52,756 nucleotides of DNA from Candidatus Aerophobota bacterium (GCA_030672545.1 DAOVGF010000021.1:1-52756); one strand, 5' to 3'. Shown: positions 1 through 52,756, numbered from the stretch's first letter. Numbers and translations are program-made. The notes: generated by a model from the letters alone, not told the origin.

Positions 1-70
1 TTCTTTCCCCTCTTTTTGGAGAGATAATTACCCAGCGGTCCACCACTGGATCTTTCCTTAACTCAGACAT
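1..70 (-). CDS. N-terminal 23 codons of a GalT-like hexose-1-phosphate uridylyltransferase (partial, leaves window)
   Basis: Hand translation of the minus strand from ATG at 70-68 gives MSELRKDPVVDRWVIISPKRGER and stays open to position 1. From memory, the ELRxDPxxxxWVI pattern is typical of GalT-type N-termini. The fragment is not in the ORF track and is very short. Confidence 0.4.
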   Translation of the reverse strand, partial: MSELRKDPVVDRWVIISPKRGER

Positions 71-419
71 TTTGCAGCTCTCTTTCGCCTGGAGTATTCT
101 CCTATTTGTTTGCTATTTTCTCTGGAATGGAGCATATTATAAGTGAATAATCCATATTTATCAAGGAAAGGGGGAGGCTAGAGCCTCCCCCTTTCAGAAC
201 CCGAGATTGCTTCGCTTCACTCGCAATGACAGAAAGATAATGTGGTAGGGGCAACTTTACCTACCCACAGTCGTCATTGCGAGCCTGCCGTAGGCAGGTG
301 TGGCAATCTCATGAGATAGAATACAGAATGAGGACTTTCTCCTTGGGTAGGGGTGGTTGAAGTTGCCCTGGGATAATTTATAAATTCCTATACCTCAAGG
401 AAGTTGAGGATATACAAAG

Positions 420-1007
420 ATGAAATGGGCTAGACTTATCTTTCATACAGCCACCGGGGCAGCCATTGTCTCCATTTATGGTTTGAGCAATATAGACAAA
501 GGTTTAGCTCTGATAATCCTGGGAATAATAGCTATTTTTTTCGTAGCTGGAGATCTTTTACGCCTGGCTAATTCGAAAATCAACAATTTAGCTCAGCGAA
601 TCTTCAAATTGCTGATGCGATTTGACGAAAGAAACAGGGTTGCCGGGACAACTTATTACGTAATTGGCTGCTGGCTTAGTATCTTAATATTTAGTAAACT
701 GATTGCCTGTGTTTCTATATTGTTCTTGATATTGGGTGACGGAGCGGCTAAGTTAGTGGGGAAAAAGTTTGGCCGAATAATTATTTACGGAAACAAAACT
801 CTGGAAGGAACTCTAACTAACTTTCTGGTATCTCTGGCTATAGCTTTATTCCTTTGCAAGTTGGCCGGGTATCCCCATTTCTTTCTAGGCTCACTGATAG
901 GAGCTGGAGCGGCAACCTTAGCTGAGCTAATTCCCCGGGCAGACAATCTATGCATACCGCTCTTTGGTGGAATCGGTCTCACGGCAGCTTTATACTACCT
1001 TGGCTGA
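420..1007 (+). CDS. Integral membrane CTP-transferase-1 family protein (phosphatidate cytidylyltransferase / polyprenol-dolichol kinase-like)
   Basis: The 195-aa protein is strongly hydrophobic throughout. It carries the motifs GDGAAKLVGKKFGR and KTLEGTLTNF typical of the CdsA/dolichol-kinase superfamily. A GAGGA RBS lies upstream. Confidence 0.6.
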   Translation: MKWARLIFHTATGAAIVSIYGLSNIDKGLALIILGIIAIFFVAGDLLRLANSKINNLAQRIFKLLMRFDERNRVAGTTYYVIGCWLSILIFSKLIACVSILFLILGDGAAKLVGKKFGRIIIYGNKTLEGTLTNFLVSLAIALFLCKLAGYPHFFLGSLIGAGAATLAELIPRADNLCIPLFGGIGLTAALYYLG

Positions 1008-1072
1008 GAAACTGAAACCTCCTGGATAGCTCCACAGGCATTTTTTTATGAAATCTAAACTATTACTTTTCC

Positions 1073-1879
1073 CTACTCTCCAGCTAAAATTTCAACCACT
1101 CTATCGGGATAATTAGTTATAATACCGTCCACCCCCATCTCTAGACATCTTTTTATCAATCCAGGAGTATTTACCGTCCAAACCCAGACAAGCTTGTCTT
1201 TTTTATGAATAGCTCTTGTTAGCTCCGAACTAATCCGCTGGTAATGAATCCCCAGAATATCGGCCTGAGTGCGCAGACGAGTAGACTGCCGCAGGGTCAT
1301 AATTTCAGGATTAAGCCTTCTAACATTTTCAAGAAAGTTATCTCCCGGGCAGGCTATGATGCAGCACTGGCTCATTTGATATTGGTCTATAACTTTTAAT
1401 AAATTCTCCTCTACGGCCGGCACCTTAACATCAATGAGCAAACGAATTTTCCTTTCTCTGGCCCAGCCAAGCACTTCCTCTAAAGACAGTATTTTCTCAT
1501 TTTCATATTTTTCTTCAGGGCAAATCCTAATAGATAAAGATTTCAGTTCGGACAAGGTTTTATCCGCCACTTCTCCTCTTTCCTTAGTAATTCTATCAAT
1601 TCTTTGGTCATGGATAACCACCAGTTGGTTATCTCGCGTTTTGCGTAAATCAAACTCGATAACATCAGCTCCCATCCTCACCGCTAGTTCAAAAGCAACC
1701 AAAGTGTTCTCCAGGCAATAACCTGAGGCTCCCCGATGGGCTATGATCAAAGTCCTCCCGGAATGATTTAGGCCAGGGATATCAGGAGATAACTGGGTAG
1801 CGTATGCTATGCAAAGGAAGCTCATCCCTAAAAAGCTGATCACACCCCAGAAAAAATATCCCAAGTTCTTAATATTCAT
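1073..1879 (-). CDS. Glycerophosphodiester phosphodiesterase (GDPD family) with N-terminal signal/anchor
   Basis: The motifs IIAHRGASGYCLENT and EFDL...VVIHD match the GDPD catalytic signature. The N-terminus is a hydrophobic segment. Confidence 0.85.
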   Translation of the reverse strand: MNIKNLGYFFWGVISFLGMSFLCIAYATQLSPDIPGLNHSGRTLIIAHRGASGYCLENTLVAFELAVRMGADVIEFDLRKTRDNQLVVIHDQRIDRITKERGEVADKTLSELKSLSIRICPEEKYENEKILSLEEVLGWARERKIRLLIDVKVPAVEENLLKVIDQYQMSQCCIIACPGDNFLENVRRLNPEIMTLRQSTRLRTQADILGIHYQRISSELTRAIHKKDKLVWVWTVNTPGLIKRCLEMGVDGIITNYPDRVVEILAGE

Positions 1880-2102
1880 TTAGACAGATAGAGAAAACTT
1901 TTTCCTCTCTCCCTATCTATGATACCTATTTATGCTCATTTGTCATTTTATTCACCCTTATTTTCCTGGAAAAATCTAAAGACGTGCTTGTCCGTCGAGT
2001 ATGTTCTTCTCTCATAGTGTCTTTGACTTTTAACCGTTCTCTTGTATCATTTTATCCAATAAATTCTGACTTATTGGCTAAAAATAATAAAGGTGATAAC
2101 AA

Positions 2103-3350
2103 ATGTACCAGGCACTGCGAAAGAGCGCTGAAAAGAGATTAGCCGAAATTGGAACTGCCCAAGTGGTAGTGGGAATCCCCAGTTGTAATGATCAAACAAC
2201 CATTGCCAACGTGGTGCGGAGAGTTTCCGAAGGATTGAGAATACATTTTTCGGCTCATCGCTGTGTTTTAGTACTTGCCGATGGTGGCTCTACTGATGAT
2301 ACCCGGGAGGTAGTAGAGAACCTTCCTCTCAAAGGGATAGAGAAAATAGTCACTATTTATCGGGGAATTCCGGGAAAGGGCTCTGCTATAAGAGCTATTC
2401 TGGAAGTGGTAGTTAATCTGGGGGCGGGGACGGCAATAATGGTTGATGCTGATTTGCGCTCTGTCACCCCCTCCTGGGTAAAGATGCTGGGTGAGTTAGT
2501 TCATCTGGAGAAATGTGATTTTATGACTCCTCTCTATTTGCGCCATAAATTTGATGGAACCATTACCAACGATATTGCCTATCCTTTGACCAGAGCTTTG
2601 TACGGAGTTCGTATCCGGCAACCCATCGGGGGAGACTTCGCCTTGTGCGGACAACTGGCCCAGGAGCTATTGGAAGAGAAGGTCTGGGAAAGTGATGTTG
2701 CTCGCTTTGGAATAGATATTTTTATGACTACCACTGCTCTGGCCAGAGGTTACCGTACCGGTGAGGCCGCCCTGGGAGTTAAGATACATAACCCCAAAGA
2801 CCCCATTCATCTTACTCCCATGTTTCGCCAGGTAGTGGGAACAATGTTTGAGTTAGCCGGTAAGTATTATCCCCATTGGAACGAAATTAAGGGAAGTGTT
2901 CTTCCTCGGCAGCCGGGGGAAATGAGATTTGCCGAGCCTACTGAGGTAAAGATTTCCCTGGAGAATTTGAAAGTGGGCTTCAAAGCAGGATGGGAGAGAT
3001 TTTATCCCTTATGGAAAGATATTTTAAACAAGAATAATTTAGAAGAACTCAAAAAAATAAGAAGTAAAGATGGTCACCTTCCAGCGGAGAGTTGGGCCAG
3101 AATCGTCTATGATTATCTGGTAGCTTATCAGATTGAGAGGAAGGTAGACAGGTTTTTCTTTATCTGGTCTCTGGTCCCCCTTTATCAGTTGCGAACCGCC
3201 TCTTTTGTAGAAGAAGCCCAAGATATGACTAATCAGGAAGCGGAGGTTCTAATTGAGAATCAGGCCAGAATATTCGAAGAATTGAAACCCTACCTGCTTA
3301 AGTCCTGGTCGCAGAAAGTGGTGATGGGAAAAAATGGCTCACTTTTTTGA
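2103..3350 (+). CDS. GT-A fold glycosyltransferase (GT2/GT78/GT81-like)
   Basis: VVGIPSCND...LADGGSTDDT is the nucleotide-sugar binding N-terminus and MVDADL is a DxD motif. The QPIGGDF and RFGIDIF stretches resemble my recollection of mannosyl/glucosyl-glycerate synthase-type enzymes, which is weak evidence. Confidence 0.6.
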   Translation: MYQALRKSAEKRLAEIGTAQVVVGIPSCNDQTTIANVVRRVSEGLRIHFSAHRCVLVLADGGSTDDTREVVENLPLKGIEKIVTIYRGIPGKGSAIRAILEVVVNLGAGTAIMVDADLRSVTPSWVKMLGELVHLEKCDFMTPLYLRHKFDGTITNDIAYPLTRALYGVRIRQPIGGDFALCGQLAQELLEEKVWESDVARFGIDIFMTTTALARGYRTGEAALGVKIHNPKDPIHLTPMFRQVVGTMFELAGKYYPHWNEIKGSVLPRQPGEMRFAEPTEVKISLENLKVGFKAGWERFYPLWKDILNKNNLEELKKIRSKDGHLPAESWARIVYDYLVAYQIERKVDRFFFIWSLVPLYQLRTASFVEEAQDMTNQEAEVLIENQARIFEELKPYLLKSWSQKVVMGKNGSLF

Positions 3351-4805
3351 TTCAGCGAAAAATACCTGAATTCTTTCTTGCTGGGAATGCGAAGTTAAAA
3401 AGGAAACTAAAAAGGTTAGGATAGTGGCTATGATTACCCCTATTATAGAGGGGTCCCATCCTCCGTACCGAGAAGGAATACCCGGAATAAATTTACTGGC
3501 CATATAAAAGCCCTCGGAGACAATTAGTGCGGTTATTACTCCCACCACAGTAGTTCTTTTCCAGTAGAGAGAGATTAATAAAATCGGGGTAAGCTGAGCA
3601 AACCCGCCAAAAGCTACCAGACCTATACCCACCAAAGATCCCGGCGAGAGAAGACTGGCCACATAGGCCAAAATGGCAAAAACGGCTACCATTAATCTGC
3701 CCACCCAATGTTCTTTTCGGCTGGTAGCTTGGGGATCAATTACCCTTTTGTAGAGGTCGTGGGTAAGATAACTGCTGGCCGAAAGGAGCATCGAGTCCGA
3801 GGAAGACATCATGGCTGCCAGAGCCCCAGCGACAATGATACTGGCGAACCAGAAGGGAGTGTATTTGTCCAGCATTACGGAAAGAACCATATCCGGTCTT
3901 TTCAGACCAGGGACTACTCCTGCTCCCCAGGCTCCGACGAGAAAAGCGGGAAGGAAAAGGAGAAGACAAAGCAATGGCCAAATAATAAAGGCTCTTTGAA
4001 GGACTTTTTCTGACTTGCCTACAAAGAAACGTTGGTTAATCTGGGGAAAACAGATAACTCCCAAGGCCGTACTCACGGCGGCTGACCAGATCATCTGGGG
4101 AGTCCAGGATTTTCCCAGAGTGAATACTCTCTCTGCCTGGGAAAGTACCTTTGAAGCAGCCACCTCTGGACCACCAATACTTCTTCCGATGAAGATTAGG
4201 GCTAACCAGATACAAATGAGCATAAAGAGGCCCTGAAAAGTGTCGGTCCAAGCTACGCCTCTCATTCCTCCCAGAACTACATAAATAAGCATGAATAAAG
4301 TAATAAGTCCCGCTCCTATCGGGTAAGAAATGACTCCCCGGGTGAGACCCTCCAAAGCGTAGCCGGCCCCCATCTGTTGGATCATCACGTAGGGAAAGAG
4401 CCAGAATAAAGAGACAACCGAAACGAGTACTCTCAGGGTAGCTGAGCCGAACCTGTGCTCCAGCATCTCTCCCACGGTAATATAGCGATGTTTCTGTCCC
4501 AGTCTCCACTGACGAGCTCCAATGACGTACCAGAGGATAGCCACCAAGAAGCCGTCCATTATTCCCATCACCAGCATCCACTCCATTCCCGTGGCGTAGA
4601 CCTTGCCTGGTCCACCAAAAAAGGTAAAGGATGACATCAGAGTGGCAAACATAGTTAGTAAAAGAACCAAAGTTCCCAGGCTACGATTGGCCAGAAAATA
4701 GTCTTCTACTTCTCTTTTGGTCAGGCGATAACCCCGGAGGCCAATAAAAAGAGCTACCACCATAAACATTAGTATAATGGCAAACTGGATTAATCCTCTA
4801 GTCAT
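3339..4805 (-). CDS. Sodium:solute symporter (SSS/SSF family)
   Basis: The 488-aa protein has about 13 predicted TM helices. The overall pattern is typical of the PutP/PanF/OpuE-like SSS family. Confidence 0.85.
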   Translation of the reverse strand: MTRGLIQFAIILMFMVVALFIGLRGYRLTKREVEDYFLANRSLGTLVLLLTMFATLMSSFTFFGGPGKVYATGMEWMLVMGIMDGFLVAILWYVIGARQWRLGQKHRYITVGEMLEHRFGSATLRVLVSVVSLFWLFPYVMIQQMGAGYALEGLTRGVISYPIGAGLITLFMLIYVVLGGMRGVAWTDTFQGLFMLICIWLALIFIGRSIGGPEVAASKVLSQAERVFTLGKSWTPQMIWSAAVSTALGVICFPQINQRFFVGKSEKVLQRAFIIWPLLCLLLFLPAFLVGAWGAGVVPGLKRPDMVLSVMLDKYTPFWFASIIVAGALAAMMSSSDSMLLSASSYLTHDLYKRVIDPQATSRKEHWVGRLMVAVFAILAYVASLLSPGSLVGIGLVAFGGFAQLTPILLISLYWKRTTVVGVITALIVSEGFYMASKFIPGIPSRYGGWDPSIIGVIIATILTFLVSFLTSHSQQERIQVFFAESKK

Positions 4806-5011
4806 TAATTACTCCTCTCTTTAGTCCAATAGGTTCTTACAAATAGCCAGAAAAGAAAAACGGAGAAAAGAAGCCACCCAACATGATACCAGACCCACAG
4901 AGGTATTCCTATAAAAAGAAGCGAGGACCCCCAGAGAAACCAGGGTATCCCCATTACCATAGTGATAAAAAACACCCCCATCCAAACAATTTTCTTTTTT
5001 AATTTGGTCAT
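4805..5011 (-). CDS. Small two-TM membrane protein, DUF3311-like accessory subunit of the SSS transporter
   Basis: The 68-aa product has two hydrophobic helices. Its stop overlaps the symporter start (TAATG). This arrangement is typical of DUF3311 genes upstream of SSS transporters. Confidence 0.55.
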   Translation of the reverse strand: MTKLKKKIVWMGVFFITMVMGIPWFLWGSSLLFIGIPLWVWYHVGWLLFSVFLFWLFVRTYWTKERSN

Positions 5012-5155
5012 TGATTACCCCTTTATTCCCGTAAGAAAAAAAAATTATACCTTTTTTCTCTTCCCTGTCAAAGATTTTCTTTGGTTTCTTCAGTTTCAGT
5101 CTTTTCTTATTTACTAATATTCTCTATAGGATATCTTTCCAAAGCGTTATTGAAA

Positions 5156-6232
5156 TTACAAAATTGTCTCGTAGAGAAGCAGTCTCTCAACTGTCTCGTT
5201 CAGCCCTATTTGCCTGGTCAAAGTTCCATCAATGGCTTCGACGTAGGTTAAAATACGATTTTTTAGAGGATCGTATACAAGACTGGCATAGCCCAGTAAA
5301 GGGTGTTTCTTGTGTTCATATTTTGATTGAGGCTGCCATGGTGTACGGAAGATTGTCTCCAAATTCATATTTCTATAGTCCACGTTGTAGGCAGCAAAAT
5401 TGGGGATAGATCCACCTCCGTGTCCGATCTTGTATTCATCGGCATAAACGACCCGATTCTTACTCACCCGGGAATCTTCCATTTCGCTTTCCAATCCGAG
5501 GAATAAAGGACCATTGGTCCCCGCAAAAAGGGAACCGGAGAGAAACCGCAACCGGTCAGTTCCATCAATGGTAAAAACGCCGTGTTTACTCCAGGTAATA
5601 CCGTCAATACTGGTAGCCAGAGCCGGTCGTTCTCGACGTTCTTTATCTATGGCTTTATAAAAACAAAACCATCGGCCATCTATAATATCGATGGTGGCAT
5701 CCCGAGCCTGACCTGCATCATAGGACTGATCATTTTTGATTACCAATCCTTTTGACCGCCAGGGACCTTCCAACTTAGAGGAAGTGAGAAGTAGTGTCTC
5801 CCAGTACACTCCTCCCCAGGCAAACTCGGAACCGGTATCCACCGAGAGATAGAAATGCCATTCTCCGTTCAGGGGATTCTTTAAAAGTTGGGTTCCTTCA
5901 ATGCTATGGATTTTGAGACCACTCTTCCGGCAAACTTCTTCTTTACTAATACTCACAATTAACTCAAAGTTTTCTCCATTTTTCGATCGATAAATATTAG
6001 CGGCAAAACCTCGTACTTTTCCTTCGGCTTTGCGTGGTCGGGCAGTCAATAAAAATTGTTCATTTTCGGGATCGAAGAGAGCTTTCCCCGCTCCAATCCA
6101 GGATCCAGGGTCAAAATTGGGCGGATCCAAAACCACTCCTTTAAAGTGCTGGTGAGAAAAAATGTACTGCGGTGGTACCACACCCTGCCAAAGTCCCGAG
6201 AAGTTTATCTTTTTCAGCATCTTTACCTCCAA
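5156..6232 (-). CDS. Hypothetical protein, possibly a beta-propeller glycoside hydrolase/phosphorylase-like fold
   Basis: This is a 358-aa soluble ORF with no competing frame. Repeated W/G/D-rich strand-like segments are the only hint, and the function call is weak. Confidence 0.45.
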   Translation of the reverse strand: MEVKMLKKINFSGLWQGVVPPQYIFSHQHFKGVVLDPPNFDPGSWIGAGKALFDPENEQFLLTARPRKAEGKVRGFAANIYRSKNGENFELIVSISKEEVCRKSGLKIHSIEGTQLLKNPLNGEWHFYLSVDTGSEFAWGGVYWETLLLTSSKLEGPWRSKGLVIKNDQSYDAGQARDATIDIIDGRWFCFYKAIDKERRERPALATSIDGITWSKHGVFTIDGTDRLRFLSGSLFAGTNGPLFLGLESEMEDSRVSKNRVVYADEYKIGHGGGSIPNFAAYNVDYRNMNLETIFRTPWQPQSKYEHKKHPLLGYASLVYDPLKNRILTYVEAIDGTLTRQIGLNETVERLLLYETIL

Positions 6233-6280
6233 TATTATAGAAATTATTTACGGCGATTTGTCATTGCGAACAAAGCCAAG

Positions 6281-6402
6281 CGTAATAATTTAGATTTCAT
6301 AAAGGTAGCCACAAGTTTTAACTTGCGCAAAGGAGCCATGGTAGCCGCAACCTTTAGATTGCGCAAATAAACGCAGGCTAAAGCCTGCGTTTACCACTCT
6401 AT
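6281..6402. repeat. REP/REPIN-like cluster (locus a): 22-nt accessory module plus two forward and one inverted REP units
   Basis: The units are GTAGCCaCAAGTTTTAACTTGCGCAAA, GTAGCCGCAACCTTTAGaTTGCGCAAA and the inverted AAACGCAGGCTAAAGCCTGCGTTTACC, flanked by CCACTCTATC. A stretch of about 90 nt is near-identical to 15280-15370. Confidence 0.85.
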
Positions 6403-6484
6403 CTTCGCCAAAAAAAGATTTCCCTTGCTTCGTTTCATTAATTTGCCATAGCTCACCGACTTTGTCAAAATTTCTCTGAGAGAG

Positions 6485-6512
6485 TTGACCTCGGTAGAAG
6501 AGTTGATATTAT
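6485..6512 (+). promoter_or_regulatory. Candidate sigma70-type promoter for the SNF2 gene
   Basis: TTGACC (6485-6490), a 16-nt spacer, then TATTAT (6507-6512). It sits about 50 nt upstream of the ATG at 6565. The call rests on a motif match only. Confidence 0.35.
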
Positions 6513-6564
6513 AGCAGGTGACTTCATTATGGGCATTTAGCCAGAACCAAAAGAGAAATTTTCT

Positions 6565-9500
6565 ATGATCATTCTTCATGCCTCCTGGTTTGAACAAAAT
6601 CTCCACCTCTGGGCAGAGATGACCCCCGAAGTACCGTATATACCCCATCGGCGGCGGGGGAGAAAGCCCAAGATACCTCGACCGAAGCCATTTCCTTACG
6701 ATGCCGGACCAAAAGGATTGCAGAACTCCTTGTCCTCGTTTGGGAGCGGGATTATCCGGGTCAAGAGACGAGTGGCTACGGTCTGCGCTTGGCTCCCGTC
6801 AGGTGATGGGATTCCCCTTGCCTCCAGTCCAATGATTGCCGAACCGCCAGCATCTGTTGCCCAGGTAGAGCTCTTGCCCTGGCTGGTGACGGTACTTTCC
6901 TTAAAGTGGGAGGAAATAGGTGAGGTACTGTGTCGCTGTCTGTCCGGAGACTTGCTGGCTCGGGGGGTGCTGGCCGGTACGGATTTTCAATGGTGGTCTG
7001 AGAACCTACGGTTAGCCGGAGCTCTGGTAGTGCGACAGGCATATCTGCCGGGGGTCGAAGAAGGAGAAAAAGGTCTCGAGGCTCGATGGCAGCCCGTTTT
7101 TGAGGGGGCTAACCAGGATCGTCTAACAGTTCTGGCCCGCCACATGCCTCCCTCGGCGCGCTGCCTGACCAGTACGGACACCACGACACCTCCTAACATA
7201 CCTCCAGAGTTTTTCGCTCGTGTCTTTATTAGCCGAACAATGGACTGGATGATCAGAAGATCAACTAGGATCAGGGACGTCTCACCCGCAGCCCGTAAAC
7301 TTAAGAACAATCTAAAGTTTGACAGTGTCCACGATGCCTGGTTGCACGCTCTGCAATCCGATCCTGCCTTAATCCCCTGGGATGACCGTAGTCATTTAAT
7401 TGATCTGGCTAATCAGATAGACCAATGGCGACGTCCTATTCAAATAACTGCCCAGGCCAAGTGTCGCTTGTGCTTTCGTCTGGAAGAACCTAAATCCTCA
7501 AAATGTCCAGAAAGCATCTCCGTCAGAGTTCCAGGCGGAGACTGGTACCTACGCTATTTACTGCAGCCCCACGCCGATCGAAGTCTCCAGGTTCCGGTAG
7601 CAGAAGTCTGGAAGACACGCAGCCGGTCGGCCAGAATGTTGAAGAAACTTGCTGGTGAGGTACAGGAGTACTTGCTAACAGCGCTGGGACAGGCGTCCGG
7701 ATTATGTCCGGACATCGCCGTTAGCCTGGAGTCCAAACACCCGGGTGGATGTATCCTTGGTACGGAAAATGCCTACGAGTTTCTGAGGCGACATGCGCCG
7801 GCTCTGGAAGCGGTCGGATTTGGCCTTATGTTGCCGGCCTGGTGGACCCAGAAAGGTACTAAGCAGCGTTTGTCGCTCCGGGCCAAGGTGAAGAGTCCTC
7901 AAATGCAAAGCAACAGCGGGCTGACGCTGAGCACCATTACCGAAGTAAACTGGGAATTGGCCCTCGGGGATACCAGTATCTCCCTCAAGGAGATCAACCA
8001 GTTGGCCAAGATGAAAGTACCCCTGGTCCAGCTTCGGGGCACCTGGGTAGAAGTAGATGCCTGTCAAATCCAGGAAGTAGCCAAGTTCTGGAAGGAGCAA
8101 TCCCGCTCGGAAATGTCCGCCGGTGAAGTGGTCCGAATGGCACTGGGGGCTAAGGATGAGAGGTACGGTTTACCGGTTGGTCATGTTGAGACCGAGGGCT
8201 GGGTTGGAAAACTTCTTGACCGACTTCAAAGTAATGAACTATTTGAGGAGTTGGCCGTTCCTGACCAGTTGCAGGGTACTCTCCGTCCCTATCAGAGGCG
8301 AGGATATTCCTGGCTGGCTTTCCTGCGGCAATGGGGGTTGGGTGCCTGCTTGGCCGACGATATGGGGTTGGGTAAAACAGCACAGGCGTTAGCTTTGATT
8401 GCTCGAGAACGGGGAGTGGGCGAAACCCGGCCCGTGCTAGTGATTTGCCCCACCTCCGTAATTAACAACTGGGTGAAGGAATCCCAGAAGTTCACCCCCG
8501 AACTCTCGGTTTTGGTTCACCATGGGGTGGGACGAAGGAAGCGGGAAACCTTCATTAAGCAGGTGGCAGATCACGCCCTGGTTGTTTCCAGTTATGGTCT
8601 ACTTCACCGAGATCTCCAGTTCCTGCAGGCCGTCCCCTGGGCCGGTATTATCCTGGATGAAGCGCAAAACATTAAGAATCCCGAGACTAAACAGTCCCGG
8701 GCAGCCCGGGCCCTTTCCGCTGATTATCGGATTGTCTTGACGGGCACACCGGTGGAAAACCACGTGGGTGATCTCTGGGCAGTCATGGAATTTCTCAATC
8801 CCCGTCTGCTGGGTACCCAAAACTCCTTTAAGCAGCGGTTCTTCATTCCCATTCAGAGAGACCGGGATCAAGAAACAGCCGAGCAACTCAGACGCTTGAC
8901 CGGTCCGTTTATCCTGCGCCGTTTGAAAACAGACAAATCCATTATTACCGATCTACCGGAGAAGATGGAGATCAAAACTTACTGTACCTTGACCCGGGAA
9001 CAAGCTACGCTTTACGCGGCCGTGCTTCGAGAAACTACCAAGGCACTGGAGGAAACCGATGGTATCCGGCGTAAAGGTGTGATTCTGGCCACTTTGTCCA
9101 AGCTAAAGCAAATATGCAATCATCCGGCCCAATTTCTGGGTGATAACTCTGTTATTGAGAATCGTTCGGGCAAAGTGAGCCGGTTAGTAGAGATGCTGGA
9201 AGAGGTCATTGACCAAGAGGGGGGAGTTCTGATTTTTTCCCAGTTTGCCAAAATGGGTGAAATCCTTAAACAGCATCTCCAGGAAGTCTTTGGGCGTGAG
9301 GTCCTGTTTCTCCACGGCAAAGTGAGCAGAAAACGGCGCGACCAAATGATAGAAAGATTCCAGCAAAAGAATGGTCCGCCAGTCTTTGTTCTCTCTCTTA
9401 AAGCTGGAGGTACCGGTATAAATTTAACCCGAGCTAACCGCGTCTTTCATTTTGACCGCTGGTGGAACCCGGCCGTGGAGAATCAGGCTACCGATCGTGC

Positions 9501-9705
9501 CTTTCGGATTGGGCAAACCAGAAATGTGCAAGTATACAAATTCATCTGCGCCGGTACCCTGGAGGAGCGGATTGATGAGATAATCGAGTCCAAAGAATCT
9601 ATAGCCAGGGAAATAATCGGGACCGGGGAAAGCTGGCTAACCGAGTTATCCAATAGCGAACTCAAGCAAGTTCTTCTCCTGGGCCGGGAAGCAGTGGGGG
9701 ATTGA
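6565..9705 (+). CDS. SNF2-family helicase/ATPase with a large (~560 aa) N-terminal SNF2-associated domain
   Basis: Helicase motifs are present: LADDMGLGKT (I), ILDEAQNIKN (II), LTGTPVEN (III) and QATDRAFRIGQ (VI). The MIILHASW start is typical of bacterial SNF2-associated N-terminal domains. Confidence 0.9.
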   Translation: MIILHASWFEQNLHLWAEMTPEVPYIPHRRRGRKPKIPRPKPFPYDAGPKGLQNSLSSFGSGIIRVKRRVATVCAWLPSGDGIPLASSPMIAEPPASVAQVELLPWLVTVLSLKWEEIGEVLCRCLSGDLLARGVLAGTDFQWWSENLRLAGALVVRQAYLPGVEEGEKGLEARWQPVFEGANQDRLTVLARHMPPSARCLTSTDTTTPPNIPPEFFARVFISRTMDWMIRRSTRIRDVSPAARKLKNNLKFDSVHDAWLHALQSDPALIPWDDRSHLIDLANQIDQWRRPIQITAQAKCRLCFRLEEPKSSKCPESISVRVPGGDWYLRYLLQPHADRSLQVPVAEVWKTRSRSARMLKKLAGEVQEYLLTALGQASGLCPDIAVSLESKHPGGCILGTENAYEFLRRHAPALEAVGFGLMLPAWWTQKGTKQRLSLRAKVKSPQMQSNSGLTLSTITEVNWELALGDTSISLKEINQLAKMKVPLVQLRGTWVEVDACQIQEVAKFWKEQSRSEMSAGEVVRMALGAKDERYGLPVGHVETEGWVGKLLDRLQSNELFEELAVPDQLQGTLRPYQRRGYSWLAFLRQWGLGACLADDMGLGKTAQALALIARERGVGETRPVLVICPTSVINNWVKESQKFTPELSVLVHHGVGRRKRETFIKQVADHALVVSSYGLLHRDLQFLQAVPWAGIILDEAQNIKNPETKQSRAARALSADYRIVLTGTPVENHVGDLWAVMEFLNPRLLGTQNSFKQRFFIPIQRDRDQETAEQLRRLTGPFILRRLKTDKSIITDLPEKMEIKTYCTLTREQATLYAAVLRETTKALEETDGIRRKGVILATLSKLKQICNHPAQFLGDNSVIENRSGKVSRLVEMLEEVIDQEGGVLIFSQFAKMGEILKQHLQEVFGREVLFLHGKVSRKRRDQMIERFQQKNGPPVFVLSLKAGGTGINLTRANRVFHFDRWWNPAVENQATDRAFRIGQTRNVQVYKFICAGTLEERIDEIIESKESIAREIIGTGESWLTELSNSELKQVLLLGREAVGD

Positions 9706-9706
9706 G

Positions 9707-10618
9707 ATGACCCGTCGACAATCCTACTGGAACTACCAATGGTACGAACCCACCCACCCTCGCCAGGTCAAGGGTGGAATTAAGGCCCGGTCTAAGCGGG
9801 GTGCTTTCGCCAGTAAATGGTGGGGTCGGCGCTGGATCCAGGTACTGGAAAGCTTCAATATTGGGGCTCGCCTCTCCAGAGGTCGTTCCTATGCCCGCCG
9901 AGGCCAGGTGGCGGATTTGAGTATCGAGAAGGGGGAGGTCCGGGCCCGGGTTCAGGGCTCTCGTTCCCAGCCCTACCGAGTAGTCATCAAACTTAAGACC
10001 CTGGCCAAGAAAGACTGGATTAGAGTGACAGCGAGTCTTACGGAGCGGCCAATCCTGGGGGCGCGGCTTTTGGCGGGCGAGATGCCGGAAGACATCGAAA
10101 CAGTATTCCAGAAGACTGGCCTTTCCCTCTTTCCCGGGAAGAGAGGTGATCTTGAAACAGATTGCTCCTGTCCGGACTGGTCCAACCCGTGCAAACACAT
10201 AGCCGCCGTGTATTATCTGCTGGCCGAGGCCTTTGACCAGGATCCCTTTTTGTTGTTGAAACTTCGTGGGATTACCCGAGAGCAGTTTATCTCCCTTCTA
10301 AGTGGAGTGGGGGGAACGGAGAAACAAAAGATAGATACCTCGGGCAAACCGGAGTGTTCTTCGTTTCCTCCCCAACCACTGCCGACTAATGGGGAGGCGT
10401 TCTGGAGGGGAGGTGAATCAGTAGTGTTTGACGCCGGACCGGTGGAGAAGTCTACTCTCACTGCCGTTCTTCCGAGAAGACTGGGGGCTTTCCCGTTCTG
10501 GCGCGGCCGGGAGGATTTTCTGGAGGTCATAGCGGCCATCTATCAAAAGGCTACTCTCGTCGGTGAAGCTGTCTGGGAAGGAGAATGCGGCCCGGCGAAG
10601 CCTGAGAGCAAGAGCTAA
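9707..10618 (+). CDS. SWIM zinc-finger protein
   Basis: CSCPDWSNPCKH matches the CxCxnCxH SWIM signature. The ATG lies one nt after the SNF2 stop (TGAgATG). Confidence 0.85.
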   Translation: MTRRQSYWNYQWYEPTHPRQVKGGIKARSKRGAFASKWWGRRWIQVLESFNIGARLSRGRSYARRGQVADLSIEKGEVRARVQGSRSQPYRVVIKLKTLAKKDWIRVTASLTERPILGARLLAGEMPEDIETVFQKTGLSLFPGKRGDLETDCSCPDWSNPCKHIAAVYYLLAEAFDQDPFLLLKLRGITREQFISLLSGVGGTEKQKIDTSGKPECSSFPPQPLPTNGEAFWRGGESVVFDAGPVEKSTLTAVLPRRLGAFPFWRGREDFLEVIAAIYQKATLVGEAVWEGECGPAKPESKS

Positions 10619-11913
10619 TCTGGAAAAAAATAGAGTTTATTCTGTAGTTTCCACAGGTTCATTAGAATACTTTCTTCAAATTCTACCTGACTTAGAGTAA
10701 GGTAATCACCTTTTTTCACCTCACTTTTCAGGACAGCCCCCTCCGCCAGACCCAGAGGTAAGAGGCTTTCCTGTCGGGAAACCGCGGCTCTTTCAATAGA
10801 TCCATAGATGTCAAACTTTCCTATACCATCAATTTTCTGCCCAACCTTCAAATCTCTTTTGGCCACAGTAATTACCTCGGCCACAGGTTTTCCCGAAGAG
10901 ACTATGGTTGGTTCCTGATAGATAACTGCTCGGGCTACCGAAAGAGGGACTTCTATACTGCAAAGATGATAAGGACGATAAAGAAGATAGTTGGGACCTT
11001 TTCCCATAGACATATATTTTAGGTCTCCTATTAGACGCTTATTATGGGTAGTTATCACCACAAAAACTCCCGGGGCTATTCGGCCAATGCCGTAGTCAAC
11101 TACTCCTGGTTGATTAAGAATCCCTCCTTTCTCCTTCAGGGCAAAAACAGAGGCAAGTTCTGAGGCATCGCACTTGGGACCATGCATTCCTCTCACATCC
11201 GGAATGAGACCGGTGGCGTTGGCCACGGCACACATCTCAATCATAGTTTTGCTGCCGTCCACAAATTCGCAGAGCATTCGGGGATTCACCCCTTGCTTTA
11301 AGGCAGTGCTTCGTAGACTATCCGGTGTTGCTTCCCGATCCAGGGGATTATTTTTCCCCTTTCCAGCCGCTACGATTTCAAATCCCAAAGCCCTGGCAAA
11401 ATCGTAAAGTTCCTTGATGACACCCGGCTCATCTCCTGCTCCTACCGTATAAACCACCCCAGCGCTCTGGGCCAGCTCAGAGAGAATGAGACCTACGGTA
11501 ACGTCGGTCTCCACATTCATCATAATAATATGTTTCTTCTTCCGTATTGCTTCTAGAGCCACTTCGGCTCCTACGCGGGGAGTCCCCGTAGCTTCAACTA
11601 TAACCTCAAGAGAAGTAAGGTGAGGAATAAGAGTAGCTTCTTCGCTTACCACCCGCATCCCCTTATTTAGGGCCTTATTACACTCCTCTGGATCATTTGA
11701 GCAAAAAATATCTTTTCGGGGAATTCCTATTTCCTCAAAAATATTTATGGCTCTTTCCCGGTCAAGGTCGGCCAGGGCTAAAACCTCCATGGCTTTCATC
11801 CGAGAGAGAACGCCGGCTACCCCCGCTCCCATTTGCCCTACTCCCACAATTCCTACCTGGATAGTCCGACCTTCTTTTTCTAACTGAGCTAATTTGTCAG
11901 GTAAATTCAGCAT
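10615..11913 (-). CDS. NAD(P)-binding dehydrogenase with C-terminal SAF domain (homoserine-dehydrogenase-like, COG4091-type)
   Basis: The Rossmann motif VGIVGVGQMGAG lies near the N-terminus. Length and C-terminal pattern fit SAF-domain oxidoreductases. Its stop codon overlaps the SWIM stop (CTAA). Confidence 0.65.
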   Translation of the reverse strand: MLNLPDKLAQLEKEGRTIQVGIVGVGQMGAGVAGVLSRMKAMEVLALADLDRERAINIFEEIGIPRKDIFCSNDPEECNKALNKGMRVVSEEATLIPHLTSLEVIVEATGTPRVGAEVALEAIRKKKHIIMMNVETDVTVGLILSELAQSAGVVYTVGAGDEPGVIKELYDFARALGFEIVAAGKGKNNPLDREATPDSLRSTALKQGVNPRMLCEFVDGSKTMIEMCAVANATGLIPDVRGMHGPKCDASELASVFALKEKGGILNQPGVVDYGIGRIAPGVFVVITTHNKRLIGDLKYMSMGKGPNYLLYRPYHLCSIEVPLSVARAVIYQEPTIVSSGKPVAEVITVAKRDLKVGQKIDGIGKFDIYGSIERAAVSRQESLLPLGLAEGAVLKSEVKKGDYLTLSQVEFEESILMNLWKLQNKLYFFPD

Positions 11914-11979
11914 TTGTAATTCTCCTTGAGAGTGAATTTAATTATGAACAAATTACTATCTATGGCTTGAGAACTACCT

Positions 11980-12195
11980 TCAGAGCCTCACCTCTCTAAC
12001 TATCCTGGCAATAACCTGCTGAATTTTTCTCCAGACAACATCAGCATCTTGCTCCGCCCAATGAGGATGAAGGCTGATGACCGGGTACTCCTCTCTTGCA
12101 AGAGCAAGTAACTCTCCCGGAGAATTGAAAAGGGCGGCTTTACACACTGTGGTTCCCAGATCAAGACTTAGAAAGGATACGGAATTTCCTCCCCA
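11980..12195 (-). pseudogene. Truncated N-terminal fragment of a second FGGY carbohydrate kinase
   Basis: A hand-verified translation in frame right after the upstream stop reads WGGNSVSFLSLDLGTTVCKAALFNSPGELLALAREEYPVISLHPHWAEQDADVVWRKIQQVIARIVREVRL*. It contains the FGGY DLGTT phosphate-1 motif and the WAEQD motif. A GGGGAGGA RBS is followed by GTA where a start codon is expected, so no start codon is present. Confidence 0.6.
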
Positions 12196-13710
12196 TCAAC
12201 TGCCTACGAGGCGATAACGTTCCCGAAAATCATCCTTAAGATGCTCATAAAGCCTTTTATACAGTTGAAAATAATTGCCGTAGAGCTGGTAGGCTTCCTG
12301 GTCCGGCTCGTTTTCACCCTTTACTGATAGCCAGTTCTTTACTTCCTCACCACTATGGATAAGCTTTGCTCCCATAGCGGCTAATACGGCATTCCCCAGA
12401 GGCGCTCCCTCTGATTCAGTGTAAGAAAGATGCATACCGGTAATATCTGCCAAAATTTGTCGCCAGATGGGGCTTCTACCCCCGCCATTAACGAGAGTTG
12501 CTTTTTTTACCTTAACTCCGTGACCAGCTATGATCTCTAACATATGCCGGTAGCGATAGCCAATAGATTCCAGCACCGCCCGGTAAAGATGTCCTCTATG
12601 GTGATTTAGGGTTAGGCCAAAGAAAACCCCTCGGGACAGCCGGTCCCAGTTAATGGTAAGCTCTCCGGCGAGAAATGGAAGAAACAGCAGTCCCTCCGCT
12701 CCCCGGGAGATACGGGAGGCTTCCAAATCCAACTGCGGGTAGGAAATATCAAATTGGTGTCCTGGTCCAGTTAGAACTTGCCGCAACCACTGAAGTGAGC
12801 CACCAGCATAAGAAGTAGCAAAGCTTATATATCGGTTGGGCAAGGCGTGAGAAGAGTTAATGAGACGGGGATCGAAGTTCGGCTCATCCATCGGTATAAG
12901 CAAATTTCCAGCCGTTCCCAGCATTACGCAGGCTTCTCCTTGAAGGTAAACCCCCGCTCCCAGGGTTGAGGAAGCAAAATCCCCACAACCAGTAACCACC
13001 GAGACTCTCTGGTCAAGGCCGGTTTCCTCGGCTGCCTTTTTGCTTATCCGGCCAACTACCTCATGCGAAGGTCTCAGGTCGGCCAGCATCTCCAGAGGAA
13101 TTCCCATTTTCTCGCTCATAGCGGGAGACCAACATTTTCTCCGGTAATCATAGAAGGGTACAGACAGATTACCGCAGGTGAAATCAGTCACCACTTTTCC
13201 GCAAAGTTTTAGGACAATGTAACTGTGGGCTTGGAGTAACTTCCAGGTTCTCCTGAAGGTATCCGGCTCGTGATGCTTTATCCACAGTACCTTGGGACCC
13301 CAATAGTAGTGATCGATCCGGTTGCCGGAAATCCGGAAACAAGCATCCGTCCCGATGTGCTCCTCCATCCAGGCACATTCTTGATCGGTCCGCCGGTCAC
13401 GCCAAATAATAGCTTTACGGAGGGGATTCCCCTGGTGATCTACCGGAAGACAGCAGGGTAGAAGACTACTCACTGATATGGCCGCAATATCCCCACCGGA
13501 CACTTTGGCTTTAGTAAGAGACTGCTGGATTATGTAACAGACTGCCTGCCACCAGTCCTCTCCATCGACCTCATCCCAGGAAGGATAGGGAGAGTGAATG
13601 GTATAGGGAAAAGAGGCCTTACCCAGGCATCTACCCCGAGGATCAAATACTCCGCCTTTCGCCTGAGAAGTCCCAATATCGATTCCCATTACCAGTTCGC
13701 GTCGACCCAT
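12196..13710 (-). CDS. FGGY-family carbohydrate kinase (xylulokinase/ribulokinase-like)
   Basis: GIDIGTSQAKG is at the N-terminus and NGGGRSPIWRQILADITG near the C-terminus. The 504-aa length is typical of FGGY kinases. Confidence 0.85.
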   Translation of the reverse strand: MGRRELVMGIDIGTSQAKGGVFDPRGRCLGKASFPYTIHSPYPSWDEVDGEDWWQAVCYIIQQSLTKAKVSGGDIAAISVSSLLPCCLPVDHQGNPLRKAIIWRDRRTDQECAWMEEHIGTDACFRISGNRIDHYYWGPKVLWIKHHEPDTFRRTWKLLQAHSYIVLKLCGKVVTDFTCGNLSVPFYDYRRKCWSPAMSEKMGIPLEMLADLRPSHEVVGRISKKAAEETGLDQRVSVVTGCGDFASSTLGAGVYLQGEACVMLGTAGNLLIPMDEPNFDPRLINSSHALPNRYISFATSYAGGSLQWLRQVLTGPGHQFDISYPQLDLEASRISRGAEGLLFLPFLAGELTINWDRLSRGVFFGLTLNHHRGHLYRAVLESIGYRYRHMLEIIAGHGVKVKKATLVNGGGRSPIWRQILADITGMHLSYTESEGAPLGNAVLAAMGAKLIHSGEEVKNWLSVKGENEPDQEAYQLYGNYFQLYKRLYEHLKDDFRERYRLVGS

Positions 13711-13721
13711 TACTTTTCCTG

Positions 13722-14810
13722 CTAACCTGATTTGTCTTTCTCACTTCTGAACCTGCGGTCTTCCCAGACCTCCGGATTGAGGAGAAATCGGGGTTGGCGA
13801 CCAGCCAGAAAATCTTCGATAGCCTCTCGGGCCAGAGGAGAAGCTATCCGATAACAATCATAACTGGCCCCGGCAATATGAGGAGTAAGCAGGACGTTAT
13901 CCAGATCCAGCAGGGGATAATCCGGAGGTAACGGCTCTTCTTCGAACACATCCAGAGCGGCACCGGCAATCTTCTTGTTCACCAATACCTCATTGAGAGC
14001 ATCGTAATCAACCACGGAAGCTCGGGCGGTATTAATGAAGTAAGCAGTGGGTTTCATTAGTGAGAAATAGTGTTTCCCCACCAGGCCACGAGTTTCGGGA
14101 CTGTCCTTGACGTGTACGGTCAGAAAATCCGATTCTCGGAAGAGAGTATCACCATCAACCAGCTTTACCCCATATTCTTTTCCCACTTCTGCTGAGACGT
14201 AAGGATCGTGGGCAATCATCGCTACCTTAAAACCCCGAGCTCGGCGGGCTACTTCCCGACCGATGGCCCCGAATCCGAGAATCCCCAGAGTCCGACCAGC
14301 CAATATGGGACCTTTGAAACGCAAGAAGGTAAAATTTCGAGGATCATTCATAATCCAGATATTATCACCTTTAGCAAAACCCTCTCGTTGGGGATTTTTC
14401 TCGGTCAGCTTTCGAGATTTAACCAGGCAGTGAGTTTCAGCAATATGTCGGACCAGGGCCACTATCACCCCCAGGGTAAAATCGGCTACCTGATCAGAGC
14501 CGCGACCAGGACAACAGGCCACGGGAATGCCTCTTTCGGTGACCGCTTCCAGGTTAATGTTGCGGCCGGCCCCCGCCCGTAGTGAGACTATTAGCTTCAG
14601 ATTGGGAGCGGCATCCAGTACCTTGGGCGTCACTTGATCAAATTCTACCACCAGAACATCAATGTTTTCCATCTCGACGGATAGTTCCTCCGGCTTAAGA
14701 ATCTTGGAACGCACATAAAGACCACGAACTCTTATCTCCTCAAAGTAAGACCTCAATATCTTGAGGTCTTCGGCCTCCAATCTACTGGTCAACAACAGTT
14801 TCATCTTCAA
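13722..14810 (-). CDS. D-isomer-specific 2-hydroxyacid dehydrogenase family protein
   Basis: GILGFGAIGREVARR is the NAD-binding motif and LTPHIAG is the catalytic His region. An insertion of about 40 aa is present in the substrate-binding domain. Confidence 0.85.
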   Translation of the reverse strand: MKMKLLLTSRLEAEDLKILRSYFEEIRVRGLYVRSKILKPEELSVEMENIDVLVVEFDQVTPKVLDAAPNLKLIVSLRAGAGRNINLEAVTERGIPVACCPGRGSDQVADFTLGVIVALVRHIAETHCLVKSRKLTEKNPQREGFAKGDNIWIMNDPRNFTFLRFKGPILAGRTLGILGFGAIGREVARRARGFKVAMIAHDPYVSAEVGKEYGVKLVDGDTLFRESDFLTVHVKDSPETRGLVGKHYFSLMKPTAYFINTARASVVDYDALNEVLVNKKIAGAALDVFEEEPLPPDYPLLDLDNVLLTPHIAGASYDCYRIASPLAREAIEDFLAGRQPRFLLNPEVWEDRRFRSEKDKSG

Positions 14811-15002
14811 AACCCCTTTAATTCTTTATCTGTCAAACCCAGCGTCCTAGCAGCCTGTTGAAAAACCCTCTTTTAGTATGAGTGATTCGAGCAGCAACTT
14901 TTGATTTTTCAGATGACACCGGGCCACTCAACCGATGGTCTGAGTATTTTGGAGAATATTACCCCGTACTTGTGGGGAATAACCTCGTTTGATAATGACT
15001 CT

Positions 15003-15032
15003 ATTATACCACAGATAAGGATTTATGTCCAA
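15003..15032 (-). promoter_or_regulatory. Candidate promoter for the 2-hydroxyacid DH/FGGY operon
   Basis: The minus strand reads TTGGAC, an 18-nt spacer, then TGgTATAAT (extended -10). It lies about 190 nt upstream of the ATG at 14810. Confidence 0.4.
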
Positions 15033-15209
15033 TTGAGACCCTCTTGAGAAAGAACAAAGTTAACCTAAGATGTCAGGAGACCATAGGAGGTTTTTCACCA
15101 GTCTTCTAGACCGGGTTCGGATATTACCATAGTAACTTTCTCGGCCATGCTGCTCAAAGTGATGGAGGCTGCCGAAATCCTCCACGTAAGTCTTTTAGGT
15201 CATAATTTC

Positions 15210-15238
15210 TTGACACAATGGGGAGGGGTATATAAAAT
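15210..15238 (+). promoter_or_regulatory. Candidate promoter for the RuBisCO-like protein gene
   Basis: TTGACA (15210-15215), a 17-nt spacer, then TAAAAT (15233-15238). It is divergent from the promoter at 15003-15032. Confidence 0.45.
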
Positions 15239-15279
15239 AGGCCAAGATTACGGGGAAATATGAAGCGGAGAGGGCAAAA

Positions 15280-15440
15280 GTAGCCGCAAGTTTTAACTTG
15301 CGCAAAGGAGCCATGGTAGCCGCAACCTTTAGGTTGCGCAAATAAACGCAGGCTAAAGCCTGCGGCTACCGGATCATAATAGAAGGGCTAAAGCCTACGG
15401 CTACCGGATCATAACCAAGGAGTTAAATCCTGCGCCTACC
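15280..15440. repeat. REP/REPIN-like cluster (locus b): two forward and three inverted REP units
   Basis: The forward units are GTAGCCGCAAGTTTTAACTTGCGCAAA and GGTAGCCGCAACCTTTAGGTTGCGCAAA. The inverted units are AAACGCAGGCTAAAGCCTGCGGCTACC, GGGCTAAAGCCTACGGCTACC and GGAGTTAAATCCTGCGCCTACC, separated by GGATCATAA spacers. Confidence 0.9.
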
Positions 15441-15498
15441 AATTGCCAGGAGACCAAAAAATTTTGATAACACTTACTAATGAGGGAGGATAATCCTA

Positions 15499-16788
15499 AT
15501 GGAAAAATATCGGGGAAGAGAAATTTTGGGAAGAGAACCCCGGGAAACCATTAACCTGGAATCCCGGCATAATCCGGAAGAATCTATTTCTTTGGTTTAC
15601 TATATTAAAACCCGGCAAGATCTGGTGAAAACAGCCAAAGAGATAGCCCGGGATGAGACTACCGGTAGTTGGATAGGTCAGAAGGCGGTAACTTCACTCT
15701 TTCGGAGGTCACAAGCCGACGTTTACAAGATTGAAAAGTATGGTCCTTCCGAAGGAGTTATTTACATCAGATCCCCCTTAAGTAACCTCAACCCGGAAGA
15801 GGGCCTTCTCTACCAGTTGATGATGTTAACTATTGGTGGGCCTGTTCTGGAATTTGTTTATTACGATGAGGTAGCTTTTCTTGACTTTGAACTTCCTTCG
15901 AAAATTCTCAGTTTTTTCCCCGGTCCTCAATTTGGTATTTCCGGAACTCGCAAATTACTGGGGCTTGGTCCTGAGGAACTCATTGTGGGGACGATTGTCA
16001 AACCCTGTGCTGGTCTCTCAGTTGAGGAAGTAGCGGAAAAATGCTATCAGGCAGCTCTGGGTGGGGTTAGATTTATCAAAGATGATGAGAAAATGCTGGG
16101 ACCGGAATATTGCCCTCAGGAGAAAAAAATTCGTTTGGTAACTGAAGCCCTGAAGAGAGCTTATGATAAAACAGGCCAAAATGTTCTTTACGCTCCCCAT
16201 CTAATAGCCAGTCCGGATAAAATGAGAGACTGGGCAAGAAAAGCTATTGATTGGGGAGTTACTGCCCTAATGTTTAATCCTCTAATAGCTGGAATGGGGT
16301 ATCTGGAAATGCTGGCCCGAGACAAAGAAATAAATGTTCCCCTTTATGCCCACAGCGGAGGAAGATCAGGTTGGTCAACCGGACCGCGTCGAGTTGATGA
16401 TGTGGTTCTGGCTAAGCTTTTACGTCTGGCTGGAGCGGATTACTTCCAAATTGGGGTTATGGGACAGGAAGAATGCCACATAGCTTCTCTCATACCCGAG
16501 CTCTTGTTGAGGCTCAAGGAGGTTTTCACCAATGATTGGGAAGGAATAGAAGATACCCTGCCGGTGGCGGCGGGAGGACTAAATGCCCGAAATTTGGTGG
16601 AAAATATCAAAGCCTTCGGAAGTAGTTTTATGGGGTTGGCCGGCTCCAGTATTCTAAAACACCCATTGGGAATAAAAGCAGGAGTAACGGCTATGAATCA
16701 GGCCGCTCAGGCTTTCAAGAAAGGGATTCCTCTGGAAGAATACGCTCAACAATGCCCTGAGCTAAAAACTGCTTTGCAAATGGAGTGA
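15499..16788 (+). CDS. RuBisCO large-subunit-like protein (form IV RLP), not a carboxylase
   Basis: ARDETTGSW, GTIVKPCAGL, FIKDDEK, LYAHSGG, PVAAGG and LAGSS align to RuBisCO signature blocks. K175, K201, D203, E204 and H294 equivalents are kept. K177->C, R295->S, H327->Q, S379->A and the GGG phosphate loop->GSS are substituted. Confidence 0.85.
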   Translation: MEKYRGREILGREPRETINLESRHNPEESISLVYYIKTRQDLVKTAKEIARDETTGSWIGQKAVTSLFRRSQADVYKIEKYGPSEGVIYIRSPLSNLNPEEGLLYQLMMLTIGGPVLEFVYYDEVAFLDFELPSKILSFFPGPQFGISGTRKLLGLGPEELIVGTIVKPCAGLSVEEVAEKCYQAALGGVRFIKDDEKMLGPEYCPQEKKIRLVTEALKRAYDKTGQNVLYAPHLIASPDKMRDWARKAIDWGVTALMFNPLIAGMGYLEMLARDKEINVPLYAHSGGRSGWSTGPRRVDDVVLAKLLRLAGADYFQIGVMGQEECHIASLIPELLLRLKEVFTNDWEGIEDTLPVAAGGLNARNLVENIKAFGSSFMGLAGSSILKHPLGIKAGVTAMNQAAQAFKKGIPLEEYAQQCPELKTALQME

Positions 16789-16874
16789 GATAGAGTGGTA
16801 GCCGCAGGCTTTAGCCTGCGTTTATTTGCGCAGCTTAAAAGCTGCGGCTACCTTTACGAAATCTAAACTATTAC
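16789..16874. repeat. REPIN-like doublet (locus c) plus 22-nt accessory module
   Basis: GATAGAGTGGTAGCCGCAGGCTTTAGCCTGCGTTTATTTGCGCAGCTTAAAAGCTGCGGCTACC is followed by TTTACGAAATCTAAACTATTAC. The element starts immediately after the RLP stop codon. Confidence 0.9.
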
Positions 16875-16883
16875 GAAAAATGT

Positions 16884-18815
16884 TCACTCGGACTTAATGA
16901 GCCGAGCGACTGTATCTACCAAAGTTTCTAGATCCAGCCCCTGGAGTTTAAATAATTCATCCGGTTTGCCTGAACCACCGTATTTAACCACTCCTAACTT
17001 GCGGAAACGGGGATTAAGAGAATTTTCAGCTAAGAAGTCAGCAATAATGCTCCCCAGACCGGTATGAACATTGTGATCCTCGTAAGTAACTACTACTCCT
17101 GTATCGGCTGCCTCTTGTAGAGTGGACCTATCCAATTTACTCAAGCAGGAGACATTTATCACCTTAACCCGATACCCTCTCTCTCTGAGAATTTCTCCAG
17201 CTTTAACTGCCCGATGTACCATACCTCCGCTGGCAATAATAGCTCCATCCTTACCATCTCTTATCAAATCAGCTTTTCCGTACTCAAATTGGTAGTCTCC
17301 AGCGAAAAACGGTTCTCCTTCTTCACTCAAGATGGCCGGAAGTTTGGAACGTCCCGCAGCCAGGAGAAAATTCCCCGGCTGAGTGGCTAGATATCTTACG
17401 GCCCGGTCGGTTTGATTGGGATCAGCGGGAATAATTATTTTGTATCCATAAAGATTACGCATTATACCTACATAATCAATACACTGGTGAGTCTTCCCAT
17501 CCTGACCCACATCAATGCCGTTGTGAGTACAAATTAGTTTTAGATTAGCTTTATTGATGTCATTTAAACGATGCTGATTGTAAGTCTCATCCACACCAAA
17601 AACACCAAAATCAGCAAAAAAGGCGATTATCCCCTCAACAGAAAGAGCGCCCGCAACAGTAGCAGTATTATGTTCCTGTATTCCTGCCTCAAAGAAGTAG
17701 GTGGGATAGCTATCAGCAAAACCATTAGTTTTCACGGAACTCAAGAGGTCACAGTCCAGCACCACCATCGGCGTTCGGCCCTCTCGGCCACAGTTTCTCT
17801 CTCCCAAATCCTTAAGAGCTCTCCCGAAAGCTCCTCGATTATCCATTTTATCCTCGGCTTTATAGGTAATAGGTTGGCCGGTATCAAAATTAATCTGCCA
17901 GAGAGGATTTTTTCTTCGATATTTCTCAGTTTCCACAGCCTGGCGTAGATCAATGTATTTCTCCAGGTCATCCTCAAGGTTGAGTTGAGAAAGGGCACCA
18001 CGGCATTGTTTTAGGGAAAGAGGCATCCCGTGAAACTGGCATTTATTCTCCATAAAGCTGATGCCTTTACTCATAGTAGTGTGAGCCAAAATCATCACCG
18101 GACTTTTTTCATTTCTCACCGCCTGACCCAGGGCTTGATAAATCTCTTGATAGTTGTGGCCATCAATTTCCAAGACTTCCCAACCGTCAGATTGATAGTT
18201 CTCCTTAATATTCTGAGGCATAATCTCGGACAGAGGGCCGCTTAATTGAATCCGGTTGTAATCAATAATCACGGTGATATTGGTTAGAGTATGCTTACGG
18301 GCAAACCGGCGGGCTTCTCCTATTTGACCCTTGGCTTGTTCCCCATCGCCCATTACCACAAAAACCTGCCAGTTTTTCTTATGGACTCGAGCGGCCAAAG
18401 CAAATCCGCATCCGGCTGAAAGTCCCTGGCCCAGATTACCGGTACTCCATTCCACTCCGGGCACATCCCGCTCGATATGTCCCTCAAAGATACCCCCCGT
18501 CTTACGAAATCCACTAATCACACTATCCAGATCAAAGAATCCCAACCGGCCCAGAGCAGCATAAACTCCGGGAGAAGTATGACCATGACTGATCACAATT
18601 CGGTCTCTCTCCGGGTAATTAGGATTATCAGGGTAAATATTGGCACAGTGATAAAGGGTAAGGTAAATATCAATGGAAGACATAGAGCCTCCCGGATGAC
18701 CGGAACCGGCTACGGTGGTCATTTTTAAAATATCACCCCTGGCTAATCTACCCAACTCTTTGAGTTTATTTAATTCCTCTTCCCCCAACCTTTCTTTATT
18801 AAATTCCCATGACAT
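16884..18815 (-). CDS. tkt: Transketolase (single-chain, N and C halves fused)
   Basis: The motifs GSGHPGGSMS and RDRIVISHGH are present, with GDGEQAKGQIGEA as the ThDP-binding site. The 643-aa length fits. Confidence 0.88.
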   Translation of the reverse strand: MSWEFNKERLGEEELNKLKELGRLARGDILKMTTVAGSGHPGGSMSSIDIYLTLYHCANIYPDNPNYPERDRIVISHGHTSPGVYAALGRLGFFDLDSVISGFRKTGGIFEGHIERDVPGVEWSTGNLGQGLSAGCGFALAARVHKKNWQVFVVMGDGEQAKGQIGEARRFARKHTLTNITVIIDYNRIQLSGPLSEIMPQNIKENYQSDGWEVLEIDGHNYQEIYQALGQAVRNEKSPVMILAHTTMSKGISFMENKCQFHGMPLSLKQCRGALSQLNLEDDLEKYIDLRQAVETEKYRRKNPLWQINFDTGQPITYKAEDKMDNRGAFGRALKDLGERNCGREGRTPMVVLDCDLLSSVKTNGFADSYPTYFFEAGIQEHNTATVAGALSVEGIIAFFADFGVFGVDETYNQHRLNDINKANLKLICTHNGIDVGQDGKTHQCIDYVGIMRNLYGYKIIIPADPNQTDRAVRYLATQPGNFLLAAGRSKLPAILSEEGEPFFAGDYQFEYGKADLIRDGKDGAIIASGGMVHRAVKAGEILRERGYRVKVINVSCLSKLDRSTLQEAADTGVVVTYEDHNVHTGLGSIIADFLAENSLNPRFRKLGVVKYGGSGKPDELFKLQGLDLETLVDTVARLIKSE

Positions 18816-18865
18816 TTTTTACTCTCCCTTACTGGTAGCCAACCCTATTTTATAGCCTCAGCGAC

Positions 18866-19063
18866 TTATTCTTCCTGGTAGTGAATGGCTTCCGCTGGAC
18901 AGTCCTCCGCGGCTTCCTTTATCTCATCTTCAAATGCATTGAAGTCAGCATCATCCTTTACTTTAGCTGTATCATTTACTTCAAAAACTTCCGGACAGGT
19001 ATCCTCGCAAAGACCACAGACAGTGCAGAGATCCTGGTCAATCTTCACTTTAGTGATGGCCAT
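18866..19063 (-). CDS. Small single-cluster ferredoxin
   Basis: The 65-aa acidic protein carries CTVCGLCEDTCP plus a distal CP motif. Confidence 0.8.
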   Translation of the reverse strand: MAITKVKIDQDLCTVCGLCEDTCPEVFEVNDTAKVKDDADFNAFEDEIKEAAEDCPAEAIHYQEE

Positions 19064-19260
19064 GATTTTCCTCCTTTTTTTCCATCAAGTCTTCTTAAAC
19101 CCCATTTTTGTCATAGAGAATAGCAAGGAGGAAAAAAATGTCAAATCGATGAGGCTGTATATTAACCAGATATATTAACCAGAAAAGTTATCTTAGATGT
19201 TGAATACAAAGGGATTAAAGGAGATACCTTTCCGGGTTAAAGTTATGATAGGGATCCAAA

Positions 19261-21150
19261 TTACGGTATCATTATCCATATAGGAGAAGTCCAGGCTATT
19301 TCTCCGTTACACTGTTGAACCCGAAGGTAATAGAATTCTACCCCGCTTTGCTTCTTAGGCCGGAGGGAGAATTCAACCTGTTCGGATAAAGATCCTCCTC
19401 CCGGCAATGAGATGGTTTCATTGTCCCTGATCAATTCAATTTTTTCGATTACGTCGCTTCCAGCGATAGAAACAGTTATTTTTAGAGGAGCTCCCGGACT
19501 TACCTGTATTTGCTCTCCCATGAAGTGTCCATTGATTCTAAAATCAATGATTATTCTGTCGCCAGTAGTTCCATAACACCTTCTTTGGCGAATAGCTTCA
19601 AAGATAGACTCTCTGGTTAACTCAGGGGCCATAATGGCAGTTAGGCCTCCTCGGTGATAACTTAGATTTAAGTAAGGACTTCGGTATTGTCCACCACCGG
19701 GCATTCCACCATGATTATCGCTGCCACATATAAAACCAAATTTGTACCCTCGGCTCAGTATTTCTTGCACAGAAAGACCTCCCTTCCAAAACTGGCCGCT
19801 GTCTTTTTCCTTAGAACCAACCCACAAAGGATTTCCTCTATACTCGGAACTCCCCCAGCAGGAATAGATTTCCACTACGGGTTCTAAATCTTTATTGAAA
19901 TTGTAATTCATACAGGCCAGGGGATGATGGGGAATTACTATGGCTTCTATTCCCTTTAGAGCATTCCATAACTCTTTGGCCGTGCGATAAGGAGTGTCTG
20001 TCTGGTTATTCCGGCCACCCTGCATAGGGGCAAGGTTACTATACCTAAATATGGGGGGATCATCATCAACGAAGTAGACATTTCTATTTCCGTCCTCCTC
20101 CCAATTAGTCCATTCATAGCCAATCAAGGTTACAAATTCACCAGGTTTATGGTACCTGTTGGTTATTTCTTTAAATTTTTTCCATCCGTCATCCGTCATT
20201 CCTGGCCCCCAATCATGGTTGCTGATGGAAGTGAAATCGAGTTTTTGTACATCCCGACAGTACGGGTAGATATCTTCCGGAGTTTTTCTCCCATCACACA
20301 AGGAAGAATGGATGTGGATATCACCCCAATAAACATTCCATTCAGGTTTATCTTTTACCACGATGGGATTACTCCTGCCATATAATCCGTTTCTGCTTCT
20401 AATTTCAATATGATAAGAACCGGGTTTTTCGAATTTAATATTTTTTACTACTTTTATCCGGGAAGATTTTTTCTCAATAGGGTAGTGCTGATTTGGCCAA
20501 GCCAAATTTTCTATTTCTTCGTCTTCCGGAAAGGGGGAATCGTACCCAAAGCGGTCAATTCCTATTACATTCAAATTAAAGCTATTACCCAAGGGGACAA
20601 TAGAGGGAGCAATGGGCATCAAAGCCACTGGTCTGCCGGAAAGTATTTTTCCTTTCCAACGATGGTTTTCTTTAATGCTTTGATACTGTCCTCTTCCCTC
20701 AAAGTCGACCCATACTAAAAAGTAAAGAGAGGGACTGCCCCACCATTTTTCGTCATTTTCAAAATAATCCTGAGGGTAGGTCTGACACAGGCTTCCTATG
20801 CTTCCTTCCCTGGTATCTCCGTAGATAATCCTTATTTTATCTCCTTCCACCAGGTGACCTTCTTTGAGTTTCACATATAGATATTGAAAGGCATTAGGGT
20901 TAGAGGAAATTCCTAAGGATGTTTCTAAATCTGCCTGGCTATTTGTGGAAATAGTCGTGTATCCCTCGAGCTGGGGATTCTTCAGTTGAAATGAACTCCA
21001 GATGCGGGGTAGAGATATACGGATTCCTCCTCCCTTCTTTATTCTGGTCTTTCCACAAATATACTCTATTCTCCAGGTGTTTAGTTCTCCTCCTATCAAA
21101 GGACGATTTGGAGATAGAGTAGCATAACCTAATTTTTCTGCTTGGTTCAT
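19261..21150 (-). CDS. DUF3604 / CehA-McbA-like PHP-superfamily metallohydrolase with ~270-aa N-terminal beta-rich domain
   Basis: The metal-ligand motifs WGDIHIHSSLCDG, SNHDW, IPHHP and CGSDNHGG are present. The C-terminal YYLRVQQCNGEIAWTSPIW resembles the typical DUF3604 ending. Confidence 0.65.
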   Translation of the reverse strand: MNQAEKLGYATLSPNRPLIGGELNTWRIEYICGKTRIKKGGGIRISLPRIWSSFQLKNPQLEGYTTISTNSQADLETSLGISSNPNAFQYLYVKLKEGHLVEGDKIRIIYGDTREGSIGSLCQTYPQDYFENDEKWWGSPSLYFLVWVDFEGRGQYQSIKENHRWKGKILSGRPVALMPIAPSIVPLGNSFNLNVIGIDRFGYDSPFPEDEEIENLAWPNQHYPIEKKSSRIKVVKNIKFEKPGSYHIEIRSRNGLYGRSNPIVVKDKPEWNVYWGDIHIHSSLCDGRKTPEDIYPYCRDVQKLDFTSISNHDWGPGMTDDGWKKFKEITNRYHKPGEFVTLIGYEWTNWEEDGNRNVYFVDDDPPIFRYSNLAPMQGGRNNQTDTPYRTAKELWNALKGIEAIVIPHHPLACMNYNFNKDLEPVVEIYSCWGSSEYRGNPLWVGSKEKDSGQFWKGGLSVQEILSRGYKFGFICGSDNHGGMPGGGQYRSPYLNLSYHRGGLTAIMAPELTRESIFEAIRQRRCYGTTGDRIIIDFRINGHFMGEQIQVSPGAPLKITVSIAGSDVIEKIELIRDNETISLPGGGSLSEQVEFSLRPKKQSGVEFYYLRVQQCNGEIAWTSPIWIMIP

Positions 21151-21165
21151 CTTCCACTCCTGCGG

Positions 21166-22011
21166 TTATTCTTTCAAGGCTCCTCGCACTAATCCGGCGA
21201 TGAGATATTTATTCACTACTATGGAAAAAATAATTATGGGGAGCATAATAAAGGTACTACCGGCAGCAATCGTTCCCCAGCGGATATCTATGAATCTCAT
21301 AAATACGGTAACCGCAACCGGAGCTGTTTGGGATACTCTCCGGGTAAGAATTAGAGCATATAGAAACTCGTTCCAGGACATAATCCAACAGAATATGGTT
21401 GTAGCAGCTAAACCGGGACTCACCAGGGGTAGACTGATTTTCCAGAAACAGCCCCAGGTAGAACATCCATCGATGACCGCTGCTTCTTCTAAAGACAAGG
21501 GTACGTCATCAAAAAATGTTCGCATAATCCAGACTACCAGTGCCAGATTAAAGGTTAAGTAGATGATAATGAGAGCAAGATGGGAGTCTAAAAGATGCAC
21601 CTGCTTAAAAAATAGAAAAAATGGTACCAATAAAGCCATGGGAGGGATCATCCGGCTGGTCAAAATCCAGAAATAAATAAACTTGGCTCCCCGAATATCA
21701 ATTCGGGAAAGAGCATAAGCGGCGGGAACTCCCAGGATAAGAGATAAACCGACCACGCACCCACTAATGATAAAACTATTCAAAATATTGTACTGAAAGT
21801 GCTGAACCCGGAACAGTTCGAGGTAATTTTTTAGAATCGGCTTGAAGATCCAAACAGGAGGTACAGAAAGAATATCTACCGGATTCTTAAAGGAAGTGGC
21901 CATGAACCAGTAGATGGGGAAAATAAAAATAGCGGTAACCATAATGACAAACGCATAAAAAAAGATTCTTCGGATTGTTCGGTGATAGGGACGAAGTTGT
22001 ATTGTTTCCAT
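21166..22011 (-). CDS. Carbohydrate ABC transporter permease (CUT1, MalG/UgpE-like)
   Basis: Six TM segments are predicted. The EAA-type loop is LEEAAVIDGCSTWGCFWKISLP. Confidence 0.9.
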   Translation of the reverse strand: METIQLRPYHRTIRRIFFYAFVIMVTAIFIFPIYWFMATSFKNPVDILSVPPVWIFKPILKNYLELFRVQHFQYNILNSFIISGCVVGLSLILGVPAAYALSRIDIRGAKFIYFWILTSRMIPPMALLVPFFLFFKQVHLLDSHLALIIIYLTFNLALVVWIMRTFFDDVPLSLEEAAVIDGCSTWGCFWKISLPLVSPGLAATTIFCWIMSWNEFLYALILTRRVSQTAPVAVTVFMRFIDIRWGTIAAGSTFIMLPIIIFSIVVNKYLIAGLVRGALKE

Positions 22012-22019
22012 CTTTTATC

Positions 22020-22898
22020 TCATTTCAATTTTGAGGTACCAATGATGCCTACGCTTAGCAGGATGCAGATGGCAAAAATGGTGAAGCTTAAAGCCGAGCC
22101 GTATCCAAATCTGCTGTACTGAAAGGTAGTCCGAAAAGCATAGAAATTCATAATTTCGGTAGCGGTTCCCGGTCCACCCTCGGTCATAATAAAGATTTTG
22201 GGAAAGATTTTAATAATATCAACGGCTCGGAAGAGAAGGGTAATAATAATAACGGGTTTCAACAGGGGGAGCAAGATATAGCGAAGGATTTGTAATTGAT
22301 TAGCCCCGTCAGCCTGGGCAGCTTCAGAAAGTTGTTCCGGGATACTGGCTAAACCGGCCGTAAACATAAGGATAACAAAGGGCATCCACTCCCAGGTGTC
22401 AACCAGGGCGATGGTAAGCAAAGCAGTTTTGCTGCTGGCCAGCCAGGCAGTATGGATACCTACTAAACTTAAGAGATAACTCACCATTCCCAGGCGAGGT
22501 TGAAGGAACATGCGCCACATAACCCCGACGACTACTGGTGGCGAAACCATGGGAAGCAAGAGGAGCATCCGGAAGATTTTTTTCCCTTTGAAAACACGGT
22601 TTAGTCTTTCGGAGATAAGTAGTCCCAGGGAGATTTGTATACCCACGGCCATCCCAATTAAAAAAAGAGCCAGGGCTACAGAGTTCCAGAATCGGGTGTC
22701 ATGCATCATTTTGGTGAAGTTGCCGAAAAGGATAAATGTTTTCTCGGCAGCTCCAAACTCCCACTTATGCAGGCTGGACCAGAAAAGATATATCAGGGGA
22801 GGGATAGTAACTGCAATCAGTACGACAAGAGCGGGCATGAGCATGACTAAAAGAGTCTGTCTCTTTTGTATAAAGATATTATTTGCTTTTGAGTTCAT
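22020..22898 (-). CDS. Carbohydrate ABC transporter permease (CUT1, MalF/UgpA-like)
   Basis: Six TM segments are predicted. The EAA loop is LSEAAQADGANQLQILRYILLP. Confidence 0.9.
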   Translation of the reverse strand: MNSKANNIFIQKRQTLLVMLMPALVVLIAVTIPPLIYLFWSSLHKWEFGAAEKTFILFGNFTKMMHDTRFWNSVALALFLIGMAVGIQISLGLLISERLNRVFKGKKIFRMLLLLPMVSPPVVVGVMWRMFLQPRLGMVSYLLSLVGIHTAWLASSKTALLTIALVDTWEWMPFVILMFTAGLASIPEQLSEAAQADGANQLQILRYILLPLLKPVIIITLLFRAVDIIKIFPKIFIMTEGGPGTATEIMNFYAFRTTFQYSRFGYGSALSFTIFAICILLSVGIIGTSKLK

Positions 22899-22966
22899 TT
22901 TCGAGTTTACTTTTCGTACTTGGTTCTGGGAGAGGATTAATCCCCTCCCAGAACTATAATTTTCCT

Positions 22967-24334
22967 CTAGAAACCAAATTGTGAGCTAGGTTTGCCCACA
23001 TAACCTGCTTCCTGGAGAATTCCCAGAATTACCTCATTGGCCGAATCAAGAGCTTTTTGAGGGGTTTGGTCACCCGTAATAATGTTCTGAAGTGCAATAC
23101 CTAAGGTATCTCCTATTTCTTTGTACTCGGGTAAATTATAGGGAACAAAATAGGGATTCTCTACTGCCGAAGCAATTTTCAGTGATGCAGCATTTATCCC
23201 ACCCCAGTCACCAAAGTCAAAGGTGATGGCGTATCGTGGATCTTCCAGAGTACTTGTTCGGGTCACCGATCCTCCACCAAAGAGCAGGGCCCGCTTCAGT
23301 TGAAATTCTTTGCTGGTCATATATTGAAGGAAAAGCCAGGCGGCTTCCTTGTGTTGGGCCACGCGAGGAATCATAAGACCGTGCGTGTAGTGGCTGAATT
23401 GGTGTTTAACTGGACCCTTGGTCAGCATGGCTGCTTTCCATTTGCCCACCACTTTTGATTTCTCTGAATCGTTAAAAGTTTTTCCCCAAGGTCCCGCATC
23501 CTCGATCATGACGAGCTGCCCTTGAGCAAAATCCTGCACCAGTTCGTAATGTTTGTAGGCTCCTATTCCGCTGGGTCCATACTTATTATTGAGGCCGGCA
23601 TAGAAGGTAGTAGCTTTGATCCATTCCTCGGTATTTACGGTAGGACGCATGGAATCGTCAAAATAACTGCCTCCAAAAGATCCGCCGTAACGACCGAAAC
23701 TCCACATGTTGATTCCGTATCCCCGTACCGATCTGAGAGCAATGGAAGGAATATCCTTGGTATAGACTTTCTTACAAATATCTTCCATCTCCGCAAATGT
23801 CTTAGGAGGACCGGGAATACCGTATTTCTCGTAGAGGTCGGTTCTGTAGTAAATCAAGCCGGTTTCGGTGGACCAGGGTAGCCCGAGAATCTGCTCATCT
23901 TTATCGGTTAGTGCTCGGAGAGCATTATAGACAAAGTCGTCAAGATCAAAATCAGGACCGGTTAAACTGGGGTCATTAATGTATTTCTGCAGTGGTTCTG
24001 CCCAGTTTCTCCTGGCGTATCTAGCCGTTTTCCATAAGCCCATATGCATAAGATCGTATGCTCCGGTCTCGGCGGCCAGTTCTGTCTCGGCTTTGATGTC
24101 CATTTGTCTCCGAACCAGGAGATCGAACTGAACCTTGATTCCTGTTTCCTCTTCAAATTGTTTGTAAATAGGAAGAGTGGCTTCGATATCAGGGTGAAAA
24201 TTTACCAGAATATAAACTGTCTGTCCCTGGTAGGGTTCCGCGGCTTTCTTCCAGCTCCACTCCTGGGCTTGGGCCGGAACTACTAATAGACAAAATAATA
24301 TCGTCACCAAAAACCATAAGCCTATCTTTTTCAT
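22967..24334 (-). CDS. Extracellular solute-binding protein (family 1, sugar-type) of the ABC importer
   Basis: I chose the start at MKKIGLWFL (ATG 24334-24332), preceded by a GGAGA RBS. The ORF track begins 15 codons earlier. The signal peptide ends at PAQAQE. Confidence 0.85.
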   Translation of the reverse strand: MKKIGLWFLVTILFCLLVVPAQAQEWSWKKAAEPYQGQTVYILVNFHPDIEATLPIYKQFEEETGIKVQFDLLVRRQMDIKAETELAAETGAYDLMHMGLWKTARYARRNWAEPLQKYINDPSLTGPDFDLDDFVYNALRALTDKDEQILGLPWSTETGLIYYRTDLYEKYGIPGPPKTFAEMEDICKKVYTKDIPSIALRSVRGYGINMWSFGRYGGSFGGSYFDDSMRPTVNTEEWIKATTFYAGLNNKYGPSGIGAYKHYELVQDFAQGQLVMIEDAGPWGKTFNDSEKSKVVGKWKAAMLTKGPVKHQFSHYTHGLMIPRVAQHKEAAWLFLQYMTSKEFQLKRALLFGGGSVTRTSTLEDPRYAITFDFGDWGGINAASLKIASAVENPYFVPYNLPEYKEIGDTLGIALQNIITGDQTPQKALDSANEVILGILQEAGYVGKPSSQFGF

Positions 24335-24648
24335 TTTTTTCTCCTTTCCCCATATGGTTGCCCTATAGAGGTTTCTCACTAAACGATTTACTTGGATATT
24401 CCTTTTCCTTGGAGCTTTAGTCTATCTATGTCCAAGTTAGATGGTTTTGCTATTTCCTCACCTCCTTGTCGACTCTTATTGTAACCTAACAAGTTATCTT
24501 TAATACCAAAGATATAATTTATTGTCAAGACAGTGCCACGTCAGAAAAGTCTTGAGGGCGGTTTTCTCCCCGAGATTTTTCCTGAAACCGGAGAGAGGTA
24601 CCGTTGACCGGTGACAGTTTAAATGCTACTCTAATTAAGAGGGTAGGA

Positions 24649-25629
24649 ATGGATGTGATTGGGCTAGGTGCTCTTAATGTGGATTTAATTTATGAGGTGG
24701 ATGACCGGCTGCCTGGGATAGAACCGGGTAGGGAGAGAGCCGGTAGTCAAGGGGAACTTAGAAGACTTAGGGAAATTCTAAGAAAAAAGGGAAGGCTCAA
24801 ATGTCGAAGTGGAGGAGGCTCGGCTGCTAATACCATCTATGCTCTGGCCAAAATGGGTTTTCAATGCGGATTTACGGGAAAGGTTGGATTGGATGAAGAG
24901 GGTAACTTCTTGTTAGATGAACTTAATGGGGTGGGGGTGGATACGGTCAGAATTAAAAGGGAAGGAGAAAGTGGATTTTGTCTTATTTTACTGCAAAAAG
25001 GCGAAAGAAGCATTATTATTTATCCTAATATCAATGATGATTTTCGGTTGGAAGAAAACGATGTTTCGTATTTAAACCAGGCCACTTTTGTTCATATAAC
25101 CTCTTTTGTGGGAGAGACAGCCTTCCGTCACCAGATGAGAGCGGTCTCTCAGGTAGAAGCTAAGATCAGCTTTGACCCGGGGGAACCCCATATTAGTCGT
25201 GGTTTTGATGAATTGAGGCCAATTTTCAGACGGTCTTTTATCGTTTTTCCTACCGGGAGAGAAGTGGAAATACTCACCGGTCAGGATTATCGAAAAGGAG
25301 CCCATGAACTTCTTAAGTGTGGGGTAAAAATTGTCGTCTGTACTCTGGGAGATAAGGGTTGTTATCTTCTTTCCCGGAAAGGAGAGTGGGAGGTTCCCTC
25401 CCCCCCGGTGGAGGTTAAAGATACTACTGGGGCGGGAGATGTTTTTGCGGCCGGTTTCCTATCTGGGCTTCTTCGGGGGCTTTCCTTACTTGATTGTGCC
25501 AATCTGGCTACCAGAGCAGCGATATTTAGCCTTGGTACCTACGGACGAGGGAGGTATCCGGATAAAAGATTCTTACTGGATTATTTGGAGCAGGAAGTTC
25601 TTTCCTCAGACTCATTAAGGGAAAAGTGA
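24649..25629 (+). CDS. PfkB-family (ribokinase-like) sugar/nucleoside kinase
   Basis: The GG dipeptide region (SGGGSAANT) and the DTTGAGDVFAAGF signature are present. The likely start is ATG 24649 after GGGTAGGA. The ORF track starts at TTG 24604. Confidence 0.85.
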   Translation: MDVIGLGALNVDLIYEVDDRLPGIEPGRERAGSQGELRRLREILRKKGRLKCRSGGGSAANTIYALAKMGFQCGFTGKVGLDEEGNFLLDELNGVGVDTVRIKREGESGFCLILLQKGERSIIIYPNINDDFRLEENDVSYLNQATFVHITSFVGETAFRHQMRAVSQVEAKISFDPGEPHISRGFDELRPIFRRSFIVFPTGREVEILTGQDYRKGAHELLKCGVKIVVCTLGDKGCYLLSRKGEWEVPSPPVEVKDTTGAGDVFAAGFLSGLLRGLSLLDCANLATRAAIFSLGTYGRGRYPDKRFLLDYLEQEVLSSDSLREK

Positions 25630-26465
25630 TGATGTTCAGAGTGGGTTGGTTTTCTACTGGTCGTGACCGGGCGGCTCGGGATCTACTCCGCATAGCCATG
25701 GAGAATATGGAGAGAGGGACAATTCCTGACTCGAGAATTTGCTATGTTTTCAGTAATCGTGAGTGGAAAGAATCTCAAATTAGTGATAGTTTTTTTCGTC
25801 TGATAGAAGATTTAAGGATACCCTTGATTTGTTGCTCTTCCCGGAAATTTTTTCCTCAATTAAGAAAAAAGGGTCTGATAGAGCAAAAAAAGGGGAATTT
25901 GCTTTTGATTAATCGCTGGCGTCTACTTTATGACCGCAAGATAATGAGACTGGTCAGAGAGCATCCGGTAGATATAATTGTCTTAGCTGGTTATATGCTT
26001 ATCCTGGGGGGAAAATTCTGTCGAAACCATCCGGTAATAAATCTACATCCAGCACTTCCGGGGGGACCCCGGGGAACCTGGCAGGAGGTAATTTGGCAAC
26101 TAATTGAAGAGGAGGCGGATAGAAGTGGGGTTATGATGCATCTGGTCACTCCTCTGTTGGATTCAGGTCCTCCCCTAACCTATAGTAGCTTTAGTTTGGA
26201 AGGGGAGGAATTTACCTCACTCTGGGATCAAATGAAAAAGAAGATTAAGAAAAAAGGCCTGAAGCAAATTAAAAAAGAAGAGGGTGAGGATGAGCCATTG
26301 TTTAAGGCCATCAGAATGGAAGGGGTCAAAAGAGAGTTCCCGCTCATAGTAATGACTCTTCAAGCCATGGCTGAGGGAAAAATAAGAATTGAGAAGGGAG
26401 CAGTTCTGATTGGGAAAAAAAGAGATCAGCCTCTCTGTCTGGATGGCCAATTTTCTGTTTTATGA
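25626..26465 (+). CDS. Divergent formyltransferase-fold protein (PurN-like catalytic core, atypical N- and C-termini)
   Basis: IIVLAGYMLIL...VINLHPALPGG keeps the Asn/His of the PurN HPSLLP motif, and MHLVTPLLDSGP keeps the Asp. The canonical G-x-G-S-N loop is absent. The start overlaps the pfkB stop. Confidence 0.6.
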   Translation: MMMFRVGWFSTGRDRAARDLLRIAMENMERGTIPDSRICYVFSNREWKESQISDSFFRLIEDLRIPLICCSSRKFFPQLRKKGLIEQKKGNLLLINRWRLLYDRKIMRLVREHPVDIIVLAGYMLILGGKFCRNHPVINLHPALPGGPRGTWQEVIWQLIEEEADRSGVMMHLVTPLLDSGPPLTYSSFSLEGEEFTSLWDQMKKKIKKKGLKQIKKEEGEDEPLFKAIRMEGVKREFPLIVMTLQAMAEGKIRIEKGAVLIGKKRDQPLCLDGQFSVL

Positions 26466-26492
26466 ATTTCTACCTTCGAGTCGTGGTAGCCA

Positions 26493-27545
26493 ATGATAAA
26501 TAAAATGATATTTCTGGATTGTGAGGGTCCGATTACTCTGAATGATAATGCTCTGGAGTTATGTGGTCACTTCATGGCGCGGGGAGAACATTTTTTCTCT
26601 CTTTTAAGCCGCTACGATGACTATTTAGCTGAGGTGATAAAACGGCCGGGTTATCGAGCCGGCAATACTCTCAAGTTCATTGTTCCCTTCCTTAAGGCCT
26701 TTGGGGTCACCAATGAGAAAGTCAGGCAGTTCTGCGAAACCCACATTAGATTTGTTCCAGAAGCTCCCAGAGTGGTTCGAGAATTAAGTTGCCTGGCTAC
26801 TGTTTCCATTCTCAGCACCAGTTATTGTTTCTACGTAGAAGCTGTTAGTGAAAAAATAGGATCCTCCCTTTGTATTTACGGTACAGATTTGGATCTGGAC
26901 CGATATAGTCTATCGGAGGCAGAAGCTCGAATTCTTCGGGGACTAAAGGAGGAAATCTCTGAATTTCCCCTTTTCAGCCTAAAAGGAGTGGTGAATATTG
27001 CTCAGCTTACTCCTTCGGCCCGGGAAGTTATTGACCGACTGGAGGATGTCTTTCAAAGGAAGATGGCTAAAATGAACTGTCGGCATATAATAGAGAAAAT
27101 CCAGCCGGTGGGAGGTAGTGAAAAGGTGAAACCCTTGCTGGATTTGTGCGGGACCTCCAGCTCGATGTCAGAGATAATGTATGTGGGGGATAGCATTACC
27201 GACCTGGAGGTGCTTAGATTGGTTCGCCAGAGAGGTGGGGTGGCTGTCTCTTTTAATGGGAATCGCTACGCGGTGAGGGAAGCAGAGTTTGCTTGCACCT
27301 CTTTTACTGCCTTACCTATTCTATTCTTAGGAGAAATTTTCCATGGGAGAGGGAAAGAAGGAGTGCTAAAAATTAGCCAAGATTGGCCAAGAAATCTTCC
27401 CGATGATTGGAAGAAGAAACTGTTTTCCCCAGCGACCAATGCTTATCTGGCCATGGTAACCGAAAAGAACCGTTGTTCTTTGATTGAAAGAAGTGAGATG
27501 GTGAGAAGGCGGGTGCGAGGGGAGAAAATTGGAATGCTGGGATGA
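26493..27545 (+). CDS. HAD-superfamily-like protein (resembles proteins annotated EhaR)
   Basis: FLDCEGP sits at the motif I position, reading DxE rather than DxD. YVGDSITD is motif IV. The EhaR resemblance is from memory only. Confidence 0.45.
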   Translation: MINKMIFLDCEGPITLNDNALELCGHFMARGEHFFSLLSRYDDYLAEVIKRPGYRAGNTLKFIVPFLKAFGVTNEKVRQFCETHIRFVPEAPRVVRELSCLATVSILSTSYCFYVEAVSEKIGSSLCIYGTDLDLDRYSLSEAEARILRGLKEEISEFPLFSLKGVVNIAQLTPSAREVIDRLEDVFQRKMAKMNCRHIIEKIQPVGGSEKVKPLLDLCGTSSSMSEIMYVGDSITDLEVLRLVRQRGGVAVSFNGNRYAVREAEFACTSFTALPILFLGEIFHGRGKEGVLKISQDWPRNLPDDWKKKLFSPATNAYLAMVTEKNRCSLIERSEMVRRRVRGEKIGMLG

Positions 27546-27620
27546 AAAGATCATACATTTTGTTGAGCCGGAGAAAGGATTTTATGGCGGTAAAACCATC
27601 AATCAAGGGCCAAAATAATT

Positions 27621-27839
27621 ATGATAAAGATAGACAGACAAAGATGCAAAGGTTGCGGTTTTTGTGTGAAGTTTTGTCCCCGGGGATTAATTCATCTGGA
27701 CAGTAATTTTAATGACAAAGGTTTTCATCCGGCTGTTTATGATGAGACTGGCAGGTGTAACAGTTGTGGTATATGTGCTCTGGTCTGTCCTGACGTGGCT
27801 ATTACTGTTCTGGAAAAAACTGAGGAAGAAAAAAAATGA
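27621..27839 (+). CDS. 2x[4Fe-4S] ferredoxin
   Basis: Two cluster motifs are present, CKGCGFCVKFCP and CNSCGICALVCP. Its stop overlaps the ruvA ATG (ATGA). Confidence 0.8.
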   Translation: MIKIDRQRCKGCGFCVKFCPRGLIHLDSNFNDKGFHPAVYDETGRCNSCGICALVCPDVAITVLEKTEEEKK

Positions 27840-28414
27840 TTGAATATCTCAGGGGAATTCTCAAGGAGAAAAGCCCCGGTTGGGCGGTAGTAGAAGTAGG
27901 AGGAGTGGGATATCGGGTTGACCTGTCTCTCTTTAGTTATGAGGCTCTTCCTCCCCCGGGTGAAGAAGTAAAGCTCCACACTTATTTGTATCTGAAAAAA
28001 GATAACGGGATAAACCTCTATGGTTTTTGCCAGTTAGAGGAAAGAGCCCTTTTTTATCTTCTTATCTCTGTTTCCAGTATTGGTCCTAAATCTGCCCTGA
28101 GAATTTTGTCAAGAGCTACTCCTGATAGATTTAAACAGGCCATTGAGAAAGCGGACCTGGATGCTTTGACTCATATTCCGGGAATAGGGAAGAAAACTGC
28201 TCAGAGATTGATTCTGGAGTTGAGGGAAAAAATGGGAGGAGAAGTTGGTTTTATTGCTGAAGAAGGAAGTCTGCTGAAAGACACCCTTTTGGCTTTAGTT
28301 TCCCTGGGGTATACCAGAGCTCAGGCGGCCGGGGCCGTAGAAAAAGTTCGTTATTTAGCCGATGAAAATAAGAAACTGGCTGAATTAATCAAGGAGGCTC
28401 TTAGGTATATTTAA
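27836..28414 (+). CDS. ruvA: Holliday junction branch migration complex subunit RuvA
   Basis: The MIEYLRG start, HhH motifs (IPGIGKKTAQRLILEL) and the C-terminal domain III pattern are all present. Confidence 0.9.
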   Translation: MIEYLRGILKEKSPGWAVVEVGGVGYRVDLSLFSYEALPPPGEEVKLHTYLYLKKDNGINLYGFCQLEERALFYLLISVSSIGPKSALRILSRATPDRFKQAIEKADLDALTHIPGIGKKTAQRLILELREKMGGEVGFIAEEGSLLKDTLLALVSLGYTRAQAAGAVEKVRYLADENKKLAELIKEALRYI

Positions 28415-28415
28415 G

Positions 28416-29444
28416 ATGAGACAAGAGAGGATTACTACTCCAGAACTTCAGGGTTCCGATAAGAGATTTGAGACTACTCTTCGGCCTCAGTACATAACTC
28501 AATTTGTGGGCCAGGAGAAAGTGAAGCGAAATCTGAGGATTTTTATTCAGGCAGCCCGGGAGAGGAAGGATGTTCTGGATCATACGCTGCTTTATGGACC
28601 ACCGGGATTGGGTAAGACAACTCTTGCTTATATCATTGCCCGGGAAATGGGTGGTAAGATTCGGGCTACCAGCGGCTCAGCTATCGAAAAACCCGGAGAT
28701 TTAGCTAAAATTCTGACCAGCGTTGATCTTAAGGAAGGGGATATTTTGTTTATTGACGAAATTCATCGGCTTCATCCCCAGGTGGAAGAAGTTCTTTATT
28801 CAGCTATGGAAGATTTTGAGGTTGACATTATCCTGGGTAAAGGGGCTGCCACTCGTTCGGTCAAGTTACCCCTTCCTCAATTTACTTTGGTAGGGGCGAC
28901 TACCCGAGCAGGCCTTCTTACCTCACCTTTGCGTAACCGTTTTGGAGTAATTGGACGTCTGGATTTCTACGAAAAAGAGGAACTTTATCAGATTGTTATC
29001 CGCTCGGCTAAGATTTTGAAAATAGAAATTAAGGACGAGGCTGCTCATCAGGTAGCCAGTCGTTCCAGAGGAACTCCCCGCATTGCCAATCGGTTACTTC
29101 GCCGACTAAGAGATTATGCTCAAGTTAAAGGGGATGGAGTAATTACCATTTCTATTGCCCAGGAAGCATTGAGACTTTTGGAAGTAGACAAGAAAGGATT
29201 GGATTCTATGGACAGAAATATTTTGGAGACAATTCTTTATAAGTTCGGAGGTGGTCCGGTGGGCCTCAAAACTCTGTCCATGGTGGTCAACGAAGAACCG
29301 GAAACCATAGAGGAAGTCTACGAGCCCTATTTAGTACGCGAGGGGCTGATTAACCGCACTCCCAAGGGAAGAGTGGCTACCCAGTTTCTTTACGAGTACT
29401 TGGGAAAACCTTTTCCCCAACCAGACCAGGGTCAGTTTTTTTGA
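28416..29444 (+). CDS. ruvB: Holliday junction ATP-dependent DNA helicase RuvB
   Basis: The motifs LRPQYITQFVGQEKVK, Walker A GPPGLGKTT, Walker B FIDEIH and RGTPRIANRLLRR are present. Confidence 0.95.
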   Translation: MRQERITTPELQGSDKRFETTLRPQYITQFVGQEKVKRNLRIFIQAARERKDVLDHTLLYGPPGLGKTTLAYIIAREMGGKIRATSGSAIEKPGDLAKILTSVDLKEGDILFIDEIHRLHPQVEEVLYSAMEDFEVDIILGKGAATRSVKLPLPQFTLVGATTRAGLLTSPLRNRFGVIGRLDFYEKEELYQIVIRSAKILKIEIKDEAAHQVASRSRGTPRIANRLLRRLRDYAQVKGDGVITISIAQEALRLLEVDKKGLDSMDRNILETILYKFGGGPVGLKTLSMVVNEEPETIEEVYEPYLVREGLINRTPKGRVATQFLYEYLGKPFPQPDQGQFF

Positions 29445-29449
29445 CAATC

Positions 29450-30052
29450 TCAGTGATGTTTGAGATTGGACCGTCGTCCACTTCTTAATTTTACTTTTTG
29501 GGAAGGAGAGATCCAGCAAGAGCGCAGTTTCTTAATTAGAGGTATTATGATTAGAAATATCATCAGAAGCAGTAGATAAGAAAAAATAGCTATCCCGGCA
29601 GCAAATATACCGCTACCCACTAACCAGGACTTTATCTCCATCAAAAAGGCCCAGAGGACACTGAGGTCACCGGCAAGCAACCTTAAAAATCCATTTCCTA
29701 CAGATCTCCACACCCCCACAAAAAAATGCCAATCAAGTACATTCCAGGAAAAGTTGGTCCGGGCAGGTTGAAAAATCTCAGTTCCAAACTTATAACCCAG
29801 AGTGTAGAAAAAGACTACGGTGAAGGGGTTGGAAACAAAGGTTCCCAGTATTGTTGAGATTTTATTGGCTCGCAGCAGAAAAGCAATAGGTAGAGCGAAA
29901 ATCCAGGCAAAACCAAAGGTAGGCATAATTCCCCAAAAGACGCCAATGGCAAATCCACGGGCAATGCGTTCCGGAGGATCGTTGATTAAAAATAGTTTCT
30001 TCCCCACGGTTTTAAGTCGACGCACCCAACTTTTCTTTTTTCTCTTACTCAT
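29450..30052 (-). CDS. DUF2062-family membrane protein
   Basis: A basic N-terminus is followed by PERIARGFAIGVFWGIMPTFG and several TM helices. Confidence 0.65.
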   Translation of the reverse strand: MSKRKKKSWVRRLKTVGKKLFLINDPPERIARGFAIGVFWGIMPTFGFAWIFALPIAFLLRANKISTILGTFVSNPFTVVFFYTLGYKFGTEIFQPARTNFSWNVLDWHFFVGVWRSVGNGFLRLLAGDLSVLWAFLMEIKSWLVGSGIFAAGIAIFSYLLLLMIFLIIIPLIKKLRSCWISPSQKVKLRSGRRSNLKHH

Positions 30053-30125
30053 TTCTCTCTCAACCTGACTAATAAACTGAATTACCGATATATTTTATCA
30101 AAACTAAGCAAAAAAGCAAGCGGCA

Positions 30126-30307
30126 CTCGGGATATTCTGTCTCGCTCCGGTGATACTCTATTACAGTAATAACTGGTCAGTCTCCTCGCTTCGGGAAAAA
30201 ATAAACTCGCCTCTTTGAGGTTCAGACAGAATTTTTTCTTTATCCTCCACTCGGAAGACTTCCTTAAGGTAGAGTATCAAAGTCGCTTCACCAGAATATC
30301 CCTCGCT
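30126..30307. mobile_element. MITE-like non-coding element with imperfect terminal inverted repeats
   Basis: The left arm is CTCGGGATATTCTGTCTCGCTCCGGTGATACTCTA. The right arm is AGAGTATCAAAGTCGCTTCACCAGAATATCCCTCGCT. GGGATATTCTG/CAGAATATCCC and GATACTCT/AGAGTATC pair as inverted repeats. No ORF is present. Confidence 0.5.
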
Positions 30308-30320
30308 AAAGTATAAACAA

Positions 30321-30376
30321 GGTAGCCGCAGGCTTTAGCCTGCGTTTATTTGCGCAGCTTGAAAGCTGCGGCTACC
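30321..30376. repeat. REPIN-like doublet (locus d)
   Basis: The sequence is GGTAGCCGCAGGCTTTAGCCTGCGTTTATTTGCGCAGCTTGAAAGCTGCGGCTACC. It is nearly identical to 16797-16852. Confidence 0.9.
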
Positions 30377-30400
30377 ATATATTCTGTCTCGCTCTGTTGA

Positions 30401-30436
30401 TTCCGTTCCTCTCGTTCTTCTGGTTCTTCTGGTTGA
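30401..30436. repeat. 9-nt tandem array (4 units)
   Basis: The units are TTCCGTTCC TCTCGTTCT TCTGGTTCT TCTGGTTGA. They are preceded by a partial MITE-arm-like ATATTCTGTCTCGCTC. Confidence 0.8.
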
Positions 30437-30684
30437 GTTGACTCCCAGTGATAGAACTGCATTGTTAGGAGAGGGAAATAACATCATCTGCTGTTGGCAA
30501 CTTCGTTTTTGGACATTTGGATTTTAGAATTGTTTCGGATTTAGTATTTAGAATTTATCCTTAGTTATAGTGGATTATTAATATTCTTGCGAAAAAATAG
30601 TACTTACTTAAAGTGGCAAGGAAAACCAGGCACATTAGACCGAAAAATAAGGGAAAGATGAAACTAGATGGATGTTGCTCGAGC

Positions 30685-31719
30685 TTAGGACGACAGAACT
30701 TCACTCACGTAAACATTTCTTCTCTCTTTGTGCGATTGTATAGCTGCTCGAACAACTGCTAATACCCGAAGAGCCTCTTCACCACTTACTTCAGGTTTCT
30801 TGTTCTCTCGGATGCATTCCACAAATTCATCCAACTCTTCACGAATAGTCTCAGTATTTCTCGTATCAATTCCCTCCGAGTCCAGGCAATTTTTATGTTT
30901 TGAATCTTTTTCCTGTAGAAAAAGTCCTTTGGAATAGTCAAAAAATAAATTAGCCTCCGTACCGTAGAGGTTAAGATGAAGATTAAAAGGAATCACGTAG
31001 GCTGATCCAACATATCCTATTAAACCATTCTCAAAATATAAGGTAGTAGAGGTTACATCAGGAATCTGCGAAGGAGTGAAAACTTTACTAAAGACAGATG
31101 AGACTTGTTCTACAGGTCCAAAGAAGTACTGGAGTGTATCAATAAGGTGAATTCCTACCTGGATTAGTGGACCAGAAGGGGCTTGTTCTTCATACCATCG
31201 CCAGGTACTCGAAGTGAGTTCCAAACCAAGATTATGTGAATAGTTACCTTCAGCCATTACAGGAGTACCGATGGTTCCTTTTTCTATCAGTGATTTCATT
31301 TTTCTGAAAGGACCAAATCGGCGAGCATTGTGACCTACCTCTAAAATGACTCCTTCGTCCCGGCAAGTATTTATCATTTTTTTAGCTTCCTCAATGGTAT
31401 TAGATATGGGTTTCTCTACAAAAATGTGTTTTCCTCTTTGGGCTCCTAAGACAGCATATTCACAATGTGTAGAATTAGTAGTTGTAAGAATAAGAGCCTC
31501 TATACTTTGATCTTCCAATATTTCTTCGAAGCTCGAGGCTGGCTGGCAGTTATATTTTTCACAAAATCTTTCCCTTTTCTTTGGTGTCCTGGTAAAAGCT
31601 TTGGCTAAGGAAATCTTTTTTGATCTTTTTACTCCCTCAGCTATGGTCTGGGCCCAATCTCCCAGACCAATCATTGCTACTCTCAGCCGGATATTATCTG
31701 AGTCTCCCTTAATCATCAT
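30685..31719 (-). CDS. Gfo/Idh/MocA-family NAD(P)-dependent oxidoreductase
   Basis: The Rossmann N-terminus is RVAMIGLGDWA and the EKP motif is FVEKPIS. I chose the start at MMIKGD (ATG 31719) after an AGGAG RBS. The ORF track starts 20 codons earlier. Confidence 0.85.
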   Translation of the reverse strand: MMIKGDSDNIRLRVAMIGLGDWAQTIAEGVKRSKKISLAKAFTRTPKKRERFCEKYNCQPASSFEEILEDQSIEALILTTTNSTHCEYAVLGAQRGKHIFVEKPISNTIEEAKKMINTCRDEGVILEVGHNARRFGPFRKMKSLIEKGTIGTPVMAEGNYSHNLGLELTSSTWRWYEEQAPSGPLIQVGIHLIDTLQYFFGPVEQVSSVFSKVFTPSQIPDVTSTTLYFENGLIGYVGSAYVIPFNLHLNLYGTEANLFFDYSKGLFLQEKDSKHKNCLDSEGIDTRNTETIREELDEFVECIRENKKPEVSGEEALRVLAVVRAAIQSHKERRNVYVSEVLSS

Positions 31720-31865
31720 AAATTCTCCTATCCTTTTTCCTTCCAAGTTTGTACAAACTGAATTTAAGCATGAACACAAATACAGGTACCCAATTTCTCA
31801 TAAAGAATTAACTGGAATATTTAATTGTCTTCTAAGATGGAGTAGAAAAAACAATACAATTTCAT

Positions 31866-32729
31866 TTAGTATTTAAGGACTCCTTTTGATAAAAAGATGT
31901 CCCTAATTGTCTCACAATACTTCAGGAATTTGGTTGAACCTTGAATCTTAAGATTCCTTGGACGGGGTAAATTAATATTTATGATTTTATCTATCTGGCC
32001 TGGTCGAGGTGTCATTACAATTATTTTATCGGCCAGGATTACTGCTTCCTGGATACTATGAGTGATAAAGAGGACGGTTTTTCTTTTCTTAAGCAAGAGT
32101 TTTTCCACATCGATTCTCATCTGTTCCCGGGTTAAGGCATCCAGTGCCCCAAAAGGCTCATCCATAAGTAAAAAAGGGGGATTATGAACTAAAGCCCGAC
32201 AGATAGAGACTCTCTGGCACATTCCTCCAGAGAGTTCAAAGGGATATTTATTTTCAAAACCCTTCAGTCCCACGGACTCCAAAAGTTCAAGGGCGTACGA
32301 TTCATACTTTTCGTTTTTCAGTTCCCGCATTTCAATTTGAAGCATCACATTTTTTATGGAGGTTCTCCATGGAAGAAGCGTAGAGTTCTGAAAGACAATT
32401 CCCACATTGGTTTGTGGTCCTTCCACCGAACGACCTTCGATCTTAACTACACCTTGCGTTTTGGGGGTAAGCCCTGCGATAATCATCAATAAAGTGCTTT
32501 TTCCGCATCCACTCGGGCCAACAACGACGATAAACTCTCCTTCTTTTATATCAAAGGAAACCTTATCAAGAGCATGACACTCATCGTGCCGCATAAGGTA
32601 TGTTTTGCTCAAGTGAGATACACTCATATAGACCTTATCCTTATTCTTCCCTTTTTCATTTTTCTTATTTTCGTCTCTGGCAAGATATGAATGCTTTTGC
32701 ATAGTTTCCATCTTCTTCAATTTCTCCAT
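31866..32729 (-). CDS. ABC transporter ATP-binding protein (NitT/TauT family)
   Basis: Walker A GPSGCGKST, signature LSGGMCQR and Walker B LLMDEPF are present. The true start is possibly downstream (MSVSHLSKTY). Confidence 0.9.
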   Translation of the reverse strand: MEKLKKMETMQKHSYLARDENKKNEKGKNKDKVYMSVSHLSKTYLMRHDECHALDKVSFDIKEGEFIVVVGPSGCGKSTLLMIIAGLTPKTQGVVKIEGRSVEGPQTNVGIVFQNSTLLPWRTSIKNVMLQIEMRELKNEKYESYALELLESVGLKGFENKYPFELSGGMCQRVSICRALVHNPPFLLMDEPFGALDALTREQMRIDVEKLLLKKRKTVLFITHSIQEAVILADKIIVMTPRPGQIDKIININLPRPRNLKIQGSTKFLKYCETIRDIFLSKGVLKY

Positions 32730-34054
32730 TCTTTAGTTTTCTCAACTTCGTTTTCAAGAGATTCTTTGAATGAGATAGCTCCCTGGGGACAGATATAGTA
32801 ACAGGTGCGACATCCTTCGCACTTATTTACCAGAACCTTAGCCTTATTTATCTTTTCCAAAAAAATAATCGCCTCATTAGTGCACGGGGAGATACACTTC
32901 TTACATCCATTACATAATTCCTCATCTACTATAGCCATAGGTTGGCTAACTTTATCAACTTGGTCTGGTTCCACTAACCTAATTATGCCGGAAAAATCAC
33001 CGGGACTATAATACTCTTTTTTTTGCATCCACTCTTTCATTTCTTTCAGTATCCTCTTAACCAGACTATATCCTTCAACAAGGATTTGCGTGCAGATCTC
33101 TACTCCATTAGCACCGGCTAAGATGAGTTTTACTACATCATCTCCGGAGCTTACGCCTCCCGAAGCAATGATGGGAATAGTGATTTTCTTGTAATATTGA
33201 CCTTCGTAAGAACTTTTCCAACCTAATTTCTCGGTACCTGGCTTTCTTTGACGCATACGATAAATATAGGCACTCAAAATAGGAACGGACCAGTTTCCTC
33301 CGTATCCCATCAGGCCTGGCCAGAGAGAGGTTTTTTCCTGGCCGGTATCAATATTAATAGACATCCAGCGTGCCGTGGGAACAATAGCATTAGCTCCGGC
33401 GTCCTCCGCGATTTGAGCTAAAGAAATTACATCACAGCAGTCTATCGGAAGTTTAACCAAAATAGGAAGATTGGTTATTTTTCTTATAGTCCTTATAGGG
33501 CCCCGGAGGTATTTTTCTGGATCAGCTTGTATGTATCTACCTGGTTCAACAGTGGGACAGGGTCCTGTGTGAAGCTCCAGAGCATCTACCCCTGCCTTAT
33601 CCATAGCAATTGCCTCAGCTTCCCACAGATCTTCAGAGGAAAAATAGTCTCCACACCACCCTATATTGGTAATGATGAGGGAATTATACTCATGAGCATA
33701 ATGAACCATCCTTTTTACCTCGGATGTCCATTCTTGGAGTGTGGGACGGGGACTTGCCCCTCCTACTCCCGGAGAAATATCTCTATTGACCCTTAAGGCC
33801 TTTACCGCAGCCGATTGAAAGGAATAAAGCCCTCGCCTAAAAGTCTTATCGGAGTGGTAGATATTCCAAAATTCACGGGTAGATGGAGGTTTCTCATCCA
33901 GGTTTCTTAACTGCAAACCTCTCACCACAATAGCTCCACAGCCAGCATCGATCCCTTTCTTGACAATATCATAATTCTTAGTATTTGGTCCGGCGGCTGC
34001 TATAATAGGATTTTTTAGCTCTAATCCGGCACATTTTATGGACAAGTCAACCAT
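32717..34054 (-). CDS. Dihydroorotate/dihydropyrimidine dehydrogenase-like flavoprotein with C-terminal 2x[4Fe-4S] domain (PreA-like)
   Basis: GLELKNPIIAAAGP opens a class-1 DHOD-like TIM barrel. The C-terminal cluster motifs are CNGCKKCISPC and CEGCRTCYYICP. I chose the start at MVDLSIK (ATG 34054). The ORF is open to 34192. Confidence 0.75.
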   Translation of the reverse strand: MVDLSIKCAGLELKNPIIAAAGPNTKNYDIVKKGIDAGCGAIVVRGLQLRNLDEKPPSTREFWNIYHSDKTFRRGLYSFQSAAVKALRVNRDISPGVGGASPRPTLQEWTSEVKRMVHYAHEYNSLIITNIGWCGDYFSSEDLWEAEAIAMDKAGVDALELHTGPCPTVEPGRYIQADPEKYLRGPIRTIRKITNLPILVKLPIDCCDVISLAQIAEDAGANAIVPTARWMSINIDTGQEKTSLWPGLMGYGGNWSVPILSAYIYRMRQRKPGTEKLGWKSSYEGQYYKKITIPIIASGGVSSGDDVVKLILAGANGVEICTQILVEGYSLVKRILKEMKEWMQKKEYYSPGDFSGIIRLVEPDQVDKVSQPMAIVDEELCNGCKKCISPCTNEAIIFLEKINKAKVLVNKCEGCRTCYYICPQGAISFKESLENEVEKTKEWRN

Positions 34055-34265
34055 TTTTCCCTTCTGGATTAGAAAAAACCACTTTAGTATTTCTTTACAT
34101 CTTTGGACGGATGTCTCATTATCAGAGATATGTGATGCATCTCTTAATAAAGAAGTAGGCTTAATTTCTACTTTAGTGGTATGTCCCTCCACTCAGAGTG
34201 AAGGGACATACCACTCACTTAATCAGTCTTTTAAAAGCCATTATTAATTACCAACACTTTCTTGG

Positions 34266-35291
34266 TCAGTTTCCCAACAAAGTCGGGCAAGGGACAAACT
34301 CATTAATGTGAAAGTCCTGCCAGGTCTTGTTAGTTTTTAGGTCTTTGAATTCCTTAAGCATGTCTACCATGGCTGTTACCCGGTTGGGATCTCCATAGCC
34401 AAACCGAGCCGGCCTTTTTAGTTGGAGGAGGACGGTCAGAACTTTTTCCAGTTCAAGGCTTATGTGCTCCCTATCCCGGTCTGGATGTGCCGCCATGAAA
34501 ACATCCAGAGCTGCTTCAGAATCTTTTTCTGTTTCCAGTATTCCCTTTACTGTTGCCTCCACAAATCGTTTCACCAAATCCGGCTTGTTGGATATTGTGT
34601 CACAATGCGTAATTAGCGTGAGTCCCATAGCGGCGATTCCCATATCACTAAACAATATATATTCCGGTTCAAAGCCCTTGCTTTTAAGTATCGAAGGTTG
34701 GTCTGATATCCCGCCCAGCAGAGCATCTACCTTTCTCTGCATCAAGGCAATTGGTTTAGATGCGGCATCCATAAGGATGACGTTTATCTTGTTCGCATCG
34801 AGATTATTCTTGGCCACAACGGGACCAAAGGTTCTATACGGGGAGCCATCGGCAGTGGCAGCGATAGTTTTTCCTTCCAGATCCTTAGCACTCTTGATAT
34901 CTGTCCCCTTAAGAAAAATAACCCCTTCGGCTTGATCCTGGGATATTACGAGAACACTCTTTATGGGAATACCTTTGGCGATTGCTTCACAGGCAATGGG
35001 GGCCACGGCTAAGGCGAAATCATCAGACTTGTTTCCCACTAACTGCGTAGAAATGCCTGAACCACGTCCTTCGATAATCTCCACGTCGATTCCATATTCC
35101 TCATAGTACCCTTTCTCTTGAGCTACCACATAGGGAACGTGGATCCCTCCCCAATACCAGTTCATCCTGAAGGTTACTTTATCCAGAGATTTGGCCGGAG
35201 CTCCGGCGGAAAACAGAATGACTACCAAGCTGAGAATAGAAAAAACAGTAAAGACCTTTATTGTTTTGCCTCTTTTTGATACTGTTAACAT
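34266..35291 (-). CDS. ABC transporter substrate-binding protein (NMT1/THI5-like, NitT/TauT family)
   Basis: A signal peptide is followed by KVTFRMNWYWGGIHVPYVVAQEKGYY, which is typical of NMT1/SsuA-type binding proteins. Confidence 0.8.
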   Translation of the reverse strand: MLTVSKRGKTIKVFTVFSILSLVVILFSAGAPAKSLDKVTFRMNWYWGGIHVPYVVAQEKGYYEEYGIDVEIIEGRGSGISTQLVGNKSDDFALAVAPIACEAIAKGIPIKSVLVISQDQAEGVIFLKGTDIKSAKDLEGKTIAATADGSPYRTFGPVVAKNNLDANKINVILMDAASKPIALMQRKVDALLGGISDQPSILKSKGFEPEYILFSDMGIAAMGLTLITHCDTISNKPDLVKRFVEATVKGILETEKDSEAALDVFMAAHPDRDREHISLELEKVLTVLLQLKRPARFGYGDPNRVTAMVDMLKEFKDLKTNKTWQDFHINEFVPCPTLLGN

Positions 35292-35549
35292 TTTTTCACC
35301 TCTTTATACATTTGGATTTAGTAAAGAACTTACCTGGTTAAAGTAACTATCACCTCCTTTTTGCTTGATTTTCGATCCATATTCTCAGAGTCTATAACTA
35401 ATTAGTACATAGTTTTCTGAATAATCTTATAACACCATGATTTGTTACTACGAAACTGCCCGAGGCGAGCGTGGCAATTTGTTGAGATTACGGAGACTAT
35501 CTCGACTCTATTTTGGTTCCCTCTTCACCAGTTTAGACCCTAAGTAATA

Positions 35550-36332
35550 TCATATTGTTTCTTCGGTAACCCGTTGGGAAACATGCCAAGGAATAGTTAT
35601 TCTTTCTATAAGTTCAATAGAATAAAAAAAGACCAGACCTATGGAAATAAGCACTATAAGAACGGCAAAGAACAACTGGGTATTTAAATCCCCCTTGGCC
35701 ACTAAAAGGAGATAACCCAATCCATCCGAGGCTCCTATGAATTCAGCTACTATTGCTCCTATGGTAGCTGAGATTGCCGAGAGCTTCAATCCAGCAAAAA
35801 TTGTAGGAAGAGCACTGGGGATTTTGATCTTTATTAGAGAAGCCAGAGGTTTACTTCCCATAGAAAGTGACAAACGTTTTATATCCTCCTCGATAGAAGC
35901 AAAACCAACGATGGAGTTGATTACGATAGGAAAAAAACACATCAGGAAAGTAAGCAGGAGCCGAGGTTTATAGTCGAATCCCATCCAAATGACAAACAGG
36001 GGACCAAGAGCAATCTTGGGAATGAGTTGAAGGAAAACAATTACCGGATAAACGGAGCGAGTAAAGATTTTTGAAGAGGTAATACTTAAAGCAAGAGGTA
36101 TTCCTACAATGACTCCTATGCCGAATCCTCCCAGAATGATTTTGGTAGTGGCAATAGCATTCCTGCTTATGGTATTTCCCCACCTACGGAATAATGTTAA
36201 GATAACTTCTACCGGGGTAGGCATAATCCAATCCGGGATTTTCAGAACGGTAACTATTACTTGCCAACCAACGACAAGAAAAAAAAAGGTCAAAAATACC
36301 TGAAGATATTTATTAAAAGACTTTTTCTCCAT
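35550..36332 (-). CDS. ABC transporter permease (NitT/TauT family)
   Basis: Six TM helices are predicted. The BPD-transporter loop is EEDIKRLSLSMGSKPLASLIKIKIPSALP. Confidence 0.85.
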   Translation of the reverse strand: MEKKSFNKYLQVFLTFFFLVVGWQVIVTVLKIPDWIMPTPVEVILTLFRRWGNTISRNAIATTKIILGGFGIGVIVGIPLALSITSSKIFTRSVYPVIVFLQLIPKIALGPLFVIWMGFDYKPRLLLTFLMCFFPIVINSIVGFASIEEDIKRLSLSMGSKPLASLIKIKIPSALPTIFAGLKLSAISATIGAIVAEFIGASDGLGYLLLVAKGDLNTQLFFAVLIVLISIGLVFFYSIELIERITIPWHVSQRVTEETI

Positions 36333-36425
36333 AGGCTATAAGTCCCTAATTTAATTTACCATTCATTTTACCATTTGTCAAAAATATTAAATTTTCTCTA
36401 ACGCTAATGGCTACGTAACCTCGGC

Positions 36426-36454
36426 TTGACTTTTAGTAAAGAGAAGCCTATAAT
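36426..36454 (+). promoter_or_regulatory. Near-consensus sigma70-type promoter upstream of glyQ
   Basis: TTGACT (36426-36431), a 17-nt spacer, then TATAAT (36449-36454). Confidence 0.5.
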
Positions 36455-36504
36455 TTTATTTGTAACAGGTAAGCTTTACTAAAAGGCGAGATTCAGGGAG
36501 CTTT

Positions 36505-36531
36505 GGGTGTCCCTAAGGGAACCCCTTTTTT
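36505..36531 (+). terminator. Hairpin plus T-run (intrinsic terminator/attenuator-like) in the glyQ leader
   Basis: GGGTGTCCC-TAA-GGGAACCCC forms 8 bp with one bulge and is followed by TTTTTT. It lies about 45-70 nt downstream of the predicted transcription start. Confidence 0.4.
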
Positions 36532-36537
36532 GGTGAA

Positions 36538-36636
36538 GATAGAGTGGTAGCCGCAGGCTTTGGTTCCTCTATTATGGTCTGGTAGCCGCAGGCTTTAGCC
36601 TGCGTTTATTTGCGCAAGTTAAAACTTCCGGCTACC
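36538..36636. repeat. REPIN-like locus e (one truncated unit plus one full doublet)
   Basis: GATAGAGTGGTAGCCGCAGGCTTTGG is followed by GGTAGCCGCAGGCTTTAGCCTGCGTTTATTTGCGCAAGTTAAAACTTCCGGCTACC. Confidence 0.9.
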
Positions 36637-36684
36637 AAAAATAGTGGTTGGTTACTTTGTAGATTTCTGAAAGCTTAGGGGTGG

Positions 36685-37539
36685 GTGATGATGGATTTTC
36701 AGGATATTTTTATTACTCTTCAGGACTACTGGAGGAAACAGGGTTGTTTAGTCCTTCAACCATATGATGTGGAAAAGGGAGCGGGAACCTTTAATCCGGC
36801 CACTTTCCTGCGAGTTCTGGGTCCACGTCCCTGGAGAGTTGCCTATGTTGAACCTTCTCGGCGACCCGCTGATGGAAGATACGGGGAAAATCCCAATCGC
36901 CTGCAGCTTCATTTTCAATTTCAGGTAATTGTGAAACCTTCTCCTGACGATGTTCAGGAAATCTATCTGCAAAGTCTGAAAACTCTGGGAATAGATGCTT
37001 GCCATCATGACATTAAGTTTATTGAAGATGACTGGGAGTCTCCTACCCTGGGAGCTTGGGGGTTGGGTTGGGAAGTTAGATTAGATGGAATGGAGATTAC
37101 TCAGTTTACTTACTTTCAGCAGGTGGGTGGATTTGATTTGAGCCCCATTTCTGTGGAGTTGACCTATGGTTTAGAACGGATAGCTATGTGTGTGCAGGGA
37201 GTAAACAATATTTTTGACTTAAAGTGGAACGGCTATTTCACCTATGGTGATTTACGGCGGGAGAGTGAAATTGAGTTTTCCCGCTACAATTTTGAGGAAG
37301 TTAATCCTTCTGTTCAAGTTCAGCTCTTCCAGATTTATGAGGAAGAAGCCAAAAAATTGATAGACAAGGGATTGTTTTTACCAGCTTATGATTATGTCCT
37401 CAAATGTTCGCATACTTTTAATCTGCTTGACGCCAGAGGTGCCCTGGGTGTAACTGAGAGAGAAAGATTCATTAAGAGAGTGCGTCGTCTAGCCAACGGA
37501 TGTGCCGCCCACTACCTGGATTATTCTTCCAGGTCATAA
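36685..37539 (+). CDS. glyQ: Glycine--tRNA ligase alpha subunit
   Basis: [17 protein letters not shown]...[19 protein letters not shown] is the highly conserved GlyQ N-terminus. Confidence 0.95.
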
Positions 37540-37655
37540 TTTTACCTTCCTGCTTTTTAACTCTTGCTTCACCGAGGGCGACTGAAGTCACCCCTACCCA
37601 CAAGTGGGTTGTTTAAGATTTTGGGGGTTGAATTAGACTACTCAAGGAGATAGAG

Positions 37656-39746
37656 ATGCCCGGAACAGTGCTTCTGGAAGTAGCGGTAGAAGACTTTCCT
37701 CCTTTAACTGTCAAGACGGTCCTTACCCAGATGGAAGAAAAGGGTAGAGTTCTTCTTTCCTCCTATCGGTTGGATTATGAAAGAATTAAAGTTCTGGGGA
37801 GTAGCCGTCGTTTAATTTTCTGGCTGGAGGGGGTCCCTCCTCAGCAGAGGGACAGAGTAGAAAAAGAAATAGGACCACCCTATCGGATGGTTTTTGATGA
37901 GAAGGGAAATCTTACTCCTTCCGGGGAAAAATATTTACGGGCCCGAAGAGTCAACCGGAGCGAATTGGGAGTTGAGAGACTTCAGAAGGGCAAGTATGTC
38001 TATATAAGAAGAGTGACGGTCGGGAAAAAGACTGTTGACATTTTGCCTTTGTTTTTTCGGAAGCTAATTAAGTCACTTCGATTTACCAAGTCTATGAAAT
38101 GGGGCAGCTACAATTTTTCTTTTGGTCGGCCCATCAGGTCAATTTTAGCTCTCTATGACTCTCAAATCGTAGAATTCCAGATTGCTGGAGTAAGTGCGGG
38201 AAGAAAAACCAGAGGCCATCGTTACTTATCTCCTTCTCCTATGGAGATTGCTACTCCCCAGGAGTATGTTTCGCGTCTCCGGAAAAGGAGCGTTATAGTA
38301 GATCCAGAGGAAAGAAGAAAATCAATTCTGAGACAGATGAAGAAGATTCTCTCATTCTTGAGTGAAAAGGAAGAAAAAGTTACAATTTTGGAAGATAGTC
38401 AACTTCTGGAGGAGATGGTTTATCTGGTGGAGCATCCCACAATTTTCTGGGGAAGGTTCGATTCCCGATTTCTTTCTCTTCCTTTTCCGATACTCCAGGC
38501 CTGTTTGCGGGATTACCAGAAACATTTTACCGTAGTCGGTTCTCATGGTCCCCTTTCTTACTTTGTGGGAGTGAGAGAGGGAGACGAAAATTACCTTGAT
38601 GAAGTGGTTTCTGGTAATAGTCGGGTTATTGATGCTCGTCTCACTGATGCCAAATTTTTCTTTGAGGAAGATAAAAAAGTTTCTCTGGCCAAGCGGGTTC
38701 CTTCTTTGAAAACAGTGATTGTCCAGGACAAGTTGGGAAGTTATTATGATAAAGTTCAGCGTTTGATGGAGCTTTCCGCCCGAGTAAGTGAACACCTCTC
38801 CCTGTTAGAGTGCCAAAAAATTAGACTGGTCCGGGCCGCCTTTCTTTGTAAAGCAGACCTTCTTACTAATGTGGTTAAGGAATTCCCTGGACTTCAGGGG
38901 ATTATGGGTGAAGTATATGCTCTTCAAGGGAAAGAGGATCCTACGGTGGCCCAGGCAATTGCTGAACATCGGATGCCTCATTTCAACGGTGATGAGTGCC
39001 CAAGCACAGTTGAAGGAGCTGCTCTGGCCATCGTTGATAAATTGGATACTTTGGTAGGTTCCTTTTGGGCTGGTTTTATTCCTTCCACTTCGGAGGATCC
39101 CTGGGGATTACGTCGAGAGGCTCAAGCGATCTTTGAGATTGTGGAGAAAAGAAAATGGCCGTTTTCTCTTGATTACCTGATGGGAAAAAATTTGGAACTC
39201 TACAGCCAAAGTGTGGAAGCAGAAGCCCGGCTTAGAGAATTCTTTCGCAGCAGGTTGATTAATTACCTTCGAGGAAAGGAACTGTCGGTAGATTTGATTC
39301 GGGCGGTAATAAAAGGTTTCTTTGGGGATCTGGGAGGGGTATTTCAAAAAGCTCTTGTTTTAAAGCAAATTTCCCTCCGAAGAAACTTCAAAGGGGAAGT
39401 AATAGCTATTGTGCGCCTGTTGAATATATTGAAACAAGCTTCTGGTCGGAGAATTATTATTCCCCCTAAAACAAGGGAGGAACTTCTTGAAATACAGGAA
39501 GAGAAGATTCTTTACGAAAAATGGGGAAAAATGAAAACGCAGGTGGAGAATCTTGTAAGTGAGGGTCACTATTGGGAGGGATACCAGAATCTTATTCAAT
39601 TAAAAGAGTATATTCACAATTTCTTTGAAAAAGTTCTGGTTATGTGTGAGGATGAAAACCTAAGGGACAATCGTTTAGCTTTGCTCAGAGAAATTGGAGG
39701 CGTTTTTAACCGAATTGCTGATTTCACCCAAATTCAGGTAAATTAG
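37656..39746 (+). CDS. glyS: Glycine--tRNA ligase beta subunit
   Basis: The 696-aa gene lies directly downstream of glyQ. LLEVAVEDFPP, MKWG and the EHRMPHF-type motifs are typical of GlyS. Confidence 0.9.
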   Translation: MPGTVLLEVAVEDFPPLTVKTVLTQMEEKGRVLLSSYRLDYERIKVLGSSRRLIFWLEGVPPQQRDRVEKEIGPPYRMVFDEKGNLTPSGEKYLRARRVNRSELGVERLQKGKYVYIRRVTVGKKTVDILPLFFRKLIKSLRFTKSMKWGSYNFSFGRPIRSILALYDSQIVEFQIAGVSAGRKTRGHRYLSPSPMEIATPQEYVSRLRKRSVIVDPEERRKSILRQMKKILSFLSEKEEKVTILEDSQLLEEMVYLVEHPTIFWGRFDSRFLSLPFPILQACLRDYQKHFTVVGSHGPLSYFVGVREGDENYLDEVVSGNSRVIDARLTDAKFFFEEDKKVSLAKRVPSLKTVIVQDKLGSYYDKVQRLMELSARVSEHLSLLECQKIRLVRAAFLCKADLLTNVVKEFPGLQGIMGEVYALQGKEDPTVAQAIAEHRMPHFNGDECPSTVEGAALAIVDKLDTLVGSFWAGFIPSTSEDPWGLRREAQAIFEIVEKRKWPFSLDYLMGKNLELYSQSVEAEARLREFFRSRLINYLRGKELSVDLIRAVIKGFFGDLGGVFQKALVLKQISLRRNFKGEVIAIVRLLNILKQASGRRIIIPPKTREELLEIQEEKILYEKWGKMKTQVENLVSEGHYWEGYQNLIQLKEYIHNFFEKVLVMCEDENLRDNRLALLREIGGVFNRIADFTQIQVN

Positions 39747-39762
39747 GTACAGGAGAACTTAA

Positions 39763-40563
39763 ATGTCTCTAATTGCCGTTGAGATTCACCCTTGCGGGAG
39801 AACTTTTCATCTCTTTACCCGTCACGCTGACCTGAAAAAAGGTGATTGGTACCTTTTTAGAGAAAGTGACGGTCTGGGAGTTGGGTTAATAAAATCGATT
39901 ATCTTGGTGGAGATTAATGTTAACCAGGAGGACATTCTTGTAAGAAAGGCTGTTTCTGAAGATGTGAAGGAATGCGAAAGAAGGAGAGAGACTGAAGTTC
40001 AGGCCTTTGAGGTAGCTCGAGAACTAATCAGTCGACTGCGGCTTTCCATGAAACTTATTTTTATCCGCTACCCCCTGGAAAGCGACCGAATTACCTTTTA
40101 TTACACGGCCGGGCAAAGGGTGGATTTCCGAAAGTTGGTCAAAGAATTGGCTTCGGTTTTCAAGGTAAGAATTCAAATGCAGCAGGTTGGAGTGAGAGAT
40201 GAACCTCAGTTGTTAGGAGGATTGGGGATTTGCGGTCGAAGAGTTTGCTGTGCTTCTTTCTTGGCTTGCAAGAGGAATAAGTTAAATTCTGTGAGTTTGG
40301 AGGCCGCTCGGATTCAGAACTTGCCTTTGGTTTCCTCCAAGATTTCTGGAATATGTGGACGACTACGCTGCTGTCTGAATTTTGAATATGATATCTACCT
40401 CTCCTTAAAGAAAGATTTTCCCTCTTTGGGTAAGGTTATTTTCTGCCAGAAGGAACGGGTAAAGGTGGTGGGATATAATTACCTTCGAGGGACAGTCACT
40501 GTGGAAACCGAGGAAGGATTAAGGAAAGTAGTGAAAAAAGAGGATGTTATTGAGCAGAATTAA
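39763..40563 (+). CDS. PSP1 domain protein (YaaT/RicT-like)
   Basis: The motifs ITFYYTAGQRVDFRKLVKELASVFKVRIQMQQVGVRD and the Cys-rich CGRRVCCASF...CGRLRCCLNFE are typical of PSP1 C-terminal domains. Confidence 0.8.
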   Translation: MSLIAVEIHPCGRTFHLFTRHADLKKGDWYLFRESDGLGVGLIKSIILVEINVNQEDILVRKAVSEDVKECERRRETEVQAFEVARELISRLRLSMKLIFIRYPLESDRITFYYTAGQRVDFRKLVKELASVFKVRIQMQQVGVRDEPQLLGGLGICGRRVCCASFLACKRNKLNSVSLEAARIQNLPLVSSKISGICGRLRCCLNFEYDIYLSLKKDFPSLGKVIFCQKERVKVVGYNYLRGTVTVETEEGLRKVVKKEDVIEQN

Positions 40564-41542
40564 GGCTCTGGCGCTTCTTTCCGGAGGACTGGATAGTCTT
40601 TTAGCTATAAAATTGGTTCAAGCCGAGGGAATAGAAGTAGAAGGTATTTGTTTTACTTCTCCTTTCTTTGGAGCAGAAAGAGCAGAGAAAGGGAGCCGTT
40701 ATTTAGGTATCCCTCTCCACCTGCAGCAAATTGGCCAGGAGCTTATTTCTCTCCTTCGTTCTCCTCCTCACGGCTTTGGTAAAGGGGCTAATCCGTGCAT
40801 AGATTGCCATATTCTGATGATAAAAAAAGCCGGCGATCTAATACGCCGGAGAGAGCTGGATTTTCTTATCAGTGGTGAAGTACTGGGGCAGCGGCCCAAA
40901 TCTCAGAGCCGTTGGGCTCTTGAACTGATAAGCCGAAAATCAGAATGGGGAGACTTGCTCCTGCGTCCTCTTACGGCTAAAAATCTTTCTCCCACTCTTC
41001 CAGAAAGAAAAGGCTGGGTGAGAAGGGAAAAGCTAGGGGGGATAAAAGGAAGGAGCCGTTTATCTCAACTGGAGTTAGCTTCAAAATTTGGTCTCAAGGA
41101 TTTTCCTGCTCCCTCAGGGGGTTGCCTTTTAACCGATCCTATTTTTTCCCGACGTATGAAAGATATTCTCTCTCATAGTCAACTTGACCTCTGGGAAGCA
41201 GAATTACTTAAAGTGGGCCGACACTTTCGACTTAATGCTCACACCAGGGCAATTGTGGGAAGAAATCAAAAGGAAAATAGCCTTCTTTTGAAACTGACTC
41301 GTCCTGGAGAGCTTATTTTTAGAGCGAGAGATTACCCCGGCCCGGTGGCTCTTTTGAAAGGAGAGTTCGAGGAAGAGGAAATATTGAAAGTGGCTTCGTT
41401 AACTCTTCGTTACAGCGATGTTTCATCTGGGCCTGCGGTAGTGGAATATAAGTTTTCAGATAGTGAGGAGAAAAAATGGGTTGAGGTGGTTTCTCTCTCT
41501 GATAAGGAAGTGGATTCTCTGAGAATTGGGGGAGAAAAATAA
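40544..41542 (+). CDS. PP-loop ATP-pyrophosphatase family protein (ThiI/MnmA-like tRNA thiolation-type enzyme)
   Basis: The PP-loop is LLSGGLDSLLA and a CIDCH motif is conserved. The exact family is not resolved by eye. Confidence 0.6.
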   Translation: MLLSRIKALALLSGGLDSLLAIKLVQAEGIEVEGICFTSPFFGAERAEKGSRYLGIPLHLQQIGQELISLLRSPPHGFGKGANPCIDCHILMIKKAGDLIRRRELDFLISGEVLGQRPKSQSRWALELISRKSEWGDLLLRPLTAKNLSPTLPERKGWVRREKLGGIKGRSRLSQLELASKFGLKDFPAPSGGCLLTDPIFSRRMKDILSHSQLDLWEAELLKVGRHFRLNAHTRAIVGRNQKENSLLLKLTRPGELIFRARDYPGPVALLKGEFEEEEILKVASLTLRYSDVSSGPAVVEYKFSDSEEKKWVEVVSLSDKEVDSLRIGGEK

Positions 41543-42333
41543 TGCTTTGGATTTTCGATCTGGATGGGGTAGTCTACCGAGGTAAAACTTTATTGTCCGG
41601 AGCTAAGAAAACCTTAAATATACTTGAGGAAAGAGGTGAGGAAATTTGTTTTCTTAGCAATAACTCTACTCAGAGTCGACGCAGTCTTCAGGGTAAGTTA
41701 GTCCGGATGGGAATTAAAGTGAAACAAAGTCAACTTTTTCCTTCTTCTTATCTAGCGGCAATTTATTTTTCCCAGAATCCCCGTCGCCGGAAAGCCCGAT
41801 TGATGGTTATAGGAGAAAATGGGTTGGATGAGGAATTAAGAGGAGCTGGATTGAAAGCTATCCAGGAGTCAGACACGGCAGATTATGTACTGGTGGGTAT
41901 GGACAGAAAGGTTGATTTTCCAGTTCTCTGCCAGGCTCATCGAGCTGTCTTGAAAGGAGCCCGGCTAATTGCTACTAATACCGATGCTACTTACCCCATA
42001 GAAGGGGAAACTATGCCCGGGGCAGGTGTTATCGTGAGAGCCCTGGAAGTATCAACAGGGAAGAGGGCTCTGGTGTTGGGTAAACCCCATCCTTTCGGAC
42101 TTAGGATGATAATGAAGATCAAAGGATATAAGGACCCCCGGCAGGTAGTACTGGTGGGTGATCGTTTGGAAACTGATATAGCTACTGGAAAAAAAGTGGG
42201 AGTGATAACCGTGCTGGTCCTTTCTGGAATCTCTAACCGGCAAGAGGCAAAAGCTATGTATCCTCGCCGGCAGCCGGATTATGTAATTTCCTCTTTGAGA
42301 GAACTTCCTGCTTTGAAATTCTTTCGTCAATAA
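41542..42333 (+). CDS. HAD-IIA family hydrolase (NagD-like sugar phosphatase)
   Basis: FDLDGVVYRG is motif I, LSNNS is motif II and GDRLETDI is motif IV. Confidence 0.8.
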   Translation: MLWIFDLDGVVYRGKTLLSGAKKTLNILEERGEEICFLSNNSTQSRRSLQGKLVRMGIKVKQSQLFPSSYLAAIYFSQNPRRRKARLMVIGENGLDEELRGAGLKAIQESDTADYVLVGMDRKVDFPVLCQAHRAVLKGARLIATNTDATYPIEGETMPGAGVIVRALEVSTGKRALVLGKPHPFGLRMIMKIKGYKDPRQVVLVGDRLETDIATGKKVGVITVLVLSGISNRQEAKAMYPRRQPDYVISSLRELPALKFFRQ

Positions 42334-42337
42334 AGGG

Positions 42338-42616
42338 CTCGGGACATTCTCCTTTGCTCCGGTGATACTCTTCATAGTCCGCCCTGTCCTCGGTGTTTTC
42401 CCCGTTGCGAAACGGGTTCTACTTTTATCTGGGTACCGCGGCTCAAAAGATTGTCAACTCAGGGGCATTCATGATACATGAATGCCAGAGGAAAAAGAAA
42501 AGTGGAGCAGTGATGCCCCGCCCTAACTTTCGCTTTCTTAGGAAAACACGCTCGGCGGGCAGAGAGAATCTCTAAAGATGAAGTATCAATATTGCATCAG
42601 GAGAATGGGCCTCGCT
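42338..42616. mobile_element. MITE-like non-coding element (same family as 30126-30307)
   Basis: The left arm is CTCGGGACATTCTCCTTTGCTCCGGTGATACTCTTCAT. The right arm is ATGAAGTATCAATATTGCATCAGGAGAATGGGCCTCGCT. CATTCTCCT, TGATACT and TCAT pair as inverted repeats. Internally there is a perfect 10-bp hairpin, GGCATTCATG-ATA-CATGAATGCC. Confidence 0.45.
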
Positions 42617-42655
42617 GAAGTAAAGGGCAATAAGAGGGTTGGGACATGAGACAGC

Positions 42656-42934
42656 CTAATAACGGATGGAGAAGCTTTTGAATTCACCTTGATGTTTCTC
42701 CCAGTCTACTTCCACTTCGTCTACCCTGGCTCCCGGAGGCCCTTGATGAGACCAATCGATCATTTCCTTCACCTGTTTTTCCTCTCCTTCCAATGCGGCT
42801 TCTACTCCACTACCCCACAAGTTTCTAACCCAGCCGTTAATTCCAAGTCTTAGAGCCAGGTCCCGAAGAGTAGCCCGGAAAAAAACTCCTTGGACTCGAC
42901 CCTTAATGAGCAGATGGGCTCGAACTTTCTTCAT
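42656..42934 (-). CDS. acyP: Acylphosphatase
   Basis: [12 protein letters not shown] and GWVRN are the acylphosphatase signatures. The ATG at 42934 is preferred over the upstream GTG. Confidence 0.85.
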
Positions 42935-42986
42935 TATGCACACTCTTTTCTTGAATATACCAAAGATAGGCTATATGACAAGCCAG

Positions 42987-43065
42987 CGCTTGGCACATTC
43001 TCCTTTGCTCCGGTGATACTCTCGTTCCTCTGGTTCATTTCGTTCCTCTGGTTCTTCTGGTTTAG
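42987..43065. repeat. Solo MITE left arm followed by a 9-nt tandem array (5 units)
   Basis: ACATTCTCCTTTGCTCCGGTGATACTCT (42995-43022) is 28/28 identical to 42344-42371. It is followed by the units CTCGTTCCT CTGGTTCAT TTCGTTCCT CTGGTTCTT CTGGTTTAG. Confidence 0.85.
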
Positions 43066-43134
43066 AAAGACTGAATAGACAAGAAAAACAAGAGCTGGGG
43101 ACTTGACTATGAGTTATCTTCTGCTAAAGATTAT

Positions 43135-43782
43135 TTGGTTGATTTTTGGAGGAAACAGACGAGAACAAGTGGATTTACCCTGGTAGAGCTTTTAGTGGTT
43201 ATAGCTATCATAGTGGTGATAGTATCTATAGCCACTTTCAATTTTTTCCGGGTTACTCATCGAGCTAAAAGAGCTGCTGCAGCTTCTTTTATTGCTCAAT
43301 TAGAGATAGCCATCAGTGCCTACAAAATAGACGTGGGCAGCTATCCTTCCGACAATAAGGGATCTGCTTCCTTAAAAGCAGCTCTGGACCCTGAACCTGA
43401 GGACCCTATCTGGAATAACCCCCGCTGGAGAGGACCCTATCTGGAATTCAAAGCAGCAGATGTTAATTCAGTCTCTGGGCACCTTCTCGATCCCTGGTGC
43501 CGGAATCGAACAGATAGCCGGCGCATCTATTATTACAAGGTTGATAGTGATGCCGATCCGTCAACGGTACCTCCATTTCACAATCGGAGTAGTTTTGATA
43601 TTTACTGCCAGGGTTTTGATGGGAAAACCGGCACTAATGATAAAGACGCTGATGAATTTTTTGATGGAGCCTATTGCCAAAATGGGGTTGATGACGATGG
43701 TGATGGTGTGGTTGATGAAATTGACCCGAATGGAGCAGGAGCTGCCGATGGGTTTCTGGAAGATGATATAAATAATTGGTAA
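43135..43782 (+). CDS. Type II secretion major pseudopilin (GspG-like) with Asp-rich C-terminal insertion
   Basis: The prepilin motif is SG/FTLVELLVVIAII. The GspG-like core reads YKIDVGSYPS...WRGPYL...LDPW...FDIYCQGFDGKTGT...DDINNW. The start is a TTG. Confidence 0.8.
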   Translation: MVDFWRKQTRTSGFTLVELLVVIAIIVVIVSIATFNFFRVTHRAKRAAAASFIAQLEIAISAYKIDVGSYPSDNKGSASLKAALDPEPEDPIWNNPRWRGPYLEFKAADVNSVSGHLLDPWCRNRTDSRRIYYYKVDSDADPSTVPPFHNRSSFDIYCQGFDGKTGTNDKDADEFFDGAYCQNGVDDDGDGVVDEIDPNGAGAADGFLEDDINNW

Positions 43783-43814
43783 TTTCTTGAAGATACCTGA
43801 ACGTCGAGGAAAAA

Positions 43815-44318
43815 ATGAACTTTCCTCTTTCCAACACAGGATTAACATTAATTGAGTTAATAGTCGTTCTAGCCATTATTAGTGCAGTGGTTGCCTTTTC
43901 GACTCTTTCCCTGAAGAATTTTACTTCGGAGAGATATCTCAAAACTTCGGCCCGGGATATGGCTTCCACCATAAAGCGGGCTCGGCGCCTGGCTATAACT
44001 AAGAGAAAACCACATCGGGTTGTTTTTTCTTGTTCGGATGATAGCTACTGGATTGAGGACGATGAGAATAATAAGATTGGTAGAAGCTGGCAACTCAAGA
44101 GAAGGGTTCACTTCAGTAATCCTCATTTGGGTAAAAAGGGTGAAGAAGATGGGATTGTGGAGTTTGACGACCCTGAGGATGGGTCGCTTTCTTTCTATCC
44201 CCGAGGGTCAGCAGAAACTGGATCTATTTACCTACAAGAAAAGGGTAAGGGAGGGTGGTATACCCTTACGGTGGCCGGAATAACAGGATATGTAAGAATT
44301 TATCCGGAAAAACACTGA
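43815..44318 (+). CDS. Minor pseudopilin (GspH/FimT-like)
   Basis: The prepilin-type N-terminus is NTG/LTLIELIVVLAIISAVVAF. Size and position after the gspG-like gene fit. Confidence 0.65.
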   Translation: MNFPLSNTGLTLIELIVVLAIISAVVAFSTLSLKNFTSERYLKTSARDMASTIKRARRLAITKRKPHRVVFSCSDDSYWIEDDENNKIGRSWQLKRRVHFSNPHLGKKGEEDGIVEFDDPEDGSLSFYPRGSAETGSIYLQEKGKGGWYTLTVAGITGYVRIYPEKH

Positions 44319-44344
44319 GGAAACAAATTAAGAGAAGGTAGTTT

Positions 44345-44785
44345 GTGACCAAGATATTTAGTTTATTTTCTAAAAGTAAGGGATTTACTCTGGTGGAAGT
44401 TGTAGTGGTGATGGGAATTTTGTGTCTGGGGCTTCTGTTAGTGGCTAAGATTTATCCCGTTGGGTTCAGAGTAAGGGAAAATATGGAGAAAGATACTCTG
44501 GCCGTCTTTCTGGGACAAAGAATTATGGAGGAAGTCAAAAAAGGTGGCTATCAGAGCTTAAGTGAGAATTATCCTCCCTTGGAGCCAGGTTACGGCAGGA
44601 GAGAAGGAGAATTCGATGACCACCCGGGATTTTACTGGCAGGTGGAATGGTGGAATACGGATGTTCCCGATCTAAGAAAGGTTAAGTTAAAAATCATCCA
44701 CTTATCTTCAAGCAACAAAGAAGAAAAGGAGGAATTTCCTGATTCTCTTGAACTGGTAACATATCTGGCCAGGAGAGAAAGATAA
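44345..44785 (+). CDS. Minor pseudopilin (GspI/PilV-like)
   Basis: The prepilin-type N-terminus is KG/FTLVEVVVVMGIL. The product is 146 aa and starts at GTG. Confidence 0.6.
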   Translation: MTKIFSLFSKSKGFTLVEVVVVMGILCLGLLLVAKIYPVGFRVRENMEKDTLAVFLGQRIMEEVKKGGYQSLSENYPPLEPGYGRREGEFDDHPGFYWQVEWWNTDVPDLRKVKLKIIHLSSSNKEEKEEFPDSLELVTYLARRER

Positions 44786-44812
44786 GAAGCCAAAAGACTG
44801 AAAAGGAAAAAC

Positions 44813-45421
44813 TTGAAGTGGAAAAAGGGAAATAAAAAGATAGACCGATCAGGTTTTACTTTGCTGGAACTCATAATTGCTGTTTGCTTGTTAGCCGTGC
44901 TGTTGGTTGGTCTTTATGTTATTTTTCAACGAAGTCAGTCGGCTTCGGAAAAGGGATATAGGCGAGTGGAAATGTACCAGAACATCCGAGTCTGTCTTGA
45001 TATGATGATAAGAGAATTAAAGTCTTCTTTTCTCAGCAGCGGTGATGAGCGACTGGTATTCTTGGGTGAAACTCAAAGTCTTACTTTTGCCACTGTTTCC
45101 CAGGAGATTAATCAGAGTAATGAATATGATTTATGTGAGGTCACTTATGATTTGAAAAATTGCCAGGTGCGAAGAAAAGTGAGAAAGCTCTCTACTTCTT
45201 CTGCTGGAAGTAGGGCTGTGTTGGCTGACTATGTTTCTAAGTTGGAATTTGCCTATAACAATGGAGAAGATTGGCAAAATAGCTGGGATTCTCGACAGGC
45301 AACCCCAGATAATCTTACGGATGATCTTCTTCCCAGGGCCGTGAGAATCATTATTTTTTTACAGCAGATGGAAGAAAACCCTATTAGTTTATCTACTACT
45401 GTCTATCTGCCTCAAAGTTAA
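44813..45421 (+). CDS. Minor pseudopilin (GspJ/PulJ-like)
   Basis: The prepilin-type N-terminus is SG/FTLLELIIAVCLLAVL. The product is 202 aa and starts at TTG. Confidence 0.6.
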   Translation: MKWKKGNKKIDRSGFTLLELIIAVCLLAVLLVGLYVIFQRSQSASEKGYRRVEMYQNIRVCLDMMIRELKSSFLSSGDERLVFLGETQSLTFATVSQEINQSNEYDLCEVTYDLKNCQVRRKVRKLSTSSAGSRAVLADYVSKLEFAYNNGEDWQNSWDSRQATPDNLTDDLLPRAVRIIIFLQQMEENPISLSTTVYLPQS

Positions 45422-45489
45422 AAAAGGATATGACTTTACAAGTATGGCAAATTATGCTAATTATTAAGAAGAGAAAGGAGTAGGATAAT

Positions 45490-45759
45490 ATGAGTATAAC
45501 CAAGGAAAAAAAGATAGAGTTAAAAGAGCAGTTTGGTCATCATGAGAGGGATGTGGGTTCATCTGAAGTTCAAATAGCTGTTCTCACGGAAAGAATCAAA
45601 AATTTAACCGAACATCTCAAAGAGAACAAGAAAGATTTCTCATCCAAAAGAGGCCTTTTACGATTGGTCGTTCGGCGACGTAAACTACTGGATTATCTAA
45701 AAAGAGAGGATGCGAATCAATATAAAGAGATTATTAAGGTTTTGGGTTTAAGAAGATAA
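45490..45759 (+). CDS. rpsO: 30S ribosomal protein S15
   Basis: [48 protein letters not shown] is canonical S15. Confidence 0.95.
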
Positions 45760-45783
45760 GCGAACTTATAAAAGGTGATATAA

Positions 45784-47934
45784 ATGACAAGATTGTCCCG
45801 AAGTTTTGGGAAAGATACGATAATATTTGAAACTGGTAAAGTAGCTAAAAAGAGTGATGGAGCAATCTGGGTACAGTATGGGGATACCATTGTTCTGGTA
45901 ACGGTAGTTGTCTCGACCTCAGCTCGCGAGGAGGTCAATTTTGTTCCCTTGTTGGTAGATTACAGGGAGAGGACTTACGCGGCGGGAAAAATCCCGGGAG
46001 GTTTTTTCAAAAGGGAAGGGGCCCCTGGTACCCAGGAAATTTTAGCGGGAAGGCTAATTGATCGCTCCATCCGTCCTCTCTTTCCTGACGGATTCAGAAA
46101 TGAGACTCAGGTGGTGGCCACAGTTCTCTCGGCTAGTGAGAGTAATCAACCAGGGGTACTGGGTATCTTAGGAGCTTCTTTATCTCTGGCCATAGCTAAC
46201 CTATCTTTTGCCAAACTTATAGGAGCGGTAAGAGTAGGCCGAGTGAAAGACAATTTCATCATAAATCCTACCGATGAAGAGTTGAAAGAGAGTCAAATTG
46301 ACCTGGTAGTAGCCGGAGACAAAGAGGGAATTTTTATGGTGGAAGGAGAAACTAACAAGGTTGAAGAAAGTGTAATTCTGGAGACTCTTCGACAGGCTCA
46401 GTCAGCTATAAGAGAACTAATCAGCCTGGAAGAGGAATTTATCTCCTTGGTTTCTATCGATTCAGAAAGGCATTTTTCTATTTGTGATCCCACAGAGGAA
46501 ATAGAAAAAGAGGTTAAAGATAGAATTTGGGAGCGAGTGAAAGCGATTGAATCCAGTTGGGGCAAGGAAAAGAAAGAAGCCTATCTGGAGAAAGTGAAAC
46601 AAGATTTCCTGGAAGAATTCTTACCTAATGAACCCCAGAAAGAACAGGGACTGTTGGCTATTTTGGAAAAAATGAAGAAAAAGAAAATGAGGGAACTGGT
46701 TCTCCTGGAGGGCAAACGATGGAATGGCAGAGTACCGGATGAAATAAGGTCTATCGAATGCGAGGTGGGAATCCTGCCTCGGGTTCATGGCTCAGGATTG
46801 TTTACCCGAGGGGGGACTCAGTCTCTGACGGTGGTTACCCTGGGAAGCTCGGCTGATAAGCAGGTTGTCAAAGGACTTCATAAAGAGGAAATAAGTAAAC
46901 ACTTTATGTTTCATTATAATTTTCTTCCCTTTTGTACCGGGGAGGTTAAATTCTTAAGAGCACCGGCAAGAAGAGAGATAGGTCACGGTTTTTTAGCCGA
47001 AAAGGCTATTTTGCCTGTTTTGCCGGCTACGGATTCCTTTCCCTATACTATTAGGCTGGTTTCCGACGTGCTGGAGTCCAATGGTTCCTCTTCTATGGCC
47101 TCAGTTTGTGGAGGTAGTCTTTCTCTGATGGATGCCGGGGTTCCGATTTCTGAGACAGTTGCCGGAGTGGGAATAGGTTTGATCAGTGACCAGGACAAAT
47201 TTGTTATTTTGACGGATATTGAAGGATTAGAGGATTATCTGGGAGATATGGACTTCAAGGTGGCCGGAACCTGGGACAAGATCACCGCACTGCAATTGGA
47301 TATCAAAATTTCCGGAGTGAGCTTGGAAATAATAGAGGAAGCTTTAGCTAAAGCCAGGAAAGCCAGACAATTCATTATTGGAGAGATGAACAGGGTTATT
47401 GAAAGACCTCGGGAGTTTTTATCTCCTCATGCTCCTCATATTGTCACAACAGCAGTTCCCCAGGATAAGATCGGTGTGATTATTGGTCCAGGAGGTAGGG
47501 TAATTAAGAAAATCATTCAGGATACCGGGGCAGACATTGATATAGATGATGTGGAAGAATTGGTAACTATTTCCTCTATGGACGAAGAGTCCACTAACAG
47601 AGCTTTGGAGATAGTAAAGTCGATTATCCAAGAACCCAAGGTGGGCGACATTTACTCAGGTACGGTCAAAAAAGTGACCGATTTTGGAGCTTTTGTAGAA
47701 ATAGCACCGGGTAGGGAAGGTTTAGTCCACGTTTCCGAGTTAAGCGAACACTTTGTAAAGAATGTTTCTGATGTGATTAAAGTCGGGGATAAGATCCGGG
47801 TTAAACTCATTAATGTTGATGATTTGGGTAGGTTGAGCCTCAGCAAAAGAAAGGCCGAGTCAAAATCTGATAGTAAAGATGATTCTTCCAGGGAGAGAGG
47901 TGGAAGGTCTCGAGCAAGGGACGATAGAAAGTAG
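45784..47934 (+). CDS. pnp: Polyribonucleotide nucleotidyltransferase (PNPase)
   Basis: Two RNase PH domains are present (RPLFP, GRVPDEIR, GHGFLAEKA, MDFKVAG). KH (IGPGGRVIKKI) and S1 (GTVKKVTDFGAFVEI) domains follow. The rpsO-pnp synteny is conserved. Confidence 0.95.
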   Translation: MTRLSRSFGKDTIIFETGKVAKKSDGAIWVQYGDTIVLVTVVVSTSAREEVNFVPLLVDYRERTYAAGKIPGGFFKREGAPGTQEILAGRLIDRSIRPLFPDGFRNETQVVATVLSASESNQPGVLGILGASLSLAIANLSFAKLIGAVRVGRVKDNFIINPTDEELKESQIDLVVAGDKEGIFMVEGETNKVEESVILETLRQAQSAIRELISLEEEFISLVSIDSERHFSICDPTEEIEKEVKDRIWERVKAIESSWGKEKKEAYLEKVKQDFLEEFLPNEPQKEQGLLAILEKMKKKKMRELVLLEGKRWNGRVPDEIRSIECEVGILPRVHGSGLFTRGGTQSLTVVTLGSSADKQVVKGLHKEEISKHFMFHYNFLPFCTGEVKFLRAPARREIGHGFLAEKAILPVLPATDSFPYTIRLVSDVLESNGSSSMASVCGGSLSLMDAGVPISETVAGVGIGLISDQDKFVILTDIEGLEDYLGDMDFKVAGTWDKITALQLDIKISGVSLEIIEEALAKARKARQFIIGEMNRVIERPREFLSPHAPHIVTTAVPQDKIGVIIGPGGRVIKKIIQDTGADIDIDDVEELVTISSMDEESTNRALEIVKSIIQEPKVGDIYSGTVKKVTDFGAFVEIAPGREGLVHVSELSEHFVKNVSDVIKVGDKIRVKLINVDDLGRLSLSKRKAESKSDSKDDSSRERGGRSRARDDRK

Positions 47935-48048
47935 CGGGGGAACGGTAATTCAATCGGATTGTTAAACTTTACTAATTAGGGCTGAGGGGGTGGATTGACA
48001 AAGTTGGTTTTTTTTCTAAACTATACGGTAAAAAGGGGGTGCTGAATT

Positions 48049-48258
48049 TTGGTTACTGTTTATATTAATAAATACAACTCCTTTTCTCAGGCTTTGAAAA
48101 GGTTTAAGATAGAGTGTCAGCAATCCGGCTTAACCTCAGAGATAAAAAGGCATCAAGAATATGAGAAGCCGACTGAGAGGAAAAGAAGGAAAAAACTCAA
48201 GGCCATACGAAGACAGAGAAGAAAAATGTTAAAACTGGAGAAGTTCAGGAATTATTAG
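48049..48258 (+). CDS. rpsU: 30S ribosomal protein S21
   Basis: The 69-aa basic protein has the S21-like pattern ALKRFKIECQQSGLTSEIKRHQEYEKPTERKRRKK. It starts at TTG. Confidence 0.8.
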   Translation: MVTVYINKYNSFSQALKRFKIECQQSGLTSEIKRHQEYEKPTERKRRKKLKAIRRQRRKMLKLEKFRNY

Positions 48259-48440
48259 TCCCTGCCCCTGAGGGTAGCGAGGGGAAACTTTGAGTCAACA
48301 CCTGGGTCTAGGGAATCTGGCTTCGGGTAGGGTGTTGCACCTTTCTGGTGGGAAGATGTACTAAATATCCGAGAGGATACCCCCTTAAAATGAAGACTCA
48401 GAGGTTTTCCGCTTTACCCAAAGGGGAGGGATTTTTTAGT

Positions 48441-49412
48441 TTGAAAAAATCACACGTTCTTTTTCTGGGTACCGCCGAGTTTGCCTGCCCGGCCCTGGAA
48501 AAATTAATTTTGCACGAGAGAATTGTGGGAGTGGTTACCCAGCCAGATCGACCAGCGGGAAGAGGCTTAAAACTACAACCTTCGCCGGTAAAGCAAGTAG
48601 CTTTGAAAAAGGGAATGTCGGTTTACCAGCCTGAAAATATCAATGAACCCTCCTTCTTACTCAGAATGAGATCTCTAAATCCACATTTCTTGATAGTGGT
48701 TGCCTTTGGACAAGTTTTGGGAGAAGAATTTCTTTGCCTTCCTCGGCTCTACCCGCTTAACCTTCATGCCTCGCTTTTGCCTGAATATCGCGGTGCGGCA
48801 CCCATTCCCTGGGCAATCATCCGAGGAGAGAAACGCACTGGAGTGACCATCCAGCGAATGCGGGAAAAAGTAGATGCAGGAGAGATAATTCTCCAGCGAA
48901 GCTTGCCCATCGAGGAAGAGGATACCACCGGCGGGCTTACCGGTAAACTATCTTTCCTGGGAGCAGAGCTTCTAATGGAGGCTATAATTAAGATTAAAGA
49001 GAGTAAAGTGGATTTTAAAATCCAGGAAGAGAGGGGAGTTAGTTACGCTCCCCGCATAAAAAAAGAGAATGGTAAAATAAACTGGCAGAAGTCAGCTTTG
49101 GTTATTCATAATCTGGTGCGTGGACTTAATCCTTATCCCGGGGCCTTTAGCTTTGTTCGACTTCGGGGAAAAAGAGAAAAAATGAAGATTTGGAAGACCT
49201 GGGTAAACACTGAGCAAGATATAAACATAAGCCAACGAGACTCTTTTCCCGGGAAAGTTCTCAGGATTGACCAGGGTGATAGATTTCTGGTGGCTACCGG
49301 AGAGGGTTCCCTCTGGGTGAAGGAGGTCCAGCTTCCTGGTAGGAAGGCTATATCCGGTGTAGATTTCATAAAAGGTTATCATATCAAACAAGGTTTTAAT
49401 CTGGCGGGTTAG
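48441..49412 (+). CDS. fmt: Methionyl-tRNA formyltransferase
   Basis: The motifs VLFLGTAEFA, VVTQPDRPAGRG and NLHASLLPEYRGAAPI are present. I chose the TTG start at 48441, 10 nt after the AAGGGGAGGG RBS. The ORF track begins 31 codons upstream. Confidence 0.88.
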   Translation: MKKSHVLFLGTAEFACPALEKLILHERIVGVVTQPDRPAGRGLKLQPSPVKQVALKKGMSVYQPENINEPSFLLRMRSLNPHFLIVVAFGQVLGEEFLCLPRLYPLNLHASLLPEYRGAAPIPWAIIRGEKRTGVTIQRMREKVDAGEIILQRSLPIEEEDTTGGLTGKLSFLGAELLMEAIIKIKESKVDFKIQEERGVSYAPRIKKENGKINWQKSALVIHNLVRGLNPYPGAFSFVRLRGKREKMKIWKTWVNTEQDINISQRDSFPGKVLRIDQGDRFLVATGEGSLWVKEVQLPGRKAISGVDFIKGYHIKQGFNLAG

Positions 49413-49436
49413 AAGACTAGGTAGAAGGAGAAAAAA

Positions 49437-49964
49437 TTGAAAGAAGAAGATTTTCCTCCCCAGTTGGCCAGAAGGACTCTTGAGGAATATCTAACCAGTG
49501 GAAAGATTATTTCCCCTTTCTCTCCTGTACCCGAGAAATTTATAGGAAAGGCCGGTGTTTTTGTTTCCCTCCATAAAAAGGAAAAACTTAGAGGATGTAT
49601 TGGCACTTACCTTCCTACCCAGCCTTCTGTTGCCGGCGAAATCATAAGGAATGCCATTAGTGCGGCCGTTCAGGATCCCCGTTTCCCCCCGGTAAGACTC
49701 AGAGAACTGGCCGATATTAAAATTTCGGTGGACATATTGAGTCCCCCGGAAGTAGTTCATTCCAAAGAGGAGCTGGATCCCCGTAAATACGGGGTAATTG
49801 TGAGCAGGGATTATCAAAGAGGTCTGCTTTTGCCCGATTTGAAAGGGGTAGATACGGTTGAGGAGCAACTGGAGATAGCTAAACAAAAGGCCGGGCTCGA
49901 GGGATTTTTGGATGAAGATTTGGGAATTCAGCGCTTTACCGTTACTCGTTACCAGGAAGGATAA
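49437..49964 (+). CDS. AMMECR1 domain protein
   Basis: The LRGCIGT motif, PRFPPV and the 175-aa length fit. It starts at TTG. Confidence 0.85.
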   Translation: MKEEDFPPQLARRTLEEYLTSGKIISPFSPVPEKFIGKAGVFVSLHKKEKLRGCIGTYLPTQPSVAGEIIRNAISAAVQDPRFPPVRLRELADIKISVDILSPPEVVHSKEELDPRKYGVIVSRDYQRGLLLPDLKGVDTVEEQLEIAKQKAGLEGFLDEDLGIQRFTVTRYQEG

Positions 49965-49983
49965 TCAATCTTTATTAAAACTC

Positions 49984-50019
49984 TGGTAGCGGTGCAGGGA
50001 TTCGAACCCCGGACTCCAC
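49984..50019 (-). repeat. Partial duplicate of the tRNA-Met 3' end (T-arm, acceptor 3' strand and CCA), att-like
   Basis: TGGTAGCGGTGCAGGGAtTCGAACCCCGGACTCCAC matches 50791-50826 at 35 of 36 nt. No matching 5' acceptor strand or D-arm follows. Confidence 0.8.
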
Positions 50020-50141
50020 ACTTCTAATCCACGAAGGTAATCATTCTTAAAAGGCCAATTTCTGTCGATAATGATGGACTTCTACCCTCTACAATTTTTC
50101 TTTTTGAGCAAAAACTGGGAGAGGGCAAGTGCTACACGTTA

Positions 50142-50169
50142 TTGACAACCAGATATGAGCGAATATAAT
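50142..50169 (+). promoter_or_regulatory. Candidate promoter for the DUF4258/DUF2283 pair
   Basis: TTGACA (50142-50147), a 16-nt spacer, then TATAAT (50164-50169). Confidence 0.45.
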
Positions 50170-50200
50170 TATCACGGAACCCAAGGAGAAGCTACCGGAC

Positions 50201-50437
50201 GTGATGCGAAAGTCCTTTACAGATCACTGTATGCACAGGATTCTTGAAAGAAAGATTAATATCAAGAGAGTTCATGAAACGGTTGATAATCCCGATAGCA
50301 AAAAAGATGTATTTTACGAGGGAGCAAAACGAGTAAGATTCACAAAAGAGTTTGAAGACGGTGTAAAGATTACCGTGATATGCGAGGCAAGGCCCGCAAA
50401 ATGGTGGGTTATTACCGTTTGGAGCGAGGAGATCTAA
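50201..50437 (+). CDS. DUF4258-like small protein (putative toxin component)
   Basis: The 78-aa product has a FTDHCMHRILERKINIKRV pattern resembling the DUF4258 H-x3-R-x2-ER motif. It is tightly coupled to the downstream DUF2283 gene. Confidence 0.55.
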   Translation: MMRKSFTDHCMHRILERKINIKRVHETVDNPDSKKDVFYEGAKRVRFTKEFEDGVKITVICEARPAKWWVITVWSEEI

Positions 50438-50438
50438 A

Positions 50439-50702
50439 GTGATACAAATAAGTCATGATGAAGAAGTGGGCACATTATATTTGAAGTTATCTGAGAACGA
50501 AATTGCGCGCACTATTGAAATTGAGGAAAATGCTGTTCTCTTAGATTTGGATAAAAGTGGTGATGTAGTTGGTGTTGAACTGCTTGACCTCAGCGTCGCT
50601 GCTCAATATCTCACACCGGTCATTCAACAATATAACATTGATAAAACCCGCATTAAGAAAGAGCTAGAAGCCATACGGCACTTAGAGTCTATTTTTGCAT
50701 AA
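50439..50702 (+). CDS. DUF2283 domain protein (putative antitoxin component)
   Basis: ISHDEEVGTLYLKL...VLLDLDKSGDVVGVELLDLS is the typical DUF2283 pattern. The GTG start lies one nt after the upstream stop. Confidence 0.65.
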   Translation: MIQISHDEEVGTLYLKLSENEIARTIEIEENAVLLDLDKSGDVVGVELLDLSVAAQYLTPVIQQYNIDKTRIKKELEAIRHLESIFA

Positions 50703-50790
50703 TTATCGCCATAGTAAAGGGTGTTCATCCAATTATACGGGGCTTGAGATAAGCCTTTCCGTTGAGGTTAGGGAAAAACATCCATAATTT

Positions 50791-50867
50791 TGGTAGCGGT
50801 GCAGGGAGTCGAACCCCGGACTCCACGGGTATGAGCCGTGTGCTCTAGCCGACTGAGCTACACCGCC
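50791..50867 (-). tRNA. tRNA-Met (anticodon CAT, elongator type; a lysidine-modified tRNA-Ile2 is not excluded), CCA encoded
   Basis: The reverse complement is GGCGGTGTAGCTCAGTCGGCTAGAGCACACGGCTCATACCCGTGGAGTCCGGGGTTCGACTCCCTGCACCGCTACCA. It folds as a cloverleaf with anticodon loop CTCATAC. Confidence 0.85.
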
Positions 50868-50887
50868 ATTTTCTCTTTATCTAAAAT

Positions 50888-50964
<77 letters not shown>

Positions 50965-50986
50965 ATAATAGCAATTCTCTTTTTTT

Positions 50987-51075
50987 TGGTGCCGGAGGCC
51001 GGACTTGAACCGGCACGGATATAATTATCCAGTGGATTTTAAGTCCACTGCGTCTGCCAATTCCGCCACTCCGGC
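50987..51075 (-). tRNA. tRNA-Leu (anticodon TAA), long variable arm, CCA encoded
   Basis: The reverse complement is GCCGGAGTGGCGGAATTGGCAGACGCAGTGGACTTAAAATCCACTGGATAATTATATCCGTGCCGGTTCAAGTCCGGCCTCCGGCACCA. Confidence 0.9.
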
Positions 51076-51095
51076 CTCTCCTCTATTAATCAATC

Positions 51096-51123
51096 TGATT
51101 ATACCATAAGTTTAAAAATGTGC
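51096..51123 (-). promoter_or_regulatory. Candidate promoter of the tRNA operon
   Basis: The minus strand reads TTGCAC, a 16-nt spacer, then TGgTATAAT (extended -10). It lies about 20 nt upstream of the tRNA-Leu 5' end. Confidence 0.45.
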
Positions 51124-51168
51124 AAGTTTTTTTAGCAAAAAAAAAGGGGACGGTTCTCTTTTTTCACT

Positions 51169-51513
51169 TCAAGGAGAAGAAAGGTATGATTTTTTTTGTG
51201 GGGAGGGAGGGAGGATTTTGTAAATTATTTCTCCTTTCCCGGCCAGGCTGAGTTTTTCCCGAGCTAGTTTTTCTCGGTAAAATTTCTGAGTTAATTTTTT
51301 CTCTGTTTCTTTAATCTCTGCATTCTTCTCTTTTACCCTCCGAAGTTGAGCCTGAGCTTCTCTTACTTCCTGCCGGGAACTCTCTGCCTGCCGGAGAATC
51401 CTGACGGTCCAGAAGGAGAGAAATAGGATATCCACAATCAGGACAAAAAGAAATATTTTTCTTCCTACTCTATTTTTCTCTTTATCACTGACGGCTGATT
51501 TTTTTTGCTTCAT
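51169..51513 (-). CDS. Septum formation initiator family protein (FtsB/DivIC-like)
   Basis: A single N-terminal TM helix is followed by a coiled coil and the C-terminal YREKLAREKLSLAGKGEIIYKI motif. Confidence 0.6.
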   Translation of the reverse strand: MKQKKSAVSDKEKNRVGRKIFLFVLIVDILFLSFWTVRILRQAESSRQEVREAQAQLRRVKEKNAEIKETEKKLTQKFYREKLAREKLSLAGKGEIIYKILPPSPQKKSYLSSP

Positions 51514-51529
51514 TTATGCATCCCTATCT

Positions 51530-52486
51530 TTACCAGACTAAACCAAAATAGAAATCAAGGAGATGTTCTCCAAAGAAAAGGCAAATAAAACCTGCCCCTA
51601 CCAGAAAGGGGGCAAAGGGTATCCGGTCTCTTCTTCCTTTAAGATGAGTGACCAGAAGGATAGTAGCTATTACTGCTCCTAGGAGAAAGGAAAGAAAGAA
51701 ACAGAGAAGGGCCAGTTTCCAGCCCAGGAAAGCTCCCATTCCGGCGGCCAGTTTGACATCACCCATTCCCATTCCTGCTTCTTTCAAAAATAGAGAACCG
51801 AGAAATAGGATGATTAAGAAAAGACCAGCTCCTATTCCTGCTCCCAGGACAGCGGGCAGGAAAAAGCGGGTGAGAAAACCAAAGATTAATCCCCCGGCCA
51901 GAAGAGTATAAGAAAACCGGTTAGGGATAATTTGTTCCTTGAGGTCGATGAACAATATGGGAATCAAAAGAGAGATAAAGAGGAGATTCTTAATAAAGAG
52001 AAGAAAAGAAGAAAGAGAAAGGGAGGAAAAGTAAAAATAAAAGGTTAACAAAAATAAGAGACCGGTTAGGACTTCTATTAAGGGATAACGCAAGGAAATA
52101 GGAGAGGAGCATTTTCGGCATCTACCCCTCAAGAGGAGGTAGCTTATAACAGGGATGTTATCGTACCATTTAATAGGAGTCTGACAGATCGGACAGTGGG
52201 AAGCAGGATAGAGAAGGGATTCACCCCGAGGGATTCGGTAGATACAAACATTGAGAAAAGAGCCTATAGCCAGGCCTATGGCCAGGATGAATAAAGCGGG
52301 AATAGTCAATGTTTTTGCCTGCTTTAAAGAAAATTCGCTCTGCTCCTTATATCTAACAGGTTTAGGGGAGGCTGTCAAGCCGGCGCTCGGGATATTCGGT
52401 TCCTTTGGTTCATTTGGTTCCTCTCGTTCATTCCGTTGACAGCAAACCATTCCGTTCCTCTCGTTCATCTGGTTCTTCCGGTTCAT
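51530..52486 (-). CDS. pilD: Prepilin peptidase (A24 family, PilD/GspO-like); start codon uncertain
   Basis: GSFLNVCIYRIP, CPICQTPIKWYDNIPVISYLLLRGRCRKC and GMGDVKLAAGMGAFLG are present. The first ~30 codons of the ORF are encoded by the 9-nt tandem array. An in-frame TTG at 52309 is an alternative start. Confidence 0.85.
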   Translation of the reverse strand: MNRKNQMNERNGMVCCQRNEREEPNEPKEPNIPSAGLTASPKPVRYKEQSEFSLKQAKTLTIPALFILAIGLAIGSFLNVCIYRIPRGESLLYPASHCPICQTPIKWYDNIPVISYLLLRGRCRKCSSPISLRYPLIEVLTGLLFLLTFYFYFSSLSLSSFLLFIKNLLFISLLIPILFIDLKEQIIPNRFSYTLLAGGLIFGFLTRFFLPAVLGAGIGAGLFLIILFLGSLFLKEAGMGMGDVKLAAGMGAFLGWKLALLCFFLSFLLGAVIATILLVTHLKGRRDRIPFAPFLVGAGFICLFFGEHLLDFYFGLVW

Positions 52487-52583
52487 TGGGGATATTAGGA
52501 ATTCGGATTTGTTTAGGATTTAGAGTTTGTCTTTATTAAGATGGATTATCAATCAATGTCGCCTCAGGAGAATGGGCCTCGCT
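52386..52583. mobile_element. MITE-like composite element (left arm CTCGGGATATTC, internal 9-nt array 52395-52485, right arm CAGGAGAATGGGCCTCGCT)
   Basis: CGGCGCTCGGGATATTC matches 30121-30137. CAGGAGAATGGGCCTCGCT (52565-52583) matches 42598-42616. The internal GGATTTAG and TGGATTATCAAT blocks match 30530-30590. Confidence 0.5.
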
Positions 52584-52597
52584 AGAGTTATAAACAG

Positions 52598-52652
52598 GGT
52601 AGGCGCAGGCTTTAGCCTGCGTTTGGTACGCAAGTTAAAACTTGCGGCTACC
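52598..52652. repeat. REPIN-like doublet (locus f)
   Basis: The sequence is GGTAGGCGCAGGCTTTAGCCTGCGTTTGGTACGCAAGTTAAAACTTGCGGCTACC. The outer palindrome is extended by CAGG/CCTG. Confidence 0.9.
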
Positions 52653-52673
52653 CTGTGCTATTCTGGCTTCTTA

Positions 52674-52710
52674 AATAAGAAAAGCCGTGCAGGTTTTCCT
52701 GCACGGCTTT
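52674..52710 (-). terminator. Intrinsic terminator-like hairpin, probably ending a minus-strand gene that lies beyond the window edge
   Basis: AAAGCCGTGCAGG-TTTT-CCTGCACGGCTTT has a 10-13 bp perfect stem. On the minus strand it is followed by TTTTCTTATTT. A short minus-strand frame open from the window edge stops at 52712-52710. Confidence 0.5.
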
Positions 52711-52756
52711 CATACTACTAATCTGTAATAGCTTTTTCTTACGGTCCGCCTCTTCC

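Follow-up and report, generated by a model that had tools for sequence, protein, structure and literature searches.

The gene for a RuBisCO-like protein (RLP) at 15499-16788 (plus strand) is packed among sugar-transport and carbohydrate-enzyme genes in this Candidatus Aerophobota window (the whole stretch of DNA analysed, 52,756 nucleotides), which raises the question of whether the RLP is the centre of a new pathway. A sequence-only reading had proposed that three units form one such RLP-centred pathway. Its gene calls were all borne out by Pfam and NCBIfam profile matches, and so was form IV, but the single pathway was not. Our results suggest, with a probability of about 0.65, that several carbohydrate modules, independent of one another, are assembled here as a mosaic without the RLP as its centre, a deletion having brought the RLP next to the dehydrogenase unit.

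The protein carries both RuBisCO superfamily domains (RuBisCO_large PF00016, 161 bits; RuBisCO_large_N PF02788, 24 bits against a cut-off of 20.7). With P. horikoshii RuBisCO and G. kaustophilus MtnW as references for the active site, K175 and the metal site K201/D203/E204 (K194, D196 and E197 in the RLP) were found to be retained. K177 is replaced by Cys170, R295 by Ser, H327 by Gln, K334 by Glu and S379 by Ala, and H298 is also missing. Since these six catalytic or binding residues of form III are replaced, RuBP carboxylation is not expected. With the carbamylatable Lys201 and Asp203/Glu204 kept and the residues essential for RuBP carboxylation gone, the protein is, on its sequence, a form-IV RLP and not a carboxylase, in agreement with the sequence-only reading. 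None of the curated cut-offs (MtnW, OiaX, form III) is even approached by the scores of the RLP, whose identity to each of these groups is about 30%. Thus, a bona fide form III RuBisCO (TIGR03326, 200 bits against 497; six residues replaced), an MtnW/YkrW DK-MTP-1-P enolase (NF007095, 189 against 409; TIGR03332, 149 against 514) and an OiaX/OiaC apiose RLP (NF042437, 164 against 700) were all rejected. Note that genuine OiaX controls score 741-771 with the latter model, and that true OiaX genes (L071-L087) were retrieved by the same peptide pattern.

Its sequence places the RLP in an uncharacterised subfamily, here named A, that is well separated: 200 of 200 neighbour-joining bootstraps set this subfamily apart from the references for form III, MtnW, OiaX and RLP2, as the claim that the RLP is neither MtnW nor an apiose enzyme had anticipated. 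The subfamily's signature PKCKDEHSRQ.AGGS (the 'KPC' motif) is common to the window RLP and 33 loci at 44-67% identity. The positions are P123, K175, C177, K201, D203, E204, H294, [S/C]295, [R/L]298, Q327, A379, G381, G403 and [S/T]404, plus Y204-C205 and R297-R298 in window numbering. The hosts of these 33 loci include uncultured Planctomycetota, Poribacteria and Omnitrophota. The gene is intact and under purifying selection: its dN/dS against the sister strains is 0.11-0.17, the same as that of the neighbouring genes.

The MtnW/YkrW 2,3-diketo-5-methylthiopentyl-1-phosphate enolases of Bacillus and Geobacillus (2oek, 2zvi) have the same fold and, like the RLP, keep K175, carbamyl-Lys201 and Asp203/Glu204, so the enolisation chemistry is probably shared. 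They differ in overall identity (about 30%), in position 177 (Met; Cys in the RLP), in the 294-298 and 327-334 segments, and in their methionine-salvage partners. As predicted, the Pfam and NCBIfam scan of the window ORFs found none of MtnA/K/B/X/D, and none was found among the recurrent neighbours in 68 orthologue loci. OiaX/OiaC are reportedly the 3-oxo-isoapionate-4-phosphate decarboxylase RLPs of D-apiose catabolism. The window RLP shares with OiaX the KDDEKM motif and the carbohydrate setting, but the two are 28-33% identical, split in 200/200 bootstraps, and carry KP[S/A/N] and HRWQK (OiaX) versus KPC and HSRQE (window). The DUF1537 kinase that goes with OiaX is absent from the window, which has an FGGY kinase instead, as had been noted. 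The RLP of Rhodospirillum rubrum is said to be a 5-methylthio-ribulose-1-phosphate 1,3-isomerase, and would be the best mechanistic analogy, a ketose phosphate being isomerised through an enediolate without carboxylation. However, it belongs to another clade (non-MtnW RLP structures score 82-116 bits) and the window has no cupin partner. Form III RuBisCO, the archaeal pentose-bisphosphate type, gives the best PDB match (P. horikoshii 2cwx, 160 bits) and the best NCBIfam score (200 bits), and PfkB kinases are frequent neighbours of the family; it is only 29% identical to the window RLP, with the six replacements described above.

If the surrounding genes worked with the RLP, linkage should be conserved in its orthologues, a check that the sequence-only reading had itself proposed. 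We analysed 68 non-redundant orthologue loci (40-67% identity; flanks of 454 + 464 kb, about 0.9 Mb), 34 of which extend 5 kb or more to either side, grouping the neighbours by unbiased clustering and labelling them with Pfam and NCBIfam. The linkage was absent: no homologue of the DXR-II-like protein (DRL), the transketolase or the solute-binding protein (SBP) lay within 10 kb of the RLP in any of the 68 loci, and matches to FGGY, 2-hydroxyacid dehydrogenase (2-HADH) and PfkB proteins were sporadic and 24-35% identical. The closest orthologues (65-67%) lie among other metabolic genes, in the order RLP-PFK-class II aldolase-1-PFK/LacC-like kinase in two loci (L001, L008) and ketose-bisphosphate aldolase-RLP-PfkB in a third (L005). 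A kinase or aldolase association is seen in only 5 of the 33 subfamily A loci; the strongly conserved neighbourhoods are mostly those of sister subfamily B, whose RLPs are adjoined by cupins.

The sister strains L088, L089 and L098, three separate assemblies at 93-97% nucleotide identity, suggest how the RLP came to lie beside the dehydrogenase gene. In these strains 8-9.5 kb separate the 2-HADH gene from the RLP, a block that codes for a second ABC importer, a SorC regulator, an MtnW-like RLP2 and PDH-E1-like alpha/beta; one strain has an aldo-keto reductase (AKR) there as well. In the window, the 2-HADH gene (13722-14810, minus strand; 2-Hacid_dh_C 183 bits), 97% nucleotide identical to its counterpart in L098, is followed by a 266-bp filler (14842-15107) without a blastn match in L088 or L098, bounded by the 21-nt inverted repeat I7 (14847-14867 / 15089-15109). 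Mapping the breakpoints by blastn against L088 and L098 identified, next to it, 77 nt from the interior of a PDH-E1-beta-like gene (15108-15184, plus strand), 97-98.7% identical to L088:8150-8226 and L098:9217-9293; both counterparts sit inside intact 325-aa Transket_pyr/Transketolase_C genes. The RLP and the dehydrogenase gene are indeed divergently oriented, but the 690-bp spacer taken for a divergent promoter is a deletion scar. As part of the preferred reading, and with the same degree of belief, the RLP owes its place beside the 2-HADH/FGGY/DRL unit solely to the deletion, in this lineage, of about 8.5 kb that its sisters kept; the junction is seen in a single MAG contig and might be an assembly artefact. 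In either case, deletion or mis-assembly, the adjacency is not ancestral. On the other side, the transketolase, ferredoxin, DUF3604 and ABC genes adjoin the RLP in 3 of 3 sister strains; since these represent one species-level lineage, the kept adjacency says little either way.

The RLP gene also has signals of its own. A promoter-like site, TTGACA-17-TAAAAT (15210-15238, plus strand; 11/12 consensus, a consensus match only), lies upstream and is kept in L088, there upstream of an AKR-RLP pair. REP-like palindromic repeats (families D1-D3 and I1-I6) occupy 15276-15455; the window has 6 copies of their core 24-mer where 0 are expected. After the RLP, 16796-16867 contains a further REP-like palindrome and a terminator-like hairpin (16803-16820) followed by a T-run.

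On the other flank, the minus strand carries a single-chain transketolase (16884-18815; NF004556 999 bits, cut-off 575), a 65-aa 4Fe-4S ferredoxin (18866-19063; Fer4_13, E 8e-11), a DUF3604/CehA-McbA PHP-type metallohydrolase (19261-21150; PF12228 77 bits against 20, NF038032 91 against 80), whose N-terminal ~270 residues had no match in the profile searches, two CUT1-type permeases (21166-22011 and 22020-22898; BPD_transp_1) and a CUT1 extracellular SBP (ORF 22967-24379; SBP_bac_1 125 bits). The SBP and two permeases make this a CUT1 ABC sugar importer; the ATG at 24334, chosen as the SBP start in the sequence-only reading, precedes a signal-peptide-like start. The described lack of an ATPase gene was confirmed, with no ABC_tran gene in 10.6-27.5 kb; the sole one of the window (31866-32729) is part of an NMT1-type system. 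The ATPase of CUT1 importers is often encoded elsewhere. The genes of the proposed minus-strand unit (24334-16884) stand, but they may form two units, since a TG-extended promoter-like site (10/12 match) precedes the ferredoxin gene at 19144-19117. A PfkB-family sugar kinase (24604-25629, plus strand; PfkB 175 bits), below all NCBIfam cut-offs and syntenic in all three sister strains, is encoded divergently from the SBP.

These genes provide the strongest competitor to the mosaic, namely that the RLP acts with the DUF3604/CehA hydrolase and the ABC importer, the substrate being perhaps a sugar phosphate or a cyclic phosphate, and the DRL, FGGY and 2-HADH genes being accidental. The sole recurring partner family of the RLP is a distant CehA/McbA hydrolase, 188 bp upstream on the same strand in L014 (NF038032 243 bits) and within 2.4-9 kb in four other loci (L017, L019, L003, L016). 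Its presence next to an RLP in another lineage makes a functional tie with the DUF3604 module possible, and the window protein matches the same NCBIfam domain and keeps its adjacency in the sister strains. However, the two hydrolases are just 20% identical (E 3e-5), two independent lineages account for the recurrence in the 33 subfamily A loci, and the closest RLP orthologues have no such hydrolase. Conversely, the order SBP-permease-permease-(Fe-ADH)-DUF3604 is found again around the nearest homologues of the DUF3604 protein (65% and 44% identity), with neither a transketolase nor an RLP nearby. We consider this association unlikely, though it fares better than the other alternatives.

The unit beyond the scar, on the minus strand, comprises the 2-HADH gene, a xylulokinase-like FGGY kinase (12196-13710; FGGY_N and FGGY_C domains; TIGR01312 XylB 338 bits, below the cut-off of 380), a 55-aa FGGY remnant (11980-12147; FGGY_N positions 12-62, E 1.7e-8) and an NAD-binding/SAF oxidoreductase of the DXR-II/DRL family (10615-11913). 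The remnant had been taken for a decayed second FGGY copy; it does exist, but since it is just 25% identical to the adjoining kinase it is what is left of another paralogue rather than the product of a recent duplication. The DRL protein is placed in the DXR-II family by its catalytic domain (DRL_cat PF21135, 229 bits) and its similarity to Brucella DXR-II (3upy; 42% identity, 347 bits). G121, T229, H250, R320, V351 and others separate DXR-II from DLO1/DLO2 (PMC3847144), and 14 of the 16 diagnostic positions are identical in the window protein. [quoted passage not shown] The PDH-E1-like alpha/beta enzyme would make or cleave a 1-deoxy-ketose for the FGGY kinase to phosphorylate; the interconversion of DXP and MEP would fall to the DXR-II-like enzyme, and RLP2 would supply this pool as well, following the pattern of the R. 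rubrum MTA-isoprenoid shunt. Consistent with this, DRL homologues are adjoined by E1 alpha/beta genes in three unrelated loci and by FGGY genes in seven. Precedents count in its favour as well: E. coli xylulokinase accepts 1-deoxyxylulose as a substrate for phosphorylation, and DXP lies downstream of the R. rubrum RLP. In addition, mutations in E. coli aceE (PDH E1) can take the place of DXS (PMC3424233). Against it, the same diagnostic residues occur in every DRL homologue sampled, a set without a DLO control that extends to sugar/polyol loci of the gut, where ABC, SIS-domain and Zn-ADH genes are present, and may therefore not discriminate DXR-II. In addition, RLP2 is MtnW-like and not of the R. 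rubrum type, the window lacks E1 alpha/beta and RLP2, and its own RLP shows no tie to DXP/MEP chemistry. Among the DRL homologue loci examined, 11 contain a Zn-ADH and none an RLP.

A single pathway of import, oxidation, FGGY phosphorylation, RLP chemistry and transketolase-mediated entry into the pentose-phosphate pool is the least probable reading, and very improbable indeed: the genes are physically packed, each product is a plausible carbohydrate enzyme and the RLP-transketolase-DUF3604-ABC order is held in three sister-strain assemblies, but the partners do not co-occur in 68 orthologue loci, a deletion created the dehydrogenase/RLP adjacency, DRL-FGGY and ABC-DUF3604 recur without an RLP, the RLP has its own promoter- and terminator-like sites, and the FGGY-DRL unit is decaying, with an FGGY remnant and its usual E1 alpha/beta partner lost. 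A D-apiose route reportedly runs through an apulose kinase and an apulose-4-phosphate transketolase, and in the window, likewise, a kinase (FGGY) and a transketolase accompany an ABC sugar importer. However, the window transketolase is a generic single-chain equivalog, never a companion to RLP or DRL orthologues in the loci compared, and kinase and transketolase lie in separate, non-syntenic units.

In the favoured mosaic, four modules may be distinguished: the CUT1 importer with its DUF3604/CehA-type metallohydrolase, a pairing kept elsewhere; a ferredoxin-transketolase pair; a putatively monocistronic RLP with its own promoter- and terminator-like sites, flanked by REP-like palindromes; and a truncated 2-HADH/FGGY/DXR-II-like unit, which in other genomes is partnered by Zn-ADHs and by a TPP enzyme of the PDH-E1-like alpha/beta kind. 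The RLP would stand alone, unrelated modules having come to adjoin it after the deletion, and so no new RLP-built pathway would be encoded here. With a preserved enolising machinery (K175 as base, carbamyl-Lys201, and Asp203/Glu204 for Mg2+), it may act on a phosphorylated ketose, probably a bisphosphate, isomerising or epimerising it in a reaction of the enolisation type. From the metabolic genes beside the closest orthologues we infer ketose-bisphosphate chemistry, in which PFK or PfkB-type kinases would make the substrate of the RLP and a class II ketose-bisphosphate aldolase would receive it.

The genes named in the sequence-only reading were all present where it had placed them, as judged by ORF listing and profile scans, and its assignment of 15499-16788 (plus strand) to a form-IV RuBisCO-like protein (RLP), not a carboxylase, was borne out by the active site. 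The 429-aa protein could be aligned over its full length with both form III RuBisCO and MtnW. It retains K175 (K168), the carbamyl-lysine Lys201 (K194), Asp203/Glu204, His294, Gly380/381 and Gly403, and it carries the replacements N123->Pro, K177->Cys, R295->Ser, H298->Arg, H327->Gln, K334->Glu, S379->Ala and G404->Ser. Taken together, the kept and replaced residues identify an RLP: the superfamily's enolisation apparatus is intact, and those residues that serve specifically in carboxylation and for the second phosphate of RuBP are replaced. The protein scored 200 bits on the form III NCBIfam model (cut-off 497), 189 on MtnW (cut-off 409) and 164 on OiaX (cut-off 700), with 29-31% identity to representatives of each. 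Note that the OiaX model does discriminate, since genuine OiaX proteins reached 741-771 bits in the same genome scan. In a search of 1.84 billion representative proteins, scores above 230 bits were limited to about a dozen clusters (50% identity), and the best solved structure reached 160 bits. No description of this clade or its neighbourhoods was found in the literature searched. RLP functions are mostly unassigned, and every solved case has been an unexpected sugar-phosphate chemistry.

We collected flanks of up to 10 kb around RLP orthologues, from one genome per species and from metagenome contigs, and searched the ORFs with each window protein. The 68 non-redundant loci (with flanks totalling 454 + 464 kb, and of 5 kb or more on each side in 34 of them) split into two subfamilies by active-site signature. 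Subfamily A (KPC, HS/C-R/L, Q327, AGG-S/T, YC, RR) includes the window RLP and comprises 33 loci with 44-67% identity, in Planctomycetota, Poribacteria, Omnitrophota, Ratteibacteria and unclassified MAGs; its invariant replacements are C170, R289 and R297/R298. It was separated in 200/200 neighbour-joining bootstraps (run in numpy) from a reference set limited to form III, MtnW, OiaX and RLP2, the last being a second RLP of the sister strains. A clade defined by the Y204-C205 motif alone was rejected, being monophyletic in 0/200 bootstraps, and the fuller signature was adopted. Subfamily B (KPT, HC-K/R-R, SGGT) comprises 35 loci, mainly from Anaerolineae.

The sequence-only reading had tentatively joined the RLP and two flanking units into one sugar pathway, and had taken a lack of conserved linkage in related genomes to mean accidental adjacency. 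Such linkage was absent. None of the 68 loci contained homologues of the DXR-II-like protein (DRL, see below), the transketolase (16884-18815) or the binding protein (22967-24334); FGGY kinase matches had 26-34% identity and were confined to subfamily B, 2-hydroxyacid dehydrogenase (2-HADH) matches occurred in 2 loci, and PfkB matches were 24-29% identical to the window PfkB (24604-25629). Unbiased clustering of the neighbours across the 68 loci recovered these recurrent families: PfkB (18 loci), cupin (12), URO-D-like (11), mannitol dehydrogenase and GFO/IDH/MocA (10 each), FGGY (8), LacD/DeoC aldolase (7), ribulose-phosphate epimerase and PFK (6 each), and also class II aldolase and GatZ-like proteins.

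The closest subfamily A orthologues, in L001 and L008 (67% identity), lie in the order RLP-PFK-class II aldolase-like-1-PFK/LacC-like kinase, and in L005 (65%) the order is ketose-bisphosphate aldolase-RLP-ribokinase-like PfkB. In L021 and L024 a GatZ-like gene precedes the RLP, and in the rest of subfamily A the neighbours are housekeeping genes or genes for glycosidases and lactate permeases. It is in subfamily B that gene order is tightly conserved, as PfkB-FGGY-LacD-RLP and as cupin-mannitol dehydrogenase-RLP-PfkB; these neighbourhoods are good targets for function discovery. The subfamily B loci L031-L067 (e.g. L051, L055, L065, L067; L044-L046, L072) come from Anaerolineae and Pelolinea, and the PfkB-FGGY-LacD aldolase-RLP group faces a xylose-isomerase-like TIM barrel and an rbs-type ABC importer. 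In the Poribacteria locus L006 (contig WJIO01000321.1, 3724-10428), one called gene of 2234 aa matched Pfam domains of three RNA polymerase subunits, namely alpha (RNA_pol_A_bac, RNA_pol_L), beta (Rpb2 domains) and beta-prime (Rpb1_1), and is thus an unusual fusion or an error of gene calling.

Next, we compared the window with sister strains, known from three assemblies of different samples (L088 and L089 from ENA, L098 from JGI), whose RLP is about 96% identical to that of the window at the protein level. Rightward, the DNA is 93-97% identical through the RLP, transketolase, ferredoxin, DUF3604, ABC, PfkB and formyltransferase-like genes. Between 2-HADH and RLP, the sister strains carry on one strand two permeases, a binding protein and a SorC-type regulator and, next on the strand of the RLP, RLP2, E1-alpha and E1-beta, with an aldo-keto reductase only in L088. 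RLP2 is MtnW-like (371 bits on NF007095, cut-off 409; 288 bits with PDB 3fk4) and 30% identical to the window RLP, and the E1 pair resembles PDH/acetoin dehydrogenase. In L088 (5284-8533) and L098 (6351-9600), the E1 alpha and beta genes come directly after RLP2, which also has the KPC motif, in the same orientation, and the second CUT1 importer and SorC regulator lie beside them; E2 and E3 genes are absent from this block. To our knowledge, an RLP and an E1-type TPP enzyme have not been described together in any pathway.

In the window, the spacer between 2-HADH and RLP measures 690 bp and has three parts. The first (14842-15107, 266 bp) is without a sister counterpart and has a 21-nt inverted repeat at its borders; it may be what is left of a MITE or IS through which a deletion occurred. 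The second (15108-15184, 77 nt) is all that the window keeps of the sisters' RLP2-E1 genes and matches an inner stretch of their intact E1-beta gene at 97-98.7% identity. The third is the sisters' own RLP-upstream sequence, in which a TTGACA-17-TAAAAT promoter-like site lies together with REP-like palindromes. That the sister block is an insertion was rejected, because a gene fragment cannot predate the insertion of its gene; the comparison indicates instead that about 8.5 kb was lost by the window lineage, at a junction known from one MAG contig. The divergent orientation of the RLP and the left-hand unit, described in the sequence-only reading, is thus secondary, a product of this deletion.

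What remains of that unit (minus strand, 10615-14810) resembles a truncated DRL-FGGY-E1 alpha/beta module, given the company that DRL homologues keep elsewhere. The gene at 10615-11913, called before an NAD/SAF dehydrogenase, is real and now refined to the DRL_cat/DXR-II family (PF21135, 229 bits; 42% identity to the Brucella DXR-II structure 3upy). Among 21 loci with DRL homologues (41-74% identity), an FGGY kinase adjoined in 7, Zn-dependent alcohol/polyol dehydrogenases in 11, and a 58%-identical 2-HADH in one; in three unrelated loci E1-alpha/beta genes lay directly downstream, with 52-57% identity to the sister-strain E1. RLP, transketolase and DUF3604 genes were beside none of the 21. 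A metagenome scan with the DRL protein returned 20 loci, none of the window's own lineage. The E1 genes, regulator and transporter of the unit would have been lost with the deletion, and its second kinase is already a relic: the FGGY remnant (55 aa, FGGY_N positions 12-62) is indeed decayed, but it is no copy of the adjacent kinase, since 25% identity points to a different paralogue. DXR-II-like genes (L094, 5436-10405; L114, 4197-7589; L115; window, 10615-13710) thus repeatedly adjoin xylulokinase-like FGGY kinases (7 loci) and PDH-E1-like alpha/beta pairs (3 loci), in surroundings of Zn-ADH and sugar ABC genes; behind this association there may be a way of making or using DXP/MEP without DXS, or a pathway for a branched polyol. 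To the left, the carbohydrate region ends at an SNF2-family helicase (1046 aa) directly followed by a SWIM zinc-finger protein (303 aa; together 6565-10618), whose end overlaps that of the DRL gene.

On the right, the genes of the long minus-strand unit stand, and a promoter-like site ahead of the ferredoxin gene suggests that this may be two units. The nearest homologues of the DUF3604 protein (65% and 44% identity) lie in the order binding protein-permease-permease-(Fe-ADH)-DUF3604; next come a sulfatase, or URO-D-like and SDR genes, and not ferredoxin, transketolase or RLP. With a profile built from DUF3604 homologues, we detected CehA/McbA hydrolases near other RLPs: in L014 a gap of 188 bp separates a 483-aa PHP hydrolase (NF038032, 243 bits) from the RLP that follows it on the same strand, and the distance is 2.4 kb in L017 and L019 and 9 kb in L003 and L016. 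Since these five loci are one lineage and their hydrolase is 20% identical to the window DUF3604 protein, the evidence amounts to two independent lineages, and the association is suggestive, not significant. The N-terminal ~270 residues of the DUF3604 protein (19261-20070) are without a Pfam or NCBIfam match, as are the N-terminal ~185 residues of the L014-type hydrolase. Beyond the binding protein, PfkB is joined by a Formyl_trans_N-like and a 350-aa HAD-like protein in an unusual co-directional trio (24604-27545), kept in all sister strains; the best, weak matches of this PfkB are ribose-1-phosphate kinases, and as a candidate orthologue of the PfkB kinases flanking RLPs elsewhere it shares only 24-29% identity with them.

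The possibility that the RLP is a decaying orphan was rejected: its reading frame is intact, and its dN/dS against the sister strains (0.11-0.17) equals that of transketolase, DUF3604 and PfkB. These values and a terminator-like REP hairpin 3' of the gene argue for a maintained and probably monocistronic gene. A REP-like palindromic element with the core GGTAGCCGCAGGCTTTAGCCTGCG and a full length of about 57-76 nt has six intergenic copies in the window, with 0 expected (cores at 6372-6395, 15347-15370, 16797-16820, 30321-30344, 36581-36604 and 52598-52621); those either side of the RLP form a 56-nt inverted pair. An Rfam scan of the whole window found no riboswitches, three tRNAs being the sole matches.

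Finally, the RLP would abstract a proton next to the carbonyl of a phosphorylated ketose and reprotonate it, as an isomerase or epimerase, or would catalyse a related enediolate reaction. Judging by what adjoins the closest orthologues, a kinase and a class II aldolase, the substrate may be a ketose 1,6- (or 1,5-) bisphosphate, a substrate class that we infer tentatively and consider less likely than not. The most far-reaching reading, to which we give a probability of 0.35, is that subfamily A, with its invariant Cys for Lys177 and new invariant Arg289/Arg297/Arg298, would catalyse a reaction undescribed in the RuBisCO superfamily, acting on a ketose bisphosphate in a kinase-RLP-class II aldolase route, with a CehA/McbA-type PHP hydrolase maybe accessory and the window RLP an expressed stand-alone copy.

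An RLP-centred pathway is thus not supported, and the window reveals no new one: conserved linkage to the proposed partners is absent from the orthologue loci, and the RLP's adjacency to the left-hand unit came from a deletion. It is a cautionary case, in which close gene packing, seen in one MAG contig, gave the look of a pathway organised like an operon, and strain comparison exposed a deletion artefact. The remaining interest lies in subfamily A, a populous, uncharacterised RLP group with a distinctive active site. Better entry points for assigning function are offered by the comparison loci, RLP-PFK-aldolase-kinase for subfamily A, and PfkB-FGGY-LacD-RLP and cupin-mannitol dehydrogenase-RLP for subfamily B.
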